Part shown: positions 1-64,000 of the stretch, piece after piece | How positions within the stretch are numbered: position 1 is the first letter of the stretch | How the letters are laid out: each line of letters starts with the position of its first letter | Source of the DNA: Thermodesulfobacteriota bacterium | Lineage (GTDB): Bacteria > Desulfobacterota_D > UBA1144 > Nemesobacterales > Nemesobacteraceae | Reading direction: 5' to 3' | Length of the DNA stretch: 64,000 nt | Assembly: GCA_965116075.1 (NCBI GenBank) | Contig: OZ220467.1 | Span: 1,857,067 to 1,921,066 of the forward strand | The notes under the pieces: generated by a model | What the model saw: the letters and a program-made list of their open reading frames with translations, nothing else | Told to the model about the DNA's origin: nothing | Database searches by the model: none | Program-made: the position numbers and the translations under genes

Positions 1-2
1 CG

Positions 3-281
3 ATGGTGTCGAAAACAGAGAATGGGATTTTACTGAGACTAAACGATAAGACAGAAGAAAAACTTGATTTTTCAACTCTCCACATAGCGAATGAGAATAT
101 TCCTTACGCAAATGTGAAAAACGGGAAATTCACAGCGCGGCTACTTCGCTCAGCCTACTACGAGCTTATGAAATACGCGGGGGTAAATAAAAAGGGAGTT
201 TATTTTGAGGTTAGAGGGGAAAAACACTACATAGAAATTTCTGAGGGAATAGACAGATTTAAAGACGACGTAGAACCATAA
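3..281 (+). CDS. hypothetical small protein (92 aa)
   Basis: ORF only; no recognisable motif. Confidence 0.25.
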   Translation: MVSKTENGILLRLNDKTEEKLDFSTLHIANENIPYANVKNGKFTARLLRSAYYELMKYAGVNKKGVYFEVRGEKHYIEISEGIDRFKDDVEP

Positions 282-534
282 CCAACAACTAAAAAGGGTT
301 ATTCCAGAAAGTCATCACTAGTTTTTTGCTAACTACGTTACGCAAAGTTAGTTGAACCTGCTTTTTCTCTTCTCATACAGATTCTCCTTAAATCTTATAA
401 AGACTCGTGATCAATACCGTGATCACTAGAGATATTCTATATGTTCTCAATAATATAGAAACAGCATCTGCTTTCTCTGATCTGAGAAGTATAGACATTA
501 CCGTAAGAGCACTTTGAGATTTTGAAAAAAAAAC

Positions 535-1734
535 CTACGCAGAAACTTCAGAGTCAAGACAAAAAGCGCCAGTCACCCTCGCTATAAGCTCATCGGTAAA
601 TATTTTCCCCTTATTTGTAACTCTAATATAACCTCCTTTGGTGAGAATAAACCCATCTGACTCAAGATAACCTAAAACGTTTCGGTCGAGTTGACAGCCA
701 AAACGTTTAACTACTTCGCATAGGTCTAGTCCACGAAAAAGACGAAGCCCCATCAAAAGCATGTCTTCTAGAGATTCTTGACGGGAAAGATCCCTAGAAA
801 GTGAGACGGCACTACCTCTGTTTTCTATGTATTTCATATAAAGTTCTGGATTTTTTGTGTTTGACCACCTTCTACCCCACTGCGCAAGTCCTCGCATATG
901 AGAGTGTGCTCCAGCGCCTATGCCAAGATAATCATGACAGTTCCAGTAAATCAAATTGTGTCTGCACTCATAACCGGGTAGCGCGAAATTTGATATTTCA
1001 TAATTTAAGTAGTTCGCTCGTTCAAGGATATTCCGCGCGGTTTTCATGTACTCTGCAAGAACCGAATCATCAGGAAGTCGAAGTTTCCCCATACGGTAAA
1101 GCGTGGCAAATTCAGTGCCAGGCTCAATTGTAAGACAGTAAGCTGATATATGAGTTGGAGAAAAACCAAGCGCTACGCGCAGGTCGTTCTCAAGTTCCTG
1201 TGGGGTCTCTCCTAGACTCCCGTATATAAGGTCAAGATTGAAGTTAGAAAATCCCGCATCGCACACATCAGAGATCGCACGCATGCAGTCATCTGGAGAG
1301 GCGAACCTTCGGTAAAAATCAAGCTTTCTTTCAGAAAAAGACTGTATGCCGACGCTTATCCTATTAACCCCCGCTACAGCAAATTCACGCAGACGGCTAA
1401 CATCCACAGTCCTAGGGTTTACCTCAAGCGTAACTTCGGCTGTGGGTAAAACAGAAGCCAACGATCCAAGAAATTCCATAACAGAATCTATGGATCGGGG
1501 ATCAAAAAGCGACGGAGTTCCTCCACCGAAAAACACAGTGCTTATCTCTTTTCCCTCAAGCACCTCGCTCCAACTCTCAATTTCTTTGAGCAAGGCATCT
1601 ATGTAGCGCTGTTCTGGAAAATTGCCATCGGTTCCATAAGAGTTAAAATCACAATAAGGACACTTGGTAAGACAGTATGGTATGTGGACATAAATACCAA
1701 GAGGCGGGTAGTTTTTATATGCGTTCCGATTCAT
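535..1734 (-). CDS. hemW: radical SAM family heme chaperone HemW / oxygen-independent coproporphyrinogen III oxidase-like
   Basis: CLTKCPYC radical-SAM cysteine triad near the N-terminus, FGGGTPS motif, 399 aa (HemW size rather than HemN). Confidence 0.8.
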   Translation of the reverse strand: MNRNAYKNYPPLGIYVHIPYCLTKCPYCDFNSYGTDGNFPEQRYIDALLKEIESWSEVLEGKEISTVFFGGGTPSLFDPRSIDSVMEFLGSLASVLPTAEVTLEVNPRTVDVSRLREFAVAGVNRISVGIQSFSERKLDFYRRFASPDDCMRAISDVCDAGFSNFNLDLIYGSLGETPQELENDLRVALGFSPTHISAYCLTIEPGTEFATLYRMGKLRLPDDSVLAEYMKTARNILERANYLNYEISNFALPGYECRHNLIYWNCHDYLGIGAGAHSHMRGLAQWGRRWSNTKNPELYMKYIENRGSAVSLSRDLSRQESLEDMLLMGLRLFRGLDLCEVVKRFGCQLDRNVLGYLESDGFILTKGGYIRVTNKGKIFTDELIARVTGAFCLDSEVSA

Positions 1735-1768
1735 TCCAATCCAAAAGACAGACAGTGGTCGTTAAGTA

Positions 1769-2995
1769 ATGAGTATACCGAGAAAACTTCTCTTTTTTAC
1801 GGTTGCGTTTCTACTTCCGGTCCAAGTTTTACGAGCGCAACAGACGGTCGACATTGAGCAGGCGGTGCAGGCGGCGCTTCGCAACAACCCTAGTTTGCGG
1901 ATGTCTCGTCTTGATGTTGATATATCGAAATCAATACTCAGAGAGACAAAAGCGCCTCTTTACCCTCAAGTGCGGGGAAAGATGGTGGTACCATTTGTGG
2001 GAAGAGAATCTGGATTCTACGTTGATCAGATGATATGGGATTTCGGAAGAACCAGATCCAACGTAAAGTCACAGGAACATTACCTCAAGTCCTCTGAACA
2101 CTCGCTTGAAGGAGCAAAAAGACTACTCGAAAGAGATGTACGTATAGCATATTATCAAGCGCTTTCAGAAGAAAATCGGCTTGTAGAAGCACGAACTCAA
2201 GTAAAGCGAAAAAAATGGATTCTTGAAAAAACACAAGAACTTTTCTCTGCAGGAAGCCGATCTCCATCTCAACTTAGTCAGGCGAGAATTGATCTGCAGA
2301 ACGCAAAACTTGAACTTGCTTCAAGAGAAAACTCATACCAACTCACCACGCTCAACCTACGCAATCTGATGAATGATCCCAATCTCAGACAGTTCAAGTT
2401 GTCAGAACAACTTGATTATGAAAAACTTATAGAAACACGAGAAAATCTTATAAGTTCCGCCCTTGTGGAAAACACTGATATAAAAAGTTTAGTCGCGAAT
2501 CAGGCAGGAATAAAAGCCGAGATTTCGGGAAGTAAAAGAGAGTTTTTTCCATCCGTATTCGGTAGAGCCGCATACAGATTTGAAGGTGAAGGGGCGGAAA
2601 CACCCGCGTTTATAGCAGGCGTGGGAGTGAAAATTCCCATTTTTGAAGGATTTTCACGACCTGCGAGAATAAACCGAGCTAAAGCCGACCTCGAAAAAAA
2701 CAAAGCCCAGATAGAATTGTTCAAAAACAAGATAACTTTTGAGGTAGAACGGCTCTATCTTCATCTCAAACACATTGAGAAAAAAACCGATATATTCGCA
2801 GAATCAAAATCAGTGTCACAAAGCAACCTGAGCATCGCTCAACAAAGGTACGATGCAAAAACCATTTCCCAAATAGATCTAGCTCAAGCGCAGGCCCTTT
2901 ACGAAAAGTCAGTCGCAGACTACAAAAACTCCATATATGATTATAAAATAGCAAAGTTGAAGTTGCTTTTTCTCTGCAACATGAATACGCCATGA
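1769..2995 (+). CDS. TolC-family outer membrane efflux protein
   Basis: Signal peptide. Two-repeat coiled-coil-rich architecture (LRNNPSL..., repeated Q/E/L-rich segments), ~408 aa. First gene of the efflux set. Confidence 0.75.
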   Translation: MSIPRKLLFFTVAFLLPVQVLRAQQTVDIEQAVQAALRNNPSLRMSRLDVDISKSILRETKAPLYPQVRGKMVVPFVGRESGFYVDQMIWDFGRTRSNVKSQEHYLKSSEHSLEGAKRLLERDVRIAYYQALSEENRLVEARTQVKRKKWILEKTQELFSAGSRSPSQLSQARIDLQNAKLELASRENSYQLTTLNLRNLMNDPNLRQFKLSEQLDYEKLIETRENLISSALVENTDIKSLVANQAGIKAEISGSKREFFPSVFGRAAYRFEGEGAETPAFIAGVGVKIPIFEGFSRPARINRAKADLEKNKAQIELFKNKITFEVERLYLHLKHIEKKTDIFAESKSVSQSNLSIAQQRYDAKTISQIDLAQAQALYEKSVADYKNSIYDYKIAKLKLLFLCNMNTP

Positions 2996-4140
2996 TAAAA
3001 AGACCCATTCCAAAAAAAGTTTTCTACGTTGCCACCGTAGTAGTTGTGGTAGCGCTTGTTGTCCTGCTTAACGGACGAGAAGACCAAACTATAAGTTATG
3101 TGACAGAAAATATAGAAAGAGGTGATATAACTTCTGTTGTAAGAGCTTCGGGGACACTCAACCCCACAAAAGAAGCGAAGATATACCCAAGTACAGTTGG
3201 AACAGTAATAGAGATTAAAGCAGAAGCTGATTCTGTGGTAAAAAAGGGACAGGTTCTCGCCGTACTTTCAGAAGCTGAAGAACTTTCGGCAAACCTCGCA
3301 CATTTCCAAGAAATGCTTGAAAAAGCTGAGACAGATTTTGATATCTCAAACGCATCGTACGAGGCAAATAAAAAACTTTTCAAGAAAGGGCTTATTTCTC
3401 ATGAAGAACTAAGTGAATCTTTTTCTCATCTGAATCTCACTTCAGCAGTGCTTGAAAAGGCCCGAGCCGAGGTAGTAGCCGCTCAGAAAGAACTTTCCGC
3501 AACGAAAATCGTATCTATACTCGACGGAGTGGTACTTGAAAAGAACATCATAGCGGGAGAAAGGATAACTCCCAGTAGTACGGTTCCTCTCTACACACTT
3601 GCTGAAAACCCCACAACGCTCCATCTTGTCTCAAATGTAAGCGAATCTGATATAGGGAAAATAAAAAAAGATAAGCAGGCGATTTTTAGCGTCGACGCGT
3701 TCACTGAGGAAGAGTTCGCCGCGCGCGTGGTACAGATATCGAATTCTCCTAATATAAGAAACGACGTCGTAACCTATGACGTAATCTGTCTTGTGAAAAA
3801 TCCAGAACTCAAGTTAAAACTGGGCATGACCGCGGAGGTCAAAATCGTTATCTCTGAAAAGAAAGACGTCCTACGAATACCCACTGCCGCTTTACGGTTC
3901 ATGCCTCCCAAAGGCGCAATTTCACAGGACGCGCAACAGAACTCGGACAAAAACGTGTGGGTTCTGCACAATGAGAAACTCATCCCTATTAGGGTAGAGA
4001 CAGGTGTAAGCGATGATTTCCATACGGAAGTTATAGGTGGTGAACTTTCCGAGGGAGCCGCAGTGGTGGTTGAATATAAATCATCTAACTCTGACAGGAG
4101 CGAACCGGGATTTGCTCTCCCTCAGCCGAAAAGATTCTGA
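2992..4140 (+). CDS. efflux transporter periplasmic adaptor subunit (HlyD/MacA family membrane fusion protein)
   Basis: N-terminal TM anchor and coiled-coil hairpin; overlaps the upstream OMP stop and the downstream ABC start (translational coupling). Confidence 0.75.
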   Translation: MIKRPIPKKVFYVATVVVVVALVVLLNGREDQTISYVTENIERGDITSVVRASGTLNPTKEAKIYPSTVGTVIEIKAEADSVVKKGQVLAVLSEAEELSANLAHFQEMLEKAETDFDISNASYEANKKLFKKGLISHEELSESFSHLNLTSAVLEKARAEVVAAQKELSATKIVSILDGVVLEKNIIAGERITPSSTVPLYTLAENPTTLHLVSNVSESDIGKIKKDKQAIFSVDAFTEEEFAARVVQISNSPNIRNDVVTYDVICLVKNPELKLKLGMTAEVKIVISEKKDVLRIPTAALRFMPPKGAISQDAQQNSDKNVWVLHNEKLIPIRVETGVSDDFHTEVIGGELSEGAAVVVEYKSSNSDRSEPGFALPQPKRF

Positions 4141-4862
4141 TGAGTTCTGTGGTAATAAATCTCCGCGGAATCAGAAAAACCTACTCAAATGGGAAGGTAG
4201 ATGTTGAAGCGCTTCGCGGCATAAATCTTGAGGTCCGAAAGGGAGAGTTTGTGGCGGTAATGGGGTCTTCAGGTTCGGGTAAAAGTACGCTTATGAACAT
4301 CTTGGGATGTCTTGACGTACAGAGCCAAGGAACATATCTACTTGATGGAATTGACGTAAATAGCCTCAAAAGCGACCAAAAGGCAGAGATAAGAAGCGCA
4401 AAGATAGGGTTTGTGTTTCAGAGTTTTAACCTGCTTGCGAGAACAACGGCGATTGAAAACGTAGAACTTCCGCTTGTATACTGCGGAATCAAGGCTCGAA
4501 AGAGAAGAGAACTGGCTTTAAGTGCGCTTACACTGGTGGGGCTTGACGATAGAATTGACCATATGCCAAGCCAACTCTCAGGAGGGCAACAACAAAGAGT
4601 AGCAATAGCAAGATCTGTCGTGAATGACCCGACAATAATACTCGCAGATGAGCCGACGGGTAATCTTGATACAGCAACTAGTTACGAGATAATGAAGATA
4701 TTTACGGATCTAAATGATCAGGGAAAAACTATTATCATGATAACCCACGAAGACGATATCGCCTCCCGCTCAAAAAGAGTAATAAAGATAAAAGATGGGC
4801 AAATTTCCGAGGACAAAGAAAATCAGCGAACAAAAACAGATGGACTTAGTTCTACTCAATAA
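4140..4862 (+). CDS. ABC transporter ATP-binding protein (MacB/LolD-type ATPase, no fused permease)
   Basis: Walker [10 protein letters not shown], signature [14 protein letters not shown], Walker [13 protein letters not shown]. 240 aa, ATPase domain only. Confidence 0.85.
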
Positions 4863-5099
4863 ATGCAAAAAAACTGTCCTACAGACCAGATGTCAGCGGC
4901 ATTTTAACTGTGCGGTTTTTAGGTCTTGAGGAAAGATGAAGGAATTTGTATTTCTCGCAAATCGCGAAGTGATTTTTTTGGTTTCATTGGAAATAAGTTG
5001 TCTATAAAACACTGACAGAAAGTAACACTGTGCCAACCTAAGTGGTGCCCGTAGTGGGAGCGCGCGTGTTTGATTGACCTGTTTTTCATGGTAATTTGA

Positions 5100-7831
<2,732 letters not shown>

Positions 7832-7835
7832 GATT

Positions 7836-8462
7836 ATGGAGAAACTTAAAAAAATATCAGGGAAGGTAGCGCCGCTTGACAGAATGAATGTTGATACAGA
7901 TCAAATAATTCCTAAACAATTTCTAAAACGCGTAGAGAGAACTGGGTTTGGAGAATTTTTATTTTTTGACTGGAGATACAACGACAACGGGACTCCCAAC
8001 GAGGAATTTGTCCTCAACATACCAAGATATAAGGGCGCGACTATTTTGCTCACTAGGGAAAATTTTGGAAGCGGAAGTTCAAGAGAACATGCCCCATGGG
8101 CCATAAGGGAGGCCGGATTCCGGGTAATTCTCGCTCCTTCATTTGCCGATATTTTCTACAACAACTGTTTTAAAAACTCTATACTCCCTGTGGTTCTTCC
8201 AGCAGAGGAAATTGATAATTTGTTTTATCTGACAGAAAAAACAGAAGGCTACAGTTTGGAAGTTGATCTGATTTTAAAATCTATAAAAGGAGAAGGAATA
8301 GACCTTAGCTTTGATATAGACGACTTCAAAAGAAAAGTACTTCTAGAGGGGCTTGACGATATATCGCAGACCTTCGAACTTGAAAAAAGTATAGAAAACT
8401 ACGAAAAACTTTTTGAAGACGAGAGAAGTTGGATTCTACCACATAACCAAAAAAGCGCCTGA
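7836..8462 (+). CDS. leuD: 3-isopropylmalate dehydratase small subunit
   Basis: VDTDQIIPKQFLK and NFGSGSSREHAPWA motifs typical of LeuD; directly follows leuC. Confidence 0.9.
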   Translation: MEKLKKISGKVAPLDRMNVDTDQIIPKQFLKRVERTGFGEFLFFDWRYNDNGTPNEEFVLNIPRYKGATILLTRENFGSGSSREHAPWAIREAGFRVILAPSFADIFYNNCFKNSILPVVLPAEEIDNLFYLTEKTEGYSLEVDLILKSIKGEGIDLSFDIDDFKRKVLLEGLDDISQTFELEKSIENYEKLFEDERSWILPHNQKSA

Positions 8463-8473
8463 GTTTTCACTTT

Positions 8474-8680
8474 TTACCTTCCCCCTGAAAAAAATCGGAC
8501 CACCAGCGTGATTACGATGCTTATAATCAGACATGTTGCGAGGGGAAAGTAAAAACTCCAGTTCTCTCTCTTTACCGACACGTCCCCAGGAAGTTTTCCA
8601 AGGTAAGGAATAGCTACTCCGAGAAATATCAGCACTACCCCAGAGATGACAAGAATTCTTGTTACTTCTCCCCATTTCAT
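8474..8680 (-). CDS. DUF2905-family small membrane protein (68 aa; internal Met start of the longer ORF)
   Basis: MKWGEVTRILVISGVVLIFLGVAIPYLGKLPGDVSVKRENWSFYFPLATCLIISIVITLVVRFF matches the DUF2905 pattern (two TM helices plus GKLPGD). Confidence 0.55.
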   Translation of the reverse strand: MKWGEVTRILVISGVVLIFLGVAIPYLGKLPGDVSVKRENWSFYFPLATCLIISIVITLVVRFFSGGR

Positions 8681-8755
8681 AGGACAAAGAATAACCGCAA
8701 AGAAGTAGCGTATAAATCCTAAGCATCCAAAAGAAGCTACATCTCTTGAAAATGA

Positions 8756-9055
8756 GTGGAAAGTGCTGACTTCTACCAACTCAATTCGCACCGTTGGAAC
8801 AATTTTAACCCTGTAGCTCTCTACTCGGAAACAATTGACGATATTCAAACGCTTTTCGTTCTTGATGCGTATCACTCGGAAGTCTTTACTTACGACCTGA
8901 CTACTGACGACCGTGCTGGCGGTAGCTTCAGAATAGACAGTGTGGAAACAAGCGGGCATCAACGCTTTAGCGGTGTTACCTTAACCGCCGATGAAGACTA
9001 CTTCTATGTTTCTCATATCCAAAAAACGAGGCATTTGCGCTGTAGCGATTCTTGA
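8756..9055 (+). CDS. hypothetical ORF ending exactly at the MITE terminal repeat (possibly a truncated remnant)
   Basis: ORF only; its stop lies inside the MITE left TIR. Confidence 0.2.
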   Translation: MESADFYQLNSHRWNNFNPVALYSETIDDIQTLFVLDAYHSEVFTYDLTTDDRAGGSFRIDSVETSGHQRFSGVTLTADEDYFYVSHIQKTRHLRCSDS

Positions 9056-9501
9056 TGCAGGTTTCCTTTGATGATTGTGGAACCACTATGGGTTTATTTC
9101 TTTTGTAGATGGTGAATTTGTTATTAACTTGAGGTATTTACACTACAACGATTTTTGGGGCTATTTCCTTGAGGATGACCAGAAACAACATTAACTTGCT
9201 CTTATAGCAGAGGAGAAGATTCTGCTAGCAAATTATAATTTCAACCTATGAAGATACCTTTACAGTGACATTAAAAAATAAATAATATCATCAGGTTATT
9301 TGTTTTTTGGAGAATTTTTACAGAGGTTATATCAACCGATTTTAGTGTGGGGTGAAATTTCTGGGTTTTGGCTTACATTAGCCGATTTTAGGGCTTTTTG
9401 GGGGCTTTTTGCGGGGATTTCTGGGGTGAAAAGTTTTTTACCCCCCCCCCCCTCTAAAAATCCTTGATATGCATACATTTTTTGAACAGCGCAAATGCCT
9501 C
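9028..9501. mobile_element. MITE-like non-autonomous element (~474 bp) carrying both TIRs of the IS at 46583-48567
   Basis: Left end GAGGCATTTGCGCTGT (9028-9043); right end ACAGCGCAAATGCCTC (9486-9501), a perfect 16-bp inverted repeat. Interior 9300-9480 matches the IS right-end sequence (gtgaaattt..ggcttacattagccgattttaggg). Confidence 0.6.
9441..9452. repeat. homopolymeric C12 tract inside the MITE right-end module
   Basis: Twelve consecutive C. The master IS copy has only CCCC plus an interruption at the equivalent position (48508). Confidence 0.9.
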
Positions 9502-10220
9502 TTAACTGGTATGAAGAAAGGGGGAAAAGGCGGTGGTTTTACGGTGCCACCGCCCCAACTTACTAGGAAGAACGATTTATGAAATTAGCAATGATTAGTG
9601 ATGCGCTTTATAGTAGCCGAATAGGCGAGTATATCAAAAACGGAAACAATTTTATTTAATATCAATGCCACGCCTGCCCGTGTAGTTATCCCAAGCGTGT
9701 TCTACTATCTCATCTCGTTTCTTTGCGTAAGTGTCAGCAATATCCAACCAAAGCGCCAGCCCAGAATCGGGATCCTCATCAAATAGATAATTCTCAAGTT
9801 TTAGTTTGTCGGCTTCTTCTGGAGATACCACCTCAGCTAGCTATCAACCCGGGTATCTCACCAATAACAGTTGAGTTGGACAGTATTTTGTGATATAGTT
9901 TAGTTATCACAATGGCTTAAATAGCCTTATAACCCAAAAAGGAGAAATAATCCCGCCAGATACAAGTTAACTTCTCCTCGGATTTATTTCTTCATGTTCT
10001 AAAAAGCATGTATGTTGGTAACTTGCGGCAACAAATCATCTTCACGCACAGCGTGTTCACCTTGATACAAAACTTCACCAACCAAATCCTACAGGGGCTT
10101 TACTCCTGAACACCTAGTAAGCAGATAACTACAACATATGGAATTTAAGCAAACCACGGAAACAAAAAGGTGTTATAATAAGATTATCAGGGGTTTAAAA
10201 ACACAAGAGAAAGAGAGAAA

Positions 10221-11630
10221 ATGAAAGGAATCAGCCTAACGCAGATACTTGATCCGACACCTAGTCAGAAATTCATATTGACTCAACATCTCAAACTTTT
10301 TCTGAATCTGGTGCAGATGACCACAGTTGAACTCAGGGAATATATAGAAGAACAACTCATAGAGAACCCAGCACTTGAAGAAGATTTAGCATCTGAATCA
10401 GTTAACGAAGAAGATATCATAGAGCAGCTTCTCGCAAACTTACCCGATAATGGACGGCATGATTATCTGAATTCAGAAGAATTCACCAACGCAGCCTTAT
10501 ACGATGAACCTACATGGGAAGAGAAAGTCGGCCAAAGAAACTCTCTTTTTGAATACTTACACTGGCAACTTTCGATGACGGATATGAGTAATCAAGAAAA
10601 GGAAATAGCCTCGCTTATTATCGGAAACACAAACGAAGACGGCTATCTTGAAACCGAGTTTGAGGAAATAGTGGAAATGCTCTCTCCAAAACGGAATGAA
10701 TCTGTTCAAAAGGTAGCTGAGATAGCAAAAAGAATAAGAACTACTTTTGATCCTGTGGGAGTCTGCTCTAGAACGCTTTCTGAGTGTCTCTGCACTCAGG
10801 CTCTTGATCTCGGCTATGAAAGAAAAAGTCCATTTGTGCAGATACTTAAAAATCATATTGATGATTTGGGTCGAAAAGACTATGCAAAGATATGCAAAGA
10901 ATGCGGTATTGACGCAGAGCAAATGACTGAAATTGAAGCCATGGTGACTTCTCTTGAACCCATGCCGGGACGACCATTTTTCACCGAAGCCATGACGCAA
11001 ACCATAGTTCCCGATTTTTACGTGTACAAGGTTGGAGACCAATTCCAAACGCAGTCAAACAGGAGTTTTCCAAAACTTAGGGTGAGTTCCTACTGCAGAA
11101 AATTTTTCAAAGACCGAGCAAACCTAAACAAAGAAACTACAAATTATCTGCGGGAAAAGATTGAGGCGGCGCAGAGAATCATCCAGTGCATTGAGGAAAG
11201 AGAGGAGACTGTACATAAGGTAATTGAAAAAATCGTGGACGAGCAGACGGAATTTTTTAACCATGGAAGTGCCTACATAAACCCTCTGAGGCTCAAGGAT
11301 GTGGCGGACGCATTAGGAATACACGAATCCACCGTAAGCCGTATAACTAGTAGAAAATATATACAGTGCCCTCAAGGGGTGATAGAACTCAAAAAGCTTT
11401 TTTCAAGATCAGTACGCTCTTCCAACGGTAAAAAGTTCTCTCTTGAAAGGGTAAAATTAATGATCAAGGAAATAGTTAACGAGGAACCGAAGCACTGTAC
11501 TTTTTCCGATGAAGACATATCCAAAATACTTCTAATGAAAAATGTGAAAGTCGCGAGAAGAACAGTGGCCAAATATAGAAAACAACTTGGAATACCTAGT
11601 TCATCAAAAAGACTCTCAAAGGAGGTTTAA
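10221..11630 (+). CDS. rpoN: RNA polymerase sigma-54 factor
   Basis: Gln/Leu-rich region I and C-terminal RpoN box ARRTVAKYR; 469 aa. Confidence 0.9.
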   Translation: MKGISLTQILDPTPSQKFILTQHLKLFLNLVQMTTVELREYIEEQLIENPALEEDLASESVNEEDIIEQLLANLPDNGRHDYLNSEEFTNAALYDEPTWEEKVGQRNSLFEYLHWQLSMTDMSNQEKEIASLIIGNTNEDGYLETEFEEIVEMLSPKRNESVQKVAEIAKRIRTTFDPVGVCSRTLSECLCTQALDLGYERKSPFVQILKNHIDDLGRKDYAKICKECGIDAEQMTEIEAMVTSLEPMPGRPFFTEAMTQTIVPDFYVYKVGDQFQTQSNRSFPKLRVSSYCRKFFKDRANLNKETTNYLREKIEAAQRIIQCIEEREETVHKVIEKIVDEQTEFFNHGSAYINPLRLKDVADALGIHESTVSRITSRKYIQCPQGVIELKKLFSRSVRSSNGKKFSLERVKLMIKEIVNEEPKHCTFSDEDISKILLMKNVKVARRTVAKYRKQLGIPSSSKRLSKEV

Positions 11631-11633
11631 CCC

Positions 11634-12176
11634 ATGAAGACTAATATTATCATCAAAAATATTTCTGACAGAAAAAAACGAGAGCATCTAAGGCGCTATA
11701 CGATGAAAAAAATTCATAAGATCCAAAGGTACATAGATCCTGAAAGAAACCCTTCGGAAGCGAAAATAATTCTTGCGGCAGAGAAACTTAGAAAAACCGC
11801 AGAGATAGCCGTCAACTCAGGACCACTCAAAGCGGTGGCATCTGTGGAAACCGATGAGATGCATTCAGCCATAGACAAACTTTTTGACACTATCGTAAAA
11901 CAGTTAAGAAGAAGAACAGACAAGCAGATATCTCTTCGAAGAAGAAGCCTAGTAAAAACTCCTTCTGCTACACATTCAGAAAGGAAAAGAAGAGGAAACA
12001 GCCTGACAATTGACCATGAGTTTCTCAATACAAAGCCTATGAGCGTGGCTGAGGCGTTATTACAGCTTGACACATCGGAGCAGGACTTTGTTGCTTTTAG
12101 AAATAGCGAAACACTTGAGATGAACGTGGTCTACAAAAAGGCTGACTCGAAAAAAGCAGGATTAGTGACTCCCTAA
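11634..12176 (+). CDS. hpf: ribosome hibernation promoting factor, long form
   Basis: Immediately downstream of rpoN; C-terminal domain KPMSVAEALLQLDTSEQDFVAFRNSETLEMNVVYKK is typical of long HPF. Confidence 0.8.
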   Translation: MKTNIIIKNISDRKKREHLRRYTMKKIHKIQRYIDPERNPSEAKIILAAEKLRKTAEIAVNSGPLKAVASVETDEMHSAIDKLFDTIVKQLRRRTDKQISLRRRSLVKTPSATHSERKRRGNSLTIDHEFLNTKPMSVAEALLQLDTSEQDFVAFRNSETLEMNVVYKKADSKKAGLVTP

Positions 12177-12350
12177 AGAAGAAAAAAGCTTGCAAAGCGC
12201 ATAGGGAAAGTTTGATGTCTCTTGTCTTGCCTATATGACAAGATGACCATATGAACTGCGGGAACTGAACGAAACATTGCGCAAATCAAACGCAGTTGAC
12301 TCAGGAGGAAGGGGCATACAAACATCAGGAAGACATCTGAGATTTACAAC

Positions 12351-13298
12351 TTGCTCTTTGGAAAAAAGATGAAGAAGTTCAAAACCAGTTTTTCCCTTAC
12401 AGTTGGAGATTTTTACGAAAAATTTGGAGAGAAGTTATTGCTTCAACCCTTAGTTGGAAAAAAGGGATTCAAGAAACAAATAATTTCTCCTAGTGTAAAA
12501 AAACCGGGACTGAGGATAATAGAGAAGAAAATAAAACTTGAAAGTGGAAACATCCAAGTACTAGGAAGAACCGAGACATCCTACATAAAAAGATTCGCTC
12601 TGCAAAAGCAAAAGGAAATAATAGTAAGTCTTTTATCAAATGACATTCCATGTTTCATACTCTCCAAGGGACTCTGTCCAGAGAAATCTTTTGTCAAATA
12701 TTTTGAGAGAGACCAAGTACCACTTTTCGTAACATCCCTGAGTACTGGAAAACTGATAACAACTCTCAACGAGGTGCTTGCAGAAGAATTCGCGGTTCAG
12801 ATAACTGTTCATGGAGTGCTTCTTGACATACACCACATAGGAGTTTTAGTCCTGGGGAAAAGTGGGATTGGAAAAAGTGAGTGTGCAATTGACCTTGTAA
12901 TCCAAGGCTCAAAACTTATCGCAGATGATGTAGTAGAAATAAGGAAAATTGGCTCGCGAAAACTTTTGGGATCTGGCCCGGAAAGCATAAGATATCTTGT
13001 GGAGGTAAGGGGAATAGGAATAGTGAACATAAAGGATCTTTTTGGGACCACCTGCGTTATGGAGAAGCGAGAGATTGATATGGTAATTGAACTTGATCAT
13101 TGGGACCCTAAAAAAGAATATGAGCGTTTGGGGATTAATACAAAGACATATTCGATACTAGACGTAGACCTCCCATACACCGTACTCCCTGTAAGTCCAG
13201 GGAGAAACATGGCATCGGTAATAGATGTTGCAGTGCGGAACCAGATACTGAAAGAAAGCGGCAAAACTGCTGACGTCCCAATGGGACCACAGTCATGA
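12351..13298 (+). CDS. hprK: HPr kinase/phosphorylase
   Basis: P-loop GKSGIGKSE and VHGVLLDIHHIGVLVLG motif; 315 aa. Confidence 0.85.
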   Translation: MLFGKKMKKFKTSFSLTVGDFYEKFGEKLLLQPLVGKKGFKKQIISPSVKKPGLRIIEKKIKLESGNIQVLGRTETSYIKRFALQKQKEIIVSLLSNDIPCFILSKGLCPEKSFVKYFERDQVPLFVTSLSTGKLITTLNEVLAEEFAVQITVHGVLLDIHHIGVLVLGKSGIGKSECAIDLVIQGSKLIADDVVEIRKIGSRKLLGSGPESIRYLVEVRGIGIVNIKDLFGTTCVMEKREIDMVIELDHWDPKKEYERLGINTKTYSILDVDLPYTVLPVSPGRNMASVIDVAVRNQILKESGKTADVPMGPQS

Positions 13299-14155
13299 CA
13301 GAGCGCGTGATAATATTAAGTGGACTATCAGGTTCAGGGAAAAGTACCGCAACAAAAGCACTTGAAGATTTGGGGTTTTTCTGTGTTGACAATCTCCCCA
13401 AAGAACTATTTTTCTCTTTTTTCGATCTCTGTAATAAATCCCTTGAACACATAAAAAAGGTTGTCGCGGTAATTGACATACGTACACCCCAGCGTGAACT
13501 GCTTTATGATTTTGAAAAGTTTTTGGAAAGAACAAAAAAATCAACGCAGAAAGTTGAACTAGTGTTTCTTGAGTGCTCAGATGACGTCATTATAAAAAGA
13601 TACAAAGAAACTAGGAGAATACACCCTCTTAGCGAAGCAAAACTATTTCCCGATGGAATATCTGAGGAAAGACAAATTCTTGAAGGTGTACGTGAACTTT
13701 CTGACTATCATATAGACACATCATCTTTGAGCGTCCATGACCTCAGGTTAGCGATGAAAGCAATCGTAGGTTCACCCATAACTCAGAGACCGATTCTCAC
13801 TCTTTTATCTTTTGGATACAGACATGGAATTCCCCAAGACGCAGACCTAGTTTTTGATGTACGTTTTTTGAAAAACCCTCATTTCGTAGAATCTCTGAGA
13901 GATCTTGACGGTACTTGCAGTGAAGTTTCGGATTTTGTGATGTCAGATGAAGATTCAGAAAAATTTCTTGAGAAATTGTGTGATTTCCTTGCTTTTCTAA
14001 TACCAAAATACCAAAAAGAAGGGAAATCATACCTCACCCTAGCATTTGGATGCACAGGTGGTAGACACCGTTCGACGGCGATAGCAGAGACTCTTGGTAA
14101 CCGTCTTTCCCAGTACTGTGCGGTTATTAGACACCGGGATATAAATAAGCTATAA
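13295..14155 (+). CDS. rapZ: RNase adapter protein RapZ (YvcJ/YhbJ P-loop NTPase)
   Basis: N-terminal ILSGLSGSGKSTA Walker A and C-terminal AFGCTGGRHRS motif; 286 aa. Confidence 0.85.
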   Translation: MTERVIILSGLSGSGKSTATKALEDLGFFCVDNLPKELFFSFFDLCNKSLEHIKKVVAVIDIRTPQRELLYDFEKFLERTKKSTQKVELVFLECSDDVIIKRYKETRRIHPLSEAKLFPDGISEERQILEGVRELSDYHIDTSSLSVHDLRLAMKAIVGSPITQRPILTLLSFGYRHGIPQDADLVFDVRFLKNPHFVESLRDLDGTCSEVSDFVMSDEDSEKFLEKLCDFLAFLIPKYQKEGKSYLTLAFGCTGGRHRSTAIAETLGNRLSQYCAVIRHRDINKL

Positions 14156-14162
14156 ACATAGC

Positions 14163-14573
14163 ATGTTCTCAATAGTAGTGGTCACTCACGGACAACTTGC
14201 CAGCGAACTTATTTCCTCTGTGAAATTCATTCTGCCGGAAAAACCTAGGGTGAAGATGACAGCAGTTTCTATAGACGGTTCAAAAGACTGCAAAAATTTT
14301 GAGAAAATTGTACAAGAGGCCATTGATTCAGTTTCAGAAGGCGATGGTGTTCTACTTATAACAGACATGTTTGGAGGAACCCCTTCAAACATAAGTTTAA
14401 TGTTCCTTGAATCTGGAAAGACAGAGGTTGTTTCTGGAGTGAATCTCCCCATGCTTTTAAAATTGGGGACACTTGCCGAGAAAACCTCTCTTCAAGAAGC
14501 AGTTGCCGTTGCAGCAAAAGCAGGAAAAGAGAACATAATCGTAGCAAGTGAACTTCTCGGAAAAAACAGTTAG
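14163..14573 (+). CDS. PTS EIIA component, mannose/fructose family
   Basis: VVVTHGQLA N-terminus with active-site His; ~136 aa EIIA-Man fold signature. Confidence 0.75.
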   Translation: MFSIVVVTHGQLASELISSVKFILPEKPRVKMTAVSIDGSKDCKNFEKIVQEAIDSVSEGDGVLLITDMFGGTPSNISLMFLESGKTEVVSGVNLPMLLKLGTLAEKTSLQEAVAVAAKAGKENIIVASELLGKNS

Positions 14574-14599
14574 TTTATTAATTTACAGAGGTTAATGAA

Positions 14600-14923
14600 A
14601 TGGATGTAAACACTCTTGACGCAGTAATTGATATGTATACCAATCACCTTCTCAAAGGAGAACTTGAAGGGTTTAGCATTGAAATAGACCCTCAAGTAAA
14701 GGACGAACTCGCCGCAATAGCTCTTTACCTTGATTCAAAAACCGTAAGGGCATCGGGGGAAATTGAAGAATTTTATGAAGGATATAAAAGAGCGGCTTTT
14801 GACGTACTTTCATTTATGGGAATTGAATTTTTTGAAGACAGAGAAAACAAGTCAATTAAGATAACGAAGTCTAAATACGATTCTAATCTCCAAGAAGAAC
14901 TCAAAAAAAGCATCTGGGGGTAA
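14600..14923 (+). CDS. hypothetical protein (107 aa) at the position usually held by HPr/NPr
   Basis: ORF with reasonable spacing; lacks the HPr His-15 GxHARPA signature. Confidence 0.4.
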   Translation: MDVNTLDAVIDMYTNHLLKGELEGFSIEIDPQVKDELAAIALYLDSKTVRASGEIEEFYEGYKRAAFDVLSFMGIEFFEDRENKSIKITKSKYDSNLQEELKKSIWG

Positions 14924-14953
14924 TTATACCTCATGTAGATTGTTACCCCGATC

Positions 14954-15760
14954 ATGAATTTCCGCAATTTATTTGATTGCTTCGTCTTTGATATGGACGG
15001 GGTTCTTTATAGCGGACAAACTCCAATTGCAAATTCTCCGCAAGTTCTCAAAGTTTTGAGACAAATCGGGAAAACTATCTGTTTTTTCACTAACAATCCC
15101 TCGCTTTCGCCTCTAGACTATACAAAAAAACTTAAAAAATTGAATATTGAATCTAGTACGCAGGAGTTTATCACCTCACCGATGGCCACTGTTTCTCTTG
15201 TAAAAGAAAAAATGTCCTCAAAGAAATGGAAAACCGTTTTTGTGGCGGGAAGTGATTATCTCAAAGAAGAGATGAGAAAAACTAAACTGTGCGAACTTGA
15301 GGGGAAATCCGCATATGAAACTGACCTAGTGGTACTGGGAAGTCATCCTAGGTTTTCCTTTGAAGAAATAAGAACCGCATCCATAGCAGTTGGAAACGGG
15401 GCCTATTTTGTTGGTACAAACTCCGACCTTTTCTATCCCTGCGAGCATGGACGCGCTCCCGCCACAGGCTCTTTGCTGGCGGCCGTAGAAGCTGCGTCTG
15501 GTAAAAAGGCTATTACTGCGGGTAAACCGAAAAAATATATGTTTGATCTGATTGGAAAAAGATGGAAGGGACCCAAAAAAAAAGTTCTTGTGATTGGAGA
15601 CAGTTTTGCAACCGATATAACCGGAGCGAAAAAAGCAGGTTATTCGACGGCGCTAGTTCTAACTGGAGTCACAAGGGAGAAAGACCTTAGAAACGCAGTT
15701 GCTCCACCGGATTATGTGTTGAAAAACATATCTTTTCTTTTTGAGTCCATGGACCAGTAA
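14954..15760 (+). CDS. HAD superfamily hydrolase, subfamily IIA (NagD-like)
   Basis: FVFDMDGVLY motif I and C-terminal GDSFATDI motif. Confidence 0.8.
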   Translation: MNFRNLFDCFVFDMDGVLYSGQTPIANSPQVLKVLRQIGKTICFFTNNPSLSPLDYTKKLKKLNIESSTQEFITSPMATVSLVKEKMSSKKWKTVFVAGSDYLKEEMRKTKLCELEGKSAYETDLVVLGSHPRFSFEEIRTASIAVGNGAYFVGTNSDLFYPCEHGRAPATGSLLAAVEAASGKKAITAGKPKKYMFDLIGKRWKGPKKKVLVIGDSFATDITGAKKAGYSTALVLTGVTREKDLRNAVAPPDYVLKNISFLFESMDQ

Positions 15761-15795
15761 CCCTCTTGCCTATCCTTAATTTAGACTAAACAAAT

Positions 15796-16062
15796 TTGGT
15801 GTTGACTTTTAGCAACCGAGGGGTAATGTTTCACCAGAAATTTTTCCCGCCGGAGGGGTACATGCTCAAATTGTCTAAAGAAGATGAAACTTGGAATTAC
15901 CCGCTCAATATATCCGACCTGTTTGAAGAACTTAGAGAGAACGGAGATCTTGATGATGAGTTTGAGGACGAGTTCGACGAATTTTTCGATGAAGTAAACT
16001 ACCTTTATTATGATGAAGATTCGGAAGATGCCGCCGAGAGGGAAAACAGAATTCTCCACTGA
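15796..16062 (+). CDS. hypothetical highly acidic small protein
   Basis: ORF only; DDEFEDEFDEFFDE acidic run. Confidence 0.3.
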   Translation: MVLTFSNRGVMFHQKFFPPEGYMLKLSKEDETWNYPLNISDLFEELRENGDLDDEFEDEFDEFFDEVNYLYYDEDSEDAAERENRILH

Positions 16063-16156
16063 CTTACTAAAAGACAAAAGCAAAGATCACAGTCTTGGAC
16101 TTTGTCGCAACCAAGATTGCAAAGCCCAAGACTGAATCAGTTACAAACTACATCTG

Positions 16157-18583
16157 TCAGAAATATACCCGGGTTATCATACCAAATGTTCGGGGTTGTC
16201 CCACTCGGTAGGCGAGCCTAGCTCTTCCCCCACGTTCACGGTCAAACGATAACTCAACTTCTTCGTCAGTAATATTGTTCACGTAAAGAGTTATTTCCGC
16301 GTTATTGTAAACAAGACCGGTGCTTACATTGAACAGATTGTAAGAATCAAGCTCTAAATCAAGATTGGTAACCTCATTACCTGTCATACCACCATATCCT
16401 TTAAATCCATGGGTGAAAGACCCTGATCCATCCACTTGGTCACCCGACTGAGTAAACTGGCTTCCCACATACTGCCAAGAAGCAGACAGATAACTCTGAG
16501 TAGCCCTGAAAAAGCCGGGAAAAGAATAAGTTGCCGCAGAAGATATCTGCCATTCTGGAACCGAAGGTATGCGGTTACCCTTATCAATCCCAGCAACAGG
16601 CTCTCCCGAAGTCGTTTTGACTGTGGAATCGAACTCTGCAGAGACATAACTTCCGGCAAACGAAAGTAGCAGAGAACTAGAAGGGCGGGCGGAAAGCTCA
16701 ACTTCTGTTCCAACCGTATGAGCTTCAGGTACGCTGATCGTTACGCGCGAAGAACATTGCCCAGCATCCACATTAACTCCAAGGTTGCTTATATCAGTGT
16801 AGAAAACAGAGGCGTTGAGTGAAACCAAGTCAAACGATGATTTAAAACCGGCTTCATAGTTCCAAAGGGTCTCATCCTTAAAATTCTGATACCCGCTGTA
16901 AGTATCGTAACTATCTCCACACAGATCCTTATTAAGTGGATCGTTCACACCTCCTAGACGAAAGCCTCTTGATGCCTGCGCATTTAAACTAACTTGGTCG
17001 GTAAGATCATAACTTACGATAAATCTGGGAGAAAATCCGTCGGAGTCTTGAGAGACTTCCTGGTTTTGAGCAGCCGAGTTTGAGAAGAAACCCCCTGATT
17101 TGAATGTTTTGTCCTCATCCCACGTGTACCATCGTAGCCCCGCAGTTAGATCCAGACGTTCGAACAACTCATAAGACGCTTCACCAAACAGAGCAAATTG
17201 CTGAAGATCATAAGTCAGGTCGGATATATATGGAGAATTACGGTCTGGAAATCCATTGCTCGCACCTTCTGTAGTTCCCGCTCCAACATTAGTTTCAACG
17301 TAAGCATCGTATCCAGGGGTAGGAAGTCTCTGAGAGTAATCACGCTCTGAACTCGAATAGAATAAACCAGCAAGCCAGCGAAATGGAGCATCCGAATCAT
17401 CTGAATGGATACGAAGTTCATGAGTCCACTGTTCAAGGTCGGTGGTATCACGCAGATTTGACGGAATCATAGTCGCTTCAGTAGGAAATCCAAGATCCAC
17501 AGTCACGCTTGCTGTAAGAGCACTAGTGTCACGACTAACAAGAACGTCACGATCTATGTAGGCGACCGCGTAAGTCACGTCAAAAAGACCATCAAGGCTC
17601 CAGTTCATGACGGTATCAAGCAAAAGGGTCTCGTCCTCAAAACCTTCATCAAGTCTCAGAAACTGCTCATTCTTACCGAGCTGAATTGCTGGACGCGTCG
17701 TCGTATACGGATTGGCAAAAAGATTGAAAACTTCTTTTCTGTTAAAACCACCAAGATCAATTTTCTGGAAAACTACGCGCGGGGTGATAGACAGATTTTC
17801 GATTGGTTGCCAAAGTAAAGAAAAACGACCACCAATGCGGTCGCCATCATTTACATTTTCCTTTTTCTTGCCGCCTTCCATTAAGGCATCAATAAATCCA
17901 GAATATTTAGTTCCATATGTAACTAGACGAGCGGCAACCGTGTCACCAAAAGGAACATTCACAGCAGTCTTCACGTGTCCTCCCAAAGAGCCACCCTCAA
18001 CAATGTTGAAATCAACTTCGGCCTTCGACTCATTTATTCCTAGAGCCGGCTGATGGGTGATATAACGAACTGTACCTCCTATTGAACCGGAACCGAACAG
18101 CGTACCCTGCGGACCTCTTAGGGTTTCAACTCGGCTGATGTCGAATAGATCAATATCAGGAGTAAATAGCGATAGGGAGATTGGTGTTTCGTCAAGATAA
18201 ATTCCCACTTGTTCCTTAATGCCTGGCTGGTCGCGCACTATCTGTCCAGAGGACACGCCTCGAATGGTCACAACGCTTTGACCTGGACCCAGATTCTGTA
18301 CAGAAAGTCCAGCTACATTGCGGGAAAACTCTTCGAAATCAGAAATGTTAAGACGATTTATGTCTTCCTCCGACTTGACATCAAGAGAAAAAGGTACATC
18401 CTTCGCCAAACGAACGCGCTTGGTGGCAGTTACAAGCATTTCCTGTAACGTATAAGACTCATATTTAGGTAAATCGGAAGGGTCAGTATTTTGTTGCGCC
18501 AGAGCATTCTTTGAAGATACTGAAACAATTAAAGCAAAGAACATTAGAAACGCAAAACTTCTATAACCTATTTGCCCCATCAT
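16157..18583 (-). CDS. TonB-dependent outer membrane receptor
   Basis: Signal peptide, plug-domain motifs, 808 aa, C-terminal aromatic residue (...RVYF). Confidence 0.85.
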   Translation of the reverse strand: MMGQIGYRSFAFLMFFALIVSVSSKNALAQQNTDPSDLPKYESYTLQEMLVTATKRVRLAKDVPFSLDVKSEEDINRLNISDFEEFSRNVAGLSVQNLGPGQSVVTIRGVSSGQIVRDQPGIKEQVGIYLDETPISLSLFTPDIDLFDISRVETLRGPQGTLFGSGSIGGTVRYITHQPALGINESKAEVDFNIVEGGSLGGHVKTAVNVPFGDTVAARLVTYGTKYSGFIDALMEGGKKKENVNDGDRIGGRFSLLWQPIENLSITPRVVFQKIDLGGFNRKEVFNLFANPYTTTRPAIQLGKNEQFLRLDEGFEDETLLLDTVMNWSLDGLFDVTYAVAYIDRDVLVSRDTSALTASVTVDLGFPTEATMIPSNLRDTTDLEQWTHELRIHSDDSDAPFRWLAGLFYSSSERDYSQRLPTPGYDAYVETNVGAGTTEGASNGFPDRNSPYISDLTYDLQQFALFGEASYELFERLDLTAGLRWYTWDEDKTFKSGGFFSNSAAQNQEVSQDSDGFSPRFIVSYDLTDQVSLNAQASRGFRLGGVNDPLNKDLCGDSYDTYSGYQNFKDETLWNYEAGFKSSFDLVSLNASVFYTDISNLGVNVDAGQCSSRVTISVPEAHTVGTEVELSARPSSSLLLSFAGSYVSAEFDSTVKTTSGEPVAGIDKGNRIPSVPEWQISSAATYSFPGFFRATQSYLSASWQYVGSQFTQSGDQVDGSGSFTHGFKGYGGMTGNEVTNLDLELDSYNLFNVSTGLVYNNAEITLYVNNITDEEVELSFDRERGGRARLAYRVGQPRTFGMITRVYF

Positions 18584-18968
18584 TTTAAGTCCTCCTTTAT
18601 CTTAAATCTTCTGCTGTGCAATATATCTATTACTGCTCAAACAGTTTCTACTTGAACCTAGTATCACCCCTAGTTCAGTCAACAAAATAGCCATTTTATT
18701 TAATCATATTTTCTCTTATACCGCAATTGAACTTGAAGAAAATACATACTTATCCACCCAAAACTTGTTTTTCGTAGAACTGATTCCTTGGTTTTCTATA
18801 TACATTTCCCCGTACCAAAGACAGTGTCAGTTTTTCTTGAATAGACAGTATGTCTGTCGAAAGATTTTGCCCGATATCCTAATATGGAACATCTTTGATC
18901 TGTATGTAATATTTTGAAAGCGTAGGTTGTTCGTTCTCTGTTAGTTGTTCGGAGGAATTCAAAGAAGT

Positions 18969-19053
18969 GCCCAGGGCCGGACTCGAACCGGCACGGGAAA
19001 AACTCCCGAGGGATTTTAAGTCCCTTGCGTCTACCAATTCCGCCACCCGGGCA
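18969..19053 (-). tRNA. tRNA-Leu (anticodon TAA), long variable arm, CCA not encoded
   Basis: Reverse complement gcccgggtggcggaattggtagacgc..ggacttaaaatccc..ggttcgagtccggccctgggca folds as a class II tRNA with anticodon loop cuUAAaa. Confidence 0.8.
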
Positions 19054-19077
19054 TCAGTCTTAACGCCAACCAAAATA

Positions 19078-19152
19078 TGGAGGCGGCGCCCGGATTCGAA
19101 CCGGGGTATAACGGTTTTGCAGACCGTCGCCTTACCTCTTGGCTACGCCGCC
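19078..19152 (-). tRNA. tRNA-Cys (anticodon GCA), CCA encoded
   Basis: Reverse complement ggcggcgtagccaagaggtaaggc..ctGCAaaacc..ggttcgaatccgggcgccgcctcca; 75 nt. Confidence 0.85.
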
Positions 19153-19294
19153 TAGAGTTGTAATAAAAAGATAGAGTGTACCAGAAAATTTTTTTTTGTG
19201 AACTTCTGGATAAAAACGAGTGCCGAATAATACAGATAATTTGACCAGAGATATTTAGCGGCAGTGACCGTGAATGGATTATTGCGTCCAAAGG

Positions 19295-19461
19295 CTGATA
19301 ATTGTGCGGAAATCAGCAGCGAATTGCGAAAATCAAGAAATCTGACCATCAGATTACTTAAACACCAATCAGCCCGAACTGAAACAGTGGTGAACATGTG
19401 TTTATAGGTCCTCATTACGTTAAAGCCGCTCCCCAAAAAACCCTACAGCGCAAATGCTTCC
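19295..19461. repeat. solo left-end (LE-A) copy of the IS at 46583, reverse orientation
   Basis: Reverse complement aligns along its length with 46583-46760 and 43054-43217, including the TIR (ACAGCGCAAATGC at 19445-19457). Confidence 0.6.
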
Positions 19462-19475
19462 TTTGTCGCTAGTCC

Positions 19476-19506
19476 TTGACTTATGTGAGGGGGGGGGGGG
19501 TAAAGT
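19476..19506 (+). promoter_or_regulatory. putative sigma-70 promoter with a G12 tract in the spacer: TTGACT, then 7 nt plus G12, then TAAAGT
   Basis: -35-like TTGACT at 19476-19481, -10-like TAAAGT at 19501-19506, 19-bp spacer containing the homopolymer. Roughly 95 nt upstream of the lipoprotein start codon. Confidence 0.45.
19489..19500. repeat. homopolymeric G12 tract
   Basis: Twelve consecutive G. Confidence 0.9.
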
Positions 19507-19601
19507 TAAAAGGCTAACTTAAGAATGAGGGTTTTATAACAAGGTTTTGCCAGATAAATATCCACTTTATAAATGGAACAACTTATAAGGGAGGTTTTAT
19601 T

Positions 19602-20759
19602 ATGAAGTTACGTAATTTATTAGTGATGTTGTTTCTGCTCACTGGAGCAGTTTTCTTTGTAGCTTGCGAGGGAAAAGACGGGAAAGACGGAGCGAGAGGG
19701 CCAGCAGGGCCAGCAGGTGAAAAGGGGGATAAGGGTGACAAAGGTGACAAAGGCGACCCCGGGCCAGCAGGCGCGGATGGCAGAGACCTAAACCCCACCG
19801 GTGATACTAGGTGTGATGTTAGTAATGGTATAGATGCCCCCACAGCAGTGCGAGAGATCGCAGGGACTATGGATGATGATGTTATTTGCGGAAATGATGG
19901 CGATAACGAAATAAGAGCGGGAGGGGGAGATGATACGGTTTACGGTGGAGATGGCAATGACAAGTTGTTAGGTGGAGATGGAGACGATACGCTTTATGGT
20001 GAAGATGGAAATGATCATTTTTTCTTTATAAATGAAGCCGGTGTTAATAAATTTGTTGGGGGTGCTGGTAAAGACCTAGTCTATTTTGCTCGTAATGTTG
20101 TAAACACAGGAACGTCTTCTGCAGGCATTTATAACAACCCTTCCGGTTCCCTAACTTCCAAAGATATAACCTTTGATCTCTCTTCTGGGAGTTGGGATGG
20201 GACTTCTATTGACACTGGATCATTCACTTTTGAAGGTATTGAGGATGTTATTAGCGGTGATGGTGACGACACTATTACCGGAAATGACGAATCTAACTAT
20301 CTCTATACATGGGATGGTGATGACACTATAAACGGCGGAGCTGGCAACGATTTGATTAATGGTGTGGGTGGTGACGATACGATAGACGGTGGTGCCGGCG
20401 ATGATATTTTAGTCGCATGGGATAATGGCAATGATACTCTTACTGGAGGCGCAGGCGCAGATATTTTTTATGCTCGATATGCGTCATCCCCTGACCTTGT
20501 AGTTATTAAGGATTTTGATACGGCAAACGACAAACTCTATTTCAGAAGTTTTCCAGCAGTATCAGGGAATAATAGAACCGTAACCGCCTCGGGAGGTAAG
20601 ATTTTGGTTGGAGGGAATGAATATTTTGAAATACATGATGCGAACGGTTCACCAGACAGCACAAAAGCAACAAATATTGCAGGCGACTCAACAAGATATC
20701 GGTTTGTAGCACATGAATTTTCAGGGGAAACAAGATTCTACACATTTACAGACGACTAA
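19602..20759 (+). CDS. lipoprotein with collagen-like GXY triple-helix repeats and RTX (hemolysin-type) calcium-binding repeats
   Basis: Signal peptide with lipobox-like FVAC; about 12 GXY triplets (GKDGKDGARGPAGPAGEKGDKGDKGDKGDPGPAGADG); repeated GGxGxD nonapeptides (GGDGNDKLLGGDGDDTLYGEDGND...). Confidence 0.75.
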   Translation: MKLRNLLVMLFLLTGAVFFVACEGKDGKDGARGPAGPAGEKGDKGDKGDKGDPGPAGADGRDLNPTGDTRCDVSNGIDAPTAVREIAGTMDDDVICGNDGDNEIRAGGGDDTVYGGDGNDKLLGGDGDDTLYGEDGNDHFFFINEAGVNKFVGGAGKDLVYFARNVVNTGTSSAGIYNNPSGSLTSKDITFDLSSGSWDGTSIDTGSFTFEGIEDVISGDGDDTITGNDESNYLYTWDGDDTINGGAGNDLINGVGGDDTIDGGAGDDILVAWDNGNDTLTGGAGADIFYARYASSPDLVVIKDFDTANDKLYFRSFPAVSGNNRTVTASGGKILVGGNEYFEIHDANGSPDSTKATNIAGDSTRYRFVAHEFSGETRFYTFTDD

Positions 20760-20786
20760 AGAAAACAGATTTATAGCAACTCTCGG

Positions 20787-20820
20787 CCCTGCAGGTTATC
20801 CCCCTGCGGGGCTTTTTTTT
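20787..20820 (+). terminator. rho-independent terminator
   Basis: ccctgcagg ttatccc cctgcgggg stem-loop followed by a T8 run. Confidence 0.6.
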
Positions 20821-20857
20821 GATATACTGGCAATAACAATTCCAAGGAGGAAATACT

Positions 20858-21013
20858 ATGAGCCTAGCTGACAGACTTCAACAGTTAATAAAATCGCATG
20901 AGAGCAGGACAAGGGATTATGAGGGAAGAATTGAGAAAATGGAAAAGGATATAAGCAAGAATAGGTCTGGCATTGATGAATATCACTCATTCATTGAACG
21001 AGAGAAAGAGTAA
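20858..21013 (+). CDS. small ORF (51 aa) with strong RBS, predicted coiled-coil
   Basis: AAGGAGG seven nt upstream of the ATG; sequence MSLADRLQQLIKSHESRTRDYEGRIEKMEKDISKNRSGIDEYHSFIEREKE. Confidence 0.35.
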   Translation: MSLADRLQQLIKSHESRTRDYEGRIEKMEKDISKNRSGIDEYHSFIEREKE

Positions 21014-21152
21014 ATAAGCGTGATTAAGGAATTCCTATCGTTTGGCCCTGACTATTTGGAGACCCTTGCCTGTATTGTACATGGTGGATAAATCCACAAC
21101 TAAAAAACTTCCATTCCCAAAAAAAAACCGCCCAACAGACTACTCTTTTTAG

Positions 21153-21168
21153 ACAGCACAAATGCCTC
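21153..21168. repeat. solo degenerate copy of the IS terminal repeat (ACAGCACAAATGCCTC)
   Basis: 15 of 16 positions match the TIR. Confidence 0.4.
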
Positions 21169-21219
21169 AGAATCTGTTTCAATTGCGAAAAAACAGTACA
21201 TTAGTTCATCCGGAAATTG

Positions 21220-22020
21220 CTACTTTGCGGGAAAATCAATTTCAATGTTTTTCAATGTAGTCACCTTTCCCGAGAGAAAAACCCTGTCTCCGACCAGCCT
21301 TGTGTGAACAAGTCCTCCTCTACAGGATGCCTGATACCCTATAAGATCTGTTCTTCCAAGCATCTGGCTCCAGAACGGGCAAAGACAGCAATGGGCAGAG
21401 CCTGTGACTGGGTCCTCATCTATTCCCACGTTCGGAGCGAAAAACCGCGATACGAAATCATATTTTTTGGAAAAAGTAGAGCTTGTTATCACAAGTCCTC
21501 TACTTTTAAGATTCTTAATACGAGAAAAATTCGGCGTAGCATTTCTTATGATCTCTTCACTTTGATAAAGCGCAAGATAGTCAAAACGGTTTTTCCCCAC
21601 GTAAAGAGGAGTGGCAGGAATAGCAGTGAGCAGATCATCTGGGACATCCGTCTGCTGAGGTGCTTCTGAGGGAAAATCCATCTCTACAAGCCTGTTTTTC
21701 TTTATGGCGGAAATAGTTCCGCTTCTTGTGGAAAACACTGCGGGCTGAGACCCAGAAATTATATTGAGTTCAAATAGAATGTGAGCACTTGCAAGAGTGG
21801 CATGTCCGCACAGATCAACCTCTGTTTGCGGAGTAAACCACCTGAGACCAAAAACATCACCATCTTGAAGAATAAAAGCGGTCTCTGAAAGATTTATTCG
21901 AGTAGCTAAAGATTGCTTATCCCGGTCAGCTATTTTTTCTTTCAGAATACATACGGCAGCCGGGTTCCCAGAATTAGGTCCGTCGGTAAACGCGCAAACG
22001 ACATAAAATTTTATTAGCAC
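21220..22020 (-). CDS. PhzF-family isomerase (phenazine biosynthesis-like protein)
   Basis: N-terminal FTDGPNSGNPAAV motif typical of PhzF/YddE; 266 aa. Confidence 0.8.
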   Translation of the reverse strand: MLIKFYVVCAFTDGPNSGNPAAVCILKEKIADRDKQSLATRINLSETAFILQDGDVFGLRWFTPQTEVDLCGHATLASAHILFELNIISGSQPAVFSTRSGTISAIKKNRLVEMDFPSEAPQQTDVPDDLLTAIPATPLYVGKNRFDYLALYQSEEIIRNATPNFSRIKNLKSRGLVITSSTFSKKYDFVSRFFAPNVGIDEDPVTGSAHCCLCPFWSQMLGRTDLIGYQASCRGGLVHTRLVGDRVFLSGKVTTLKNIEIDFPAK

Positions 22021-22039
22021 AAAACCTCATCCCTCAAGA

Positions 22040-23362
22040 CTAACAATTTGACATAACGCCCATATTCGGCCCGCTATATTTTAGCCTATCCACAGCTTGC
22101 TTTATTCCAAAGAGAGTTAGAGGAAACATAGCGTCTTTGTAAAAATCCTTGAGAATCCCTATGCTTTCGACCCATTTCCACTCATCCTCCGGCACTGGGT
22201 TCAACCACACTGTAAAAGGATACTTTGACTTCACTCTCTCAAGCCACCGCAGTCCTGGCTCGTCATTGTTATGCTCAACGCTTCCGTTTGGATAAACAAG
22301 TTCCCATGGAGACATTGAAGCATCGCCAACTATTATACATCTGTAATCACTGTTGTACTTGTTAAGTACAGAAAACGTGGGGACCTGCTCCTGCCAGCGT
22401 CTTTTATTATCCCTCCATACTTTTTCATATATGCAGTTATGAAAGTAGTAGAATTCAAGATGTTTGAACTCATGCCTTGCGGCGGAAAAAAGTCTTGAGC
22501 AAAGTTCAACGTGGTCGTCCATTGAACCTCCAATGTCAAAAAACATAAGCACCTTGACATTATTTTTCCTTTTTGGGACAAACTCAAGATCCAAAAACCC
22601 AGCATTTTTGGAAGTTTTTTCAACCGTCTTGTCAACATCAAGTTCTTCGTCCACTCCCTCACGGGTAAGAACCCTGAGTCTCTTAAGCGCCATCTTCATG
22701 TTTCTCACATTAAGTTCTACGGAATCGTCAAGATCTCGAAACTCTCTTCTGTCCCAAACCTTTACTGCACGACGATGACGGCTTCTGTCCTGTCCAATGC
22801 GAATACCCGCGTGATTGTATCCGTACGCTCCATAAGGAGATGTGCCGCCAGTGCCAACCCATCTGTCTCCCCCCTGATGGCGTTTTTTCTGTTTTTCAAG
22901 AATCTCTCTAAACCTTTTCATAAGTTCCTCAATCCCTCCTGCGCGCCGGATTATCTCCCGATCTTGTTCTGAAAGAGAGTTTTCAAAACTTCTACGCAAC
23001 CACTCAAGCGGAATATCTTTGAACTCTTCTGGGTCAGAACGTTCTATTCCCCTGAAATAGGAAGCAAAAAGCCTGTCAAATCGGTCAAGATTCCGTTCGT
23101 CTTTTACCATGACACAACGGCACAGGTAATAAAAATCGGTCGTATCACAGTTTATCACGCCCTGGTCAAGAGCTTGAAGAAGCACAAGGTATTCCTTGAT
23201 GGTGACGGGGAATCCGTCGTTTTTCAATAGAAGGAAAAAATCAAGAAACACAATTTTTGTCCTCTCAGTTTCTGAGCCTTCTTCCAAGCGCCTGTAGCAT
23301 CTCGTAATCCACTTCGTTTTTGACAAGCGCTCCTGAGTACGGAGGAAGAACACCTTGTTCAA
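22040..23362 (-). CDS. VWA-domain protein (CoxE/NorD-like partner of the MoxR ATPase); true start probably GTG near 23243
   Basis: The annotated ATG ORF overlaps the upstream gene by 98 nt. The CoxE-like N-terminus (FLDFF...) begins at an in-frame GTG just after the upstream stop. Confidence 0.7.
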   Translation of the reverse strand: MNKVFFLRTQERLSKTKWITRCYRRLEEGSETERTKIVFLDFFLLLKNDGFPVTIKEYLVLLQALDQGVINCDTTDFYYLCRCVMVKDERNLDRFDRLFASYFRGIERSDPEEFKDIPLEWLRRSFENSLSEQDREIIRRAGGIEELMKRFREILEKQKKRHQGGDRWVGTGGTSPYGAYGYNHAGIRIGQDRSRHRRAVKVWDRREFRDLDDSVELNVRNMKMALKRLRVLTREGVDEELDVDKTVEKTSKNAGFLDLEFVPKRKNNVKVLMFFDIGGSMDDHVELCSRLFSAARHEFKHLEFYYFHNCIYEKVWRDNKRRWQEQVPTFSVLNKYNSDYRCIIVGDASMSPWELVYPNGSVEHNNDEPGLRWLERVKSKYPFTVWLNPVPEDEWKWVESIGILKDFYKDAMFPLTLFGIKQAVDRLKYSGPNMGVMSNC

Positions 23363-24104
23363 TGTCTGTATGCGAAAGGACTTTTGTGGCTACGCGATCA
23401 GATGCAAGAAGTTTTATCCAGTCTATGAGTTCACTTGTAGATGGTTTTTTCTTGAGTCCTTCAACTTCTCTTATCGAATAAAAAAGACCAAGGGCTTGAT
23501 CCATAAGCTTATGCTCAAGGTCTGGATAATGTACCTTTACTATCTCTTGAAGCGTAGCACGGTCAGGAAAAGCTATGTAGTGAAAAAAACATCTTCTGAG
23601 AAATGCGTCGGGTAATTCCTTTTCATTATTTGAAGTGATTATCACTATTGGCCTTTTCAAAGCTTTGATGGTTTTTGCAAGCTCATAGCAGTAAAACTCC
23701 ATACTGTCGAGTTCAAGTAGAAGATCGTTAGGAAACTCTATGTCGGCTTTGTCTATCTCATCAATCAGAAGAACTACTTGCCTAGAACTTTCAAACGCCT
23801 CCCAGAGTTTTCCTTTCTTTATGTAATTTGAGAGATCGGTAATTCTTTCATTTCCGAGCTGAGAATCGCGTAGTCTAGCAACCGCATCGTATTCATAAAG
23901 ACCTTGTTGAGCGGTCGTGGTGGATTTTATGTGCCAAGTTATAAGGTTTTTCTCAAGAGCCTTTGCCACTTCAAAGGCAAGCATAGTCTTTCCAGTTCCA
24001 GGTTCTCCTTTTATAAGAAGAGGCCTCTCAAGGGCCACCGAAGCATTAACTGCAACGGTAAGGTCCCTTGTAGCTATATAATCGTGAGTACCTTCAAATT
24101 TCAT
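23265..24104 (-). CDS. MoxR-family AAA+ ATPase
   Basis: Walker A GEPGTGKT, Walker B LLIDEIDKA; 279 aa AAA_5-type. Confidence 0.8.
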   Translation of the reverse strand: MKFEGTHDYIATRDLTVAVNASVALERPLLIKGEPGTGKTMLAFEVAKALEKNLITWHIKSTTTAQQGLYEYDAVARLRDSQLGNERITDLSNYIKKGKLWEAFESSRQVVLLIDEIDKADIEFPNDLLLELDSMEFYCYELAKTIKALKRPIVIITSNNEKELPDAFLRRCFFHYIAFPDRATLQEIVKVHYPDLEHKLMDQALGLFYSIREVEGLKKKPSTSELIDWIKLLASDRVATKVLSHTDIEQGVLPPYSGALVKNEVDYEMLQALGRRLRN

Positions 24105-24146
24105 TTCCGTTTTTTTCCTGCTGATAGAGAAAAATAGCCATCACAG

Positions 24147-25016
24147 TTATCTGTTAAACACTATGGTTCTGTTCTTGTAAATAAGAATCTCCCGATTTAT
24201 ATGGGACCATAAGGCATTTGAGAGAACTAACTTCTCAAGGTCTTTCCCCTTTCTCACCAGGTCGTCTACCGAATCGTTGTAGTTTACCCGTATTACGTCC
24301 TGTTCTATTATAGGTCCGCAGTCTAATTCCTCGGTTACGTAATGGCAAGTCGCCCCGACAATTTTGACTCCTCTTTTGTAGGCATTGTGATAGGGTCGCG
24401 CTCCTGGAAAAGCGGGAAGGAAAGAATGGTGAATATTGATTATTCTGTTTTCATAGTGTGAGACAAAGTTTCCACTAAGTATTTGCATATACCTAGCAAG
24501 GACTATGAAGTCCACTTTATAATCCGCTAGGAGTTCAAGTTGCCTAGCTTCTACTTCCTCTTTGTTGTTCTCTACATCGCTAAACACTCTGAAGTCCATA
24601 TCGTACCGCTCAGCAATCGGCTTTAAGTCTGGGTGGTTACTTACAACAACAGGAACTTCCACATTCCATTCTTTAACTCTTAACCGGTATATGATGTCGG
24701 ATAGGCAATGGGGAAGTTTTGAGACGAAAACCGCCATACGCAACAGTTTCCCAGTAAAGAATATATCAAACTTCATGTTGAACTTTGAAGCCACTTCCTC
24801 TTGAAAAAGCTTAGAAGTTTGCTCTTTAGAAATGGAAAAATCTTCCATTCCCCACTTTACTCGGATAAAGGTGACCATGTCATCTATGTCTACGCAGTGT
24901 TCTATCTCATGTATGTTGCCACCATGCTTGAATATAAAGTCGGTTATTGTTCGAACAAGACCAGGACGGTCAGAAGAGTATGAAAGTAGTATTGCTTCTT
25001 CGGATTTCTCTGACAT
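24147..25016 (-). CDS. purU: formyltetrahydrofolate deformylase
   Basis: N-terminal ACT domain plus formyltransferase core (HHSFLPAFPGARPY). Confidence 0.85.
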   Translation of the reverse strand: MSEKSEEAILLSYSSDRPGLVRTITDFIFKHGGNIHEIEHCVDIDDMVTFIRVKWGMEDFSISKEQTSKLFQEEVASKFNMKFDIFFTGKLLRMAVFVSKLPHCLSDIIYRLRVKEWNVEVPVVVSNHPDLKPIAERYDMDFRVFSDVENNKEEVEARQLELLADYKVDFIVLARYMQILSGNFVSHYENRIINIHHSFLPAFPGARPYHNAYKRGVKIVGATCHYVTEELDCGPIIEQDVIRVNYNDSVDDLVRKGKDLEKLVLSNALWSHINREILIYKNRTIVFNR

Positions 25017-25360
25017 AATTCAGAACCAATGTTAATTGTAGTAACAGGTAAATCAGCGACTCTTTTGCGCTCAATTCAGTGTTTTTGGCATACAAGTCGC
25101 TTACATAAGATTGTTTGTCCGCCTCATTTACTACCATGAGACAACAAATCCCTTTCCCCCTCCGTTAATTATGACATAAACAAGATAATTTCCAATCCCT
25201 CTGCCACATAAAACTATTTTTCTCAAATCTTTTCATCAGATGTCTGAACTTTCCCGAAAATCTAAAAATCTGACAATGTCCATGATCCTTGAACCTCTCA
25301 GAATTTCTTAAGGGCGCATCGCGTAGTCTATTTAAGCGGATCAAGTAGCGCCGCTACGAC

Positions 25361-25849
25361 CTACGACCAAGGCTCCTTATAATAGTAGGTGAAGTTAGCG
25401 ACCCTAGGTCTCTCTGTCCATCCTTTCTTGCTGTAAAACCCTCGCCTATAAGAAGATTTGTCCTTGCCGTTGGTCACCATAAGACGATAGGCATCTCTTC
25501 TCTCTCCTTCGGCTACAACTGCGTCAATCAGTTTTCCTCCGGCGCCAAGACCACTTGCCGCAGGACTTACAAAAAGGTCGGAAATATAACCCTCATAACT
25601 ACCGAGCATCACAAACGGGACCCAGTGAACATTGACAAAGCCAACGACAGTGCCTGTAGAATCACATGCTACGTAGATTGTGTGGCCTTCGGAATCCTCA
25701 CAGGCATGGGAAATCAGATCATAGATAGGAGAAGACACCTCCTCCAGAGCAAGGGAATTCCTCCTTTCAGACCAGCCTATCTCCCTAAGTATAAGCGCCA
25801 TGTCTTGAGCATCGCTCGGCTTTGCTTTTCTTATGCTAATATCTTGCAT
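25361..25849 (-). CDS. GNAT-family N-acetyltransferase (internal Met start MQDISIRKAKPSD)
   Basis: The longer ORF overlaps the upstream gene; the GNAT-like core (acetyl-CoA loop region ASGLGAGGKL) starts at the internal Met. Confidence 0.55.
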   Translation of the reverse strand: MQDISIRKAKPSDAQDMALILREIGWSERRNSLALEEVSSPIYDLISHACEDSEGHTIYVACDSTGTVVGFVNVHWVPFVMLGSYEGYISDLFVSPAASGLGAGGKLIDAVVAEGERRDAYRLMVTNGKDKSSYRRGFYSKKGWTERPRVANFTYYYKEPWS

Positions 25850-25853
25850 TGAT

Positions 25854-26672
25854 TTAATTTTGTTTCTTTCCGCATAGGATTTTAACCATTTTCTCAAGGC
25901 TTTTGAGCACTCCAGAACTCGTAAGAACAGAGGGAAGTTCCTTATCAATTTCTGAGCAAGTCCGTTCAATATCCTTCACAACTCCATATCGAAGAGCTTT
26001 TTTTGAAAAAGCATAACCCGGGAGAAGATGCGGACTGTACTGTCCAGCAAAATCCACGCAGTAGGGAATAAGTTTTTCGGCCTCGCATATTTCGTTAAAA
26101 AAGCCGATTTCCTTGGCCGCGGAAGGCTCATAAAGATGCCCTGTCATCAATACGTGCCGAGTCGTCTTCTCTCCAAGCGCGTAAAGAATTATGCGCCCTA
26201 CTACAGCAGGAAGAGGAAATCCTATTGTGATCTCGTTAAGACCAAATCTTGCGCCAGAATCCACGCATATCCTATAATCACAACATAAAGCGATTATAAG
26301 ACCACCTGCGATCGCGTGTCCGTTGACTGCAGCCACAACCGGCCTCTCATAAGTGAAGATCCTCATAAGTGAGGAGATGAACTGCTTGTACCACTGCCTT
26401 ATCCTATCTTGGTCAACCGTCTTAAAAAGAGAAAAATGGCGTTTGATGTCAAGACCGGCAGAAAAAACCCTCTCTGAAGACGCAAGCACCACGGGACTTT
26501 CTGGATAGTCCTTTTCAATCACAAGGAAAGTATCTTGAAGATCGTTGAAAAACTCCTCATTCATCAGATTCATTGGGTTTGAGTTCATATAGACAACCAC
26601 AACTCCTCCCGTTTCCTCAATTTTCCAACTCAAGGCGTTTTCCCTCTTTTCTCCGATATATGACGTCCCCAC
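25854..26672 (-). CDS. enoyl-CoA hydratase/isomerase (crotonase) family protein
   Basis: FSAGLDIK oxyanion-hole motif; 272 aa. Confidence 0.75.
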
Positions 26673-28336
26673 GAATCCCTCAGAGTGGCAGTTCTATTAA
26701 AAACAGGAGTATTTGGCGAGGAATCGTGGGAATCAAGCATAAAATATCCCCTTCTCTCAAACTGGTAGTTAGCGTGATCCTCGCAATTCCCAAGAGAAGG
26801 TTCAGCCATACAGCCTTCTATTATATGCAGGGAATCGGGATTCAAAAATTCTGTGAAATCCTTTTGCTTGTCAGCCATCGGATTCTCAACTGTGAAAAGC
26901 CTGTCGTAAAGTCTTACAGTTATATTCACAGCAGTCTTTGCACAGACCCAGTGTATCGTACCCTTGATCTTTTCTCCGTCAGGAGTTGCGCCTCCTTTTG
27001 TCCCCGGGTCGTATTCGCAGTGAACTTCGGTTATCTGGCCAGTATCCGCGTCACGACAAAACCCCACGCATTTTACAATATACGCGTAGCGAAGCCGGAC
27101 TTTGCGTCCAGGGGTTAATCTGTGGAATTTTTTCGGAGGATGCTCCATAAAATCATCTCTTTCCACAAAAAGTTCTCTAGAAAACGGAACTTTCCTTGTC
27201 CCCATGGAGTCATCCTCGGGATTGTTAACGGCATCTAATTCCTCAGTTTCAGATTCTGGATAATTTACTATTACAAGCTTTAAAGGATCAAGTACCGCCA
27301 TACGCCTCTTGGCTTTTCTGTTAAGGTCATCCCGTACGCTGTACTCAAGAAGGCCCATATCTATACGGCTTTCTTGTTTAGTAACGCCTATTTTTTTACA
27401 GAAAATTTTTATTGACTCAGGCGTGTAGCCACGCCTGCGCAGACCAGAAATCGTCGGCATTCTAGGGTCATCCCATCCACTTACGAATCCTTCAGACACA
27501 AGTCTTGCGAGATTTCTTTTACTCAAAACGGCGTAACTAAGGTTGAGCTTCGCAAATTCTATCTGACGCGAGTGGAATATGCCTAGTTGAGTTATAAACC
27601 AGTCATAAAGGGGACGGTGATCCTCAAATTCAAGAGTGCATATTGAGTGAGTAACTCCTTCTATTGAGTCGCTCTGCCCATGCGCCCAGTCGTAAGTCGG
27701 GTAAATTGACCATGAATTTCCGGTACGCGGATGAGGAGTTTTCATTATCCTATACATGACAGGGTCGCGCATGTTGATATTGCCCGCAGCCATGTTTATT
27801 TTTGCCCGTACCACGAACTGTCCCTCGTCAAATTCTCCATTTCTCATCGCGGAAAAAAACTTGAGGTTTTCCTCAACTGATCTTTCCCTTGAAGGACTCT
27901 CTTTACCGGGTTCTGAAAGAGTGCCTCTATAGAGCCTTACTTGCTCTGCGTTAAGATCATCAACATAGGCCTTTCCCCCTTCCATAAGGCGTATTGCGTA
28001 TTCATAGAGTTGCTCAAAGTAATCAGAGGCATAGTAGATCCCGTCCCACTCATACCCAAGCCATCTCACATCCTCTTTAATGGATTCTGCGTACTCCTCG
28101 TCCTCTCTAGATGGATTAGTATCATCAAAGCGCAGATTGCATTTTCCGCCGAATTCCCGCGCGATTTCAAAATTAAGGCATATGGATTTGGCATGACCTA
28201 TGTGGAGATAGCCGTTGGGCTCTGGAGGGAACCGCGTCACAACCATTTTGGCACCAGAATCAAGGTCGCTCTTTATCTTCGCTCTGATAAAGTCTTCTGA
28301 CTCAATACGCCTGTCATCATCGCCGGATAATTTCAT
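26630..28336 (-). CDS. glnS: glutaminyl-tRNA synthetase
   Basis: [26 protein letters not shown] (HIGH motif region) followed by [10 protein letters not shown]; 568 aa. Confidence 0.9.
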
Positions 28337-28405
28337 GGTTTTATATCAGAACTTCTTGTACTGGCGATAGCGTCAAAAAATTCCAAGGTACAACAAAACT
28401 GCGAA

Positions 28406-28960
28406 CTACTTCCATTTAATGTTGCATCCAATGCTTGGAATCTGGTCTTTGGGAACTTCCCTATCGGCCAAAATAGCGTCAAGAGCTACGCGCAAGTCCT
28501 TTCCAGTAACTGGTTTTCCATTTCCAGGCCTTGAGTCATCAAACTGCCCTCTATAAACGCATCTCAGATCACGGTTGTACACAAAAAAATCAGGTGTACA
28601 CGCCGCATCATAAGCTTTTGCAACCTCTTGAGTTTCATCAAAGAGATAGGGAAATGAATACTCTAGTTGTTCAGCGACCTGTTTCATTTTTTCAGGAGAA
28701 TCGTCTGGATAGTTTTCAACATCATTTGAGTTTATCGCCACAAACGAAACCCCCTTCGGAATATAGTCATTTGCTATACTTACTAGACCTTGCTGAAGAT
28801 GCTTTACGTATGGACAGTGGTTGCATATGAACATAAACACTGTAGCCACATCCGACTTGGTAGCGGCAAGAGTGACCTGATTTCCGCTTATCACGTCGGG
28901 TAGACGGAAATCTGGAGCCTCACTCCCAAGTGGAATCATCGTTGACGGAGTTTTTACCAT
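28406..28960 (-). CDS. thioredoxin-fold thiol-disulfide oxidoreductase family protein
   Basis: CNHC redox motif (FMFICNHCPYV). Confidence 0.7.
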   Translation of the reverse strand: MVKTPSTMIPLGSEAPDFRLPDVISGNQVTLAATKSDVATVFMFICNHCPYVKHLQQGLVSIANDYIPKGVSFVAINSNDVENYPDDSPEKMKQVAEQLEYSFPYLFDETQEVAKAYDAACTPDFFVYNRDLRCVYRGQFDDSRPGNGKPVTGKDLRVALDAILADREVPKDQIPSIGCNIKWK

Positions 28961-29322
28961 TTTTTATTCCTCTCTATTTCTAAACTTTTATGTCAATTTG
29001 GTCCGGTTTTGGCAGTCTCGACAATCTTGATTTCTGCTTTTTCTGTCTAGTCGGCAACTCATTACAGAATGTTTTTCACTATGCAGAAAAGGAATTAAGT
29101 CCGCAAATTAAACCCGTGTTATTCTTTGGGGCTTGATGAAAATCCCGTGGTTTTCTGCAAGCAGATATGATTCCAGTCTTGCGCAATTGTAGTTTTCCTT
29201 TTGCAGTCTTTGTTCTATAAAGCATTAATAATGGAATAAGTAATTGATTGTTATATCCGAATCCATTGCAGTCTATAATTGAGAAATCTAAGTTATGAGT
29301 TTAATGGGCAGTGAGACATTTG

Positions 29323-29425
29323 CACCGTAACGATTTTTGATGTTGGTTGCCTCTGATGATGGTGGAACCGTCACGGGTTTATTTCTCCGTAGATGATAAA
29401 TTTATCATTAATTTAGGCAACCTAT
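29323..29425. repeat. degenerate left-end (LE-B variant) fragment of the IS/MITE family
   Basis: gagacatttgcaccgtaacgatttttgatg...gatggtggaaccgtcacgggtttatttc aligns with 9028-9110 and with the reverse complement of 31400-31466. Confidence 0.4.
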
Positions 29426-29570
29426 AACACTACTTTAATTGGGGGCCAAATAATCAAAAATTTGTGCTATCATCCACTAAAATAAAATCTATCCTGCGAC
29501 TCAGCGAAATATTCAGACTACCTCCAAATGCGGTGGTGAAATTCTCAGTGCTCCTAACTGTGGAAAAAAG

Positions 29571-29602
29571 AGGACAACCTTAGGCTAGGCTGTCCTCTTT
29601 TT
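29571..29602. terminator. bidirectional rho-independent terminator
   Basis: gaggacaacc / ggctgtcctc stem with A-run upstream and T-run downstream; 30 bp past the stop of the minus-strand gene 29636-31099. Confidence 0.55.
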
Positions 29603-29635
29603 CTCGATAAATAATCCAAATCCGTCATAGGTTAA

Positions 29636-31099
29636 TCAAACGCGTCTTTTCAGAAAAACAACCGAGAATAGAACAGACACCATAAACAACAGATTAACCA
29701 ATGCACTTTGAGGCGAATGACCTGTACCAGCAATCGCGCATCCGTCATCGTCATCTTTAGCCGATTGAGTCACAGGTGGTGGATAAATACCAGAACCAAA
29801 AATGTGGCGTAGATTTAATGTGGGTATCGCCTTGAGAGATGGGTTCTCTTTAACAGCTTCGGATAGTATATTCACAACTTCAATATAACTTACTTTAAGC
29901 GAAGTACCGGGGACAATCTTCTCTTCAAGGTAGTTCTCATTTTCATCATCTTGAACTTCAGGGTTATCCCAGCGATAGGTAACCCCGTTAGCAGAGTATC
30001 CAGCTTGAGGTTCCTCGTTGTCTTCTCCTTCTACCAACTTCTTTCGAAACAGAGTCACTATCTTTTTGTCTTCGCCTTCTAGTTCTTTATCTTCTAACTC
30101 CAACGTGAGACCATTCAAATTGGGATCGTTTGCGTTAATAAACACAGTACCTTCTGAAGTTGCTGTCATGACGAAAAGATATATGTTTTTATGCTTGAAA
30201 ACTTCAGAGGTACTCAGACAAGCAAATGAACTACTTATCTCCGCAAAACTATCACTAGTGAATTTTGCTATACCCTGCGGAGTAGACAAGTCTAAAGTAC
30301 CAGCACCCTTCTGATCATTGATCAACTTGGAAATTCTAGCGCGCAGAGCTTGTTGATACGATCCAATGGAACTTTTTACATAACCTTTAAGCAGTTCTTC
30401 TGTTGGGTTCTTATATACATCCTCAGCGGTAACTGGTAGAGCTGGAAAAACAGAGCAGTCAGGTTTAGAAAAAGGGTTGTTTTCATGTAATTTTCCATCA
30501 TCTTTCCTATTCTCATGATCAAGACCTACTATGATCTTCATAGCGTCCCTAGCTGGTCCGAAAGTTATGCTAATTCCACAAGTTTGTCTCGTTTTACCAT
30601 CATATTTGTAATCTTCGCACTCAGTAGTATTACCTCCGGCTGACTCATTAATTAAAATTTGCAAAGCCTCTGCAGGAGTGTCCTTCACCTTCGTAGAATC
30701 TAACTTGTACCCAAACAGTTCAGGATATTTCGAGTGACTTAATACGGTTCCACCAGCATCCACTACAATCACATACATTTCATCGGTTTTATAAACTTCT
30801 TGTGTTCTGAAATCTCTTGCAATAACTGAAAGCACTTGATTTGCACTTCTGCCAGTCGATTTTATAAGGGAATCATAATGCTCCTTTACATGTGAAAGAA
30901 ATTCCTGAACATCACTTTCAACAGTAGGATCTACATCTTTAGCCCCTTCATCATCCATATCTCCAACATCCTTACCCCCAACATTGACAACATGAGCGGA
31001 TACTTCAGTGGAAATGAACAAGAAAACCACCCCCAACAGAAAAACCAGACTTAGAACTCCCGTGGGGCAAATATTCCTTACAGAACTATCACTTTTCAT
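29636..31099 (-). CDS. secreted/surface protein with two tandem Cache-like (sCache_2-type) domains and a C-terminal GCAIAG/TM helix/KRR sorting-signal-like tail
   Basis: N-terminal signal/anchor. Cache-like segments YVIVVDAGGTVLSHSKYPELFGYKLD and NIYLFVMTATSEGTVFINANDPNLNGL...VTYRWDNP. C-terminal ...KDDDDGCAIAGTGHSPQSALVNLLFMVSVLFSVVFLKRRV. Confidence 0.65.
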   Translation of the reverse strand: MKSDSSVRNICPTGVLSLVFLLGVVFLFISTEVSAHVVNVGGKDVGDMDDEGAKDVDPTVESDVQEFLSHVKEHYDSLIKSTGRSANQVLSVIARDFRTQEVYKTDEMYVIVVDAGGTVLSHSKYPELFGYKLDSTKVKDTPAEALQILINESAGGNTTECEDYKYDGKTRQTCGISITFGPARDAMKIIVGLDHENRKDDGKLHENNPFSKPDCSVFPALPVTAEDVYKNPTEELLKGYVKSSIGSYQQALRARISKLINDQKGAGTLDLSTPQGIAKFTSDSFAEISSSFACLSTSEVFKHKNIYLFVMTATSEGTVFINANDPNLNGLTLELEDKELEGEDKKIVTLFRKKLVEGEDNEEPQAGYSANGVTYRWDNPEVQDDENENYLEEKIVPGTSLKVSYIEVVNILSEAVKENPSLKAIPTLNLRHIFGSGIYPPPVTQSAKDDDDGCAIAGTGHSPQSALVNLLFMVSVLFSVVFLKRRV

Positions 31100-31254
31100 A
31101 TCAATCCTCCTTACACAACGTTTATAAGAACCGTTAACTCACGACACTTGACAGAATAGCCTCACCCCCTACCTAAGTCAAGATTGAGATCTTTATTCTT
31201 CAAGACATTTTTAGGGGTAAGGTTCAGTGGAGACAAATTCTCAATCGCTCAACC

Positions 31255-31466
31255 CCTCTATAAACACCCCTTGAACGCTTACAAACTTTTTAGCCCCAAA
31301 AGACCTAAAATCGACTAATGTAAGCCAAAAACCACAAATTTCACTCCACACTAAAATCGGTTGATATAACCTCTGTAAAAATTCCCCAGCCCAAAAATAC
31401 AAACAACAACCATCAAAAGAAATCAGCATCAAACATCACTACAGCGCAAACGCCTCGGCAATCTAT
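31255..31466. repeat. IS right-end body plus LE-B terminal repeat fragment, reverse orientation; right TIR absent
   Basis: Reverse complement matches 9028-9060 (TIR region, with one A>G change) and 9300-9400 (ttttacagaggttatatcaaccgattttagtgtgg.gtgaaattt..ggcttacattag). TIR variant ACAGCGCAAACGCCTC at 31451-31466. Confidence 0.55.
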
Positions 31467-31671
31467 TATTGTTGATAAAACCGACTTTTTCGTGTGAACT
31501 ATCGTAAAAAGACTTATTCTACAAGGTGACGCGATGGCCAGATGCCATTTTTTCCATAGCATCATCAACACTCCACGACCTTTGACAAAAAGATAGGGTG
31601 ATTATGTTTAGAAAAATTCCTCCATGGTTTTTGTTCTTCCACTCATAAAAACACCATCCTTGGGAGGAAGT

Positions 31672-32862
31672 CTACATCTTTTCGACAATCATTGCTATCC
31701 CCATGCCACCCCCCATGCATAGAGACACCATTCCATATCTTCCGTAAGAAATGTTTTCAAACTCATGAAGTAACTTTACAAGTAATATGGCTCCTGTAGC
31801 CCCGACTGGATGCCCAAGCGCTATGGCTCCACCATTTACATTCAACTTTTCCTCTGGAATTGGAAAATCGCTCAGCACGGCAAGTGATTGCGCGGCAAAT
31901 GCTTCGTTGAGTTCCACAAGATCAATATCATCTATGCTAAGTTCCGCCTGTAAAAGAGCCGTTCGCATGGCGTATACAGGCCCTATTCCCATTATTGCAG
32001 GGTCTACTCCACATATCGCGTAGGACTTGATTAACGCTACGGGCAAAAGACCTAACTCTTCGGCCCTACTTTGCGATGACACTATAACCGCAGCAGCTCC
32101 ATCATTTATTCCCGAGGAATTTGCCGCAGTGACGGTTCCATCCTTTTTAAAAACTGGTTTAAGTTGCGATATACGCTCAAACGTTGAATCGGGTCTCGGG
32201 TGTTCATCTGTATTAAATTCCGCGAATTTCCCCTTACCCAGAGGAACTTTCAAAGAAACTATCTGAGAGTCGAACTTCCCCGTTTCGGTAGCCGCATAAG
32301 TTTTTTCTTGGCTCCGGCAAGCAAATCTGTCTTGGCTTTCTCTCGATATTTTGTATTTCTCAGCTAGGTTTTCCGCCGTCACGCCCATGTGATAGTCATT
32401 AAACGCATCCCATAGACCATCCGCCATCATTGAATCTACAAGTTCTCCTGAAGGCGATGCCATCTTGTACCCCCATCTGGCCTTTCTGAGATAAAAAGGA
32501 GAAGCGCTCATATTCTCCATTCCCCCAGCTACTACACATTGGCAGTCGCCAGCTTTTATCGCTTGGGCTGCGCTTACCACTGACTGCAAACCCGAACCGC
32601 ACACTCTGTTGATTGTGATCGCAGGCGTTACGAATCCGAGCCCAGCATTAACTGAAACCTGCCTTGAGGGGTTTTGTCCCAATCCCGCAGAGAGTATGTT
32701 ACCCATTATGCAGTCGTCTACGCGTCCCGGAGGGATCTCCGCTCTCTTGAGTACCTCTTTCACCACAGCGACGCCAAGATCAACCGCCGAGATATCCTTT
32801 AACGTTCCCCCAAAAGAACCTATAGCAGTTCTCAGAGGATGTGAAAGCACTACTTTTTCCAC
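31672..32862 (-). CDS. acetyl-CoA C-acetyltransferase (thiolase)
   Basis: Thiolase N-terminus RTAIGSFGG, active-site Cys region VNRVCGSGL, C-terminal GGGMG. Confidence 0.9.
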   Translation of the reverse strand: MEKVVLSHPLRTAIGSFGGTLKDISAVDLGVAVVKEVLKRAEIPPGRVDDCIMGNILSAGLGQNPSRQVSVNAGLGFVTPAITINRVCGSGLQSVVSAAQAIKAGDCQCVVAGGMENMSASPFYLRKARWGYKMASPSGELVDSMMADGLWDAFNDYHMGVTAENLAEKYKISRESQDRFACRSQEKTYAATETGKFDSQIVSLKVPLGKGKFAEFNTDEHPRPDSTFERISQLKPVFKKDGTVTAANSSGINDGAAAVIVSSQSRAEELGLLPVALIKSYAICGVDPAIMGIGPVYAMRTALLQAELSIDDIDLVELNEAFAAQSLAVLSDFPIPEEKLNVNGGAIALGHPVGATGAILLVKLLHEFENISYGRYGMVSLCMGGGMGIAMIVEKM

Positions 32863-32869
32863 GATTTAT

Positions 32870-33655
32870 CTATTCTCCTCGGAACTCTGCGGGTCTTTTT
32901 TCTGTAAAAGCGCTCATTCCCTCCGCTCTGTCGTAGGAATCAAAGCACTCAACCCCTTTTTCAAATTCGTAATCAAGACCGGCTGAAAGTTCCATATCCA
33001 ATCCCACGTTTATTACATCCTTCGCGTAACTAACCGCAAGCGGACTATTTGCCGCTATTTGGGATGCGACCATAGTAACCTCGTCCATAAGTTTATCCTG
33101 ATTATCTACCACCTGATCTACAAGCCCAATGGAAAAAGCTTCTGTAGCGGTAATCATCTCTCCGGTAAAAATAAGTTTTTTGATCCTTCCAGGCCCAATA
33201 AGTCTTGCGCCTCGCTGCGTTCCTCCCCAGCAAGGATAGAGTCCGAGTTTGGTTTCAGGAAATCCCATTCGAGCTTCCGACGCCACTATTCTAATGTCAC
33301 ACGCAAGCGCGAGTTCAAGCCCTCCCCCAAGCGCATATCCATTTACGGCAGCGATAACAGCAAAAGGCGCCTGTTGCAGATAATCAAAAATCTTGCGACC
33401 TGCAATGGTGTATTGCCTAAATTTTTCTCTATCCATTTTGCGCATCTCCCGTATATCCGCTCCCGCGACAAAAGCCTTTTTTCCTGCTCCAGTAATAATC
33501 AACGCTCTGATGTTCTCGCTAGGAATGTGTTTGGTCATAATTTCCACAAATTCAAGCAACGTATCGCTACTGAGAATATTCATTGATCGAGACTTATTTA
33601 TCGTAAGGATACCAACCCTATTATCAGTTTTTTCAAACAGAAAATCATCGTACAT
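32870..33655 (-). CDS. enoyl-CoA hydratase (crotonase)
   Basis: AFVAGADI oxyanion-hole motif; 261 aa; lies within the thiolase/hbd/acd operon. Confidence 0.8.
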   Translation of the reverse strand: MYDDFLFEKTDNRVGILTINKSRSMNILSSDTLLEFVEIMTKHIPSENIRALIITGAGKKAFVAGADIREMRKMDREKFRQYTIAGRKIFDYLQQAPFAVIAAVNGYALGGGLELALACDIRIVASEARMGFPETKLGLYPCWGGTQRGARLIGPGRIKKLIFTGEMITATEAFSIGLVDQVVDNQDKLMDEVTMVASQIAANSPLAVSYAKDVINVGLDMELSAGLDYEFEKGVECFDSYDRAEGMSAFTEKRPAEFRGE

Positions 33656-33667
33656 AAAACACCTCCG

Positions 33668-34534
33668 CTACCTTTTAAGGTACTCAAAAAAACCATTGCC
33701 AGTTTTGCGACCGAGATGCCCAGCTCTAACCGTTTCCCTGAGAAGCGGGGCGGGCCTGTATTTTGGATCTCCCAACTCCTCGTAAAGCGCCTCAATTACA
33801 TTTAAAGTCACGTCAAGTCCGATAAGGTCCGCAAGCGCAAGTGGCCCCATAGGGTGGTTGGCTCCGAGTTTCATCGCACTGTCAATCTCAGCGGCAGACG
33901 CGACTCCTTCATCTAGAACATAAATCGCCTCATTTATCATTGGAAGTAAAATCCTGTTCACTATAAAACCCGCTCTATCCTTTACCACTACGGGCTGTTT
34001 ACCTAGACTGCTAGCAAACTCTTTAGCCACAGCAATAACCTCAGGCGAAACAGTCGGGGTTTTTATTATTTCAACCAGTTTCATTACCTGGGCTGGGTTA
34101 AAAAAATGTATCCCTAGAACTTTCTGCGGTCTCTGGGTGCTCATGGCAATTTCAGTAACAGAAAGAGTAGAGGTGTTAGTGGCTATAATCACATTTTTTT
34201 CGGTGCTCCGCTCAATTCTTGAAAAAACATCTTTTTTCAGATCCATATTCTCATTTGTAGCCTCAATAACTAAATCCACCTGTCCAAAATCCTCATAGTC
34301 CTCGGTAGGAATTATTCTATTGGTCACGGCAACCGCAGATTCTTCGCTAATTTCCCCCTTGCGTACAAGCCTCGCAACGTTTTTCCCCGCCTTATCCACT
34401 GCCGACTGAGCAATTTCTTTGCTGATATCCAAGACAAAAACTTTTTTCCCGAAGGAAGCAAGAAGTTGCGCTATACCAGCGCCCATAGTACCCGCACCTA
34501 CGACACCCACGGTTGTTATAGTTGATTCGGACAT
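33668..34534 (-). CDS. 3-hydroxybutyryl-CoA / 3-hydroxyacyl-CoA dehydrogenase
   Basis: VGVVGAGTMGAGIAQ Rossmann motif; 288 aa. Confidence 0.85.
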   Translation of the reverse strand: MSESTITTVGVVGAGTMGAGIAQLLASFGKKVFVLDISKEIAQSAVDKAGKNVARLVRKGEISEESAVAVTNRIIPTEDYEDFGQVDLVIEATNENMDLKKDVFSRIERSTEKNVIIATNTSTLSVTEIAMSTQRPQKVLGIHFFNPAQVMKLVEIIKTPTVSPEVIAVAKEFASSLGKQPVVVKDRAGFIVNRILLPMINEAIYVLDEGVASAAEIDSAMKLGANHPMGPLALADLIGLDVTLNVIEALYEELGDPKYRPAPLLRETVRAGHLGRKTGNGFFEYLKR

Positions 34535-34577
34535 CTATATTTTTCTCGAATGGTAAAAATTTTCTGTTTTCAAAACA

Positions 34578-35771
34578 CTACTCAATTTCTGAAAGAATTT
34601 GCCTTGCTATAATAATTCTCTGTATTTCAGAAGTGCCTTCATATATCTCTGTTATTTTTGCATCTCTAAAATGTCGCTCTACCGGGTAGTCGGTCGTGTA
34701 GCCGTTTCCTCCGTGCAACTGAATCCCTTTGGTGGCTACCCACATTGCGGTCTCAGAGGCGTGAAGTTTCGCCATGGCGGAGTACTTCGTGTATTTCTCA
34801 CCCCGCTGTTTCATCAAAGCAGCTTTGTAGGTAAGAAGTCTTGATGTCTCAATTCTAGTTGCCATATCGGCAAGCATGAACTGTATAGCTTGGAAATTGG
34901 ATATTTTTTGGCCGAAGGACTCTCTCTGCAGTGAATACCGCAATGATGCGTCAAGAACCGCTTGCGCTATGCCCAAAGCTTGCGCCGCGATTCCTATCCT
35001 ACCCCCATCAAGAGTTCTCATAGCTATACCAAACCCTTCTCCCTCGCTACCTAAAACACAGTCCTGTGGAACCTCACAGTTTTCAAAGATGATCTGAGTG
35101 GTGCTACTTCCCTTTATTCCCAGTTTATTTTCCAGTTTTCCAACTGAAATCCTCGCAGAGTCAAGATCAACTATAAAAGCCGTTATTCCACGACTTCCCG
35201 CAACACTGTCCGTTTTTGCGAAAACCACAGCGAACTTCGCCTCACTTCCATTTGTAACCCAACTTTTTACTCCATTGAGAACATAGAAACTGTCTTTCTT
35301 TACCGCGCTTGTCCTTATGCTCGCAGCATCTGACCCTGATTCCGGTTCACTCAGGGAAAAGCAACCTAGGGAATCAGTACACAAGAGAGCAAGATACTTT
35401 TGCTTCTGTTTTTCTGTGCCAAAATCAAGTATGGAGCCGCAGGCAAGAGAATTATGAGTCGTCATTATGGTTCCCGTAGAGGCGCAAGCTTTTGATATCT
35501 CTTCAACCGCTATTGCGTATGAAAGGTAATCAACGCCGCTTCCACCGTAACGCTCATCGACGAAATGCCCCATAAAACCTAGACTGAAAAGACTTTCTAC
35601 GATTTCTTTTGGAAACGTAGAGTTTTTGTCCGTGTATGTAGCCTGTGGTTTTATCTGTTCTTGGGCAAACTGCGAAACAGTCTCCCTCATCAAACGCTGT
35701 TCTTGGCTAAGGTTTGAGTCTAGCATTGGTGGCTCTATTAGAAATTTAATGCAACTAAAACCAAAAGGCAA
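34578..35771 (-). CDS. acyl-CoA dehydrogenase (butyryl-CoA dehydrogenase-like); start probably the internal Met [10 protein letters not shown]
   Basis: ACAD family motifs; C-terminal YEGTSEIQR. Confidence 0.85.
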
Positions 35772-35819
35772 AAGCCATTGCCTAGCCAGCGTCTTTGCGG
35801 TTTTACTGTCAGAAGAGTT

Positions 35820-36479
35820 CTAGGGAAGTAGTTTTGAGATTCTTTTTATTTTTTCCTGCTCCGTCTCCTCTTCCCTTTTGTTCTTGGGGACAGCGTTTCC
35901 TCTTATCACAGCAGGCCTTTTCCCCACGGTCGTTTGCCATCTCTTGAGATTTGGAAAATCACTAATATCTATCCCTGACCACTTGTAGGAGTCTATCCAA
36001 GGCCATGTTGATATATCGGCAATAGAGTAATCTCCCGCTAAGTATTCAACTTTTGAGAGTCTCTTATCAAGTACCGAATAGATTCTCTTTGTCTCCTCAG
36101 TGTACCTCCTTATCGCATAAGGAATCTTTTCTGGAGCGTACTTTAAAAAGACATTTAATTGTCCTTGCATGGGGCCCACCGCAGACACCTGAAATATAAG
36201 CCACTGAAAGCATAAGGTTCTAAGTTTGGGTTCTGAGGGAAGGAATTTCCCTGATTTCTCGGCTAAATATATGAGTATCGCTCCTGATTCAAAAACGGTA
36301 ATTTCATTGTCAGTTATGGCAGGAATTTTCCCGTTAGGGTTTATCTCTAAAAACCAAGGCTTTTTATGTTCCCGCGCAGAAAGATCAACATCAAAAACCT
36401 TGTAGGAAATGCCAATCTCCTCAAGCATTATGGAAATTTTCTTTCCATTCGGCGTATCCGCAGTGTAGAGGTCAATCAT
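35820..36479 (-). CDS. glutathione S-transferase family protein
   Basis: Thioredoxin-like N-domain (IDLYTADTPNGKKISIMLEE) plus GST C-domain. Confidence 0.8.
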   Translation of the reverse strand: MIDLYTADTPNGKKISIMLEEIGISYKVFDVDLSAREHKKPWFLEINPNGKIPAITDNEITVFESGAILIYLAEKSGKFLPSEPKLRTLCFQWLIFQVSAVGPMQGQLNVFLKYAPEKIPYAIRRYTEETKRIYSVLDKRLSKVEYLAGDYSIADISTWPWIDSYKWSGIDISDFPNLKRWQTTVGKRPAVIRGNAVPKNKREEETEQEKIKRISKLLP

Positions 36480-36508
36480 TGTAAGGGTTGCTCCACAAAG
36501 TTTTGCAT

Positions 36509-37108
36509 CTACTCATATCCTCCGAGAAGCGAGACTCTGAGGCTATCCGCGTACGCAATCGCCTCAGGAAAAAACAAGTTGAAGTTCTCATTCATTTGAT
36601 CATAACAGTTCGCAAGCTCTTTTTCCGCTCCCGCAAGCGTATTCTCTCTTCCTACCCTCACCGATAACGCATTAAAAGCCTCTTCAAGGCCCGAAATGCT
36701 TCTGTATTTTTCTATCCAACCATCTTCAATTATTCTGCGCGCCATTTTTGGCACGTGTTCAGAAAAAGACTCTAAAGCAGGAAGAATAATACTGTTCATT
36801 CTCTCAAGGAACTGATCTAGACTTTCTTGGGAGTACCTGTTCCAGTTCACGGTGAGTAGATAATCATAGAGAATATCAACTATGACCATACTCCAGCGTT
36901 TGCGCGCGGGGCTTATAAGTCTTGCACAATTCCTTACCTTCTGGTGAGAATCAGTCCATGCGTCAATCTTGCGGTGCATCTCTATTCCACATCTTATTCT
37001 GAGTGGATATCTGTCGTCAATTCTGCCCTTTACAAAGTCCCCTAAGAAGTTTCCTACGACACATTGAGGATCATCTCCCGCAAGGCGCAGGTGGGCAAGA
37101 AAATTCAT
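36509..37108 (-). CDS. acpH: acyl carrier protein phosphodiesterase AcpH-like
   Basis: MNFLAHLRLA N-terminus matches the AcpH (DUF479) signature. Confidence 0.75.
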   Translation of the reverse strand: MNFLAHLRLAGDDPQCVVGNFLGDFVKGRIDDRYPLRIRCGIEMHRKIDAWTDSHQKVRNCARLISPARKRWSMVIVDILYDYLLTVNWNRYSQESLDQFLERMNSIILPALESFSEHVPKMARRIIEDGWIEKYRSISGLEEAFNALSVRVGRENTLAGAEKELANCYDQMNENFNLFFPEAIAYADSLRVSLLGGYE

Positions 37109-38958
37109 TGTCTAGGATTAATCGAACTGAGTTTTTCTAACAGGATGTTTATCCTCCCAACCATCGTTTCTGGGTTGTCCATGTATCCCGCCGCAAGAAG
37201 AGCATTATCAAAAAGCTGTTCAGTTATTGTCTTCGCAAGGTCTTCGTCTTCTTTCCAAAGAGTCATCAGATTTTTTACAAGCGCATGTTCACAATTTATC
37301 TCAAGACGCACTTTATAAGGAGTATCCGACTCGGGGTTTAGGTTTTTCATTATCCTTTTCATCCCCTGGGTCATTGACGAATCAGAGTTAAACGCTGCAA
37401 CAGGACTCTCCACAAGCCTTTTACCAATGCGAACATCCCCGACTTTTTCACCCAGTATCTGCTTTACCCAACCGCAAAGCGATTTCTCGTCTTCAGAAGA
37501 ACTTGAGGAGTCTTCAGAAGCAATTGCGATATCCACACTATCGGCAGAAACTATTTTCTTTCCCTCATACTCTCCGAGAGTCGACATCACAAACTCATCA
37601 ATCGGCTCATAAATAAAAAGCACTTCCACATTTTCTGTTCGGAAAAACTCCATATGAGGTCCTTTTTCAAGCGCCCCTCTAGAGTGCCCGAACAGATAAT
37701 ATATTTCTTCCTGTTCCTCACGCATTCGTGAAACATAATCGGATAAAGAAACAAGTTCTTGATTCTCCTCTGTAGAGGATTCAAAACGTAGAAGCGCTCT
37801 AAGTTGTTCCTTGTGTTCAAGATCAGAAGCCGCACCCTCTTTTATGAAGAACCCAAATCTTTTGTAAAATTCTGAATAGTTTTTTGGATCATCTTTTGCG
37901 TTCTGCTCAAGAAACCTGACAAACCTTGAGGCAATAGAAGAATTAAGTTTTTTTACAAGAGCGCTATCCTGCATAGTCTCTCTTGAAATATTGAGAGGAA
38001 TATCGGCACTGTCTACAACTCCTTTAAGAAACCTTGCCCAATCGGGAAGAAGTTTTTGGGGGGATGAGTCAACAAGAACCCTTCTTGAGTAAAGACTCAC
38101 ACTAGGCTCCATTCTTCCAAAACCCAGACGCTCTGTGTTGTCCTCAGGTACAAACATAAGAACATTCATATCCACAGGAGCCTCTGAAGAAAAATGAAGC
38201 CTGTATCTGGGTTCGTCAAAAGAGTTGGTATGGAATCTGTAGAACTCGCCATATTCTTGATCCGTGATTTCGTTTTTGTTTCTAAGCCACACCGCTTCTG
38301 TAGTGTTTATTTGTTCACCATTTAATCTAAGAGGAAAGGGAACAAAGGCTGAATATTTTTTCAAGACATCCTTTATAGTGTCTTGATCTGAATACTCTTT
38401 TGCGTCTTCTTTAAGCGAAACAATCACCTTAGTACCTCTTCTGTGACCTGAGCCTGTAGATATTTCAAACTCCCCACTTCCGCTACTGCGCCAGACAAGA
38501 TGTTCTGAATTTTCCTCGTATGAGCGCGTTATAACCTCAACCGAATCAGCTACCATAAAACAACTGTAAAATCCAACGCCAAACTGGCCGATCAATCCTT
38601 TGTCTTTCGCATCACTTTTGTCAAAAGCTTTAAGAAATTCCTTGGAACCGGAACGAGCTATAGTTCCCAAGTTTTCTACCAATTCCTCTCTGCTCATTCC
38701 GATTCCGTAATCTGTAAAAGTAACAGTGTTCTCTTCGCTTGATGTCGTTATCTCTATTTCAAGCGGTAGATCGGGGTCGCTTACTTCTTTTTCGGTAAGT
38801 TGTAGGTATCTGAGTTTTTCAAGCGCGTCTGAGGCGTTCGAAACAAGCTCTCTTACAAACACCTCCCTATCCGTGTAAAGGGAGTTGACCACAATATCCA
38901 TCAGCCTGCGCACTTCGGCTTGGAATTCGTGTCTTTGTGTTTTCTGCTTAGCCATCAT
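37105..38958 (-). CDS. htpG: molecular chaperone HtpG (Hsp90)
   Basis: HEFQAEVRRLMDIVVNSLYTDREVFVRELVSNASDALEKLRY N-terminal ATPase signature; 617 aa. Confidence 0.95.
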   Translation of the reverse strand: MMAKQKTQRHEFQAEVRRLMDIVVNSLYTDREVFVRELVSNASDALEKLRYLQLTEKEVSDPDLPLEIEITTSSEENTVTFTDYGIGMSREELVENLGTIARSGSKEFLKAFDKSDAKDKGLIGQFGVGFYSCFMVADSVEVITRSYEENSEHLVWRSSGSGEFEISTGSGHRRGTKVIVSLKEDAKEYSDQDTIKDVLKKYSAFVPFPLRLNGEQINTTEAVWLRNKNEITDQEYGEFYRFHTNSFDEPRYRLHFSSEAPVDMNVLMFVPEDNTERLGFGRMEPSVSLYSRRVLVDSSPQKLLPDWARFLKGVVDSADIPLNISRETMQDSALVKKLNSSIASRFVRFLEQNAKDDPKNYSEFYKRFGFFIKEGAASDLEHKEQLRALLRFESSTEENQELVSLSDYVSRMREEQEEIYYLFGHSRGALEKGPHMEFFRTENVEVLFIYEPIDEFVMSTLGEYEGKKIVSADSVDIAIASEDSSSSSEDEKSLCGWVKQILGEKVGDVRIGKRLVESPVAAFNSDSSMTQGMKRIMKNLNPESDTPYKVRLEINCEHALVKNLMTLWKEDEDLAKTITEQLFDNALLAAGYMDNPETMVGRINILLEKLSSINPRQ

Positions 38959-39097
38959 GAGTCTCCTTAATTTCTATCGGTATTTCTAGGCGGGAAGAAA
39001 TATGTCCACACGCATTGGTAAAAATAAGATTTTTTTTCGTGTTGACAAGTATACCTAGGAAAACATTAAGCTATGGGGCAACTAGTGGTAAATAACG

Positions 39098-39160
39098 CCT
39101 AGCGATTCTTGATTTTGGATTTCTTTAATGATGGTGGATTCTCCACGGGTTTACATCCCA
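39098..39160. repeat. short LE-B fragment of the IS/MITE repeat family
   Basis: gcctagcgattcttgat...gatggtggattctccacgggtttacatc aligns with 9040-9110. Confidence 0.35.
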
Positions 39161-39244
39161 ATATTTTGTCCTCTCCCAAACCCCCTTGTTTATATACACG
39201 ATATTGAATCTTACATACCTCTGTATATTTATTTTTGCTAGTGT

Positions 39245-39300
39245 TCCACACAAAAAAGCCCCACGATGACAAGCGTCACCGCAGGGCTTGAAATTGGTAT
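39245..39300 (-). terminator. probable rho-independent terminator for the minus-strand lipoprotein gene
   Basis: GC-rich imperfect hairpin (gccctgcggtgacgcttgtcatcgtggggc) followed by a T6 run on the minus strand. Confidence 0.4.
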
Positions 39301-39313
39301 AAATCTATTTTCT

Positions 39314-40474
39314 TTAGTTGTCTGTAAAAATGTAGGTTCTTGACGTTGCTGAGAAAGAAGCAGTAACAAACTTATATTTTGTTGGGTCGTTTGCAATACT
39401 AGTTGCTTTTGTGCTGTCTGGAGCACCATTAGCGTCGTGAAGCAGAAATGAATGGGTGTAAACACTAGGATCCCTCGCTACTATAATCTTGCCATTTTCA
39501 GCCCTTACTTCTCTCTCTCCACCGCCTTCTGTTGCTACGGGATAACCTATGGAATAGAGTTTGTCTTCTGTAAGGTTAAAGTCCTTGATAACATCCACCC
39601 CAGCATGGTAATGACGAGCAGTAAAGATGTCGGCACCTACTCTACCACGAAGAATATCATCTCCATCTCCACCGTTTATAATGTCAACACCATTACCGCC
39701 GACAAGGTGATCATCGCCAGCTTCGCCGTTTATAGTGTTACCACCATTTCCACCCCAAATATAGTTATCCCCGTTTGTTCCGGTCAGCATGTCATCGCCA
39801 TTACCACTATAAAAATCTTCAATATCTTCAAATATAACCTTGCCTAATTTCTCAAGAGGTTCAGAACCACCTTCAAAACTTCCAGAAGAAAGATCAAAAG
39901 TTATATTATTGTTGACTACGGAACCAGAATAAAAACCCGAAGAGGAGGCACGAGCCCCCTCTGCGGGTGCTTGCCTGAAATAAATTATGTCTTTATCCTC
40001 CCCACCGAACCACTTGTTCTCCCCTGACGCAGATAGAAGATAGAAATGATCTTGTCCATCTTCGCCGTAAAGCGTATCGTTATCATCTCCACCCATCAGC
40101 CTATCATTTCCCTTACCTGCATAAACAACATCATCACCAGCAAGCGTTCTTATATCATTGTCGCTATCATTTGCGCAGACGATATCGGCATCCTGTGTTC
40201 CTTCAATGCTTCTCATGCCAGGGAGTACATTTATCCCGTTACTCTTATCGCATCTCGGGTCGTTTTCAACGCCGTCGCCTTTGTCACCTTTATCGCCTTT
40301 CGCTCCGTCCTTTCCTGGATCACCTTTGTCCCCCTTTGGTCCCGCCGGTCCGCGTTCGCCTTGAGGCCCTTGCACTCCGTCTTTCCTCGCTGGCCCTCTC
40401 TCTCCCTCACAAGCTACAAAAAAAACTGCTCCAGTAAGCAGCAACAACATCACTAATAAACTACGTAACTTCAT
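39314..40474 (-). CDS. paralogous lipoprotein with collagen-like GXY repeats and RTX calcium-binding repeats
   Basis: N-terminus MKLRSLLVMLLLLTGAVFFVACEG, near-identical to the 19602 gene. GXY run (GERGPARKDGVQGPQGERGPAGPKGDKGDPGKDGAKGDKGDKGDG); GGxGxD repeats; shared C-terminal ...FTDN. Confidence 0.75.
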   Translation of the reverse strand: MKLRSLLVMLLLLTGAVFFVACEGERGPARKDGVQGPQGERGPAGPKGDKGDPGKDGAKGDKGDKGDGVENDPRCDKSNGINVLPGMRSIEGTQDADIVCANDSDNDIRTLAGDDVVYAGKGNDRLMGGDDNDTLYGEDGQDHFYLLSASGENKWFGGEDKDIIYFRQAPAEGARASSSGFYSGSVVNNNITFDLSSGSFEGGSEPLEKLGKVIFEDIEDFYSGNGDDMLTGTNGDNYIWGGNGGNTINGEAGDDHLVGGNGVDIINGGDGDDILRGRVGADIFTARHYHAGVDVIKDFNLTEDKLYSIGYPVATEGGGEREVRAENGKIIVARDPSVYTHSFLLHDANGAPDSTKATSIANDPTKYKFVTASFSATSRTYIFTDN

Positions 40475-40555
40475 ATTACAACCTCCCTTATAAGTTGTTC
40501 CATTTATCTGGCAAAACCTTGTTATAGAACCCTCATTCTTACAATTAGTCTTTTG

Positions 40556-40600
40556 ATTTTACCCCCCCCCCCAGGGCTTTCTAATTTTTTAGAGGCGTAA
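40556..40600 (-). promoter_or_regulatory. putative promoter with a G11 tract (minus strand: TTAGAA, then 6 nt plus G11, then TAAAAT)
   Basis: The minus-strand sequence downstream of the G tract is ~85% identical to the 19501-19601 5'UTR of the paralogous gene. Confidence 0.4.
40562..40572. repeat. homopolymeric C11 tract (G11 on the gene strand)
   Basis: Eleven consecutive C. Confidence 0.9.
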
Positions 40601-40899
40601 GTCGTTGATATTACCGAGTATATCCTTTCAAAGAGAGTTTTGCATCTTAGAGGTTGCCACTACGTCATGGAGAGAAATTAGAGACTCATTTGTCTTCCCT
40701 TTCTAGCTGACATGTAGAAGAATTAGGCTCGGTTTCAGTCCTTCGTAAGTTTTTTCTTATAACAAACACTTCTGAATTATAATCTGCGGAGTTGGATATG
40801 TAGGGAGAATATATCCAAGGTAGTACATTGTCATTTGGGGATTTGAGAAAACAGTGAAGTAATATTAGTACGTTATAATCCGGATATTCCAACAGAGAT

Positions 40900-43014
40900 A
40901 TTAAGTCACAATTCGGTTTCTTCGTTGTTAGATTTCGATCTGGACGTTACAAATTTAGTTCTGGCTATTTAATGTTTGTTATGGTATGGTGTAGATCATG
41001 AGTAGACAGATGTCTCAGGATAATAAGATTGATCTGCGCGCGATCACAGTACGTCCTACCTATGGGGAACAGGAGCGTCGTCACTGGGACCACTTAGTCA
41101 GACTACATCACTATCTTCCATTCCATCGCGTGTTCGGCAAGGGATTGCGTCATGTAGCGGAAGTTGGGTCGCGTTGGGTGGCGCTTATTGGTTGGCAGGC
41201 AGGCGCATTCAAGTTAGCGGCCCGAGACCGCTGGATTGGCTGGAGCGCCGAGCAGCAGTTTGGACGCTTGCATCTGATTGCCAACAATGTGCGGTTTGTC
41301 ATTCTGACACGGCAGCGGGTGGCGAACTTGGCATCCCGAGTGCTGGGTCTGAGTCTGAGGCGGCTGTCTTCGGACATGCAGACAGCGCACGGTTATCCAG
41401 TGTTTCTGGCTGAGACGTTCGTAGATATTTCACGTTTTAATGGTACTTGCTACCGGGCGGCCAACTGGCAGTCTTTCGGGCTAACGCGCGGGTTTGCCCG
41501 TGAGTCTGGAGGGTCTGCGCGGTGGCGCTATCATGGTCAACCCAAGGAGGTCTTCATGTTTAATCTCGTTGATAATGCTAAAGAAGTATTAAGTCAAGAA
41601 GAGTTACCACCAGAATGGACCGGTGGGGTTCGTAAGGAGCCTATGACGGCGCCACAGTTACGCAGTCTCAAAGATGTTCTAGGTAAGGTGCCTGAGTTCC
41701 GAAAGTCTCAAGGTAGACGCTATCCTCTTGTCACCGTGTTGGTTCTCGCTGTCGCCGCCCGTTTGGCTGGATACCGCGGGGTGTCCGCCATAGCGCAGTT
41801 CGCCCGACTACTTAGTCAGGAACAGCTTAAGGCCGTTGGAGCGTTCTACAGTCCCAGTAAGAAATGCTACACTGCGCCGGTAATTGCCACCTTCCATAAC
41901 ATCTTCGCAAAACTGCCACCCGACACGCTTGATAAAGCGCTGAACCTGTGGGAAGCCCGCAAGACCTCGCCCGCAGCGCCGGTGGCGATGGACAGCAAGA
42001 TGATTCGTGGCGCAGCCAAGCAGACTGAGGGTGGAATTAGAATGATGGTAGCTGCCCTCGAACATAACACCGGCGTGGTTCTCGGTCAACTAGCAATCAA
42101 AGAAAAGAGCAGTGAGATGCTAGTGGTACGCGACCTAGCCAATAAACTCGACATTGCTGATCGTACTGTCACTCTAGATGCGCTGCATGCCCAGCAGGAT
42201 ACGGCGCGCTGTCTGCTGGAAAATGGAGCCGACTATGTGATGACCGCCATCAAGAACAATCAAAGAAGGATCAGCAAGGAAATAAAGGGATTGGACTTTG
42301 ATGCTGTGCCAGGATGGACAACCGAAGATTATAAACATGGGAGGATTGAAGAACGGACCTGTTGGGTAGTAGACCTATCCGGTTCTGAGTGGGATGGACA
42401 TGTAGGCATGCACGGACGGCGTCAAGCCATACGCATAGTCCGCAAGCGCACTGAGAAGAAGACAGGTAAAACCAGTTGCGAGACTGTCTATGCTCTGACC
42501 TCACTTGGCCCAGAGCAGGCTGGAGCCAAGGAGTTACTTGCTCTGGTTCGCAACCACTGGCACATTGAGAACCGTCTGCATTATGTGCGTGACTTCACCT
42601 ACGATGAAGACCGTTGTCGGGTATCAAAAGGGTACTTACCGGAAAATCTTTCCTGTCTGAGCAACGTTGTCATCGCCATAGTGCGTTGTGAAGGTAGATT
42701 CAACTATCTGCCTGAAGCTAACCGACACTATGCCGCCCGGCCTCAGGAAGCTATTGAACTTATAATGAAGCCGTTGAACTGAACGGTCGCACTTTACTCA
42801 CAACCCCGCCGGATAGCCTGTGCACTGCTCAGGTCTGATACCCTACGCCTACTGGACGGACAAAGGCTGCGTACACTGTAAGATGAAGCCGAATGTACCC
42901 TTGTTTCTTGCTAAAACTCTCCATCTGAAGTCCAAATCACAATCCAAACACTCCAAAACATCTATCTACCCAACCCTATACAAAGTCCCCGCTACGAAAA
43001 CTGAATGGTCCTGA
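40900..43014 (+). mobile_element. ISAs1-family insertion sequence (approximate boundaries)
   Basis: Contains the ISAs1-type transposase ORF; its right boundary is placed where the conserved lipoprotein-promoter remnant (G10 at 43015) begins. Confidence 0.5.
40998..42782 (+). CDS. ISAs1-family transposase with an N-terminal Arg-rich extension (594 aa)
   Basis: C-terminal NHWHIENRLHYVRDFTYDEDRCRV signature of ISAs1 (H-repeat-associated) transposases; DDE core upstream. Confidence 0.8.
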   Translation: MSRQMSQDNKIDLRAITVRPTYGEQERRHWDHLVRLHHYLPFHRVFGKGLRHVAEVGSRWVALIGWQAGAFKLAARDRWIGWSAEQQFGRLHLIANNVRFVILTRQRVANLASRVLGLSLRRLSSDMQTAHGYPVFLAETFVDISRFNGTCYRAANWQSFGLTRGFARESGGSARWRYHGQPKEVFMFNLVDNAKEVLSQEELPPEWTGGVRKEPMTAPQLRSLKDVLGKVPEFRKSQGRRYPLVTVLVLAVAARLAGYRGVSAIAQFARLLSQEQLKAVGAFYSPSKKCYTAPVIATFHNIFAKLPPDTLDKALNLWEARKTSPAAPVAMDSKMIRGAAKQTEGGIRMMVAALEHNTGVVLGQLAIKEKSSEMLVVRDLANKLDIADRTVTLDALHAQQDTARCLLENGADYVMTAIKNNQRRISKEIKGLDFDAVPGWTTEDYKHGRIEERTCWVVDLSGSEWDGHVGMHGRRQAIRIVRKRTEKKTGKTSCETVYALTSLGPEQAGAKELLALVRNHWHIENRLHYVRDFTYDEDRCRVSKGYLPENLSCLSNVVIAIVRCEGRFNYLPEANRHYAARPQEAIELIMKPLN

Positions 43015-43024
43015 CCCCCCCCCC
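43015..43024. repeat. homopolymeric C10 tract in an orphan copy of the lipoprotein promoter module
   Basis: Reverse complement ...ctttctcgctagttcttgactttgtgag-G10 matches 19461-19500 (ctttgtcgctagtccttgacttatgtgag-G12). Confidence 0.9.
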
Positions 43025-43053
43025 TCACAAAGTCAAGAACTAGCGAGAAAGAA

Positions 43054-43217
43054 GGCATTTGCGCTGTAGGGTTTTTGGGAGTGGTTTTAGACGAATGAGG
43101 ACGTATGAACGCATGTTCAACACTGTTTCAGTTCGTACTGATTCGTATTTGAGCAATCTGATGGGCAGATTTCTTGATTTTCCCGCAATTTCCTGCTGAT
43201 TTCCGCACAATTATCAG
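43054..43217. repeat. solo left-end (LE-A) copy of the IS at 46583, forward orientation
   Basis: GGCATTTGCGCTGTAGGGTTTTTGGGAGTGGTTTTAGACG...CAATTATCAG aligns throughout with 46585-46749. Confidence 0.55.
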
Positions 43218-43256
43218 ATATATTTTCTGCGTGGTAAAATCAATACATTCCGTTCC

Positions 43257-44297
43257 ATGAAAAAAACAAATCCTCGGAAGATAAATATTCCTGAGAAAGA
43301 TATTTCATCCCTTGATCTGCCCTCTAGACCCAGAAGAAATCGCAAGTCGACTTCTGTGAGAAACCTAACTAGAGAAACCCTGTTGGCGGTGGGTGACCTC
43401 GTATATCCGCTTTTTATCCATACCAAAAACACAGACGATGAAATAGAATCAATGCCGGGATGCAAGAGATGGAGTATTGATGGACTTGTAAAGGAAGCGA
43501 AGGAGGCATTTAGTGTCGGTATTGGAGCAGTGATGCTATTTCCCGTAATTGAGAATTCCTACAAATCCCCCCTAGCCGAAGAGTGTTATAATCCGAGCGG
43601 GCTTGTCCCAAAAGCGGTTTGCGCGTTGAAAAAAGAGGTTCCTAAAATAACGGTAATAACGGATGTCGCTCTTGACCCTTATTCAAGCGAAGGTCACGAT
43701 GGAGTGGTGTCTCTTCGCGGAGAGATACTCAATGACGTCACAGTGGAGGTGCTCTGCAAGCAGGCTCTGTGCCATGCGACGGCCGGAGCAGATATCGTAG
43801 CTCCGAGCGATATGATGGATGGTCGTGTTGGCGCTCTAAGAGAAGTTCTTGACGAAAATAACTACACAAACGTTTCGATTATGTCTTATACGGCCAAGTA
43901 CGCATCCGCTTTTTACGGACCTTTCCGCGGGGCGCTTGACTCCGAGCCCAAAGGTGGGGACAAGATGACGTACCAAATGCACCCTGCAAACTCCAGAGAA
44001 TCTATCCGAGAATTACTAGCAGATGAGCAAGAGGGCGCAGACGTGGTTATGGTAAAGCCTGCAGGATATTATCTGGATCTAGTTTATATGTTTCGTGAAA
44101 ACAGTGATCTTCCTGTAGCAGCGTATCAGGTAAGCGGAGAGTATCTTATGATAAAGGCTGCGGCAGAATCAGGATGGCTTGATGAGGAAAAAGTGATTAT
44201 TGAGAGTCTTTTGGGAATAAAAAGAGCAGGGGCTGACATAATAATCACCTATTTTGCTAAAAAAGCGGCCAATCTTTTGGCAAGACCAAATGGTTAG
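43257..44297 (+). CDS. hemB: porphobilinogen synthase (delta-aminolevulinic acid dehydratase)
   Basis: RPRRNRKSTSVRNLTRETLLAVGDLVYPLFI N-terminus and active-site region (VKPAG, YQVSGEY). Confidence 0.9.
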   Translation: MKKTNPRKINIPEKDISSLDLPSRPRRNRKSTSVRNLTRETLLAVGDLVYPLFIHTKNTDDEIESMPGCKRWSIDGLVKEAKEAFSVGIGAVMLFPVIENSYKSPLAEECYNPSGLVPKAVCALKKEVPKITVITDVALDPYSSEGHDGVVSLRGEILNDVTVEVLCKQALCHATAGADIVAPSDMMDGRVGALREVLDENNYTNVSIMSYTAKYASAFYGPFRGALDSEPKGGDKMTYQMHPANSRESIRELLADEQEGADVVMVKPAGYYLDLVYMFRENSDLPVAAYQVSGEYLMIKAAAESGWLDEEKVIIESLLGIKRAGADIIITYFAKKAANLLARPNG

Positions 44298-44430
44298 AGA
44301 AATGACCACTTCTCTTTCACCTAACTAAATTAATAGCAGGAAGGAAAAACAGATCACGCTTTACAAAATCCTCAGACAGTATAGAGTTTTTGTTTATTTA
44401 AAAGGGAAAAACACTCGGTGAATAGATAAA

Positions 44431-44697
44431 ATGAAAAAAGGCATTCATCCTAATTACGGCTATGTAGTTTTTAAAGATTCTTTTACAGGGCACATGTTCC
44501 TTACACGGTCCACGAAAACCTCCGAAGAAACAGTTGCTTGGGAAGATGAAAACGAATATCCATTGATAACTGTTGAAATATCAAGTGACTCTCATCCTTT
44601 TTTCACTGGAAAGGAAAAACATTACAAAAAAGAAGGAAGAGTTGAAAAATTCCGCCGCAAGTACCAAAAAAACTCCTCTCAATCTACAGAGCAGTAA
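44431..44697 (+). CDS. rpmE2: 50S ribosomal protein L31, type B (no zinc-binding Cys pairs)
   Basis: [16 protein letters not shown]...HPFFTGK L31 signature without CxxC motifs. Confidence 0.8.
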
Positions 44698-45049
44698 TCA
44701 TTCTGATCTGACGTCAGATGACGGCTAGGCAGAAAACGATAACCGTTTTTAGACCATAGCAATTATAAACAACTGAGGAAGTGGGTAGACCGTAGGTCAT
44801 CCGTGCGTTCCGGATAGACTTGCCCAAATTTTTTGTAAAGCTTTACAAACCTTCTGCGATCATGTCCGCTCGAATTTGATAGAACACGGCGAAGACCTGT
44901 ACCTTTTACCAACTCAAAACCGGGTCATCTCCTTCCAAACATTTGGATATAACGGATCTCCCATATATCAACACTTCAAGCACGCGTAGAAAGAAGATCA
45001 AAATAGTATTCTGAGTCCTCAAGTCTTTCTTTGTATAACTCCCAAGTTT

Positions 45050-45336
45050 ATCCTGTCACCCATTAAAAACTTCTCCAATTGTCTATAGAGCACATAGCCA
45101 CAAGAACCAGCCTCGTAGCAGAACAATAGCACTTGGCCAGCAAATCGTTGTTCTAACCGAGAGACAAGCTTCTTTATCTCCTGTGGACGATTAGGCTATC
45201 TCTCCAAGGAATTCAGGGTCTTCACGTCCTTCGCAAGCCACAGATACTGCAATAGTCTCCTTATGTACGTCTAAGCCTATGTACGCAGGATAGTTGTGAT
45301 TGCTACAACCAGTCTCCGACTTCGTGTTGAACTTCA
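45050..45336 (-). pseudogene. IS110-family transposase N-terminal fragment (truncated, with in-frame stop)
   Basis: Minus-strand translation MKFNTKSETGCSNHNYPAYIGLDVHKETIAVSVA..., then after a stop ...KLVSRLEQRFAGQVLLFCYEAGSCGYVLYRQLEKF. This is the IS110 DEDD N-domain signature (IGxDVHK, YEAGxxGY). RBS ggagg upstream. Confidence 0.5.
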
Positions 45337-45343
45337 TGATAAT

Positions 45344-46500
45344 TTAACCTCCTAGTGTTCCGTCAAGCAATGATTTTGGGTAGAGAGACTTAAGTCTGCA
45401 ACGGGCATCGGCAACCGACATACGCCAGTTCACACCACGCTGGCTTGCGTTGACGCGTTGCGACCACGCCGTTACTTCTGCCCGCAACTCGTCTAAGTCC
45501 CCGATCCGTAGACCCTTCAGACACTGCCGCGTCAGACAACTCAACTCGCACTCCGCCACGTTCAGCCAACTCGCGTGCTTTGGGGTGTACTGGAACTTGA
45601 TGCGCTGTCTCAACCGCCGTGCCCGCTCCGGCTCAAAAGCCTCGTATAACGCTCCCAGCGTGTGCGTGTTGAGGTTGTCCAGCACCAGCGTGATCATCTC
45701 GCAGTTTGCATAGCGATTCTCCAGCAGAGCCGCCACCTCCTCCGCCCAGTCCAATTTAGTGCGCCGCTCTCGCACCGTCACCGTGCGCCAACCTGCCAGC
45801 GGTTCACAGAACAGGAACACCAAGGCCATGCCGGCCCGTTGATACTTATAGTCCACACGGTGCGGATGCTCCGTGGTTGCAGGCAATGGCTGGCGGGTTT
45901 CCCCCACCATCTGTAGTCCATGCAAAACACTGGCCGCCGCTCATCGTAAGGCTCCTCGTAGGTCGACAGAACATCTTCCATGGCCGCCACATACTCCCCG
46001 TCCGCCTTCGGCGGAATCACCCAGTACTGCAGGTAGCGTCCCGCTATACCGTTTTTTTTAATGTCTTGTTGACGGTTTCGTGGCTGATCAATTCACAGAT
46101 GCCGGTCTCAACCGCCTCGCTTGCCAGCAGACGTAGCGACCATTGACCGCAACCGGCCGGTGGCGACCCCAGCCGTAGTGCGATCAGCGCGGCTTCCTGC
46201 CGCCCGTCCAAAAGCTTCGGTGGTCAGGTGGACGGGTTCTGTTGCCGCCCGTTGAGGGCCAACTCAAAACCTTCCAGCACACAACATTTACGCACGTTCG
46301 CGACGGTGCGCTCCTGACAACCGTAGGCCTCCGCGACCTGGTGGTCGCACCAGTTCGGCCCGTCCGCATCAACTTGTAGCAGAATACGCGCCCTGCACGC
46401 TTTCTGACTGCTACCCTTGAGTTTCTTGATGACCTCCCGACATGTCTTGCGTTCGGCCTCTGACAGGCGCACAATGTACTTCTTCATGGTTACTTCTCCT
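45344..46500 (-). pseudogene. IS630-family (Tc1/mariner-like) transposase split across three frames
   Basis: HTH N-terminal part 46224-46500 (...IVRLSEAERKTCREVIKK...). DDE part at 45344-45925 (VLDNLNTHT...YTPKHASWLNVAECE). Intervening piece 45778-46020 in a third frame. Confidence 0.65.
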
Positions 46501-46582
46501 TTGTTATAGAAAGATGGCTTGGGACACAGATCCCTCGCCTTAAAACACATTATACACAAAATGTTGATCTTGACGCAACACT

Positions 46583-48567
46583 GAGGCATTTGCGCTGTAA
46601 GGTTTTTGAGAGTGATTTTAGACGTAATGAGGTCATATGAACACATGTTCAGAACCGTTTCAGTTTGTACTGATTCGTATTTGAACAATCTGACGGTCAG
46701 ATTCCTTGATTTTCGCAGGATATGATGCTGATTTTCGCCCAATTATCAGCCTTTAGACGCAACTATACATTCACGGCCACTACCGCTAAATTCCTCTGGT
46801 CAAATTATCTGTAGTATTCGGAGAAAAACCCTATCCAGCCCGAGGAGCACACCCAGAAACAAGGGACCTCATCTTATCAGCCCTTCCAGCCTTTATGTGT
46901 CCAATGGCTAACGCCATCATCACACTCAACGCTAAGCCTGTACGAGCAGTCATTTTTGCCTTGCCTCTGATAAAATGCCTCTCTAACTTAAAACTATTGT
47001 CAACCCTTGAGTTTATACGTTCTATAGAATTCCTAAGCTTATACTCCCGCTCCCAAGTTACTGAACCATACGGAGTCGGGGTAAAAATACGAGGGTCCTT
47101 GTCCAAAGGAACTCGTATGGATAAGCCATATTCACTGTTCTTACGACCCGCATTTTTGTGACACTTCTCCCTGCCTACGCAATTCAGGTTATGCGCTGCC
47201 GCAGGACAACGAAACTTCAAAGTACCTCGCTCCTCTTCATATCCCCAACCCACCAACTTACTTTCTACCTTGGTTATAGGACAACGACACCAAACCTCGC
47301 CCTTCTCTGTGTAGAATATGTTGTTAATATCTTCTCTCAAAGGCCGCATAATCTTTTGCCCAGCAATATAGTTCTGATTCTCCAACTCCACCCTCCACAT
47401 CTCTCGGATACCAATTATAGGGTCAGTTCCATATTCGTTCCAAAACTTCTTCTTCAATGACTCACTGTCAAGACCCTTGTCTGCGCTGAAATATTCGCAT
47501 CGCTCCACCAACTCAGGGTTCTGCGCAAACAACTTGTCTATCATCCGATTCAACTCCTTATATTCTGATACAGATGCCTTTGTAAGACTCATCGCAACCG
47601 GTATCTCATACTTGGTATCGGCAATTACATGCAACTTGTAACCAAACCATCTCTTTACGCTTTTCCATGCCTTGCCTGTAGCAGAGTTAAACCCAGACGT
47701 AGTATGTACTCCCCAGTCCGCATCAGGATCGGATGTCTCTCCTGTCTTATTGCTCTTTCTCCCTGTGGAATTACTCTCTATAGACTTACCGTCATATCCT
47801 AGATGCTTCCCAAAATCCGGAAGCGATTCTCTCAACTCTCCTCCCATTCTATCCATCATTTTCGAAATCAGACCGTCGCGTTGCTCCAACTTCGCTACGT
47901 TTGATAGAAACCGAGAGAAATTGTGACTGCTAGGCGCCGTACTGTAGATAGGAAATTGTTTAACCACAACTTTAGGTCTCCCGCCGTTTTCATCCTGCTC
48001 AAGACTGTACTTGTCAATATGTTGTATGGGAATGGGACAGAATCCACATCTATTAAGTAGTTCAGAATTACGGTTCAGTTCCCGTATCAGTGATTCTATG
48101 GATTCGTGCTGAAACACTACGCCAGCAATCGTCGCCCTCCACATTGGTTCTACCGGATACTCATTACGCCCGTTCTTGCGCATAGCTTTCAAAGCCCTAA
48201 TGATATCTTCATCAGGCAAAGCATCCAAAACCAACTCAAGACGGTTGAGGTCTGAAATCTCATCAATTTGTTCCCAAGAGAATGGTAAATACTTTTTTTG
48301 TAGCAACTGTTTGCTCCTTATAGAGAGAATGTGTGAATGTTAGGAAGAATAATAACTGATATAGAATGTAAAGCAAGTAATATCAGCAAGTTATTTATCT
48401 CTTTCCCAAGTTTTTCAGGGAGAAATCGGCAACTGGTTTATGTGGGGTGAAATTTGTGGTTTTTGGCTTACATTAGCCGATTTTAGGGCTTTTTTGGGGT
48501 AAAAAGTTTTTTACCCCTTCTAAAAACCCTTGATATACATACATCTTTTGGACAGCGCAAATGCCTC
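46583..48567 (-). mobile_element. intact insertion sequence (~1985 bp) with perfect 16-bp TIRs and one DDE transposase ORF; master copy of the dispersed LE/RE repeats
   Basis: GAGGCATTTGCGCTGT at 46583-46598 and ACAGCGCAAATGCCTC at 48552-48567. LE interior matches the 43054 and 19295 copies; RE interior matches 9300-9501 and 31255-31400. Confidence 0.7.
46831..48306 (-). CDS. DDE transposase, IS4/IS5 superfamily (family unassigned)
   Basis: 491 aa. DDE region (GYKLHVIADTKYEIPVAM...) and C-terminal E(x6)R/K signature (SIERINSRVDNSFKLER) typical of the IS4/IS5 superfamily. Confidence 0.8.
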   Translation of the reverse strand: MLQKKYLPFSWEQIDEISDLNRLELVLDALPDEDIIRALKAMRKNGRNEYPVEPMWRATIAGVVFQHESIESLIRELNRNSELLNRCGFCPIPIQHIDKYSLEQDENGGRPKVVVKQFPIYSTAPSSHNFSRFLSNVAKLEQRDGLISKMMDRMGGELRESLPDFGKHLGYDGKSIESNSTGRKSNKTGETSDPDADWGVHTTSGFNSATGKAWKSVKRWFGYKLHVIADTKYEIPVAMSLTKASVSEYKELNRMIDKLFAQNPELVERCEYFSADKGLDSESLKKKFWNEYGTDPIIGIREMWRVELENQNYIAGQKIMRPLREDINNIFYTEKGEVWCRCPITKVESKLVGWGYEEERGTLKFRCPAAAHNLNCVGREKCHKNAGRKNSEYGLSIRVPLDKDPRIFTPTPYGSVTWEREYKLRNSIERINSRVDNSFKLERHFIRGKAKMTARTGLALSVMMALAIGHIKAGRADKMRSLVSGCAPRAG

Positions 48568-48742
48568 AACACTAGTTGAAATCTTTTTCCTTCCTTACTT
48601 TCAGCATACCCACCCTTTGAGGACGGGAAGGTCAAATCATCATGACTAAGTATATAACCCCTCACATCATTTGAGTTGTTGAATATAAGATCAAAAACAT
48701 GGTATAGTCAGTTTATAATATTTTATTTCTAGGAGGTGTAAT

Positions 48743-50236
48743 ATGAAGTTTGTTGGATGCTTTCAAAGGGCTCATTCTATAAGAATCCTGACTCTATTTT
48801 TCGTAGGTGTCATGTTATTATTTACATTCGCTCATACTACTAAAGTATTAGCTCATGATCCTAGCGATGCCGATGATAAGAAAGCTTCAGACGTAGATGT
48901 TACAAGTAAGGCAGATGTTGAGGGATTTCTCTCACATGTAGTGGAACATTATAATTCTCTATCGGAATCGTCGTTAAAGGAAAGAAGTGAAGACTCATCA
49001 ACATCGCGACAGTTTGCACCTGCCGCCAGAGAGTTAAGGACCAATCCGGTCTACAAAGACCTTGACAGGGGAATGTATGTAATTTTAATAAACTCTGGTG
49101 GAACTGTATTAAATCACTCGGCATATCCCGAACTTTTTGGGTACAAGTTTGATATGACTTCTATTGAAGGGGATGACAATGAAGGAGAGGACACGACTCC
49201 TGCTGAAGCTTTACAAGTTTTAATTACGGAGTCAACTGGAGGTAATACTAAGTGCAAAGATTATAAATATGGTGATAAAACGAGATGGGCCTGCGGAACC
49301 CGTGTAAATTACGGACGTTTCGAGGATGTTATAACGGCCGTAGTAGGTCTTCATCATGAGAATAAGAAAGATGATGGGAAGTTACATGAAAACAACCCTT
49401 TTTCTGAACCTGACTGCCCTGGTTTTCTAGAGTTAAAAACCACTGCTAAGAAGGTACATATGGATCCGACGGAGGCCAACCTTAAAGCTTTTGTAAGAGA
49501 ATCTATTGAATCGCTTAACCACGCTGTAGCTAAAGGTATGTCCGATCTAGTAGGTAAGCAGACCTCAGACTTCTTGTCTACTGAGCAGAAACGATTGGAT
49601 TTTGCTGAGAAAATCGCTGTTAAGTTAACTAGTTTAGCTGGTTGTGCTAATGTTGAAGAATTCAAGCATGAAAACATATATCTTTTCGCTATGACGGCAA
49701 CTCCAGAAGGTACTGTGTTTGTTAACGGAAACAATGCCGATTTGAATGGTCTTACACTAGAGTTAGAAGATGGAGAGTTAGACGGTGATGACAAAAAAAT
49801 AGTGACCCTGTTTCGAAATGCGTTGATACCTCAAAATAGAAAGGAAAAGAAACCCAAAGTTGGAGATTCCGCTATAGTCGAATACCGATGGAGCGACCCT
49901 GCTAAAAACGGTACTGATCTGATTAAGAACTGGCTTGAAAATAACAGTGTTCCCGGCACTACGCCTAAGAAAAGTTATATTCAAGTGACGGATATAACAT
50001 CTGGAATTGACGAAAAGATTCGGAAGATTCCAGGACTTGGTCAGTTACTGGACGGCATAACTCTCAAGATCGTTGGTTCTGGGATTTATCCAACCCCAAC
50101 AACTCCAGCGACTAAAGATGACGATGACGGATGCGCGATTGCTGGAACAGACCATTCATCTCAAAACGCTTTGGTTAATCTATTGTTGATAACATCTGTT
50201 CTGTTCTCAATTGTTTTTTTGAGAAGACGCGCTTAA
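48743..50236 (+). CDS. paralogous secreted/surface protein with tandem Cache-like domains and C-terminal GCAIAG/TM helix/RRR tail
   Basis: Shares blocks with 29636-31099 (GGNT.C.DYKY, HENxKDDGKLHENNPFS.PDC, ENIYLF.MTAT.EGTVF, LNGLTLELED.EL.G.DKKIVTLFR) and the C-terminal KDDDDGCAIAGTDHSSQNALVNLLLITSVLFSIVFLRRRA. Confidence 0.65.
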   Translation: MKFVGCFQRAHSIRILTLFFVGVMLLFTFAHTTKVLAHDPSDADDKKASDVDVTSKADVEGFLSHVVEHYNSLSESSLKERSEDSSTSRQFAPAARELRTNPVYKDLDRGMYVILINSGGTVLNHSAYPELFGYKFDMTSIEGDDNEGEDTTPAEALQVLITESTGGNTKCKDYKYGDKTRWACGTRVNYGRFEDVITAVVGLHHENKKDDGKLHENNPFSEPDCPGFLELKTTAKKVHMDPTEANLKAFVRESIESLNHAVAKGMSDLVGKQTSDFLSTEQKRLDFAEKIAVKLTSLAGCANVEEFKHENIYLFAMTATPEGTVFVNGNNADLNGLTLELEDGELDGDDKKIVTLFRNALIPQNRKEKKPKVGDSAIVEYRWSDPAKNGTDLIKNWLENNSVPGTTPKKSYIQVTDITSGIDEKIRKIPGLGQLLDGITLKIVGSGIYPTPTTPATKDDDDGCAIAGTDHSSQNALVNLLLITSVLFSIVFLRRRA

Positions 50237-50264
50237 TTTATACGACTTTTAAGATTTGTTTATT

Positions 50265-50300
50265 GAACAAGGGCGGTTTAAAAACCGTCCTTGTTCTTTT
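50265..50300 (+). terminator. rho-independent terminator
   Basis: gaacaagggcggttt / aaaccgtccttgttc stem (one mismatch) followed by TTTTCTT. Confidence 0.55.
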
Positions 50301-50488
50301 CTTCCAGAGTTCAGAATTGATTTACCGCAATTAGCAACGTTTCTGTTTGCAAATACGCTACTACGGAAATAGACTCATAAGTTGGTGTGTACACAGCGCT
50401 GATATATTTCTTCTAATCAAGTGTTGTCCACATTATTCACCGTAGAAACAGCATAAATAAGGAGATTGAAGAACTCCGCCTTGGCTTT

Positions 50489-51146
50489 TTGCCCTCTGTG
50501 AAGGAGGCTTTCCATATTCAGAGAAATCTTTCACAGATGGTGGTTCAGATCCCGAGTTCTGCAGATATAAGCACTGTAGCTGGAGTGGATATAGTCGTCT
50601 GCGCAAAGGAGAACAAACTTATCTGTGGAATCATTCTTTTTTCCTACCCAGAGATAAAAGAGGTTGAGAGAGTCTGGACCGTTTCGGATGAAGTCTTTCC
50701 TTATGTTCCGGGGCTTTAGGGAAGTTCCGTCTGTAATGAAAACGTTTAAAAAACTCAAGAACCGTTGTGACATGCTTATGATAGACGAACACGGGATTGC
50801 TCATCCGAGAAGATTTGGGCTCGCATGTCATGTCGGCGTGTTGCTAGATGTCCCAGCAATCGGGGTTGCGAAGAAAAGCCTTTACGGAACCTTTGAGAAT
50901 CTTGGTCTCGCAAGAGGTGAGAGAACGTTTATAAAAGGAGAAGACAACTCTGACGTAATAGGGGTGGTTTTGAGAACAAGGGATGGAGTAAAGCCCGTAT
51001 TTATATCAGTTGGTCACAGAACCGATATTGATACGGCAGTTGCTATTGTACTTAAGTGCTTAAGCGGGTTAAGAATTCCAGAACCTACAAGGCTTGCGGA
51101 TAAATACGTTGCTTCGCTTAAGAAGGAAGCATGCCTTTTTTATTAG
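50489..51146 (+). pseudogene. nfi: endonuclease V (nfi) interrupted by a +1 frameshift in a GGGG run near 50710
   Basis: N-terminal part ends ...YVPGL*; the other frame continues FREVPSVM...DEHGIAHPRRFGLACHVGVLLDVPAIGVAKK (EndoV signature). One extra G in ccgggg explains the shift. Confidence 0.7.
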
Positions 51147-51393
51147 TACAAGAACTCGTTCAGAGGTACATACAGTTACTTGGTTCATTGTCCTTAAATA
51201 TCTTCGCAGACACCCTTCTTTCTCCACTGCACTCGGTATGGTTATGCCCACTACATACAGCGAAACTCTCTTAGCCCAAGTTTACCCAAAACCTACTAAA
51301 AATTGGCTATTTTCGGCCTTTTTTTCTCTTTTTTCCTACGGGTGAGCTTCGTATGTTAGTGATATGCCGTTATTTATAATTTTGAAAAGGCAA

Positions 51394-53336
51394 ATGTAGT
51401 GCCATACTACGCTTTTTACCCCTTGACATACATCTTACAATGTAATAATATCTCTATATATGTTCATTCGTCGCACTAAAACCAGAAAGGACTATGATTT
51501 CTTCACCTTCCGCCTCGTACGCTCCGAGCGTATAGGTAAAAAGGTGAAGCAACGTACTTTGCTCAACCTAGGAAGTAATTTTAATGTTGATCCCAAACAC
51601 TGGTCCCTGCTTTGCTATCGAATCAAGCAAATTCTCTCTGGTCAGTCTTCCCTATTAGATTATGAGATACCTTCTGAGTTGGAATCTCATGCCCAACAGA
51701 TTACTGCGCAATTGTTGGCCAAACGACGCGTTGGCTTCACAACCGAACTGGGATCTAGTAAGAACTCAAAGCCCGACTATCAGTGCGTTGACGTTAACTC
51801 TACGAAGACGATTCGGCCCCGTTCGGTAGGAGTAGAAAACGTAGCTCTGTGGGCGATGGACCAACTTGGTTTGCGTCAGTTACTTAATGAATTGGAATTA
51901 ACTCCGTCGTTGCGCGATGCCGCCATAGGTTCTATAGTAGCGCGTATGGCCGAGCCGGGTTCTGAGCAAGCCACTAGGCGTTGGTTAGCCAAAAGTAGCG
52001 CGCTTGGTGAGTTGATAGGAGTTGAGTTTGAGAAGATGGGAGCAATGCAGTTATATCGCGCTTCTGATGCGTTAATGGCGCACCGTGAAACCCTGGAACG
52101 TCATTTGTTCGAACGAGCGATGGAGTTATTTGATCTGAGTCCCACGATCACGCTCTACGACCTGACCAATACTTATTTTGAGGGAGGTGTAGACGGTATT
52201 GCAGAGGCAAAACGCGGGCACTCTAAGGAGAAACGTTCTGACTGTCCGTTACTCACTTTGGGGATGGTGGTTGACGCTAGCGGGTTTACTCGGCGCTTCA
52301 AAGTCTTTGCAGGTAATGTACGAGAGCATCAAACATTATCTGAGATGCTGAAACAACTTGACGCTCCCGCAAATGCCCTTGTGGTGATGGACCGAGGGAT
52401 TGCCACCGAAGACGGAGTACAGTGGCTACAAGAACAAGGCTATAAGTATGTTGTCGTCAGCAGAGAACGTAATCGTCAGTTTGACCCTGAGGGAGCTATA
52501 CGTCTTGAGACCGCATCAAATCATGGAGTCATTCTAAAAAAAGTGCTTTCAAAGGACGGCAAAGAGGTGAGACTGTACTGTTTCTCTGAATCCAGAGCGG
52601 CGAAGGAAGAATCCATCAGCAAGCGGTTCACCGAGAAGTTTGAAGAAGGACTGACTGCTCTATCGGAAAAGCTTACACGACCGCGCACAGTAAAACGGAT
52701 TGATAAGATATGGCAGAGTATAGGTCGTCTGCAAGGAGAAAGTCAAGGAATATCTCAACACTATAAGGTGGAAGTTGATACTGACGACAGTGGTAAATAC
52801 GCTACTGCAGTACGCTTTACTCGCAAGCCGGTGAGCGGCACGATGCTCACTGATCCTGGAGTGTACTGTCTGCGAAGCAACGAAACTGATTGGGACGAAG
52901 CCAAACTGTGGCGAACTTACTTCACTCTCACTGATATAGAAGCGGTATTCCGTTCTCTGAAGTCAGAACTTGGGTTACGCCCGATTTTCCACTGGAAATC
53001 GGTTAGAGCCGAAGGGCATCTGTTCATTACAGTGATAGCATATCAGTTGGTACAGGTTATCCGTACTAAGTTACGTCTGGCTGGTAAGCAAGCTAGTTGG
53101 AACACGCTACGCAATATTCTTGAGGACCAACGACGTACCACTTCGACCCTTCGTCGCCGTGATGGTAAAACGCTACATGTGCGCACGACTAGTCAACCGG
53201 AGTCAGAGCAACAGGAAATTTTAGGTGCATTGGGGGCTGACTTCACGGCGGGAGGAATGCAAAAGACGGTAGTATAATGTGCGCTTATTTTTGCAGAAAA
53301 TAGTTCCCGTAACAAAATGTAGTGCCACACCAATTT
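51394..53336 (+). mobile_element. IS1634-family insertion sequence (approximate boundaries)
   Basis: Transposase ORF flanked by the 13-bp direct repeat AAATGTAGTGCCA at 51394 and 53316. The IS1634 family is known for long and variable target duplications. Confidence 0.45.
51460..53277 (+). CDS. IS1634-family transposase
   Basis: N-terminus MFIRRTKTRKDYDFFTFRLVRSERIGKKVKQRTLLNLG is the typical IS1634 start; 605 aa. Confidence 0.8.
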   Translation: MFIRRTKTRKDYDFFTFRLVRSERIGKKVKQRTLLNLGSNFNVDPKHWSLLCYRIKQILSGQSSLLDYEIPSELESHAQQITAQLLAKRRVGFTTELGSSKNSKPDYQCVDVNSTKTIRPRSVGVENVALWAMDQLGLRQLLNELELTPSLRDAAIGSIVARMAEPGSEQATRRWLAKSSALGELIGVEFEKMGAMQLYRASDALMAHRETLERHLFERAMELFDLSPTITLYDLTNTYFEGGVDGIAEAKRGHSKEKRSDCPLLTLGMVVDASGFTRRFKVFAGNVREHQTLSEMLKQLDAPANALVVMDRGIATEDGVQWLQEQGYKYVVVSRERNRQFDPEGAIRLETASNHGVILKKVLSKDGKEVRLYCFSESRAAKEESISKRFTEKFEEGLTALSEKLTRPRTVKRIDKIWQSIGRLQGESQGISQHYKVEVDTDDSGKYATAVRFTRKPVSGTMLTDPGVYCLRSNETDWDEAKLWRTYFTLTDIEAVFRSLKSELGLRPIFHWKSVRAEGHLFITVIAYQLVQVIRTKLRLAGKQASWNTLRNILEDQRRTTSTLRRRDGKTLHVRTTSQPESEQQEILGALGADFTAGGMQKTVV

Positions 53337-53416
53337 TTTATGACATCTAACCAGCTGATATCTAACATTTATTTTTTGGACATGTTAAACTTGGGTTAGA
53401 TTTCGGTTAACCACTT

Positions 53417-53872
53417 TTAGTTACTTAAATAGGTTATAACATCCTCCTGAATGGACTGGTCAACAAGTTCTCTCCATTCATCATTTCCTTCCACTATTGA
53501 TTCACGGATCTTCGTTGCGGATATAAAACCTATGTTATCAGGGGGGAAAAATTCATTCATTTCATATCCCACTCCCCTTCCCCAGTTTACCGACTCAATA
53601 TCTGGAATCGCTATCACAACAACATCATCACCTTTACTTTCATGATATTTTTTTATCATGCCAACCGTCTGCTCAGTGGTGAAAGGGTTTTTGGGGTCTG
53701 GCGGAATATCTCTCACCATTATCAGGCAAGGTACTCCTTTGTCCAGTTTCTGCCTAACAAGACTTATATGTCCTGCATGGTAAGGCTGATATCTACCTAT
53801 AAAAACAGCTCTTTTTGAAGCAGAAGGTTTTATATCAGGATGACCGTGATTCTTACATTGCCACTCGCTCAT
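53417..53872 (-). CDS. cytidylyltransferase-fold nucleotidyltransferase, NadM-like (NMN adenylyltransferase-like)
   Basis: FIGRYQPYHAGH motif (the (H/T)xGH nucleotidyltransferase signature as in archaeal-type NMNAT); 151 aa. Confidence 0.55.
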   Translation of the reverse strand: MSEWQCKNHGHPDIKPSASKRAVFIGRYQPYHAGHISLVRQKLDKGVPCLIMVRDIPPDPKNPFTTEQTVGMIKKYHESKGDDVVVIAIPDIESVNWGRGVGYEMNEFFPPDNIGFISATKIRESIVEGNDEWRELVDQSIQEDVITYLSN

Positions 53873-53986
53873 TATTCACCTCGTTGTATGGATTGTAAAA
53901 GAGTTTGGGATAATCAATAAAACATATGAATTATACCCACATCGCGTTTTTTTTTCAACAATGTAATAAGGTCCGCAAAGCAAACC

Positions 53987-54763
53987 TTAGATTGAAGGCA
54001 TGTGCGTCTTTTTTTCCGAATATCCATTAAAAAGAGAGATAAAGCCTCCAAAAGCCTGTTTGCTTAGTTTTGAAAGTTCATCTATATGCAGTGGGGTTTG
54101 CGATCTTATTTCATCAGGACTTATCTCGCCTCCCAAATCCTCAATTTCCTGCCTATTCACGGGAGTTAAAAGCCAGCGCTCTATCATTGATCTGTCCACC
54201 TCAAGATGGAATTGAAAACCATATACTTTGTCTCCGTATCGAAACGCTTGGTTTATACACAAGGGAGAGGTGGCTAGTCGAACTGCACCCTGTGGAATCT
54301 CAAAAGTGTCACCATGCCACTGAAACACTTTCTCAGTGTCATTAAACGTGCAAAGAAGCAGGTCATTCTTTCCTTCTTCGGTGACATGGACATCATACCA
54401 GCCAATTTCCTTTTTGGGATTTTTGTAAACAGATGCTCCAAGAGCCTTAGCGATTAACTGTGAACCGAGACATATTCCCAGTACCGGAGTGTCCATCTCA
54501 ATAAACTCTCTTATGGATTCCACTTCTGGCACTAAATATGCATGTTCGTCTATCTGGTCTACATTCATCGGACCACCGAGAATGACGAGGCCATCATAAT
54601 TACTGAGTTTTGGTATGGAGTAATTGGAACGGCTGAAATTGACGTAACGTATCCGGAAACCAGCATTTTTCAGCATTGGATGAAACGTTCCAAGAATTTC
54701 GTGAGGGACATGCTGAAACACAAGAAGCCTTGGCATAATGTAAGATTTTAACCATTTAGGCAA
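53987..54763 (-). CDS. class I glutamine amidotransferase-like protein
   Basis: GICLGSQL nucleophile-elbow Cys and His/Glu downstream; 258 aa. Confidence 0.7.
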   Translation of the reverse strand: MPKWLKSYIMPRLLVFQHVPHEILGTFHPMLKNAGFRIRYVNFSRSNYSIPKLSNYDGLVILGGPMNVDQIDEHAYLVPEVESIREFIEMDTPVLGICLGSQLIAKALGASVYKNPKKEIGWYDVHVTEEGKNDLLLCTFNDTEKVFQWHGDTFEIPQGAVRLATSPLCINQAFRYGDKVYGFQFHLEVDRSMIERWLLTPVNRQEIEDLGGEISPDEIRSQTPLHIDELSKLSKQAFGGFISLFNGYSEKKTHMPSI

Positions 54764-54872
54764 CTACTGTCATGAAAAATACCTCTTCAGAGGTTAAAGA
54801 ATTTTTTCACCATTCCGCAAAAAAATTATAGAACAATGGCGCAACAAAAGAATTTCTGTACAGCGACGTGTA

Positions 54873-55553
54873 TTATATTTGCCATCTACCCCGAAGCGTT
54901 TCCTTATTGAGAGAAACCTCTAGCATAGATAGAAAATCTTTCCTACTTATTTCCTTTCCTCCGAGATTTTTCATATGTTCTGTAGGGACTTGACAATCTA
55001 TGAAATCAAAACCAATTTCTGCACACCTGATAACAAGATGAAAGAAAGCTACCTTGGATGCGTCAGTCTCTTTATGGAACATTGATTCCCCAAAAAATGC
55101 GCGACCAAGCGATACGCCGTAAAGACCACCGACAAGATTTTCATCTAAATAAGTCTCAAAAGAGTGAGCGTAACCCAAATCATGGAGTCTGCAGTATGCA
55201 GTTTTCATATCCTCTGTTATCCAAGTCTCGACCTGCCCTTTTCTTGGAACTTGAGCGCAATTTTCGATAACAGAAGGAAAATCCGTATCCACACTTACGG
55301 AGAACCTCCCTGAAGACACCGTTTTTCTCAGGGTTTTTGAGAATCTAAAATCTTTAGGAAGAAAAATCATTCTCGGGTCAGGAGAAAACCACAGAATTGG
55401 ATCTCCTTCGCAATACCAAGGAAAAACGCCTGACGCATAAGCGCAGAGAAGCCGTTGCACAGACAAATCTCCTCCAACTGCGAGTAACCCTTCCGCATCC
55501 GCTTGGCAGGGATCAGGAAAAACCGGTTCAGAACCCAGAAGGTAAACGGCCAT
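54873..55553 (-). CDS. aat: leucyl/phenylalanyl-tRNA--protein transferase
   Basis: LLCAYASGVFPWY and SLGRAFFGESMF motifs; 226 aa. Confidence 0.85.
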   Translation of the reverse strand: MAVYLLGSEPVFPDPCQADAEGLLAVGGDLSVQRLLCAYASGVFPWYCEGDPILWFSPDPRMIFLPKDFRFSKTLRKTVSSGRFSVSVDTDFPSVIENCAQVPRKGQVETWITEDMKTAYCRLHDLGYAHSFETYLDENLVGGLYGVSLGRAFFGESMFHKETDASKVAFFHLVIRCAEIGFDFIDCQVPTEHMKNLGGKEISRKDFLSMLEVSLNKETLRGRWQI

Positions 55554-55571
55554 TGCTCTGGTGGTAAAATT

Positions 55572-56234
55572 TTATTTCTTCCAAGTTTTTCTTATGAAAT
55601 CCTCTCTTCCTGATCCTTTTTTGTAATTGTAATAATGAATAGGGTTCTTTTCGTAATATTTCTGATGGTACTCTTCGGCCATATAAAAGGATTTGAATTG
55701 TTCTACCGATGTAACTATGGGTTTTTTAAATTTTCTGGATTCTCCAAGTTTTTTCCTTGAGAGAATGGCTTTTTGTTTCTGCGAATCGCTATGATAGAAG
55801 ATAGCGGTCCTATAATGTCTTCCCTTGTCTGCAAATTGCCCATCTTTTTGGGTAGGGTCAATATTTATCCAGAAAGTTTCAAGAAGAGTTTCATAACTTA
55901 TCTGTTTGGGATCAAAAACTACTCTTATTGCCTCTGCATGTCCTGTTTTTCCCTGCCATACTTGTTCGTATGTTGGGTTTTTCTCAGCACCTCCAGAATA
56001 GCCAACAATCGTATCTACGACTCCAGAAAGACTATCAAAAGGAGGTTGCATGCACCAAAAACACCCACCTGCAAAAGTCGCTTCCTCATAACCACTACTT
56101 TTCTCACTTTTCATGTCTGTCGTCCCCTTAGCATCTGTCGTAATGTATTCAGAAAAAACCGCGCCTACAGCCGCAATAAGAACTGCCACGGCAAAACCCA
56201 CTATACGAGAACCAAACAACATCTCATTGTCCAA
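55572..56234 (-). CDS. msrA: peptide methionine sulfoxide reductase MsrA (with N-terminal TM/signal)
   Basis: GGCFWC active site and GYSGG motif. Confidence 0.85.
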   Translation of the reverse strand: MDNEMLFGSRIVGFAVAVLIAAVGAVFSEYITTDAKGTTDMKSEKSSGYEEATFAGGCFWCMQPPFDSLSGVVDTIVGYSGGAEKNPTYEQVWQGKTGHAEAIRVVFDPKQISYETLLETFWINIDPTQKDGQFADKGRHYRTAIFYHSDSQKQKAILSRKKLGESRKFKKPIVTSVEQFKSFYMAEEYHQKYYEKNPIHYYNYKKGSGREDFIRKTWKK

Positions 56235-56246
56235 GCAGACCGTAAA

Positions 56247-57353
56247 TCAATCATACACTCGTATTTCATTGTAAAGAGCATCCCTTTCAACTGGGATATA
56301 TCCCGAGTCACGGATCATTTTTATCATGAAATCTCTACTATGTCCCACTTCTGAAGGAGCGCCAGCGTCATGGATTATCTTCTCCCTCATTATAGTTCCA
56401 TCCGCATCGCTCGCTCCGTAACGCAAGGCCACTTGAGCAACTTTCTCACCGAGAGTTATCCAGTAGGATTTTATGTGGGGAAAATTGTCCAGATATAGTC
56501 TTGCAAGCGCATGAATCTTCATGTCGTATGAAGCAGGAAAAGGCTTTACTTCTTTAAGTCCTGTGTTTTCCGGCTGGAAAAGCACAGGGATAAACGCGAA
56601 AAACCCTGGGGATTCATCTTCAATTCTTCTGAGCCTCTCTAGGTGGTCAACCACATGATAGGGTTTTTCTAAGTGTCCATACAGAATGGTTGCATTTGTG
56701 GGAATATCAAGGCTATGGGCAAGACGGTGGATTTCCTCCCATCTGGTAGCGACTGTCTTAGGCGCGCAGATTTTCTTTCTCACTTCTTCATGAAGTATCT
56801 CCGCGCCACCTCCCGTAAGAGCATCCACTCCCGCATCTTTAAGCGTAAGTAGCACGTCTTCTAGTGAAAGGTCACTTATTTCCGAGAACCAGTCAATCTC
56901 AACCGCCGTAAACGCCTTTACATGAATTTCCGTGAACCGATCCTTTATCATCCTAACAATGTCCAGATAACGATCAAACCCCCAGTCAGGGTGAAGTCCA
57001 CCCACTATATGAACTTCTCTCATTTCATCACTTAGCATGGAAAGCATCTGCTTGTCTGATAACTCATAGGCGTTCGCTGATTTCTTAGTCGTTCCAAACG
57101 CGCAGAACCTACATGATATAGCGCAGATGTTTGAAGGGTTTACGTGGCGATTTACCACAAAATATACTTTCTCTCCCGATTTCTTTCTCTTCACATAGTC
57201 CGCCATAGCACCCACGGTGTTTACATCATAGGTACGCAGTATGGCAAGCCCATCATCAAAAGAAATTCTCTTACCCTCAGCAACTTTCTCTATTAGTGGA
57301 AACAACTCCGGGTCAGTGCAGAAGGTTTCGGTCAGTTCTAGTAATCGTTCCAT
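56247..57353 (-). CDS. MqnC/MqnE-family radical SAM enzyme of the futalosine menaquinone pathway
   Basis: CAISCRFC CxxxCxxC motif after VNRHVNPSN; 368 aa; adjacent to the UbiD/UbiX/UbiA-like genes. Confidence 0.75.
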   Translation of the reverse strand: MERLLELTETFCTDPELFPLIEKVAEGKRISFDDGLAILRTYDVNTVGAMADYVKRKKSGEKVYFVVNRHVNPSNICAISCRFCAFGTTKKSANAYELSDKQMLSMLSDEMREVHIVGGLHPDWGFDRYLDIVRMIKDRFTEIHVKAFTAVEIDWFSEISDLSLEDVLLTLKDAGVDALTGGGAEILHEEVRKKICAPKTVATRWEEIHRLAHSLDIPTNATILYGHLEKPYHVVDHLERLRRIEDESPGFFAFIPVLFQPENTGLKEVKPFPASYDMKIHALARLYLDNFPHIKSYWITLGEKVAQVALRYGASDADGTIMREKIIHDAGAPSEVGHSRDFMIKMIRDSGYIPVERDALYNEIRVYD

Positions 57354-59107
57354 TTCGCATTTACCCTGTCTTTAATTTCTTTAGACATTTCTATAACCGG
57401 AGGATACCACTGCTTGACCGTAGCATCTATTCCCATTTTACCGTCATATACAACCGCGCTACCCTGAAGTTCGGTGTGTTCAAAAATAATATCAAGATAC
57501 GGATCAAATCTTGTAAAAATACCCCATATTACCTCCGTATCGTCCTCAAGGTCTATGTCAAGGCTCACAAGCGCTATTATCCGTACATCCTCAAGACCCG
57601 GAGTCTCAAACAACTTGCGTATCATGCGCTTAGGGTCAGTAACTGATTCATCTATGCGAATAACGCAAAAACCTCCCTCAAGAAGTCTAAATCCTGATAT
57701 TTCTGGATGTTTTTCTCTAGGGTCTGTAATCTCTTTTGCATAGTTTTTTCTATGCGCTGTGTTTTTCCTTATGGCATTTATTCCCATCTTGCTTCCCACG
57801 TTGAACTTTTTGCTGGTGAAATCAAGAGTATCAAGCGGCGCCCATTGTATCATGAGAAAATCCTCTTTAGGATCAAAATTCTCCCCTATTTCTCTGAGCA
57901 CCGCAGAGAAATCCCTAGGATTGACCTCTTCTGAAACACATATCATGCATTTGGTGAGGAGAAGTTGACCCGTGCCCCAGAGCGCAAGCATCGCCTTTAT
58001 GCCGCCCTTGGGATACCTCTGATCAACGGCAACCGCAAGCAAGTTATGAAATCCCGCTTCGTGGTACGCCCACATATCCTTTATTTCCGGTTGTATTATT
58101 CTTATAAGAGGCGAGAACATCTCGCCCGCTGCGATTCCGAGGGGAATATCTTCCTTAGGAGGCTTACCAACCACAATAGCCGGGTAAACTGGATTCTGTC
58201 TGTGGGTTATCTCACTGATATTGAAAACTGGAAAATCAGCCTCCATTGAATAGTGACCGAAGTGGTCTCCAAATGGCCCTTCACGCCTCAGCACATCTCT
58301 CGGAACAGACCCTTCAAGTACAAATTCTGCATCTGCCGGAACGTAAAGAGAAATACTTTTACCTTTAACCATCGGGATTGGGCTTCCACGTAGATAACTT
58401 GCAAACGCAAGTTCATCCATACCGTCTGGAAGCGGCGCGACCGCAGAGAATATCATGCGTGGATCCCCACCCAGAATTACCGCAGCCTCTAGGTCCCTTC
58501 CCAAATTCTTTGCCTCATGATAATGGGCAGCTCCTCCTTTGTGCGCATGCCAGTGCATTCCCGTGGTGCTATTGTCATATACCTGAAGTCTGTATATCCC
58601 TAGATTTCTTCCTCCCGTTTCGGGACTAGATGTAAGCACAAGACCGAAAGTGATGAACTTCCCCCCGTCCTTTGGCCAGCACTTTATCACAGGCAATCTT
58701 GAGAGATTGGGCTCTGTCTCAACTTGCTGAACGTCACCTTTTCGGGTTTTTTTAGTTCTCATTGAAAGAAGTCCGACGGCTTTTGGAAGTACTGACACTA
58801 TCCCATTTATTGTAGGAGGAGTTACTTTGTGGAATATCTCAACAAGTTCCTGTCCTACTTCAATAGGCTTTCTACCAAGAGCAAGCTCAACCCTTCGCTC
58901 CGTGCCGAACAGGTTTATTACCAGAGGGAAATTCGACCCTATCACATTCTCAAACAGTAAGGCAGGACCTTCTTCCTTGATCGTACGGGAAGCTATCTCC
59001 GTTATCTCAAGTTCTGGGTCAACCTCAGATTTTATCCTCTTGAGGTCCCCTTCATTTTGAAGGTGATTTATAAAACTTGTGAGATTTGGAAAACCTTTTG
59101 GTGGCAT
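57338..59107 (-). CDS. UbiD-family decarboxylase (menaquinone/ubiquinone biosynthesis decarboxylase-like)
   Basis: 589 aa UbiD-family protein (GGD..R and HEAG-like regions), operonic with ubiX. Confidence 0.8.
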   Translation of the reverse strand: MPPKGFPNLTSFINHLQNEGDLKRIKSEVDPELEITEIASRTIKEEGPALLFENVIGSNFPLVINLFGTERRVELALGRKPIEVGQELVEIFHKVTPPTINGIVSVLPKAVGLLSMRTKKTRKGDVQQVETEPNLSRLPVIKCWPKDGGKFITFGLVLTSSPETGGRNLGIYRLQVYDNSTTGMHWHAHKGGAAHYHEAKNLGRDLEAAVILGGDPRMIFSAVAPLPDGMDELAFASYLRGSPIPMVKGKSISLYVPADAEFVLEGSVPRDVLRREGPFGDHFGHYSMEADFPVFNISEITHRQNPVYPAIVVGKPPKEDIPLGIAAGEMFSPLIRIIQPEIKDMWAYHEAGFHNLLAVAVDQRYPKGGIKAMLALWGTGQLLLTKCMICVSEEVNPRDFSAVLREIGENFDPKEDFLMIQWAPLDTLDFTSKKFNVGSKMGINAIRKNTAHRKNYAKEITDPREKHPEISGFRLLEGGFCVIRIDESVTDPKRMIRKLFETPGLEDVRIIALVSLDIDLEDDTEVIWGIFTRFDPYLDIIFEHTELQGSAVVYDGKMGIDATVKQWYPPVIEMSKEIKDRVNAKWNDY

Positions 59108-59116
59108 GGGAAAACG

Positions 59117-59668
59117 CTACTCCAGTTCTTCTCTCTTCCATCCCCTGCCCGTATCAACTCCAACAAGACTGAGAAGCTTGTCTACGTAGCCGCTTACTAC
59201 ATCGGAGACCGAATCTGAGCCAAGATAGTCAGTGGGGGAAACAGGCGCTATAATGACACCTTCACGGGATAACTTAAGAGCGTTTTCAAGGGTGATAGTG
59301 CTCTGGGGGGTTTCTCTGAGTCCTATTATGAGCTTTCTTTTTTCCTTCAAAGCCACCGCGGCTATCCTAGTTATCAGGGTGTCTGCTATTCCGTTTGCAA
59401 TTTTAGCAAGAGTGGAGACCGAACACGGAACTATCACCATTGAATCAAAATGGTTGCTTCCCGAGGAAAAAGGCGCCGCCATATCAGAGTCACTATAAAT
59501 ATCAGTTACCCAAGGCCGCATTTCTTCAACCTTGAGACCAAGTTCCTCGTGCAGAACTCTCCTACCCCACTTGCTCGCTACTAGAAATTTCTCTTCAGGA
59601 CATCGTCTTACGAAATCAACCCCATAGGCAACTCCTGAGGCTCCGGTAATTCCGACTATGGTTCGCAT
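59117..59668 (-). CDS. ubiX: flavin prenyltransferase UbiX
   Basis: N-terminus MRTIVGITGASG and PCS..TLA motif; 183 aa. Confidence 0.85.
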   Translation of the reverse strand: MRTIVGITGASGVAYGVDFVRRCPEEKFLVASKWGRRVLHEELGLKVEEMRPWVTDIYSDSDMAAPFSSGSNHFDSMVIVPCSVSTLAKIANGIADTLITRIAAVALKEKRKLIIGLRETPQSTITLENALKLSREGVIIAPVSPTDYLGSDSVSDVVSGYVDKLLSLVGVDTGRGWKREELE

Positions 59669-59671
59669 GGC

Positions 59672-60514
59672 TTAGGGTAAATATATACCTGTGAGGATGA
59701 AAAAGAAAACCATAAAACCCACCAAAGTATTGGTTCTGAAAAAAGCGGGACCTATATCACCGAAGTTTCTATGCTCAAGGTAGAGAAGATATCCGCAAAC
59801 CACTAGAAAAATAAGCGCGTAAGTTGTACGAAATGACAAAAAGTAAAGGAAAACAAGGGATGCAAATGCAAGCAAATGACAGATACGAGATACATCAATC
59901 GCCTTTTTTCTTCCGTAACTAGAGACTAGTGAAAAGAGTCCATACCTACGATCAAATTCCTCATCTGCTGTTGCATAGATTATATCAAACCCTGAAATCC
60001 AGAAAAAAGTGAAAACTCCGACCAAAAGCGCAGGCGTCATTGATGAAAACGAGCACGTGATTGCAAGCCATCCAGCAACAGGGGCAAGTGCCAGCGCAAA
60101 TCCAACTCCGAAATGGCAGAGACTTGTAAACCTCTTCATCAGAGGATATCCGACAAAGGCCACAAGCGGAAATGGAGATAGATAAAAAACAAATGGACAT
60201 ATAAGCCAAGCACACAGAAGATACGCAAGCAATCCCAAAATAGCGACAGCAACAGCCGAGGCAAGGGTCATCTTACCCGAGGGAAGAGATCTATTCGCAG
60301 TTCTAGGGTTATGGCTGTCTATCTTTCGGTCAAAAAGTCTATTTGTCGCAAGAGCAAAGGTTCGCGCTCCAGTACTCGCAAACACTATAAGCAGAAAAAT
60401 ACGCAGGCTAAACAGTCCTCCAGCCGCTAGAAACGCTCCAGAAAACACAATAGGAAGAGAAAAAAGAGCGTGATCTATTTTTAAAAATTCTGAAAGATTC
60501 CTAAGAAACATCAT
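59672..60514 (-). CDS. UbiA-family polyprenyltransferase (MqnP-like)
   Basis: Multi-TM protein with NRLFDRKIDSHNPRT Asp-rich motif; 280 aa. Confidence 0.75.
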   Translation of the reverse strand: MMFLRNLSEFLKIDHALFSLPIVFSGAFLAAGGLFSLRIFLLIVFASTGARTFALATNRLFDRKIDSHNPRTANRSLPSGKMTLASAVAVAILGLLAYLLCAWLICPFVFYLSPFPLVAFVGYPLMKRFTSLCHFGVGFALALAPVAGWLAITCSFSSMTPALLVGVFTFFWISGFDIIYATADEEFDRRYGLFSLVSSYGRKKAIDVSRICHLLAFASLVFLYFLSFRTTYALIFLVVCGYLLYLEHRNFGDIGPAFFRTNTLVGFMVFFFILTGIYLP

Positions 60515-60854
60515 AATGAAGATGAGATTTTACCGGATACCTATAACAAACAAATGCTATACAAAGGGAAATGACTCTTTATGGGCACGCGCATTAACTC
60601 AAGTTCGCCTAAGTTCCACGTTGCTACAATCAGTTCGATCACGAAAAAATGACGAGGAATCTAGATCCGGAGCTTTCTTTTGCGGTACCGTATTGATTTG
60701 CGAGAGCGAGGACTGTATGCGTACAAACTCGCATCAACTATCTGACAGGGTAAAATCACTCACGACTTAAATCTTTCTTATCAGGCACAACGACAACCAT
60801 ACCAATCATGTATATCTTTAACGGTACAACTACCTACAACATAAACGTTTCAAT

Positions 60855-61544
60855 TTGCTTCACTTTCAATTCAAGATAACAGAAACCTCAATGGAGACAT
60901 ATCAATCCTTTATTCTCAAAAAATCGGATTACGGAGAAGCAGACATCATTATAACGCTTTTTTCCAAGGAAGCAGGAAAGTTTCGCGCGCTTGCAAGAAA
61001 CGCGAAAAGAAGCCGCAAGCGTTTCGGAGGGCTCCTTGACTTCTTTAACCATCTTGCGGTTGATATAACGGAAAGAAGTGGAAGATTCAGTATTTCCAAT
61101 GTCACGCTGAAAAAAAGTTACAGAGAAGTATCTGAGTCTGTAGATCTTTTTTTCGCCGCGACTCGAGTTCTTGAGATGGTGGATTTTCTCACCCCGGAAA
61201 GAGAACCTGCTGGGGAACTTTTTGACCTCACCGCCGCAACACTAGGGCTTTTATCGAAAAAGGAAAAACCTCGACCGGTTTTTTTCTTTTTCATGCTACG
61301 CGCTCTTAAACTCTGTGGGTACGCGCCAGACCTCAGTTATAGTGGAACTGAGAATATAACGGGCTTTGACGTCGCAAGTGGTAAACTGTGCGATCAGAAA
61401 AAAAATACCGTCTACGATTTTTATACAGATGTAATTAAAAACTCTAAGGCTATGGAAACGTATCCAGACAAGGTAAAAAACAACATACAAGTGCTTATCA
61501 GATACGCAGAGTACCAAACGGGAAACCGGTTCAGAAAAAAATAA
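60855..61544 (+). CDS. recO: DNA repair protein RecO (start possibly at internal METYQSF)
   Basis: N-terminal OB-fold region ...FILKKSDYGEADIIITLFSKEAGKFRALARNA, typical of RecO. Confidence 0.75.
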   Translation: MLHFQFKITETSMETYQSFILKKSDYGEADIIITLFSKEAGKFRALARNAKRSRKRFGGLLDFFNHLAVDITERSGRFSISNVTLKKSYREVSESVDLFFAATRVLEMVDFLTPEREPAGELFDLTAATLGLLSKKEKPRPVFFFFMLRALKLCGYAPDLSYSGTENITGFDVASGKLCDQKKNTVYDFYTDVIKNSKAMETYPDKVKNNIQVLIRYAEYQTGNRFRKK

Positions 61545-61560
61545 TCCGAACAAATCTGTT

Positions 61561-62757
61561 CTATGTTCTGTAGTCGGAATTTATTGATACATATTCGTGA
61601 CTCAGATCACTTGTTAATACTGAATATTGCTCTTTTCCTTGTCCAAGACTCAATGTGACAGAAAAAGATGGTTTAGCGAACACATGATCAAATGTAGATT
61701 CAGGTTTTGACTTAACTCCATTGGAAAAAACTTCACAATCATCGAAATAAAGTTTTATTTTTTCCACGGAAACATCCACTCCCGCTCTTCCCGCAGCTGC
61801 GATTACCCTTCCCCAGTTTGCATCTTCTCCGTAAAAAGCGGTCTTGACAAGTTGTGAATTCGCTATGGTTTTTGCTATTTTACGCGCGTCTTCCGTAGTT
61901 GCGGCTTCTGTTATATTGATCCTTACAACCTTTGTCGCCCCTTCTCCATCACGCACTATCATCTCAGCGATTTCCTCGAATAAAGCGCAAAGCGTTTCTG
62001 TAAACCCAGGGTAATGCCGACTTTGCTCCGTGATTTCAGGGTTCCCAAGAACCCCGTTTGCAAGAACAAAGACAGAATCATTTGTGGAAGTATCGCCATC
62101 AACCGTTATTGAGTTAAAAGATATGTCTGCTGCATGACGAAGCGCTTTAGAGAGAGCTGAATTTTCAATGTTAACATCGGTAATCACAAAACATAGCATG
62201 GTGGCCATGTCAGGACATATCATTCCAGCTCCCTTGCCAATTGCCACCAAAGAAGCGGTTTTTTCACCAATATTCAACTTTTTCACCGCGTATTTAGGAA
62301 AAGCGTCTGTAGTCATAATCGCTTCTGCAACATCTGCGATATTGTCCTCTCCAAGACCATTTACGAGTCCGGCGATAGCTTTTTTAATTTTTTCCGTAGG
62401 TAATTTCTCTCCTATCACCCCAGTTGACGAAGGGATTACGAGAGACTGGTCTATGCCAAGTTCTTTTGCAACCTCACCAGCCACCACCACCGAGTCTTTA
62501 TAACCCTCACCGCCTGTACACGCATTCGCGTTGACACTATTTACAACTATCGCTTGACAGAAACCTCTGGCCGTTCGTTGTTGTCCTATAACCACAGGAG
62601 CAGCCTTTATAAAGTTTTTTGTAAATATGGCAGATACACGGGCAGGAACGGTTGAAAATATCAGAGCGAGATCCTTTTTCCCGTTTTCTCTGAGACCTGC
62701 GGATAAAGCGCTTAGAAGAAAACCTGATGGATTTTTCATGTTTCTAATTCCGTACAA
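61561..62757 (-). CDS. argJ: bifunctional glutamate N-acetyltransferase / amino-acid acetyltransferase ArgJ
   Basis: Self-cleavage site ATMLCFVITD; 398 aa. Confidence 0.9.
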   Translation of the reverse strand: MYGIRNMKNPSGFLLSALSAGLRENGKKDLALIFSTVPARVSAIFTKNFIKAAPVVIGQQRTARGFCQAIVVNSVNANACTGGEGYKDSVVVAGEVAKELGIDQSLVIPSSTGVIGEKLPTEKIKKAIAGLVNGLGEDNIADVAEAIMTTDAFPKYAVKKLNIGEKTASLVAIGKGAGMICPDMATMLCFVITDVNIENSALSKALRHAADISFNSITVDGDTSTNDSVFVLANGVLGNPEITEQSRHYPGFTETLCALFEEIAEMIVRDGEGATKVVRINITEAATTEDARKIAKTIANSQLVKTAFYGEDANWGRVIAAAGRAGVDVSVEKIKLYFDDCEVFSNGVKSKPESTFDHVFAKPSFSVTLSLGQGKEQYSVLTSDLSHEYVSINSDYRT

Positions 62758-63130
62758 TCCTGGTCAGTTGTAATTATTTCTAGAAGAATTTTTAGTGAGG
62801 GTGCTCCAGCGTATCAAACATGAGATGTTTTTTATACACAAGATTGAATATATTCAGAAAGCAGGGCATTTACGATGTCCAACATATAATAATGATTTGA
62901 TATGGGACAAAAATCTCTCACATCAAGATTCTAGTAGAAACTGGCTAATCCCCTAGAGAAATCAAAATCTTATCTCAAACACAAATTAGTTATGGGAATC
63001 AACTTAGCCGCAACTTAAATAAGTAGCAAACCAAAGGAGTCAAAACTGAGCCAAAAAATCGTTATAACGCAAATAACTTGTAAATACTTTAGTTCAGATT
63101 GTAAGAATTATTTATTTCTCAAAGCATCTC

Positions 63131-63994
63131 TTAAGATTTTTTACCGAGGTTAACCTTGGAAAGACTAACCCCTTTCGCCTTTTTCTCAGCCCAAGATAAA
63201 GCACCTTTCGTATTTGACCAGTTTTCCGCGTTATGGGAGGCATAAACAATAGCCTCTTCCGGTGAACTAGGTGTATATCGTGCGGGCAGATCCTCTGGCA
63301 ATTGTGTCAAAAACTTTGGGACAAAGGGGTTCTCTTCCAACGCCTTATTAATAGCCTTATTGGCACGTGAAGAAGCCCCCTCTTTTCTAAATAGTAAAAG
63401 AGCCATGTTCCAACACCATTCGCTACAATACGGTTCTTCGTGAAACTTTAACAGTTTTTCAGCTTCAGATAGATCATCAAGAGCAAACAATTTAGAGACT
63501 AGAAAGAAACGCATCCCTTGGTTATCGTTAGGGTTTAGTTCAAGCATATGTCTCACAAGGGCAAGTGACTTTTCTCTCTCCCCTGCCCGCCAGATGCATT
63601 GGGAAAGACCTTCAAGAGCCCTCATGTAGGGACGCGTCTCTAATATCCCCCAGAAAAATCCGGCATGCTCGGTAAAAGCGTCAGAACCCAAATCAAGTTC
63701 TATAGCGTTTTTCCCTGCTACCACTCCGTGTTTTAAAAAGTCTATTCTCTCAGCAAGATCACCGGATTCCTCAGCAAGAATCACCCAAGCGTCCGCGCAG
63801 AGGTCTGAAATATCAAGCGCTTTTTTTGCCAGAAAGATTCTCTCATACATGCACATGGCGTCCCATGCGTCGTAAACGATATTCTGCGCTTCTTTAAGTC
63901 GAGAAAGCCTGATAGCATCTGGCTCTATACAATCCTCATCATCGCCAGCAAGAAAAAATGAACTCTCCACTACCCAAGACAATAGGGATCTCAT
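63131..63994 (-). CDS. hypothetical helical-repeat protein (287 aa)
   Basis: ORF with consistent codon usage; no recognisable catalytic motif. Confidence 0.4.
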   Translation of the reverse strand: MRSLLSWVVESSFFLAGDDEDCIEPDAIRLSRLKEAQNIVYDAWDAMCMYERIFLAKKALDISDLCADAWVILAEESGDLAERIDFLKHGVVAGKNAIELDLGSDAFTEHAGFFWGILETRPYMRALEGLSQCIWRAGEREKSLALVRHMLELNPNDNQGMRFFLVSKLFALDDLSEAEKLLKFHEEPYCSEWCWNMALLLFRKEGASSRANKAINKALEENPFVPKFLTQLPEDLPARYTPSSPEEAIVYASHNAENWSNTKGALSWAEKKAKGVSLSKVNLGKKS

Positions 63995-64000
63995 AGAATC

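Follow-up and report, generated by a model that had tools for sequence, protein, structure and literature searches.

Poly-G tracts between predicted promoter hexamers of a collagen/RTX lipoprotein family in Thermodesulfobacteriota: a putative per-gene transcriptional switch

We analysed a 64,000-nt stretch of DNA (the window; 43% GC) around a predicted promoter at 19476-19506 (+), in which twelve consecutive G residues lie between the -35 and -10 hexamers of a lipoprotein gene. Comparison with homologous copies supports the predicted promoter architecture, its conservation, its restriction to one gene family, differences in tract length between homologous copies and the predicted nature of the product. 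We consider it likely that the G tract is a slippage-prone spacer in a per-gene promoter switch or volume control of the porA, tp0126 or Vlp type. We infer that the hexamers would be a promoter in use, that tract length would change frequently within the population and that length would set expression.

In the proposed mechanism, a sigma-70-type promoter (TTGACT / TAAAGT) would drive the surface lipoprotein gene with G12 as the variable part of its spacer, and each of about 40 family genes would have its own copy of the promoter cassette. During replication, G residues would be gained or lost by slipped-strand mispairing, and the -35/-10 spacing would change with them. A spacing of 17 nt would be reached with G10 in this lineage (now 18-20 nt) and with G11 in the sister lineage (now 15 nt). 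Independent switching or tuning of transcription at each gene would then give cells with different combinations of collagen/RTX lipoproteins.

Promoter layout, conservation and tract length

The features of the window and the intact promoters of the family are collected in Table 1. The first-pass annotation had reported TTGACT, G12 and TAAAGT with a 19-nt spacer at the focal site, and its coordinates were exact on re-reading of the sequence. A generic promoter scan allowing spacers of 16-18 nt left the site uncalled because the 19-nt spacer exceeds the permitted range. The focal homopolymer, longer than the roughly 8 nt that characterise promoters of the porA, tp0126 and vlp type, lies between -35 and -10 hexamers that are predicted and conserved. 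The leader palindrome TCCATTTATAAATGGA (16 bp; window 19560-19578) is found in most lineage-1 paralog leaders (L081, L082, L083b, L085a), is imperfect in the focal gene, is deleted in the 40474 paralog and is absent from lineage 2; it could be an operator. The leader RNA folded at -6.4 kcal/mol with no covariation support. An Rfam search returned two tRNAs and nothing else; tRNA-Leu(taa) and tRNA-Cys(gca) are located at 18967-19152 (-), 70 bp past the solo IS end next to the focal promoter.

Table 1. Features of the window and intact family promoters used for comparison. Positions refer to the window.
Feature	Position	Strand	Detail
Predicted -35 hexamer TTGACT	19476-19481	+	Sequence; consensus match 5/6
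Spacer, 19 nt	19482-19500	+	Sequence; tatgtga (19482-19488) + G12 (19489-19500)
Predicted -10 hexamer TAAAGT	19501-19506	+	Sequence; abuts G12 without gap
5' leader, 95 nt	19507-19601	+	Conserved among paralogs; contains imperfect copy of palindrome
RBS GGGAGG	19589-19594	+	In focal leader; ATG at 19602
Lipoprotein gene (focal), 385 aa	19602-20759	+	Signal peptide with lipobox Cys22, collagen-like GXY stretch, RTX beta-roll; Pfam
Paralogous lipoprotein gene (P0031), 386 aa	39314-40474	-	Homology to focal protein, 54% identical
Split promoter, downstream half	40556-40572	-	G11 (40562-40572) + -10 TAAAAT (40556-40561); TTAGAA from IS end 17 nt upstream
ISAs1-family element, 2,442 bp	40573-43014	+	594-aa transposase at 40998-42782
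Split promoter, upstream half	43015-43036	-	Sequence; -35 TTGACT (43031-43036), ttgtga, G10 (43015-43024)
Solo R_A end	43052-43217	-	Between split promoter and hemB (43257-44297; HemB by Pfam)
Complete IS1182/IS5-like element	46583-48567	-	16-bp inverted repeats GAGGCATTTGCGCTGT, 6-bp direct repeat AACACT, transposase 46831-48306
Solo left end R_A of IS1182/IS5-like element	19223-19460	+	83-87% identical to 46583-46821 (end of complete IS) and 43053-43217
MITE-like element, 474 bp	9028-9501	tract -	Perfect 16-bp inverted repeats GAGGCATTTGCGCTGT as in IS; tract 9441-9452
Tract G12	9441-9452 (C12 on +)	-	In MITE-like element
Tract G12	19489-19500	+	Focal promoter
Tract G11	40562-40572	-	Downstream half of split promoter
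Tract G10	43015-43024	-	Upstream half of split promoter
Intact promoter, lineage 1, window	19489		N7 + G12; spacer 19 nt
Intact promoter, lineage 1, L081			N6 + G12; spacer 18 nt
Intact promoter, lineage 1, L082			N7 + G12; spacer 19 nt
Intact promoter, lineage 1, L083b			N7 + G12; spacer 19 nt
Intact promoter, lineage 1, L084			N6 + G14; spacer 20 nt
Intact promoter, lineage 1, L085a			N6 + G12; spacer 18 nt
Intact promoter, lineage 1, L085b			N6 + G14; spacer 20 nt
Intact promoter, lineage 1, L086			N7 + G12; spacer 19 nt
Intact promoters, lineage 2, L001, L002, L087a, L087b			TTGAC(T/A)-N6-G9-TAGAAT; spacer 15 nt

Homologs were selected by protein similarity, ignoring the tract, from contigs of ERZ24894574, from ERZ26693861 and from the MAG OZ242002.1. 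The first of these represents a close relative, which shares a 2.3-kb core segment with window 61671-64000 at 99.8% identity. The comparison covered twelve intact promoters, drawn from four assemblies and two lineages, the window's own genome being represented by the window promoters. Scanning metagenomes for the conserved gene-start pattern produced no matches, and a scan of the genome contigs gave mostly collagen-repeat matches, with L001 and L002 as the only genuine relatives. The layout TTGAC(T/A)-N6/7-Gn-TA(A/G)A(A/C/G)T was shared by all twelve promoters, so that the earlier reading of hexamers placed around a G tract now extends, as predicted hexamers plus tract, to 12/12 intact promoters in two lineages. 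The tract is present, or was present before IS insertion, in 14 of 14 sampled family genes, and TA(A/G)A(A/C/G)T follows it directly in 14 of 14 promoter-side copies. Because the DNA outside this core is unalignable between lineages 1 and 2, the motif is, as judged by comparison, the phylogenetic footprint of a predicted sigma-70-type core promoter with a homopolymer spacer.

Long G/C runs in the window are far beyond chance. The G9 pattern gave 13 overlapping matches compared to 0.12 expected from shuffles, and there are four runs of 10-12 bp and none of 7-9 bp. Across 180 kb of lineage-1 DNA, run lengths were bimodal, with 126 runs of 5 bp, 15 of 6 bp, two of 7 bp, a gap at 8-9 bp and 14 runs of 10-14 bp. 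The lipoprotein family owns 13 of these 14 long tracts, namely eight in intact promoters, four at IS junctions and one in a coding region.

The tract itself is G12 in six of the eight lineage-1 promoters and G14 in the other two, and G9 in all four lineage-2 promoters. No intact promoter (0/12) has a spacing of 16-17 nt, which, like the uniformity of tract length, counts against the switch; the observed values are 18-20 nt in lineage 1 and 15 nt in lineage 2. Length is near-uniform within a genome, and G12 occurs with both N6 and N7, leaving the N6/N7 difference uncompensated. Uniform length regardless of N6/N7 suggests a preferred length intrinsic to the tract rather than selection on spacing; in Campylobacter jejuni, a preferred poly-G length is set by mutational bias. 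The same uniformity would also be expected if the tract were a fixed promoter element, either a regulator site or a rigid A-form-like spacer, with the differences between paralogs reflecting slow drift, and the absence of promoters at the canonical 17 nt would be odd if 17 nt were the ON state. We consider this explanation unlikely, since the tract changes from 9 to 12 G between lineages despite conserved hexamers, G14 variants exist, junction copies range from 10 to 13 G, and runs of at least nine G are unstable by nature. In addition, a metagenome consensus would anyway show the modal, mostly OFF, state of each locus.

The comparison of tract lengths was confined to paralogs, which carry 9, 12 or 14 G, and to junction copies at 95% identity, where lengths are 11 vs 12 at one junction and 10 vs 13 at the other; a difference of one residue from assembly to assembly may be an error in the homopolymer consensus. 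A G12 tract was also observed within a family lipoprotein gene of L084 (9943-9954), where the protein is truncated at 273 aa with its RTX region out of frame, and G11 or G14 would bring back the RTX frame. Either this coding tract is a putative site of translational phase variation or its length is a consensus error; read in the former way, it would be a further hint of contingency tracts in the family. In the related MAG, a C11 run (L001 5725-5735) lies 170 bp upstream of a G9 promoter, and a search for an associated gene found no clear one.

Insertion elements at the promoter tracts

The first-pass annotation had described one and the same module as recurring at 40562 and 43015. Re-examination revised this: the two tracts are, from their flanking sequences, the halves of one predicted promoter that was split in its G tract by an insertion, with the 40562 tract sharing the downstream flank only and the 43015 tract the upstream flank only. 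The 194 bp upstream of the focal tract are 87% identical to 43025-43218, the focal downstream sequence is ~70% identical to 40561 and below, and both homologies break off at the tract because the 2,442-bp insertion lies there. The native -35 of the downstream half has been replaced by the IS end. Joined without the element, the flanks restore the family consensus, …GCTAGTTCTTGACTTTGTGA-Gn-TAAAATCAAAAGA… (cf. L084). We dropped an interpretation of the tract as the junction of two homology blocks, as the ISAs1 insertion accounts for both breakpoints.

The inserted element encodes an ISAs1-type DDE transposase, identified by NCBIfam NF033564 (198 bits compared to a cutoff of 70) and by the Pfam families DruA, DDE_Tnp_1_assoc and DDE_Tnp_1; its N-terminal domain is DruA-like. 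The GC content of the element is 50-59% compared to 43% for the window. Its ends are (C)AGGGC... and ...GTCCTG, the terminal sequences CAGGGCTTTCTAATTTT and CAGGACCATTCAGTTTT agree at ~11/17 positions, and one complete copy only was found. Inverted repeats at 40980-40996 and 42964-42980 were set aside as the IS boundary, given that the 95% identity to L083 reaches the tract. The tracts on its two sides, G11 and G10, are consistent with a duplication of ~10 bp of target sequence within the G tract. ISAs1 elements make duplications of 8-10 bp; a literature search for published ISAs1 duplication lengths found none. Junctions of this type at window 40573-43014, L083 1-1456 and L085 20812-21137 carry G tracts in all three sets. 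The left junction copies, which are 95% identical, have G12 (L083) and G11 (window), and the right junction copies, also 95% identical, have G13 (L085) and G10 (window). With flanks this similar, the three junction sets may descend from one insertion.

A second family of elements lies upstream of the promoters. The complete IS1182/IS5-like element is the source of the repeat ends R_A and R_C, and the terminal inverted repeat of R_A, GAAGCATTTGCGCTGT (minus strand, 19445-19460), faces the focal promoter. The upstream flank that had been counted as part of the recurring module is such a solo IS1182/IS5-like end and lies outside the switch. The shared 14-mer ACAGCGCAAATGCC was ruled out as a regulator site, being the IS terminal inverted repeat. 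The IS terminal 14/16-mer occurs nine times in the window compared to 0.3 expected (9030, 9486, 19445, 21153, 29313, 31441, 43054, 48552 and 62865), mostly as intergenic solo or MITE ends. IS or MITE ends adjoin most family promoters at NTTTCT, just upstream of CGCTAGTCCTTGACT (window 19445-19475 and 43037-43067; L085 9383-9861; L081, L084 and L086), and these positions suggest a hot spot for insertion some 17 bp ahead of the -35. At L085 9407-9861, a MITE with a clean 6-bp duplication, ATTTCT, lies beside an older IS end.

Other repeats and elements were noted. The L085 gene at 16948 is seemingly promoterless, two IS66-type elements in its 5' leader (L085 11850-16947, flanked by the 8-bp duplication GAGCAACT) parting it from the G14 promoter L085b. 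An IS630-like transposase (HTH_23 + DDE_3) is distributed over two ORFs at window 45344-46742, and the insertion of the IS1182/IS5-like element apparently took place immediately upstream of this transposase. Two paralogous genes of ~490 aa with a weak dCache match (29636-31099 and 48743-50236; 69% DNA identity) have paralogous upstream repeat fragments.

With mobile elements so close to the tracts, we examined the explanation that the tracts are neutral by-products of these elements or of genome-wide G-run expansion, the IS ends carrying the module around. An ISAs1-family element sitting in a tract, with G10 and G11 on either side, fits this explanation, as do the IS and MITE ends beside most promoters. 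The MITE-like element in the window fits it too. Its G12, a fourth tract in the window that had gone unlisted, lies where the parent IS end (~48520) has only G4 within the GGGGTAAAAA/TTTTTACCCC hairpin, and is, on this comparison, an independent homopolymer expansion and not a lipoprotein promoter. Unrelated to the family, it counts against the switch in that long G runs can arise without this function. We nevertheless hold the by-product explanation to be improbable. The tract is also found in promoters with no IS nearby (L083b, L001, L002, L087) and always lies exactly between conserved hexamers, and the absence of intermediate runs of 8-9 bp from 180 kb disfavours general G-run expansion.

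The lipoprotein family

The proposed promoter switch would act on a gene for a predicted lipoprotein whose surface location is presumed. The focal protein begins with MKLRNLLVMLFLLTGAVFFVAC followed by EG, its lipoprotein signal peptide ending at the lipobox, and in an alignment of 46 sequences Cys22 is invariant and Ala21 is at least 90% conserved. Signal peptide and lipobox with invariant cysteine are those of a bacterial lipoprotein. Pfam PF00353 (RTX repeats) matches the protein with E = 2e-27. The AlphaFold model has a mean pLDDT of 86.7 and forms a beta-roll, with values above 90 from about residue 70 to residue 385; the collagen-like part is without structure in this monomer model. In a Foldseek search with the model, the best PDB matches were CyaA RTX blocks. 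The modelled presence of an RTX beta-roll in the focal protein can be stated with confidence.

At least 36 protein clusters of the family were counted in the 2,386,527-bp genome of the window, where we estimate roughly 40 genes, and at least 29 clusters in the related 1.98-Mb Thermodesulfobacteriota MAG OZ242002.1 (HemB 86% identical). Four proteins of the window, HemB, RpoN, the TonB-dependent receptor and the second paralog (P0031), have exact matches in the 2,386,527-bp genome. The first-pass annotation had proposed an undescribed surface lipoprotein family, and this stands in substance, the family being larger than had been noted. No curated family in Pfam or NCBIfam covers the protein, the matches being collagen and RTX repeats alone, no NCBIfam model scored above its cutoff, and no account of collagen/RTX lipoproteins with poly-G promoters as a family turned up in full-text literature searches. 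The focal lipoprotein is missing from a 15-billion-protein collection (best match 61%), which holds exact copies of other proteins from the window's genome, the second paralog included; the focal gene may possibly have gone uncalled there. Separate look-ups by exact protein gave no match for either window lipoprotein or for HemB.

Identity among nine paralogs follows a gradient, with mean pairwise values of ~0.8-0.87 in the leader and signal peptide and 0.4-0.7 in the mature part. A comparison of L083 1-1658 with window 40385-42026 revealed 95% identity from the IS across the tract to ~190 bp into the gene, followed by ~70%; the downstream neighbours of this gene differ between L083 and the window. 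The mosaic lipoprotein genes suggest, at the level of sequence, recombination or gene conversion among paralogs. Such mosaicism, with identity falling from 95% to ~70% at ~190 bp past the tract, would also fit a tract that initiates recombination, comparable to the G-quadruplex upstream of Neisseria pilE, and promotes gene conversion among paralogs instead of controlling transcription. This is very improbable: the site of the tract between the two hexamers is conserved with single-base precision, silent promoterless cassettes are absent and every gene is served by a promoter of its own, and a single run of G9-G14 cannot form a canonical three-tetrad quadruplex.

Scope of the proposed switch and comparison with known systems

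Long homopolymers are error-prone and all lineage-2 tracts are G9, a possible platform ceiling, but a sequencing or assembly artefact is scarcely credible for internal tracts with both flanks conserved, seen in four independent assemblies at all lengths from 10 to 14; the uncertainty concerns exact tract length only, and the presence of the tract is secure. The artefact, by-product and G-quadruplex explanations are all weaker than the slippage-prone promoter spacer.

Taken further, the results allow a broader picture, which as a whole we put forward tentatively and regard as possible rather than probable. In it, an uncultured, small-genome, IS-rich Thermodesulfobacteriota lineage would carry a contingency system of ~40 genes, with a poly-G promoter switch at each gene and some coding switches as well. 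Two IS families would repeatedly target the switches, one within the tract and one at NTTTCT ahead of the -35, their insertions locking, unlocking and shuffling promoters. Among promoter-homopolymer switch families the system would rank as the largest known, and it would lie outside the classical pathogens; its existence would imply that a host, phage or predator exerts strong diversifying pressure on the lineage. Homopolymer promoter switches typify host-adapted pathogens, including Neisseria, Haemophilus, Treponema and Mycoplasma. If the picture is true, ~2% of a 2.4-Mb genome would be given to some 40 individually switchable surface lipoproteins, which would suggest that the lifestyle of this uncultured lineage is host-, phage- or predator-facing in a way that has gone unrecognised. 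It would also offer a large natural system for studying combinatorial phase variation, and a case of mobile elements acting directly on the switch. The kind of system is already known; what would be notable here is its scale and the phylum.

Classical RTX proteins have no N-terminal signal peptide and are exported by type I secretion, for which they carry a C-terminal secretion signal. Like the CyaA RTX blocks and serralysin C-terminal domains, the focal protein has Ca-binding nonapeptide repeats in a beta-roll, as indicated by Pfam, AlphaFold and Foldseek. It differs from them in carrying a lipoprotein signal peptide, contrary to type I secretion without one, and a collagen-like stalk.

At the promoter, T. 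pallidum tp0126 and N. meningitidis porA carry poly-G in the -35/-10 spacer, for which 17 nt is optimal (PMC7864442). They share with the present promoters a poly-G tract between the hexamers of an outer-surface protein gene, but are single genes with ~8-11 G, whereas here the family has 40 members and a spacing of 15 or 18-20 nt, never 17. In T. pallidum tpr subfamily II (tprE, tprG, tprJ), promoter poly-G of variable length gates transcription (PMC7864442). These are likewise paralogous surface-protein genes, each with promoter poly-G; in contrast, the tprL tract overlaps the -10 and leaves spacing unaffected, and the tpr proteins are a small beta-barrel family and not lipoproteins.

In M. 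hyorhinis, every vlp lipoprotein gene has a promoter homopolymer in which indels switch transcription (PMC10502178). Pfam and NCBIfam gave no homology to Vlp or mycoplasma lipoproteins, so the family is an analogue and not a member. The Vlp system has poly-A and few genes, compared to poly-G and ~40 genes here, and its proteins are unrelated in sequence to the collagen-like and RTX beta-roll proteins of this Gram-negative Thermodesulfobacteriota host. Switching has been demonstrated for Vlp, whereas here it is proposed from sequence. The likeness lies in a multigene set of surface lipoproteins with many paralogs, each with its own homopolymer promoter, a conserved 5' cassette including the signal peptide, and a divergent, repeat-rich mature exterior. 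By this analogy, the Vlp family would be the closest match in organisation.

Follow-up and report, generated by a model that had tools for sequence, protein, structure and literature searches.

A paralogous family of predicted lipoproteins with collagen-like and RTX regions and poly-G promoter spacers in a Candidatus Dadabacteria lineage

Two related gene cassettes and an interrupted promoter

The window, the whole 64,000-nt stretch of DNA that was analysed, contains an ATG-to-stop ORF of 385 aa at exactly 19602-20759 on the + strand. A sequence-only reading had drawn attention to this ORF as an unusual small protein, and that observation was confirmed: the gene (copy 1, product W1) is real. 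Each copy of the family described below is a self-contained cassette with its own -35 and -10 boxes, leader, RBS and terminator, and for copy 1 these and the coding features are as follows.

19223-19460, + strand: conserved upstream module, an IS5-like right-end remnant (homology to 43053-43217 and 46584-46822)
19476-19481, + strand: -35 box TTGACT, read directly from the sequence
19489-19500, + strand: poly-G tract G12 in the promoter spacer (TATGTGA + G12 = 19 nt)
19501-19506, + strand: -10 box TAAAGT (family consensus TAnAnT)
19507-19601, + strand: 5´ leader, containing the RBS GGGAGG at 19589-19594
19602-19667, + strand: lipoprotein signal peptide (aa 1-21) and predicted lipid-modified Cys22, by the lipobox rule
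19671-19787, + strand: collagen-like region of 13 unbroken Gly-X-Y triplets (aa 24-62)
19809-20756, + strand: head domain (aa 70-385), from HemolysinCabind matches, pLDDT and Foldseek
20785-20813, + strand: terminator-like hairpin (11 pairs, 8 of them G-C, followed by a T run)

The upstream module has as its 3´ limit a 16-nt terminal repeat, ACAGCGCAAATGCTTC, that stops 15 nt short of the -35 box, and its homolog at 46584-46822 is the right end of a complete IS (46582-48566) that is missing in a close strain. Because the copy 1 spacer is 19 nt, the promoter was not called by a scan limited to spacers of 16-18 nt. The terminator-like hairpin starts 26 nt past the stop codon. A riboswitch or other structured leader RNA was considered and ruled out, given that the leader had no Rfam match and folded no better than shuffled sequences (z 0.16); an Rfam search across the window returned two tRNAs and nothing else.

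The second gene, copy 2, lies on the opposite strand. Its product, W2, is 49% identical to W1 (E 9e-99), and the leaders of the two copies share 93-98% identity.

39256-39289, - strand: terminator-like hairpin of copy 2
39314-40474, - strand: copy 2, encoding W2 (386 aa, same architecture, identical to database protein P0031 on the 2,386,527-bp contig)
40556-40572, - strand: -10 box TAAAAT (40556-40561) and proximal G11 (40562-40572)
40573-43014, no strand assigned: 2,442-bp insertion that splits the copy 2 promoter within its G tract
43015-43036, - strand: distal part of the copy 2 promoter, with -35 box TTGACT (43031-43036), TTGTGA and G10 (43015-43024)
43053-43217, - strand: upstream module of copy 2, an IS5-like right-end remnant

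The insertion encodes an IS4-type transposase (40998-42782, + strand) with a DruA-like N-terminal domain (Pfam domains DruA, DDE_Tnp_1_assoc and DDE_Tnp_1), and when it was excised in silico the copy 2 upstream region was again colinear with that of copy 1. A promoter scan at copy 2 found a hybrid, TAGAAA-16-TAAAAT, formed with the end of the IS. The G runs on both sides of the insertion look like a target-site duplication. Neither junction (40573 or 43014) showed terminal inverted repeats, so the exact ends of the element are uncertain. The same IS adjoins a G13 tract in L086. Two of the three detectable copies of the IS end abut a G run, a count on which targeting of G tracts is not established. 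The entire copy-2 cassette (39209-43216) is missing from the close strain L087, in which the flanks are ~98% identical. Both the IS-split promoter and the strain-specific cassette had been overlooked in the sequence-only reading.

Predicted architecture: signal peptide, collagen-like stalk and RTX head

The W1 signal peptide, MKLRNLLVMLFLLTGAVFFVAC, conforms to a PROSITE PS51257-type lipobox rule (positive N-region, hydrophobic core and [LIVMF..][..][AGS]-C within the first 15-35 residues), as do W2 and, across the family, 68 of 74 members, bearing out the lipobox that had been read from the sequence. A21 and C22 are invariant across 42 aligned members, and mean pairwise identity among paralogs reaches 83-87% in the signal peptide. 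We predict that the family consists of lipoproteins exported by Sec and processed by signal peptidase II, with lipidation at Cys22. The residue at +2 is Glu, which is no certain guide to inner- versus outer-membrane sorting in this phylum.

Since RTX repeats are classically cargo of type I secretion systems (T1SS; see PMC3034196), and since the C-terminal end is conserved, W1 might be an ordinary type I-secreted exoprotein in which the lipobox is incidental. We consider this very improbable. Conservation in the family peaks at the signal peptide and Cys, the conserved C-terminal strands belong to a folded cap in the AlphaFold (AF2) model (pLDDT >93), and no ABC or HlyD-type (membrane-fusion-protein) genes were found beside copy 1, beside copy 2 or in seven other family loci. 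That neither copy has type I secretion genes as neighbours agrees with export by Sec.

The lipobox is followed, two residues after the Cys, by the 13 uninterrupted triplets of W1; the earlier estimate of about 12 was slightly low, and the domain call itself holds. W2 has 2+12 triplets separated by a single Gly-to-Arg interruption. By a naive estimate, 13 periodic Gly residues would arise by chance at ~1e-10. Scores against Pfam Collagen (PF01391) were borderline, at 27.5 bits for W1 and 26.9 for W2 with a gathering cut-off of 27.2, while in a PDB profile search positions 24-66 of the family profile matched solved collagen chains. The Gly periodicity is strict across 74 members (8-16 triplets, mode 13-15), the distance from the Cys to the start of the tract is the same in 71 of them, and the X and Y positions are rich in Pro, Asp, Lys, Glu and Ala, as is typical for bacterial collagens. 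AF2 gave this region a pLDDT <55, which is expected because the model is a monomer. We suggest that the ~13 triplets, almost directly after the lipid-modified Cys, would form a trimeric collagen-like stalk of ~10 nm that keeps a calcium-stabilised head clear of the membrane. A 13-triplet helix without hydroxyproline may be just marginally stable.

The same tract could instead be an extended linker, flexible and charged, in a lipoprotein that is monomeric and has no triple helix. The small number of triplets, the lack of hydroxyproline, the threshold Pfam score and the absence of structure in the AF2 model would all fit such a linker, as would the remote homolog P0085, in which 5-6 triplets are followed by a Pro/Thr-rich linker. 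A mere linker, however, does not need Gly at every third residue, and neither the strict periodicity and fixed Cys offset throughout the family nor the X/Y composition is readily explained in this way; we regard the linker as unlikely and retain the predicted triple helix.

The sequence-only reading had also proposed that GDK triplets are prone to slippage and could vary the length of the stalk. This was not borne out: TRF detected no more than a 9-bp array that is imperfect (4.8 copies with 79% matches) and a perfect unit of 2.3 copies. The range of triplet numbers among paralogs does mean that stalk length varies, but as evolutionary variation, with slippage of the coding repeat unsupported. 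The element that looks hypermutable is the poly-G tract of the promoter, not the coding repeat.

For the head domain, the RTX assignment was upheld both by the profile search and by structure prediction. HemolysinCabind (PF00353, cut-off 23) matched W1 in five stretches with 95.1 bits (E 2e-27) and W2 in four with 69.6 bits, and W1 contains six strict GGxGxDxUx nonapeptides. The AF2 model of W1 (overall pLDDT 88.2, >90 across aa 70-385) is a beta-roll in which short strands repeat at nine-residue spacing. Foldseek matched the head to 6sus, 7rah_E and 7usl_C, with RTX blocks IV-V of CyaA as the best match (E 1.6e-8, probability 1.00), and a PDB profile search recovered CyaA at 1.6e-90. Within the head, a conserved Cys71/Cys96 pair precedes two RTX blocks, which are separated by a hypervariable segment (aa 161-190); the C-terminal cap that comes after block 2 closes, in W1, with RFYTFTDD. 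The R(Y/T)YxFTD(D/N) tail that had been noted as conserved is real, but its conservation is limited to the clade of the window; the sister clade stops earlier, at ...EFVD. Folding of the head is predicted to depend on Ca2+.

The head resembles CyaA blocks IV-V and the C-terminal domains of serralysins and lipases in its Ca2+-binding nonapeptides, two-block beta-roll and C-terminal cap. Those proteins, however, are T1SS substrates without an N-terminal signal peptide, whereas members of this family carry a Sec/SPII lipobox, lack a catalytic or toxin domain and have no T1SS genes close by. With Scl1 and Scl2 of Streptococcus, BclA of Bacillus, Lcl of Legionella and the Pcl proteins, the family shares a collagen-like rod and a variable distal globular domain. 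It differs from them in its anchor (a predicted N-terminal lipid abutting the helix instead of LPXTG or the exosporium), in its much shorter rod of 13 triplets and in its head, which is an RTX beta-roll and not a C1q/TNF-like or V-domain fold; scores against the NCBIfam Scl and Lcl models were far under the cut-offs. Pasteuria carries dozens of Pcl-type genes. In Pcl7 of Pasteuria ramosa, a collagen-like region is joined to a C-terminal globular domain that acts in host attachment (PMC10987987). The predicted design is unusual in two respects, a lipid anchor directly abutting a collagen triple helix and an RTX beta-roll with Sec rather than type I export, and the combination of lipid anchor, collagen and RTX parts is relevant to RTX folding and to engineered bacterial collagens.

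A large paralogous family with poly-G promoter spacers

The source 2.39-Mb chromosome encodes at least 37 paralogs (36 database proteins on the 2,386,527-bp sequence plus the query), so the paralog at 39314-40474 pointed out in the sequence-only reading is real, but it belongs to a family of at least 37 rather than a pair. Elsewhere, OZ242002.1, the sister genome, encodes 29 members, and a closely related assembly has 11 on its contigs. The family evolves fast: any two paralogs share 42-81% identity (median 55%), the signal peptide being conserved and other patches hypervariable. Identity at synonymous codons is 81-87% within the signal peptide and 41-73% elsewhere, indicating that the 5´ end has been homogenised.

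In the databases searched, full-length relatives were confined to this Candidatus Dadabacteria lineage. A scan of genome contigs with W1 as a single protein gave no matches, and an alignment-based scan of genome contigs returned the sister genome and generic RTX proteins only. The matches among metagenome contigs were likewise generic RTX proteins, at most 44% identical over the repeat part, with no family member. A profile search of 1.84 billion representatives yielded 326,968 matches, which were swamped by giant RTX proteins and are uninformative on the range of the family.

We consider a calcium-dependent stalked surface protein a reasonable reading of this architecture, with surface exposure and adhesion putative. 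The most variable segments (aa 161-190, aa 291-300 and the C-terminal third) may be the ligand- or antigen-facing parts. The proteins could instead be periplasmic trimeric lipoproteins in which the collagen stalk is a fixed-length strut or tether, like that of Braun's lipoprotein Lpp, and the RTX head binds a component of the envelope. A lipobox followed immediately by a rod-like segment is indeed reminiscent of Lpp, no signal or machinery for surface translocation was found within the window and, in seawater, periplasmic Ca2+ would presumably suffice for RTX folding. Against this stand the family of at least 37 paralogs with the fastest divergence in patches of the head domain, the presence or absence of one copy by strain and the individually controlled promoters. 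These features are hard to reconcile with a housekeeping strut and speak for a selective agent that is external and changes, and we regard a periplasmic role as improbable.

The promoters have a common layout. TTGACT-N6/7-Gn-TAnAnT, with TTGACT or TTGACA as the -35 box, was present in 23 of the 25 distinct genes of the family that were examined. Intact copies have near-consensus hexamers and a poly-G tract in the spacer, and the tract of at least 8-9 nt taken to define a homopolymer between or overlapping the -35 and -10 boxes is present. Tract length in intact promoters was G12 in all four genes of the window clade and G9 in 18 of 19 genes of the sister clade. The N6/N7 portion of the spacer varies in sequence and is constant in length, and the distance between the hexamers is off-optimum in both clades (18-19 nt in the window clade and 15 nt in the sister clade). 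Disrupted promoters, by comparison, carry G10, G11, G13 or G14, suggesting that the tract drifts once unconstrained. The window lacks G or C runs of 7-9 nt, and three of its four runs of at least 10 nt are in promoters of the family. These lengths come from HiFi metagenome assemblies, of which homopolymer calls are the weakest point.

A possible switched surface repertoire

We lean, by a modest margin over even odds, towards reading these genes as a variable surface-lipoprotein repertoire that would be switched by homopolymer slippage. Slipped-strand mispairing in the poly-G tract would alter the spacing of the -35 and -10 boxes, a change in spacing would turn individual copies on or off, and a cell would thereby display a changing subset of the ~37-protein repertoire. 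The closest precedent is in Treponema pallidum, in which tprE/G/J, tprL and tp0126 have poly-G tracts in their promoters and tract length was shown experimentally to set promoter activity (PMC7864442); by analogy, this supports switching by slippage here. As with the Tpr proteins (PMC7864442), the products are paralogous predicted envelope proteins and a G run lies within the promoter. The proteins themselves are unrelated, Tpr being beta-barrel porin candidates and those described here predicted lipoproteins with collagen and RTX parts. The present family is also far larger (at least 37), and its tract lies between near-consensus -35 and -10 boxes. Variability in tract length is documented in T. 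pallidum, whereas here it was seen between paralogs, between clades and in disrupted promoters only.

Homopolymers also occupy the -35/-10 spacer in the vlp genes of Mycoplasma hyorhinis and in porA and opc of Neisseria meningitidis, the reference for opc being Sarkari 1994, as cited in PMC5084427. In these systems, too, the homopolymer in the spacer sets the distance between the hexamers. The likeness to Vlp goes further, since both are multigene lipoprotein families in which the signal peptide and 5´ region are highly conserved, the body varies and each copy has a promoter tract of its own. The tract is poly-A in Vlp, however, whereas the Neisseria tracts are poly-G or poly-C and belong to single genes; the bodies of Vlp proteins consist of simple tandem repeats as opposed to folded collagen and RTX domains; and all of these systems belong to animal pathogens with demonstrated switching.

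The uniformity of the tracts (G9 in 18/19 and G12 in 4/4) counts against switching; known contingency loci are less uniform in tract length than the promoters of this family. Three orthologous promoters compared between two samples were all G9, a comparison of consensus sequences from near-identical strains, the second sample at 2-3x coverage. When the copy 1 locus of the close strain was sought through its PhzF neighbour, the next-best relative was 67% identical, too distant for a comparison of this poly-G tract between strains. In addition, because the two clades flank the 17-nt optimum on opposite sides, switching further requires one to assume an 'off' consensus state in each of them.

The tract might instead be a fixed promoter element, either a spacer whose geometry is set or a binding site for a regulator of the whole family that makes up for the non-optimal spacing. 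In that case the genes would be co-regulated and not stochastically switched, with diversity arising from duplication, gene conversion and IS turnover alone. Near-invariance within each clade and the identical lengths at three loci in two samples fit a fixed element, and the constant N6/N7 length with varying sequence suggests selection on total spacing. Total spacing nevertheless differs between the clades despite conservation of both hexamers, the spacer has no dyad symmetry of the MerR-operator type, and runs of 9-12 G are intrinsically unstable, with other lengths wherever the promoter is broken. A fixed element is a serious competitor, though distinctly less probable in our judgement than slippage-based switching.

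Surface repertoires varied by homopolymer slippage are known chiefly from animal pathogens such as Neisseria, Mycoplasma, Treponema and Campylobacter. The wider proposal that a marine bacterium, probably host-associated, runs a pathogen-style contingency system of ~37 collagen-stalked RTX heads behind poly-G promoters is tentative, and we would currently bet against it; an origin of the bacterium in a sponge is plausible. If the proposal is true, stochastic surface variation probably extends well beyond pathogenesis, and the family would be a sequence-defined candidate for interaction with hosts, phages or grazers in Dadabacteria. Under the same proposal, the collagen-like and possibly integrin-binding surface might be used in dealing with recognition, be it by grazers, phages or an animal host, and the G tracts might serve as landing sites for the IS4-like element, whose insertions would be a second level of switching, an irreversible one. 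The host of these genes is an uncultured marine bacterium (Ca. Dadabacteria) with a small, IS-laden genome, and the sister genome is classed by NCBI under Thermodesulfobacteriota.

Domains and predicted structure of the two lipoproteins

Both genes noted in the sequence-only reading are ATG-to-stop open reading frames:

19602-20759, + strand, W1 (copy 1), 385 aa
39314-40474, - strand, W2 (copy 2), 386 aa

The second was confirmed as a paralog of the first, with 49% identity over the full length (E 9e-99), and the three domain assignments made for W1 were also upheld. The signal peptide, MKLRNLLVMLFLLTGAVFFVAC, satisfies a PROSITE-type lipobox rule, and the RTX profile, Pfam HemolysinCabind (cut-off 23 bits), matches W1 with 95.1 bits and W2 with 69.6 bits. 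For Pfam Collagen the scores are borderline (27.5 bits for W1 and 26.9 bits for W2, cut-off 27.2). Despite this, the collagen sequence signal is strong, given 13 Gly-X-Y triplets without interruption in W1 (aa 24-62; naive chance ~1e-10), 2+12 triplets with one interruption in W2, and a PDB profile search in which the family profile matched solved collagen chains at precisely the Gly-X-Y positions. The suggestion that repetitive GDK triplets are slippage-prone was not borne out, as the DNA is an imperfect 9-bp array (4.8 copies, 79% matches). The number of family members, the promoter tract, the IS insertion and the presence of copy 2 in some strains only went unnoticed in the sequence-only reading. 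Every aligned family member has cysteines at C71 and C96, as would fit an extracytoplasmic protein, possibly with a disulfide.

An AlphaFold2 model of W1, built on a 42-member family alignment, had a mean pLDDT of 88.2, with values >90 from residue 70 through the end. The model renders the signal peptide helical and leaves the Gly-X-Y region unmodeled; the head shows short strands at a nine-residue period, the pattern of a beta-roll, in two blocks with a loop region between them (aa ~160-190). The head is closed by a small terminal cap, one helix plus two strands, with the C-terminal tail forming part of the strands; this tail is present in W1 and W2, as had been claimed, but its conservation is confined to the window's own clade. 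The top Foldseek matches were to the RTX domain of the Bordetella adenylate cyclase toxin CyaA (7rah_E, then 6sus and 7usl_C; for 6sus, CyaA blocks IV-V, E 1.6e-8 and TM 0.64 on target), followed by lipases and serralysins, matched at their C-terminal rolls. The PDB sequence-profile search was concordant, with CyaA at 1.6e-90. It is fair to read the product as a stalked, calcium-dependent protein. Membership in the type I-secreted RTX exoproteins was considered and rejected, given the N-terminal lipobox signal peptide and the lack of ABC or HlyD-type genes next to either copy and at seven other family loci.

Family size, distribution and divergence

A homologue search found 36 full- or near-full-length relatives of W1 on one chromosome (2.39 Mb), W2 among them as an exact match (P0031). 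The HtpG encoded there is also 100% identical to the window's, which places the window on this chromosome; with the query included, it carries at least 37 copies. Another 29 were found on the sister genome OZ242002.1 (1,980,752 bp, filed as "MAG: Thermodesulfobacteriota bacterium"), whose HtpG is 88% identical to that of the window, and a different assembly yielded 11 more, on shorter contigs. The named relatives closest to the window's HtpG and neighboring PhzF are "Candidatus Dadabacteria bacterium". A sponge origin of the source organism is plausible, since the contigs are named in the style of metaMDBG and sponge HiFi metagenome projects using this pipeline have recovered Dadabacteria MAGs (PMC12648040).

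Beyond the lineage, scans of genome and metagenome contigs returned generic RTX proteins only, except for a single remote homologue, P0085 (locus L088), which is 31% identical, has 5-6 triplets and lacks a poly-G tract. P0085 lies between a DivIC/lactamase_B pair (metallo-beta-lactamase fold) and a PALP gene, and because the sister-genome copy P0070 (L171) has the same neighbors, this locus is probably the ancestral site of the family expansion.

Paralogs in the window's genome share 42% to 81% pairwise identity (median 55%). In 10-residue blocks, mean pairwise identity is 83-87% where the signal peptide and lipobox lie, drops to 34-45% across most of the C-terminal third, and is lowest at aa 161-190 (23-24%) and aa 291-300 (24%). 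The number of triplets varies from 8 to 16 among family members, with the helix starting two residues past the Cys in 71 of 74. Where the amino acid is the same, synonymous-codon identity is 81-87% in the signal-peptide region versus 41-73% elsewhere, so the 5´ end is held uniform in its DNA sequence, through gene conversion or nucleotide-level constraint.

Poly-G promoters and proposed switching

Both window copies have a long G run ~100 nt 5´ of the start codon. The window contains no G/C runs of 7-9 nt and four of at least 10 nt, three of which belong to the family.

Promoter elements and spacer lengths
Copy 1 promoter, + strand: TTGACT - TATGTGA - G12 - TAAAGT, G12 at 19489-19500
Copy 2 promoter (proximal part), - strand: G11 - TAAAAT, G11 at 40562-40572
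Spacer length, window's clade: 18-19 nt
Spacer length, sister clade: 15 nt (one gene 16 nt)

The same arrangement, TTGACT-N6-G9(10)-TAGAAT or TAAAAT, was present in all 19 family genes examined in the sister genome, and four further intact genes of the window's clade have TTGACT-N6/7-G12-TAAAnT. Both hexamers are near the sigma-70 consensus and the spacing is off-optimum; a consensus scanner did not call the copy 1 promoter because it takes only 16-18 nt spacers. A hairpin-plus-T terminator lies directly 3´ of the stop codon in both copies, each of which is solitary amid housekeeping genes. With its own promoter, terminator and solitary position, each copy is an independent transcription unit.

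The classic design for transcriptional phase variation has a homopolymer determine how far apart the -35 and -10 boxes lie, and promoter homopolymers likewise control porA and opc in Neisseria and the Vlp lipoproteins of Mycoplasma hyorhinis. In Treponema pallidum, firing of the tpr promoters is set by the length of an internal poly-G tract (PMC7864442). On these precedents, the proposed mechanism is that the G tract slips and so toggles individual family copies on and off, and that each cell would thereby show a shifting subset of the repertoire. Near-consensus hexamers combined with off-optimum spacing support switching, as does the intrinsic instability of the tract, whose length is G12 in intact promoters of the window's clade and G10, G11, G13 or G14 in broken promoters. 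A fixed, regulator-dependent promoter without slippage is nevertheless a serious rival, given that intact promoters are strikingly alike in tract length within each clade, that G9 was unchanged at three loci when two samples were compared, and that the clades fall on either side of the spacing optimum.

If switching by slippage operates, the nearest likeness in working principle is to the mycoplasma variable lipoprotein families together with the T. pallidum Tpr genes under poly-G control. In protein architecture the family resembles Scl, BclA, Lcl and Pasteuria Pcl (PMC10987987), bacterial surface proteins in which a collagen-like rod bears a globular domain at its far end; unlike these, the family has a short rod, a predicted N-terminal lipid anchor and an RTX head. 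Each single component is already known. Full-text literature searches found no description of the predicted combination of lipid anchor, collagen stalk and Sec-exported beta-roll, in at least 37 copies each with a poly-G promoter, in an uncultured Dadabacteria lineage.

The copy 1 cassette is flanked by tRNA-Leu(TAA) and tRNA-Cys(GCA) directly 5´ (18967-19152, - strand) and by a PhzF-family gene on the other side; tRNA genes are frequent integration points. The fourth long homopolymer of the window (9441-9452; C12 on the + strand, G12 on the - strand) lies within a left-end remnant of the IS5-like element described below. It is 37 nt in from the terminal repeat and abuts TAAAAA, with no gene downstream. 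Four other copies of that end, in the window and related loci, have G3-G4 at the equivalent position. In OZ242002.1 (loci L001, L004, L008-L011 and L016), about nine more G9-G11 runs were found outside family promoters in ~120 kb, with no clear genes downstream of these runs. The type ctgttgtatc(g/a)gccga-G10 was seen twice. Homopolymer tracts in the lineage may be far more numerous than the family accounts for.

An IS element in the copy 2 promoter and surrounding mobile DNA

No -35 box adjoins the G11 tract of copy 2. The missing half is found in the same orientation at a distance of 2.4 kb, comprising the upstream module (an IS5-like right-end remnant), TTGACT, TTGTGA and G10 (43015-43024), and deleting 40573-43014 in silico rendered the region upstream of copy 2 fully colinear with that of copy 1. 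The insert carries an IS4-type transposase (40998-42782) in which DDE_Tnp_1_assoc and DDE_Tnp_1 follow an N-terminal DruA-like domain (Pfam E 4e-26). The insertion junctions showed no terminal inverted repeats; the flanking G runs may represent a target-site duplication. A promoter scan called a weak hybrid promoter, TAGAAA-16-TAAAAT, in which the end of the IS is joined to the remaining G11 and -10 box, and with its promoter split in this way copy 2 is predicted to be silenced or else re-wired. In a related assembly, the end of the same IS adjoins a tract of G13 that follows a -35 box of the family type. DruA itself is a Druantia defence protein, and at L086, a family locus in a closely related assembly, separate DruA-only ORFs adjoin IS66 transposases.

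In a close strain (flanks ~98% identical, HtpG protein 98%), hemB directly adjoins htpG, and 39209-43216 (4,008 bp, comprising the copy 2 gene, promoter and IS) is absent, as are two further IS elements of the window. The stretch from ~40.5 to 53.4 kb appears to be largely mobile DNA, with these other elements:

45344-46560, IS630-like element, HTH and DDE_3 in two ORFs, probably frameshifted
46582-48566, complete IS5-like element, 1,985 bp, transposase at 46831-48306 (Pfam DUF772 and DDE_Tnp_1), absent from the ~98% identical strain
51460-53277 (within 51275-53395), DDE_Tnp_1 element, absent from the close strain

The ends of the IS5-like element are inverted copies of GAGGCATTTGCGCTGT, a 16-mer with at least nine occurrences in the window, and the IS630-like insertion point is the exact end of this terminal repeat. 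The right-end 240 bp of the IS5-like element recurs as the upstream module of family genes (19223-19460 and 43053-43217), which always stops ~15 nt 5´ of the -35 box. Two further paralogous genes, at 29636-31099 (- strand, 487 aa) and 48743-50236 (+ strand, 497 aa), share ~74-83% DNA identity, their sole domain match being a sub-threshold dCache_2 in one of them; the 48743 copy is also present in the close strain.

What the first reader, a model, noticed from the sequence alone, without database searches (positions are those of the whole stretch)
29636..31099. Secreted tandem-Cache protein with a Cys-containing C-terminal sorting-signal-like tail (GCAIAG, TM helix, KRR)
The protein has an N-terminal signal and two segments with the sCache_2 pattern (Y.F..D..G..L.H...P.L.G..L...D, then ...Y.W..P) but no cytoplasmic transmitter domain. 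It ends ...KDDDDGCAIAGTGHSPQSALVNLLFMVSVLFSVVFLKRRV, which is an acidic run, a conserved Gly-Cys motif, a hydrophobic helix and a basic tail. That tripartite layout is the grammar of exosortase, rhombosortase and MYXO-CTERM-type sorting signals, where Cys-containing variants are thought to be cleaved and lipidated. The motif GCAIAG does not match the named classes I know, so it may be a new sorting class.
Basis: partly seen in the sequence, partly recalled or inferred. Interest (0 to 1): 0.7.

Follow-up and report, generated by a model that had tools for sequence, protein, structure and literature searches.

The report
New Cys-type sorting tail in Dadabacteria
A secreted ligand-binding protein of an uncultured Dadabacteria genome ends in a highly conserved cysteine-containing membrane tail that many unrelated surface proteins of this lineage share, and the same genomes encode a divergent myxosortase-like protease that probably cleaves it, so this looks like an undescribed variant of a known protein-sorting system.

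Summary
ORF 29636-31099(-) encodes a 487-aa protein with a signal peptide, two homologous sCache_2-like modules, no transmitter domain, and the tail KDDDDGCAIAGTGHSPQSALVNLLFMVSVLFSVVFLKRRV. A 50%-identical paralogue at 48743-50236(+) has the same tail.

The tail is the most conserved part of the family: 65% mean pairwise identity against 39% for the body. A tail-only profile finds 157 proteins in 1.84 billion. About 25 have unrelated passengers (LRR/fn3/SRCR, Calx-beta/PKD, metalloprotease-like). Several passenger types lie on one Dadabacteria chromosome.

No NCBIfam sorting-signal model (MYXO-, JDVT-, Synerg-, CGP-, GlyGly-, PEP-CTERM) matches the tail.

Best reading: a fifth Cys-type tripartite C-terminal sorting signal with its own myxosortase subfamily. 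The enzyme-substrate link rests only on co-occurrence and analogy; cleavage and lipidation are inferred. This is a new variant of a known kind, of moderate interest.

The parts
29636..31099 (-). Whole gene: 487-aa precursor made of signal peptide, two sCache_2-like modules, acidic linker and GC-tail (the stop codon is included).
   Evidence: ORF list. It is 100% identical to P0001, which lies on a 2,386,527-bp contig.
30995..31099 (-). Residues 1-35: predicted Sec signal peptide, MKSDSSVRNICPTGVLSLVFLLGVVFLFISTEVSA, with predicted cleavage before His36.
   Evidence: Translation. The layout was read from the sequence. The homologues share ...EASA|H. This region has low pLDDT in the model.
30500..30937 (-). 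Residues about 55-200: Cache-like module 1. It carries invariant Y109, H122, C161, C174 and H195.
   Evidence: Sub-threshold Pfam dCache_2, AF2 secondary structure, fold hits to sCache_2 domains, invariant columns.
29765..30418 (-). Residues about 228-445: Cache-like module 2, with canonical sCache_2-type motifs (NIYLFVM..GTVF.N, Y.W..P, K.SYI, FGSGIY).
   Evidence: AF2 model, hhalign of module 1 against module 2 at prob 91%, invariant Y307, F309, Y375, W377, P380, K402, Y405, G435-S436-G437 and Y439.
29639..29758 (-). Residues 448-487: the sorting-signal-like tail KDDDDGCAIAGTGHSPQSALVNLLFMVSVLFSVVFLKRRV.
   Evidence: Translation. It is the most conserved segment of the family.
29738..29740 (-). 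Codon of Cys454, the invariant Cys of the G-C-A-I-A signature.
   Evidence: C454 is invariant in A3. 52 of the 53 first-round homologues keep the Cys.
29651..29704 (-). Residues 466-483: hydrophobic helix ALVNLLFMVSVLFSVVFL, with near-invariant Asn469 fifteen residues after the Cys.
   Evidence: Hydropathy scan, helix 464-486 in the AF2 model, Cys-to-Asn spacing of 15 in 107 of 148 family tails.
29642..29650 (-). Residues 484-486: basic cluster KRR, predicted to be cytoplasmic.
   Evidence: Sequence. In-frame two-unit fusions in other genomes place this basic stretch between the tail helix and a second signal peptide.
48743..50236 (+). Paralogue, 497 aa, 50% identical, same architecture. Its tail is at 50114-50233.
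   Evidence: It is flanked by IS transposase genes.

Best explanation
The gene encodes a Sec-exported, transmitter-less protein built of two sCache_2-like ligand-binding modules. Its last 40 residues form a dedicated C-terminal sorting signal that appears restricted to Dadabacteria. The signal consists of:
- an acidic or Gly-rich linker;
- the signature G-C-A-I-A-G with an invariant Cys;
- a polar spacer of 8-12 residues;
- a transmembrane helix that opens with a conserved (L/F)-N-L-(F/L)-L;
- a basic cluster.

Proposed mechanism:
1. The signal peptide drives export. The tail helix holds the precursor in the inner membrane with KRR on the cytoplasmic side. This topology is inferred and is supported by natural in-frame fusions.
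2. A Dadabacteria-specific, about 200-aa CPBP/Rce1-type glutamic intramembrane protease of the myxosortase lineage recognises the tail. In this genome that protease is P0337, encoded elsewhere on the chromosome. It cleaves at or just after the Cys. This step is inferred from co-occurrence and family relationship.
3. Cleavage probably follows modification of the Cys side chain, presumably with a lipid. The mature protein would then stay attached to the cell envelope or surface. This step rests purely on analogy with MYXO-CTERM/MrtX and CaaX/Rce1.

The same system would serve LRR, Calx-beta/PKD and other surface proteins in these genomes. The Cache-like passenger most likely binds a small ligand; its nearest solved folds are chemoreceptor sensor domains, one described as recognising carboxylic acids and another solved with urea and small amides. 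Its partner and output are unknown.
For: Tail conservation:
- The tail is invariant in kind across 52 of 53 homologues down to 26% body identity.
- Mean pairwise identity is 65% in the tail, 39% in the body, and 53% in the best body window.

Portability:
- The tail-only profile finds 157 proteins at E<=1e-3 and 64 at E<=1e-10 in 1.84e9 sequences.
- About 25 of these do not match the body HMM.
- Their passengers are LRR+fn3, LRR+SRCR, Calx-beta, Calx-beta+PKD, and a weak metalloprotease match.
- Calx-beta P0181, LRR P0250 and Cache-like P0015 all map to the 1,919,453-bp chromosome.

Lineage restriction:
- All 48 genome loci are from Dadabacteria or 'Thermodesulfobacteriota' MAGs, apart from two contigs of one MAG labelled Spirochaetia.

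Not a known class:
- No NCBIfam CTERM model hits the tail at E<=10 or E<=1.

Candidate enzyme:
- L058:1153-1758 is a PF02517 gene.
- Its top NCBIfam hits are MrtP 76.1, Mrt_core 72.7, MrtS 60, MrtC 56.5, MrtX 41.9 and MrtJ 40.9 bits.
- The window-genome orthologue P0337 gives the same pattern: 67.7, 64.6 and 63.7 bits.
- Its nearest relatives outside the group that were scanned match myxosortase models best, and three of the six pass the Mrt_core cutoff.
- The motifs PEEFFFRGY, FA.AH and FHF.AN are invariant.

Co-occurrence:
- CPBP orthologues lie on contigs of 2,386,527; 1,980,752; 1,919,453; 2,441,076; 1,904,368; 1,523,597; 2,275,767; 1,555,729; 825,371 and 359,287 bp. All of these contigs also carry tail proteins.

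Topology:
- In-frame fusions read [body - tail helix - K/R loop - second signal peptide ending ANA|HE - body - tail].

Precedent:
- Four Cys-type signals have predicted cognate CPBP enzymes (10.1101/2023.06.07.544157).
- MrtX cleavage has been shown experimentally and depends on the Cys (PMC11980579).
Against: No cleavage, lipidation or surface localisation has been observed for any of these proteins.

The CPBP gene is never adjacent to a tail gene. In L058 it lies about 8 kb away among housekeeping genes. In L061/L062 its upstream neighbour has no tail.

Co-occurrence was seen only inside one lineage, where any conserved gene co-occurs. I could not show that the protease is absent from genomes without the tail, and I could not count CPBP paralogues per genome.

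The protease scores below every curated myxosortase cutoff.

Most CPBP-type models listed among these NCBIfam hits are Mrt models, so 'best hit is Mrt' is partly biased.

A family of small proteins carries GCAIAG...LNLFLIGL with a too-short hydrophobic stretch and no basic cluster. That does not fit a standard tripartite signal.
Confidence: 0.62

Rival explanations
1. The tail is a permanent C-terminal membrane anchor and is not cleaved. The Cache-like protein would be a tail-anchored periplasmic receptor. Its conserved helix, with the Asn, would pack against a partner membrane protein such as a transducer or transporter.
For: The architecture of ligand-binding domains plus one helix and nothing else resembles a split sensor. 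Transporter genes (SulP/STAS, TauE, AmiS) are found near family members in several loci. Conserved polar residues inside a helix often mark helix-helix contacts.
Against: The same tail, with the same G-C-A-I-A and N-L-F-L, sits on LRR, Calx-beta/PKD and other adhesin-type passengers. These would not share a signalling partner. An invariant Cys preceded by a Gly/Asp linker outside the membrane has no role in a plain anchor. The neighbouring genes are mostly syntenic housekeeping genes.
Confidence: 0.2
2. The tail is a true sorting signal but is processed by a different enzyme (rhombosortase, an exosortase-type enzyme, or an unknown one). The Dadabacteria CPBP would have another job.
For: The CPBP-tail pairing rests only on lineage co-occurrence. 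The Gly-rich run before the Cys is faintly reminiscent of GlyGly-CTERM.
Against: No GlyGly-, PEP- or other CTERM model matches. No rhomboid or exosortase gene was seen in about 1 Mb of Dadabacteria loci around tail genes or in the window. All four previously described Cys-type signals pair with CPBP enzymes (10.1101/2023.06.07.544157). This CPBP belongs to that branch.
Confidence: 0.12
3. The shared tail reflects recent duplication of one gene family and has no special function.
For: Most hits do belong to one expanded family, with at least 5 paralogues in this genome.
Against: Paralogues have diverged to 26-50% identity in the body while the tail stays at 65%. Unrelated passenger families carry it.
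Confidence: 0.03

Closest known systems
MYXO-CTERM / myxosortase (MrtX, MrtC, MrtP) of Myxococcota and Bradymonadales
   Same: Both have a tripartite C-terminal signal with an invariant Cys after a Gly-rich linker, then a helix and a basic cluster. Both have many client proteins per genome with unrelated passengers. In both, the enzyme is a housekeeping CPBP/Rce1-type protease that is not encoded next to its clients. The Dadabacteria protease's best curated matches are these models.
   Different: TIGR03901 does not match the tail. The Dadabacteria tail has a single Cys rather than the frequent GCGC. It has a fixed C-A-I-A-G context, a polar spacer of 8-12 residues, and a conserved Asn at the start of the helix. 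The lineage is different. The protease is only about 200 aa and scores 63-73 bits on Mrt_core (cutoff 100).
JDVT-CTERM / MrtJ
   Same: Both have a single invariant Cys, conserved residues inside the helix, and a CPBP enzyme.
   Different: The Dadabacteria tail has no Asp-Pro nine residues after the Cys. It has many clients per genome rather than one. The enzyme is not adjacent to a client. MrtJ scores only 38-43 bits (cutoff 75).
Eukaryotic CaaX box / Rce1 (and archaeal MmRce1, PDB 4CAD)
   Different: The motif is internal and is followed by a helix and a basic cluster; it does not lie at the extreme C-terminus. It faces the periplasm, not the cytosol. No prenyltransferase link was found.
sCache_2 / dCache_2 sensor domains of chemoreceptors and kinases (e.g. 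5G4Y, 4EXO, 4K08, TlpB 3UB7)
   Same: Each of the two modules has the same fold and the same motifs.
   Different: Here two sCache_2-like modules stand in tandem on a secreted protein with no transmitter domain. The first module has extra conserved Cys pairs. Pfam scores fall below the gathering threshold for this member.

Membership tests
Tripartite C-terminal protein-sorting signal (generic class, sensu Haft) | Lies at the extreme C-terminus and consists of a short signature motif, a hydrophobic helix and a basic cluster. | tested here: met
   The profile matches end within a few residues of the C-terminus in nearly all hits.
Tripartite C-terminal protein-sorting signal (generic class, sensu Haft) | Shared by proteins that have no other homology, with several such proteins per genome. 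| tested here: met
   LRR/fn3/SRCR, Calx-beta/PKD and Cache-like passengers. Three passenger types lie on the 1,919,453-bp chromosome.
Tripartite C-terminal protein-sorting signal (generic class, sensu Haft) | A cognate processing enzyme strictly co-occurs with the signal across genomes. | tested here: inconclusive
   Ten contigs carry both the tail and the CPBP. Absence in genomes without the tail could not be tested.
Tripartite C-terminal protein-sorting signal (generic class, sensu Haft) | The signal is removed from the mature protein. | not testable with these tools
   This needs mass spectrometry or a western blot.
MYXO-CTERM (TIGR03901) | Matches the curated HMM. | tested here: not met
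   No hit at E<=10 on the tail or the full protein. No hit at E<=1 on ten other carriers.
MYXO-CTERM (TIGR03901) | Invariant Cys in the signature motif. | tested here: met
MYXO-CTERM (TIGR03901) | Restricted to Myxococcota and Bradymonadales; a second Cys (GCGC) is frequent. | tested here: not met
   The hosts are Dadabacteria. The tail has a single Cys with an A-I-A context. The criteria are from 10.1101/2023.06.07.544157.
JDVT-CTERM | Near-invariant Asp-Pro nine residues after the Cys; usually one client per genome, encoded next to MrtJ. | tested here: not met
   There is no DP. A conserved Asn lies at +15 instead. There are many clients per genome and the enzyme is not adjacent.
Synerg-CTERM / CGP-CTERM | Invariant Pro within the helix (Synerg-CTERM), or Gly-Pro right after the Cys (CGP-CTERM). 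| tested here: not met
   The tail consensus is GCAIAG...LNLFLIASVLFSVVFLRRR. There are no HMM hits.
Myxosortase family (NF040914 Mrt_core and the MrtX/C/P/S/J/Z equivalogs) | Scores above the curated cutoff of the core or an equivalog model. | tested here: not met
   Mrt_core scores 62.7-72.7 bits against a cutoff of 100. All equivalog models also fall below their cutoffs.
Myxosortase family (NF040914 Mrt_core and the MrtX/C/P/S/J/Z equivalogs) | Closest curated relatives are myxosortases rather than other CPBP groups. | tested here: met
   The top 5-6 hits are Mrt models. The remote homologues found by the search that were scanned match Mrt models best, and three of six pass the Mrt_core cutoff. 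Caveat: most CPBP-type models among the listed NCBIfam hits are Mrt models.
CPBP / Rce1-like glutamic intramembrane protease (PF02517) | Pfam match, the EExxxR / FxxxH / HxxxN motifs, and the Rce1 fold. | tested here: met
sCache_2 / dCache_2 (PF17200 / PF08269) | Pfam match at the gathering threshold. | tested here: not met
   dCache_2 scores 22.7 bits against 26.5 for this protein, and the paralogue has no hit. Distant family members P0040 and P0042-P0049 carry precomputed PF08269, most of them also PF17200.
sCache_2 / dCache_2 (PF17200 / PF08269) | Cache/PAS-like fold. | tested here: met
   AF2 model with pTM 0.79. The top PDB matches are sCache_2 domains with prob about 1.0.

The most novel reading that the evidence does not exclude
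The GCAIAG tail and the about 200-aa Dadabacteria CPBP would form a fifth, self-contained Cys-type sorting system. Its cleavage-site context (C-A-I-A) literally matches the eukaryotic CaaX rule. That would make it a bacterial system in which an Rce1-type protease acts on an internal, periplasm-facing CaaX-like motif.

The system may process more than ordinary precursors. It may also handle natural two-unit polyproteins of the form tail - basic loop - second signal peptide. It may also handle 80-aa Cys/His-rich mini-proteins that keep only GCAIAG...LNLFL, without a full helix or a basic cluster. If so, recognition would reside in the motif plus the start of the helix, not in membrane anchoring.
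Probability: 0.3. Interest if true: 0.7.

Novelty: new variant of a known kind. Interest (0 to 1): 0.55.

Why it matters
C-terminal sorting signals determine which proteins a bacterium displays on its surface. Each newly recognised class lets whole sets of 'hypothetical' proteins be annotated as surface proteins and assigns a role to an orphan CPBP protease.

Dadabacteria are uncultured, small-genome bacteria known here only from metagenome-assembled genomes. This signal marks their likely surface proteome: LRR, Calx-beta and Cache-like binding proteins.

The tail has an unusually rigid signature and a very small cognate protease candidate. Together they would make a compact model for how Rce1-type enzymes recognise Cys-containing substrates. 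The natural two-unit fusions would add to that model.

A curated HMM for the tail and one for the protease subfamily would be the immediate practical output.

Tried and rejected
- Sorting enzyme next to the gene: none found. The window has no multi-pass protease. The only multi-pass membrane proteins are UbiA and DUF2905.
- UbiA at 59672-60514 as the Cys-prenylating enzyme: rejected. It sits with UbiD, a UbiX-like flavoprotein and an MqnC-like radical-SAM gene, which indicates quinone synthesis.
- Conserved neighbours of 48 tail loci (0.93 Mb): only syntenic housekeeping genes and transporters (SulP/STAS, TauE, AmiS, H+-PPase, ABC permeases). A motif scan for CPBP found nothing.
- Contexts of the small Cys/His-rich tail carriers: they lie in defence islands, with no protease nearby.
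- The FG-GAP gene just upstream of the CPBP in L061/L062: it has no tail.
- The look-up of encoding contigs for P0001 and P0046: this genome is not on record.
The narrower A2 was used instead, so the taxonomic survey is biased towards the main tail form.
- The tail-profile word search returned only short proteins. The exhaustive representative search was needed.
- Literature search for Dadabacteria plus CTERM: nothing.
- Rfam and tRNA scans of the window: only tRNA-Leu and tRNA-Cys, both unrelated.
- Promoter and terminator scan around the gene: no more than shuffled sequence gives.
Full report
**1. What is in the window**

The ORF 29636..31099 on the minus strand encodes 487 aa. The first 35 residues have the layout of a Sec signal peptide ending ...EVSA|H (read from the sequence, no predictor run).

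A six-frame search for C-terminal 'helix plus basic end' tails found one more such protein in the window. It lies at 48743..50236(+), is 497 aa long, and is 50% identical with an almost identical tail.

The gene stands alone between a redoxin/AhpC-TSA gene plus GlnRS on one side and a thiolase/crotonase/hydroxyacyl-CoA dehydrogenase cluster on the other. The paralogue sits between IS transposase genes. The window also holds a TonB-dependent receptor and a TolC-like protein, so the organism has an outer membrane.

**2. The passenger**

Pfam sees only a sub-threshold dCache_2 match (22.7 bits against 26.5). NCBIfam sees nothing.

An AF2 model built on 34 homologues is confident outside the signal peptide and the linker (pLDDT 83.6, pTM 0.79). 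It shows two alpha/beta modules, each preceded by long helices.

- The best PDB matches are single sCache_2 sensor domains: 5G4Y (a carboxylic-acid-recognising Cache chemosensory domain), 4EXO/2QHK, 4K08, and TlpB 3UB7.
- The two modules are homologous to each other (hhalign prob 91%).

So 'tandem Cache without a transmitter' is right. The ligand is unknown; a small carboxylate or amide is a guess based on the nearest folds.

**3. The tail is a conserved, portable module**

The 53 homologues found first all come from Dadabacteria-type assemblies. All but one carry [D/G]-G-C-A-I-A-G ... L-N-L-F-L ... RRR, even at 26-30% body identity.

In a 34-sequence alignment, mean pairwise identity is as follows:

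| Segment | Mean pairwise identity |
|---|---|
| Tail | 65% |
| Body | 39% |
| Best 36-residue body window | 53% |

A profile of 15 tails alone, run exhaustively against 1.84 billion representative proteins, found 157 proteins at E<=1e-3 and 64 at E<=1e-10. A local HMM of the body showed that about 25 of them are unrelated to the Cache-like family. Pfam and NCBIfam identify those passengers as LRR+fn3, LRR+SRCR, Calx-beta, Calx-beta+PKD and a weak metalloprotease match. These are typical surface or adhesin modules.

Cluster look-ups place a Calx-beta carrier (P0181), an LRR carrier (P0250) and Cache-like carriers on the same 1,919,453-bp chromosome.

Across 192 tails:
- the residue before the Cys is Gly in 163;
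- positions C+1 to C+3 are A-I/V-A in the large majority;
- the conserved Asn lies 15 residues after the Cys in 126, and 16 or 18 residues after it in most of the rest.

A scan of one genome per GTDB species with the main tail form gave 48 loci. All came from Dadabacteria or 'Thermodesulfobacteriota bacterium' MAGs of 1.5-2.4 Mb, except two contigs of one MAG labelled Spirochaetia.

**4. It is not one of the named signals**

NCBIfam release 20.0 holds the MYXO-, JDVT-, Synerg-, CGP-, GlyGly- and PEP-CTERM models, among others. It gave no hit on the tail.

By the published descriptions (10.1101/2023.06.07.544157):
- MYXO-CTERM often has GCGC and is confined to Myxococcota and Bradymonadales;
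- JDVT-CTERM has Asp-Pro nine residues after the Cys and one client per genome;
- Synerg-CTERM has an invariant Pro;
- CGP-CTERM has Gly-Pro after the Cys.

None of these fits.

**5. The candidate enzyme**

No protease gene lies next to tail genes. This holds for the window and for about 1 Mb of loci. That is what is expected of a housekeeping sorting enzyme with many clients, as argued for myxosortase in the Haft preprint.

The locus around the Calx-beta carrier contained a 201-aa PF02517 (Rce1-like/CPBP) gene 8 kb upstream.

- NCBIfam hits: its best hits are MrtP, Mrt_core, MrtS, MrtC, MrtX and MrtJ, all below cutoff.
- Family: a search with it returned 104 proteins. Almost all are about 200 aa long. 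Most carry no name; four are annotated as CPBP family proteases from Dadabacteria, Thermodesulfobacteriota or an unclassified bacterium, and a few JGI records are named 'membrane protease YdiL (CAAX protease family)' or hypothetical protein.
- In this genome: one hit, P0337 (54% identical), lies on the 2,386,527-bp contig that carries the window's protein P0001. Others lie on nine further contigs that also carry tail proteins. P0337 is not in the window.
- Nearest outsiders: P0337 gives the same myxosortase-first hit list. The six remote, non-Dadabacteria relatives that were scanned match myxosortase models best, and three of them pass the Mrt_core cutoff.
- Motifs: PEEFFFRGY, FA.AH and FHF.AN are invariant, as are two Cys residues between them.

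**6. Mechanism and what is shown**

Shown:
- the architecture;
- the conservation and portability of the tail;
- its lineage restriction;
- the presence of a myxosortase-like CPBP in the same genomes.

Supported indirectly:
- The topology. In several genomes two complete units are fused in frame, so the tail helix is followed by a K/R-rich loop and then a second signal peptide ending ANA|HE or AEA|HE. This only makes sense if the tail helix crosses the membrane with its basic end inside.

Inferred by analogy:
- that the CPBP cleaves at the Cys;
- that the Cys is first modified;
- that the product stays on the envelope or surface.

The analogy is to MrtX, which is required for cleavage and surface anchoring of TraA, depends on the conserved Cys residues, and cleaves MYXO-CTERM in E. 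coli (PMC11980579). It also draws on Rce1/MmRce1, which require a lipidated Cys (10.1101/2023.06.07.544157).

**7. Rivals**

- A plain anchor that pairs with a membrane partner remains possible for the Cache-like family. It does not explain the same tail on adhesin-type proteins or the invariant extracytoplasmic Cys.
- A different sorting enzyme cannot be excluded without whole genomes.
- Simple paralogy is contradicted by the unrelated carriers.

**8. Verdict**

This is best filed as a new variant of the Cys-type (myxosortase-type) C-terminal sorting systems. It has a new signal class and a new small protease subfamily, in an uncultured lineage. It extends a known principle and does not introduce a new one. 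The evidence for the module is strong; the evidence for the enzyme pairing is moderate.

Noticed in passing
L029:2002-10132 (three genes in a row); also L027, L028, L030, L032, L034 and proteins P0095, P0096, P0098, P0115: Two complete units (signal peptide, Cache-like body, GC-tail) are fused in frame in ORFs of 850-905 aa. The first tail helix is followed by a K/R-rich loop and then a second signal peptide ending ANA|HE or AEA|HE. This looks like a natural polyprotein with alternating topogenic signals.
   Followed up: partly
P0069-P0093; loci L001:10001-10207, L052-L057: A family of about 80-aa proteins has a signal peptide, a Cys/His-rich stretch (HSGGTDSSGCHAGSQPYHCH), then DDDDNGCAIAGPEDTNGSIILNLFLIGLNVFSPPDS. 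It keeps the D-run, GCAIAG and LNLFL, but the hydrophobic stretch is too short for a helix and there is no basic cluster. The genes lie in defence-island contexts (QatB, KAP NTPase, TIR, group II intron). Their host lineage was not determined.
   Followed up: partly
window 46224-53277: The second Cache-like paralogue (48743-50236) is bracketed by two DDE_Tnp_1 transposase genes (46831-48306 on the minus strand, 51460-53277 on the plus strand). Beside it lie an HTH_23 ORF and an Endonuclease V ORF that matches only the C-terminal two-thirds of the Pfam model (50664-51146). The region looks rearranged by IS elements.
   Followed up: partly
window 19602-20759 (+) and 39314-40474 (-): Two paralogous proteins have a lipoprotein-like N-terminus (...FFVAC), collagen-type G-X-Y repeats and RTX calcium-binding repeats (Pfam Collagen and HemolysinCabind).
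   Followed up: partly
window 40998-42782 (+): A 594-aa ORF joins an N-terminal match to the Druantia DruA domain (92 bits) with DDE_Tnp_1_assoc and DDE_Tnp_1 transposase domains.
   Followed up: no
Alignment A4 (P0337 numbering C144 and C153): The Dadabacteria CPBP subfamily has two invariant Cys residues between catalytic motifs 2 and 3 (H..VIC.F......C..N.LTFFPS). I did not check whether canonical myxosortases share them.
   Followed up: no
L005:3850-6276, L017:10768-13017, L022:7418-9673, L023:14526-16775, L025:11435-13699: A SulP-family transporter with a STAS domain lies within a few kb of a tail-bearing Cache-like gene in five loci. TauE and AmiS/UreI transporters occur near others. This may be synteny only, or a hint at the ligand.
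   Followed up: partly
L026 and L047 (CAYSDX01, MAG labelled 'uncultured Spirochaetia bacterium'): These two contigs carry Dadabacteria-type tail proteins with 49-79% tail identity. The bin label is probably wrong, or the contigs are mis-binned.
   Followed up: no
window 18967-19152 (-): tRNA-Leu(TAA) and tRNA-Cys(GCA) lie next to each other. They are the only RNA genes that Rfam and ARAGORN found in the window.
   Followed up: yes
window 56247-60514 (-): A cluster of an MqnC-like radical-SAM gene, UbiD, a UbiX-like flavoprotein and a UbiA prenyltransferase, consistent with quinone biosynthesis. I considered it as a source of a Cys-prenylating activity and set that idea aside.
   Followed up: partly

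What the first reader, a model, noticed from the sequence alone, without database searches (positions are those of the whole stretch)
40475..40600. Paralogous promoter and 5'UTR with a G11 tract upstream of the second collagen/RTX lipoprotein gene
The minus-strand sequence from the G11 tract to the ATG (taaaatcaaaagactaattgtaagaatgagggttctataacaaggttttgccagataaatggaacaacttataagggaggttgtaatatg) is about 85% identical to 19501-19604. The first ~24 codons are nearly identical (MKLRSLLVMLLLLTGAVFFVACEG versus MKLRNLLVMLFLLTGAVFFVACEG), while the protein bodies have diverged. A conserved 5' cassette (promoter, UTR, signal peptide) on diverged bodies is typical of contingency-locus families maintained by gene conversion. 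The ~95-nt conserved UTR may itself carry a regulatory RNA structure.
Basis: seen in the sequence. Interest (0 to 1): 0.7.

Follow-up and report, generated by a model that had tools for sequence, protein, structure and literature searches.

The report
Poly-G promoter switch split by IS
The G-run sits inside the promoter of one member of a family of at least 37 surface-lipoprotein genes that all share the same G-run promoter and leader, a classic design for random on/off switching of surface proteins, and at this copy a mobile element has landed inside the G-run and cut the promoter in two.

Summary
Genes A (19602-20759, +) and B (39314-40474, -) share a 5' cassette running from the G tract to codon 24. 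It is 92% identical apart from a 15-nt indel. The gene bodies are 49% identical in protein, with dS about 1.3.

In intact copies the G tract lies between an invariant -35 (TTGACT) and a -10 (TAnAnT). This is the promoter-spacer homopolymer design of known phase-variable genes.

At locus B the tract is split by a 2442-bp ISAs1-family insertion sequence (40572-43013). The "G11" is a 10-bp target duplication plus the IS's terminal base. The native -35 and a G10 half-tract lie 2.4 kb away (43015-43036).

The family is large: about 37 paralogs on the genome's 2.39-Mb contig and 29 in a sister genome. All 14 promoters I could read have the same layout.

Cassette identity (0.81-0.92) is uncoupled from body identity (0.50-0.78), which supports recombinational homogenisation.

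The 5'UTR shows no sign of RNA structure and is not conserved in the sister genome.

The same IS sits inside family G tracts in 4 of 6 copies examined.

Tract-length switching itself is inferred, because no read or expression data were available.

Verdict: a new member of a known kind.

The parts
40562..40571 (-). Gene-proximal half of the split poly-G tract (G10). It is the 10-bp target-site duplication. Base 40572 is the IS terminal base, which makes the run read as G11.
   Evidence: The IS ends and the 10-bp duplication were defined from copies at non-homopolymer sites (L086, L088).
40556..40561 (-). -10 hexamer TAAAAT of gene B, directly after the tract.
   Evidence: The same position holds TAAAGT, TAGAAT, TAAACT or TAGACT in the other 13 family promoters.
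40475..40555 (-). 5' leader of gene B, with Shine-Dalgarno GGGAGG at 40482-40487. It lacks the 15-nt palindrome-bearing segment present in A.
   Evidence: No structure signal was found.
40403..40474 (-). Codons 1-24: lipoprotein signal peptide MKLRSLLVMLLLLTGAVFFVAC|EG, forming the 3' end of the conserved cassette.
   Evidence: The N-terminus is near-invariant in 70 family proteins, with Cys at position 22 in 65 of 70.
39314..40474 (-). Gene B: a collagen-like (GXY) plus RTX beta-roll lipoprotein of 386 aa.
   Evidence: Pfam HemolysinCabind 2.1e-19, and Collagen 26.9 bits, just under the 27.2 cut-off. It is identical to database protein P0031.
39256..39289 (-). Terminator-like hairpin with a T-run after gene B, indicating a monocistronic unit.
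40572..43013 (+). ISAs1-family insertion sequence of 2442 bp. Its ends are CAGGGCTTTCTAATTTT... and ...AATGGTCCTG. The transposase gene is at 40998-42782 and carries an N-terminal DruA-like domain.
   Evidence: NCBIfam NF033564 at 198 bits (cut-off 70) and Pfam DruA, DDE_Tnp_1_assoc and DDE_Tnp_1. The ends and the 10-bp duplication come from five further copies.
40578..40584 (-). Candidate -35-like hexamer inside the IS end (TTAGAA 40579-40584, or TAGAAA 40578-40583). It lies 16-17 nt upstream of the -10 and could form a weak hybrid promoter.
   Evidence: The consensus scan lists TAGAAA-16-TAAAAT at 9 of 12 matches. This is inference only.
43015..43024 (-). Distal half of the split poly-G tract (G10). 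Base 43014 is a non-G base between it and the IS end.
43031..43036 (-). Native -35 hexamer TTGACT of gene B, now 2.4 kb from its -10. The 6-nt flank ttgtga is at 43025-43030.
   Evidence: It aligns to the -35 of locus A, and removing the IS restores continuous homology.
43052..43217 (-). Right-end fragment of a second IS ('IS-X'). Its terminal inverted repeat at 43052-43069 lies 15 nt upstream of the -35.
   Evidence: It is 87% identical to the fragment upstream of A.
19476..19506 (+). Intact promoter of gene A: TTGACT (19476-19481), tatgtga, G12 (19489-19500), TAAAGT (19501-19506). The spacer is 19 nt.
19507..19601 (+). 5' leader of gene A. It includes the 15-nt segment 19554-19568 absent from B and the palindrome-like CCACTTTATAAATGG at 19562-19576.
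19602..20759 (+). Gene A, the paralog (385 aa), followed by a terminator-like hairpin at 20785-20813.
19223..19460 (+). IS-X right-end fragment upstream of promoter A, with the inverted repeat at 19443-19460.
46583..48567 (-). Full-length IS-X copy, the reference for the fragments above. Inverted repeats are GAGGCATTTGCGCTGT and the 6-bp duplication is AACACT.

Best explanation
The interval is the 5' control region of one member of a large family of collagen-like/RTX lipoprotein genes. Each family gene is a monocistronic unit driven by a sigma-70-type promoter. A G homopolymer fills most of the spacer between an invariant -35 (TTGACT) and a -10 (TAnAnT). Slipped-strand gain or loss of G residues would change the -35/-10 distance and switch transcription of each gene on or off independently. 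This is how promoter-spacer homopolymers work in Mycoplasma hyorhinis vlp, Treponema pallidum tp0126 and, from my own knowledge, Neisseria porA. The promoter, leader and signal-peptide segment is kept alike among paralogs by recombination or gene conversion while the mature parts diverge. At locus B a 2442-bp ISAs1-family element inserted inside the tract and duplicated 10 G residues. This moved the native -35 and half of the tract 2.4 kb away. Gene B therefore retains only the -10, leader and signal peptide behind a G run that abuts the IS end. It is probably silenced, or at best driven by a weak hybrid promoter. Shown here: the anatomy, the IS insertion, the family size, the cassette conservation, the dS contrast and the absence of RNA structure. 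Inferred: the hexamer assignments (no transcription-start data), tract-length switching and its effect on transcription, surface exposure of the proteins, and the expression state of B.
For: The two loci share the cassette well beyond chance. In locus A the layout is TTGACT-7 nt-G12-TAAAGT. Deleting 40572-43014 and one G-run from locus B restores continuous homology of about 380 nt to locus A, running from the IS-X fragment through the -35, tract, -10 and leader to codon 24. The insert encodes an ISAs1-family transposase (NF033564, 198 bits against a cut-off of 70). Five further copies define identical ends and a 10-bp target duplication (GGATCATACC; GATGAAAAGG). The search with protein A returned 36 cluster representatives on one 2,386,527-bp contig, one of them identical to B. 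It returned 29 on the 1.98-Mb sister genome OZ242002.1. The N-terminal 24 residues are near-invariant in 70 proteins. All 14 family promoters readable across three assemblies show TTGACT, 6-7 nt, G9-G23 and TAnAnT. In 210 kb of these genomes, 16 of 19 G/C runs of 8 or more are family promoter tracts. dS is 0.21 for codons 1-24 against 1.29 for the body. Mean pairwise identity over 10 loci is 0.91 for the -35 flank, 0.87 for the leader and 0.89 for codons 1-24, against 0.59 for the next 150 nt. Cassette and body similarities are incongruent: A-B is 0.92/0.54, L085-L089 is 0.91/0.50 and L081-L087 is 0.86/0.78. Tracts cut off from function vary from 10 to 19, showing that they slip. Published precedent for the mechanism: PMC7864442 (T. 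pallidum tp0126; 17-nt spacing optimal) and PMC2268961 (M. hyorhinis vlp, spacer indels).
Against: There are no reads, so tract-length heterogeneity within a population is unproven. There are no transcription-start or expression data. In the assemblies no intact promoter has the canonical 17-nt spacer: spacers are 19 or 18 nt in the window lineage and 15 nt in the sister genome. Tract length is oddly uniform, at G12 in 6 of 6 intact units whatever the flank length and G9 in 3 of 3 in the sister genome. A freely drifting contingency tract would not be expected to behave this way. Homopolymer lengths in long-read assemblies can be biased. No conversion tract with an identifiable donor was mapped. 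DNA-level evidence from the window's own genome is limited to two loci, because the other cassette sequences come from a closely related assembly (ERZ24894574).
Confidence: 0.7

Rival explanations
1. Selection without conversion. The promoter, leader and signal peptide are alike among paralogs only because each nucleotide is under purifying selection. The bodies diverged after old duplications, with no recombinational homogenisation.
For: The signal peptide is functionally constrained. The Shine-Dalgarno sequence and codons 1-13 are nearly identical in DNA even between the two genome lineages, so some nucleotide-level constraint exists.
Against: The leader tolerates a 15-nt deletion, a 5-nt insertion and other indels. 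It shows no structure. It is replaced by an unrelated leader of about 28-42 nt in the sister genome. Yet it stays 0.80-0.92 identical within the lineage while synonymous sites of the bodies are saturated. Cassette and body similarities are incongruent.
Confidence: 0.12
2. The G run is not a switch. It is a fixed promoter spacer element, a protein-binding or DNA-shape element, or merely a preferred IS target. Its length is held constant rather than varied.
For: All six intact units of the window lineage have G12 and all three in the sister genome have G9, regardless of a 6- or 7-nt flank. None gives a 17-nt spacer. The IS hits the tract repeatedly.
Against: Runs of 9-12 G are intrinsically unstable in all bacteria tested (general knowledge). 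Disabled tracts of the same family range from 10 to 19, so slippage does occur here. The position between conserved hexamers matches that of proven switches (PMC7864442, PMC2268961). A consensus assembly reports only the modal length.
Confidence: 0.15
3. The conserved leader is a structured cis-regulatory RNA (riboswitch, thermometer or attenuator). That structure, rather than shared ancestry of the cassette, explains its conservation.
For: The leader is about 80-95 nt long and 0.87 identical among 10 loci. It has a short palindrome (CCATTTATAAATGG) and a 7-bp helix that could occlude the Shine-Dalgarno region. A terminator-like hairpin lies in the signal-peptide codons.
Against: Folding energies are no better than shuffles (z -0.19, +0.35, -0.85, +0.99, +0.12). 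The consensus structure is -7.2 kcal/mol with a covariation term of -0.03, and the Shine-Dalgarno helix never varies. No Rfam family matches at the gathering threshold anywhere in the window except two tRNAs. The palindrome is deleted in B and absent from the sister genome.
Confidence: 0.05
4. A and B are a very recent duplication of a whole gene.
For: The 5' ends are near-identical.
Against: Body dS is 1.29, dN is 0.41 and protein identity is 49%, whereas codons 1-24 have dS 0.21.
Confidence: 0.02

Closest known systems
Mycoplasma hyorhinis Vlp variable lipoprotein system (Citti & Wise 1995, as cited in PMC2268961)
   Same: Both are multigene families of lipoproteins. Each gene has its own promoter with a homopolymer in the -35/-10 spacer. 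Both have a highly conserved promoter, leader and signal-peptide region, a divergent and repetitive mature region, and independent on/off potential per gene.
   Different: The tract is poly-G, not poly-A. The host is a diderm Thermodesulfobacteriota, not a mollicute. There are about 37 genes scattered among housekeeping genes rather than a single cluster of about 3-8. The mature part is a collagen-like stalk plus an RTX beta-roll. Switching has not been demonstrated here.
Treponema pallidum poly-G promoters (tp0126; tprE/G/J; tprL) (PMC7864442 and references 15, 16 therein)
   Same: In both, poly-G tracts lie inside promoters of paralogous surface-protein genes. In tp0126 the tract lies between the -35 and -10, and 17-nt spacing is the permissive state.
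   Different: The T. pallidum tracts are 7-12 G on about a dozen tpr genes without a shared leader and signal-peptide cassette of this kind. In T. pallidum, length heterogeneity and reporter effects were measured. Here they were not.
Neisseria meningitidis porA/opc/fetA promoter homopolymers (own knowledge; genus context in PMC5084427, PMC5953494)
   Same: G or C homopolymers in the promoter spacer modulate transcription of outer-membrane proteins.
   Different: These are single genes, not a family sharing a cassette, and they give graded rather than strictly on/off output.
ISAs1-family insertion sequences (NCBIfam NF033564)
   Same: The transposase matches the family model far above its cut-off. 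The element has imperfect terminal inverted repeats beginning CAGG and a 10-bp target duplication.
   Different: The element is 2.44 kb and its 594-aa transposase carries an N-terminal DruA-like (PF14236) domain. Four of six copies examined sit inside the poly-G tract of one promoter family. I found no report of such a target preference.

Membership tests
Promoter-spacer simple-sequence-repeat phase variation (contingency locus) | A hypermutable repeat, meaning a homopolymer of roughly 8 or more. | tested here: met
   G12 at A. G10 plus G10 (read as G11) at B. G9-G14 in 12 other promoters.
Promoter-spacer simple-sequence-repeat phase variation (contingency locus) | The repeat lies between the -35 and -10 hexamers of the promoter that drives the gene. 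| tested here: inconclusive
   TTGACT is invariant in the 14 family promoters read, and the 13 gene-proximal ends read show TAnAnT right after the tract. These are the only elements conserved in all three assemblies upstream of the Shine-Dalgarno sequence. The hexamers are predicted and no transcription start has been mapped.
Promoter-spacer simple-sequence-repeat phase variation (contingency locus) | Repeat length varies within and between populations. | tested here: inconclusive
   Length differs between lineages (12 against 9) and among disabled tracts (10-19). Intact tracts are uniform within a lineage. No reads were available.
Promoter-spacer simple-sequence-repeat phase variation (contingency locus) | Expression switches with repeat length. 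| not testable with these tools
   This needs RNA-seq, 5'-RACE or reporter fusions.
Variable surface lipoprotein multigene family with a shared 5' cassette (Vlp-like) | Many paralogs in one genome. | tested here: met
   36 cluster representatives plus gene A on the 2.39-Mb contig, and 29 in OZ242002.1.
Variable surface lipoprotein multigene family with a shared 5' cassette (Vlp-like) | Conserved promoter, leader and signal peptide with a divergent mature part. | tested here: met
   Identity is 0.87-0.91 in the cassette against 0.59 just downstream. dS is 0.21 against 1.29.
Variable surface lipoprotein multigene family with a shared 5' cassette (Vlp-like) | Lipoprotein signal peptide with a lipobox cysteine. 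| tested here: met
   The sequence is ...AVFFVAC|EG, with Cys at position 22 in 65 of 70 proteins. This rests on sequence only, with no dedicated predictor.
Variable surface lipoprotein multigene family with a shared 5' cassette (Vlp-like) | Surface exposure and antigenic or phase variation observed. | not testable with these tools
   The organism is uncultured and there are no protein data.
ISAs1 family insertion sequence | Transposase matches the family model above its cut-off. | tested here: met
   NF033564 at 198 bits against a cut-off of 70. Pfam DDE_Tnp_1_assoc and DDE_Tnp_1 also match.
ISAs1 family insertion sequence | Defined ends with terminal inverted repeats and a target-site duplication, present in several copies. 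| tested here: met
   Six copies of 2442-2444 bp. The ends are CAGGGCTTTCTAATTTT and CAGGACCATTCAGTTTT, matching at 11 of 17. 10-bp duplications are seen at L086 and L088.
Structured cis-regulatory 5'UTR RNA (riboswitch, thermometer or leader) | Match to a known RNA family. | tested here: not met
   An Rfam gathering-threshold scan of the whole window found two tRNAs only.
Structured cis-regulatory 5'UTR RNA (riboswitch, thermometer or leader) | Stability beyond shuffled controls and covarying base pairs. | tested here: not met
   z-scores range from -0.85 to +0.99. The covariation term is -0.03 kcal/mol over 8 sequences.

The most novel reading that the evidence does not exclude
The ISAs1-family element homes to the poly-G tracts of this promoter family. 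Four of six copies examined lie wholly inside such tracts, always in the same orientation. At least three of these are recent independent hits, judged from IS copies identical to copies at unrelated sites. Each insertion is flanked by two G-runs, so slippage or recombination between the runs could remove the IS and rebuild a working tract. That would give a second, slower IS-based on/off layer on top of the homopolymer switch. The two insertions whose tracts look unexpanded reconstruct to G11 with a 6-nt flank, the only 17-nt (optimal) spacers seen. This would fit targeting or selection of promoters that were ON.
Probability: 0.3. Interest if true: 0.8.

Novelty: new member of a known kind. 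Interest (0 to 1): 0.62.

Why it matters
Homopolymer-controlled surface-protein families are known almost only from host-restricted pathogens such as Mycoplasma, Neisseria, Treponema, Campylobacter and Helicobacter. Here the same logic appears in uncultured Thermodesulfobacteriota with roughly 2-Mb, IS-rich genomes. I suspect these are animal-associated symbionts, but that is inference only. The scale is unusual: about 37 independently switchable collagen-like/RTX lipoprotein genes, roughly 2% of the genome. If the tracts do switch, each cell could display a different subset of a large coat repertoire. That is a concrete, testable hypothesis for how such bacteria handle host recognition or phage pressure. 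The existing long reads could test it without cultivation. The repeated landing of one IS inside the tracts would be a new kind of IS target choice, and a new way for mobile elements to interact with contingency loci.

Tried and rejected
Look-ups and scans that returned nothing:
- Exact-sequence contig look-ups for B, P0031, the window transposase and HemB were all 'not on record'. I could therefore not read the other approximately 35 promoters of the window's own genome, nor an orthologous locus in another strain.
- A JGI metagenome scan for the Shine-Dalgarno/start cassette found nothing.
- Literature searches for an IS targeting homopolymers, or for this protein family in Desulfobacterota symbionts, found nothing relevant.

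Ideas considered and rejected:
- The promoter is carried by the IS-X element. Rejected because seven other IS-X-type repeat ends in the window have unrelated flanks, and L084b has the promoter without the repeat.
- A second promoter lies inside the leader. TTGCCA and TATAAA are only 14-15 nt apart, and the scan found nothing on that strand.
- The leader encodes a peptide. The mini-ORF ATGAGGGTTTTATAA (MRVL) is not conserved and has no Shine-Dalgarno sequence.
- Gene A is cargo of a composite transposon. The flanking IS-X repeats at 19443-19460 and 21151-21168 are in direct orientation, not inverted.
- The 2.4-kb insert has long terminal inverted repeats detectable within the window alone. None were found by the repeat finder. 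The ends only became clear from other copies.

Not done: I did not predict the protein structure. The PDB sequence search only confirms RTX beta-roll blocks similar to CyaA.

Full report
**1. Observation**

On the minus strand, 40572-40562 is G11. It is followed by TAAAAT, a leader, GGGAGG and ATG at 40474. The plus-strand counterpart is G12 at 19489-19500, then TAAAGT, a leader and ATG at 19602.

From the -10 to the ATG the two loci share 79 of 86 aligned bases. They differ by one 15-nt and one 1-nt indel. Codons 1-24 differ at two residues.

The proteins are 385 and 386 aa. Both match HemolysinCabind (RTX). The collagen-repeat match is at Pfam's threshold: 27.5 bits for A and 26.9 for B, against a cut-off of 27.2. 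Both contain CyaA-like beta-roll blocks. They are only 49% identical.

A 34-nt cassette pattern occurs twice against 0.00 expected. The window holds just four G/C runs of 8 or more: 9441-9452, 19489-19500, 40562-40572 and 43015-43024. Shuffles predict fewer than one hit.

**2. Anatomy of the intact copy (locus A)**

Upstream of the tract lies TTGACT (19476-19481), then the 7 nt tatgtga, then G12, then TAAAGT. The homopolymer therefore fills the spacer between a near-consensus -35 and a -10 of the form TAnAnT. The spacer is 19 nt.

The consensus scanner accepts only 16-18 nt and does not list this promoter. With G9-G11 it would meet the scanner's own criteria (9 of 12 matches). That last point is my inference.

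A terminator-like hairpin follows the gene at 20785-20813, so the unit is monocistronic.

**3. Locus B is the same promoter cut in two by an insertion sequence**

The homology between A and B seemed to start exactly at the tract. The sequence upstream of A (19295-19488) is instead homologous to 43217-43025 on the minus strand. That stretch ends in CGCTAGTTCTTGACTttgtga followed by G10.

Joining 43025-and-upstream to 40561-and-downstream through one G run gives uninterrupted homology to locus A over about 380 nt.

The 2.4 kb in between encodes a 594-aa protein. It matches the ISAs1-family transposase model (NF033564, 198 bits against a cut-off of 70) and has an N-terminal DruA-like domain.

Five more copies from a closely related assembly (ENA ERZ24894574) fix the element at 2444 bp. 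Its ends are CAGGGCTTTCTAATTTT... and ...AATGGTCCTG. At two non-homopolymer sites it made 10-bp target duplications: GGATCATACC, and GATGAAAAGG inside a traU gene.

In the window the IS is 40572-43013. The last 29 nt of the reported interval are IS DNA.

The native -35 (43031-43036) is now 2.4 kb from its -10. The IS end offers only a weak -35-like TTAGAA/TAGAAA 16-17 nt upstream of the -10.

**4. The family**

A search with protein A returned 36 cluster representatives whose longest contig is one 2,386,527-bp contig. One of them (P0031) is identical to B. It returned 29 on the 1,980,752-bp chromosome OZ242002.1, labelled a Thermodesulfobacteriota MAG. Eleven more came from ERZ24894574 contigs.

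Seventy of the 77 proteins begin with MKL[RH][NS][LF]LVML.LL.GAV[FL]F[VA]AC-EG.

Median pairwise identity is 55% within the window's genome, 53% within OZ242002.1 and 46% between them. Every OZ protein has an OZ nearest neighbour.

The genes are scattered among housekeeping genes. They occupy different intergenic slots in a syntenic neighbourhood of two genomes (L084 against L091).

**5. The cassette at DNA level in relatives**

I could read 14 family promoters: 2 in the window, 9 in ERZ24894574 and 3 in OZ242002.1. Every one has TTGACT, a 6-7 nt flank and a G run. In the 13 whose gene-proximal side is held, TA[AG]A[ACG]T follows the run directly.

In 210 kb of sequence from these genomes, 16 of 19 G/C runs of 8 or more are such promoter tracts.

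Over ten aligned loci of the window lineage, mean pairwise identity by region is:

| Region | Mean pairwise identity |
|---|---|
| 21 nt ending with the -35 | 0.91 |
| Leader | 0.87 |
| Codons 1-24 | 0.89 |
| Next 150 nt | 0.59 |
| 100 nt further upstream | 0.56 |

The cassette thus runs from about 15 nt upstream of the -35 to the lipobox cysteine plus two codons.

**6. Homogenisation rather than recent duplication**

Between A and B, dS is 0.21 for codons 1-24 and 1.29 for the remaining 347 codons. dN is 0.04 and 0.41 respectively.

Cassette identity stays at 0.81-0.92 for all 45 pairs, while body identity ranges from 0.50 to 0.78. The two are incongruent. A and B have the most similar cassettes (0.92) and A's least similar body (0.54). 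L085/L089 are 0.91/0.50, and L081/L087 are 0.86/0.78.

The leader is unrelated and much shorter (about 28-42 nt) in the sister genome, yet alike among that genome's three copies.

These patterns fit recombination or gene conversion that keeps the 5' cassette uniform within a lineage. I did not map individual conversion tracts.

**7. The leader as an RNA**

Five leaders fold no better than dinucleotide shuffles, with z-scores of -0.19, +0.35, -0.85, +0.99 and +0.12.

The consensus fold of eight leaders is -7.2 kcal/mol with a covariation term of -0.03. Its one plausible helix (ACAACUU with GAGGUUGU, overlapping the Shine-Dalgarno region) has no compensatory (two-sided) change and so carries no covariation signal.

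Rfam finds only tRNA-Leu and tRNA-Cys in the window.

A short palindrome (CCATTTATAAATGG, imperfect in A at 19562-19576) is deleted from B by a 15-nt deletion between ATAAAT repeats. It is absent from the sister genome. The regulatory-RNA idea is not supported.

**8. Tract lengths**

| Class | Locus | Tract | Spacer |
|---|---|---|---|
| Intact, window lineage | A, L081, L084b, L085 | G12 | 19 nt |
| Intact, window lineage | L082, L083a | G12 | 18 nt |
| Intact, OZ242002.1 | L001, L002, L091 | G9 | 15 nt |
| Cut off by IS66 elements | L083:11755 | G14 | n/a |
| IS-split halves | window B | 10 and 11 | n/a |
| IS-split halves | L087 | 10 and 12 | n/a |
| IS-split halves | L090 | 13 and 13 | n/a |
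| IS-split halves | L089 | 14 and 19 | n/a |

Sources.

Subtracting the 10-bp duplication, the pre-insertion tract reconstructs to G11 at window B and at L087. With their 6-nt flank that gives a 17-nt spacer. The corresponding values are 15 at L090 and about 23 at L089.

So the tracts do change length. The uniform G12 and G9 of intact promoters, independent of flank length, are not what simple drift predicts. Three explanations remain open:
- selection on the modal length;
- co-conversion of the tract with the cassette;
- polishing bias in the assemblies.

Under the standard model every intact promoter would be sub-optimal (off or low) in the majority of cells. That is what one expects if each cell expresses few of many genes, but this is inference.

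**9. The IS and the tract**

Four of the six IS copies examined lie wholly inside family tracts: window B, L087, L089 and L090. In all four the transposase gene points away from the lipoprotein gene.

- L087's IS is identical over 2444 bp to the copy at an unrelated site (L086).
- The IS copies at L089 and L090 are identical to the copy in traU (L088).
- The two types differ at 19 positions, and the window copy differs from both at 49-50 positions.
- L089 and L090 differ in tract lengths, -35 flank and upstream element.

Several recent, independent insertions are therefore the simplest reading. Family tracts make up roughly 0.02% of the genome, so this cannot be chance. It reflects either target preference or, less likely, transfer of the IS by cassette recombination. 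I found no published precedent.

**10. Mechanism and rivals**

Best explanation (confidence 0.7): this is a promoter-spacer homopolymer switch on each member of a variable lipoprotein family. The 5' cassette is homogenised, and at B the promoter is disrupted by an IS.

Rivals:

| Rival | Confidence |
|---|---|
| Constraint without conversion | 0.12 |
| A G run of fixed length that is not a switch | 0.15 |
| A structured leader RNA | 0.05 |
| Recent whole-gene duplication | 0.02 (refuted) |

**11. Comparison with known systems**

[quoted passage not shown] It is a lipoprotein family with spacer-homopolymer promoters and a shared 5' region (PMC2268961, citing Citti and Wise 1995).

The closest in the nucleotide used is Treponema pallidum. 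In tp0126 the poly-G lies between the -35 and -10 and 17 nt is permissive. The tprE/G/J and tprL promoters also carry poly-G (PMC7864442).

This case differs in phylum, protein architecture (collagen-like stalk plus RTX beta-roll behind a lipobox), family size, dispersal around the genome and the IS association.

On the defining features: the repeat, the family, the cassette and the lipobox are met. The hexamer positions and length polymorphism are only partly testable here. Expression switching is untestable with these tools.

**12. Limits**

The other promoters of the window's own genome could not be fetched. The DNA-level generalisation therefore rests on a close relative that shares at least one identical family protein (P0027) and a 98%-identical IS. 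No reads, transcription starts or expression data were available.

Noticed in passing
window 46583-48567: A full-length second insertion sequence ('IS-X'). Its transposase (46831-48306, minus strand) resembles IS1182/IS5 models only below their cut-offs. The inverted repeats are GAGGCATTTGCGCTGT and the 6-bp duplication is AACACT. It is inserted just upstream of an IS630-like gene.
   Followed up: partly
window 19443-19460 and 43052-43069; L081, L082, L083, L085, L087, L089, L090 about 15 nt upstream of each -35: An IS-X-type terminal repeat abuts the promoter cassette at the same position in 9 of 10 loci. It comes with three different interiors: IS-X right end, a MITE, and an IS-X left-end-like remnant. 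L084b has none. Other copies of the repeat in the window have unrelated flanks. This may reflect site preference, or an old insertion followed by IS-IS recombination. It is unresolved.
   Followed up: partly
window 9028-9501: A 474-bp MITE bounded by the IS-X inverted repeats carries its own C12/G12 run at 9441-9452. The homologous spot in the full IS-X (about 48517-48530) has only GGGG. Copies of this MITE occur in L081, L082, L083, L085 and L089.
   Followed up: partly
window A; L081, L082, L083a, L084b, L085; L001, L002, L091: Intact promoters have exactly G12 in the window lineage (6 of 6) and G9 in OZ242002.1 (3 of 3), regardless of whether the flank is 6 or 7 nt. Disabled tracts range from 10 to 19. 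Tract length, rather than -35/-10 spacing, appears to be held constant.
   Followed up: partly
window 19635-19650 and 40425-40442: A terminator-like hairpin (CTGCTCACTGGAGCAG) followed by a T-run lies inside the signal-peptide codons of both genes. It is retained, partly through G-U pairs, in the other family members. It could be coincidence arising from conserved codons.
   Followed up: no
window 19587-19640 compared with L002 2985-3040: The Shine-Dalgarno region and codons 1-13 are almost identical in DNA between the window lineage and the sister genome (2 differences in 39 nt). The leaders are unrelated and codons 14-24 differ at many synonymous sites.
   Followed up: partly
window 19554-19576; absent from 40475-40555: Locus A carries a leader palindrome, CCA(C)TTTATAAATGG. 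It is a perfect 16-20-nt palindrome in L081 and L090. It is removed from B by a 15-nt deletion between ATAAAT direct repeats. It could be an operator or a weak hairpin.
   Followed up: partly
window 20760-21168: About 360 nt downstream of gene A are conserved with the 3' flanks of family units in L082 and L083. They end in an IS-X-like repeat at 21151-21168. In L083 the units follow each other as 3' flank, IS-X fragment, promoter, gene.
   Followed up: partly
L083 11727-16947: Another family promoter (G14 at 11755-11768) is separated from its gene (L083b, start 16948) by about 5 kb of IS66-type elements inserted in the leader. This is a second way in which IS elements disable these units.
   Followed up: partly
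L084 against L091: A syntenic block (HrcA-GrpE-DnaJ, Pyr_redox, LplA, TPR, EamA, M17, M20, CbiX, HAD) is shared by two genomes. The family gene sits in a different intergenic slot in each.
   Followed up: partly
L082 3624-4214; L083 3391-4284 and 14053-14946; window 40998-42782: DruA-like (PF14236) domains occur fused to the ISAs1-type transposase. They also occur as separate ORFs next to IS66-type transposases. The fused 594-600-aa architecture is widespread in metagenome proteins (858 hits at E<=1e-50).
   Followed up: no
L001 2725-2735: A further G11/C11 run lies inside a repeated ORF (2247-2816, similar to 4426-4728) flanking the family gene of the sister genome. It encodes a proline run. 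Its role is unknown.
   Followed up: no
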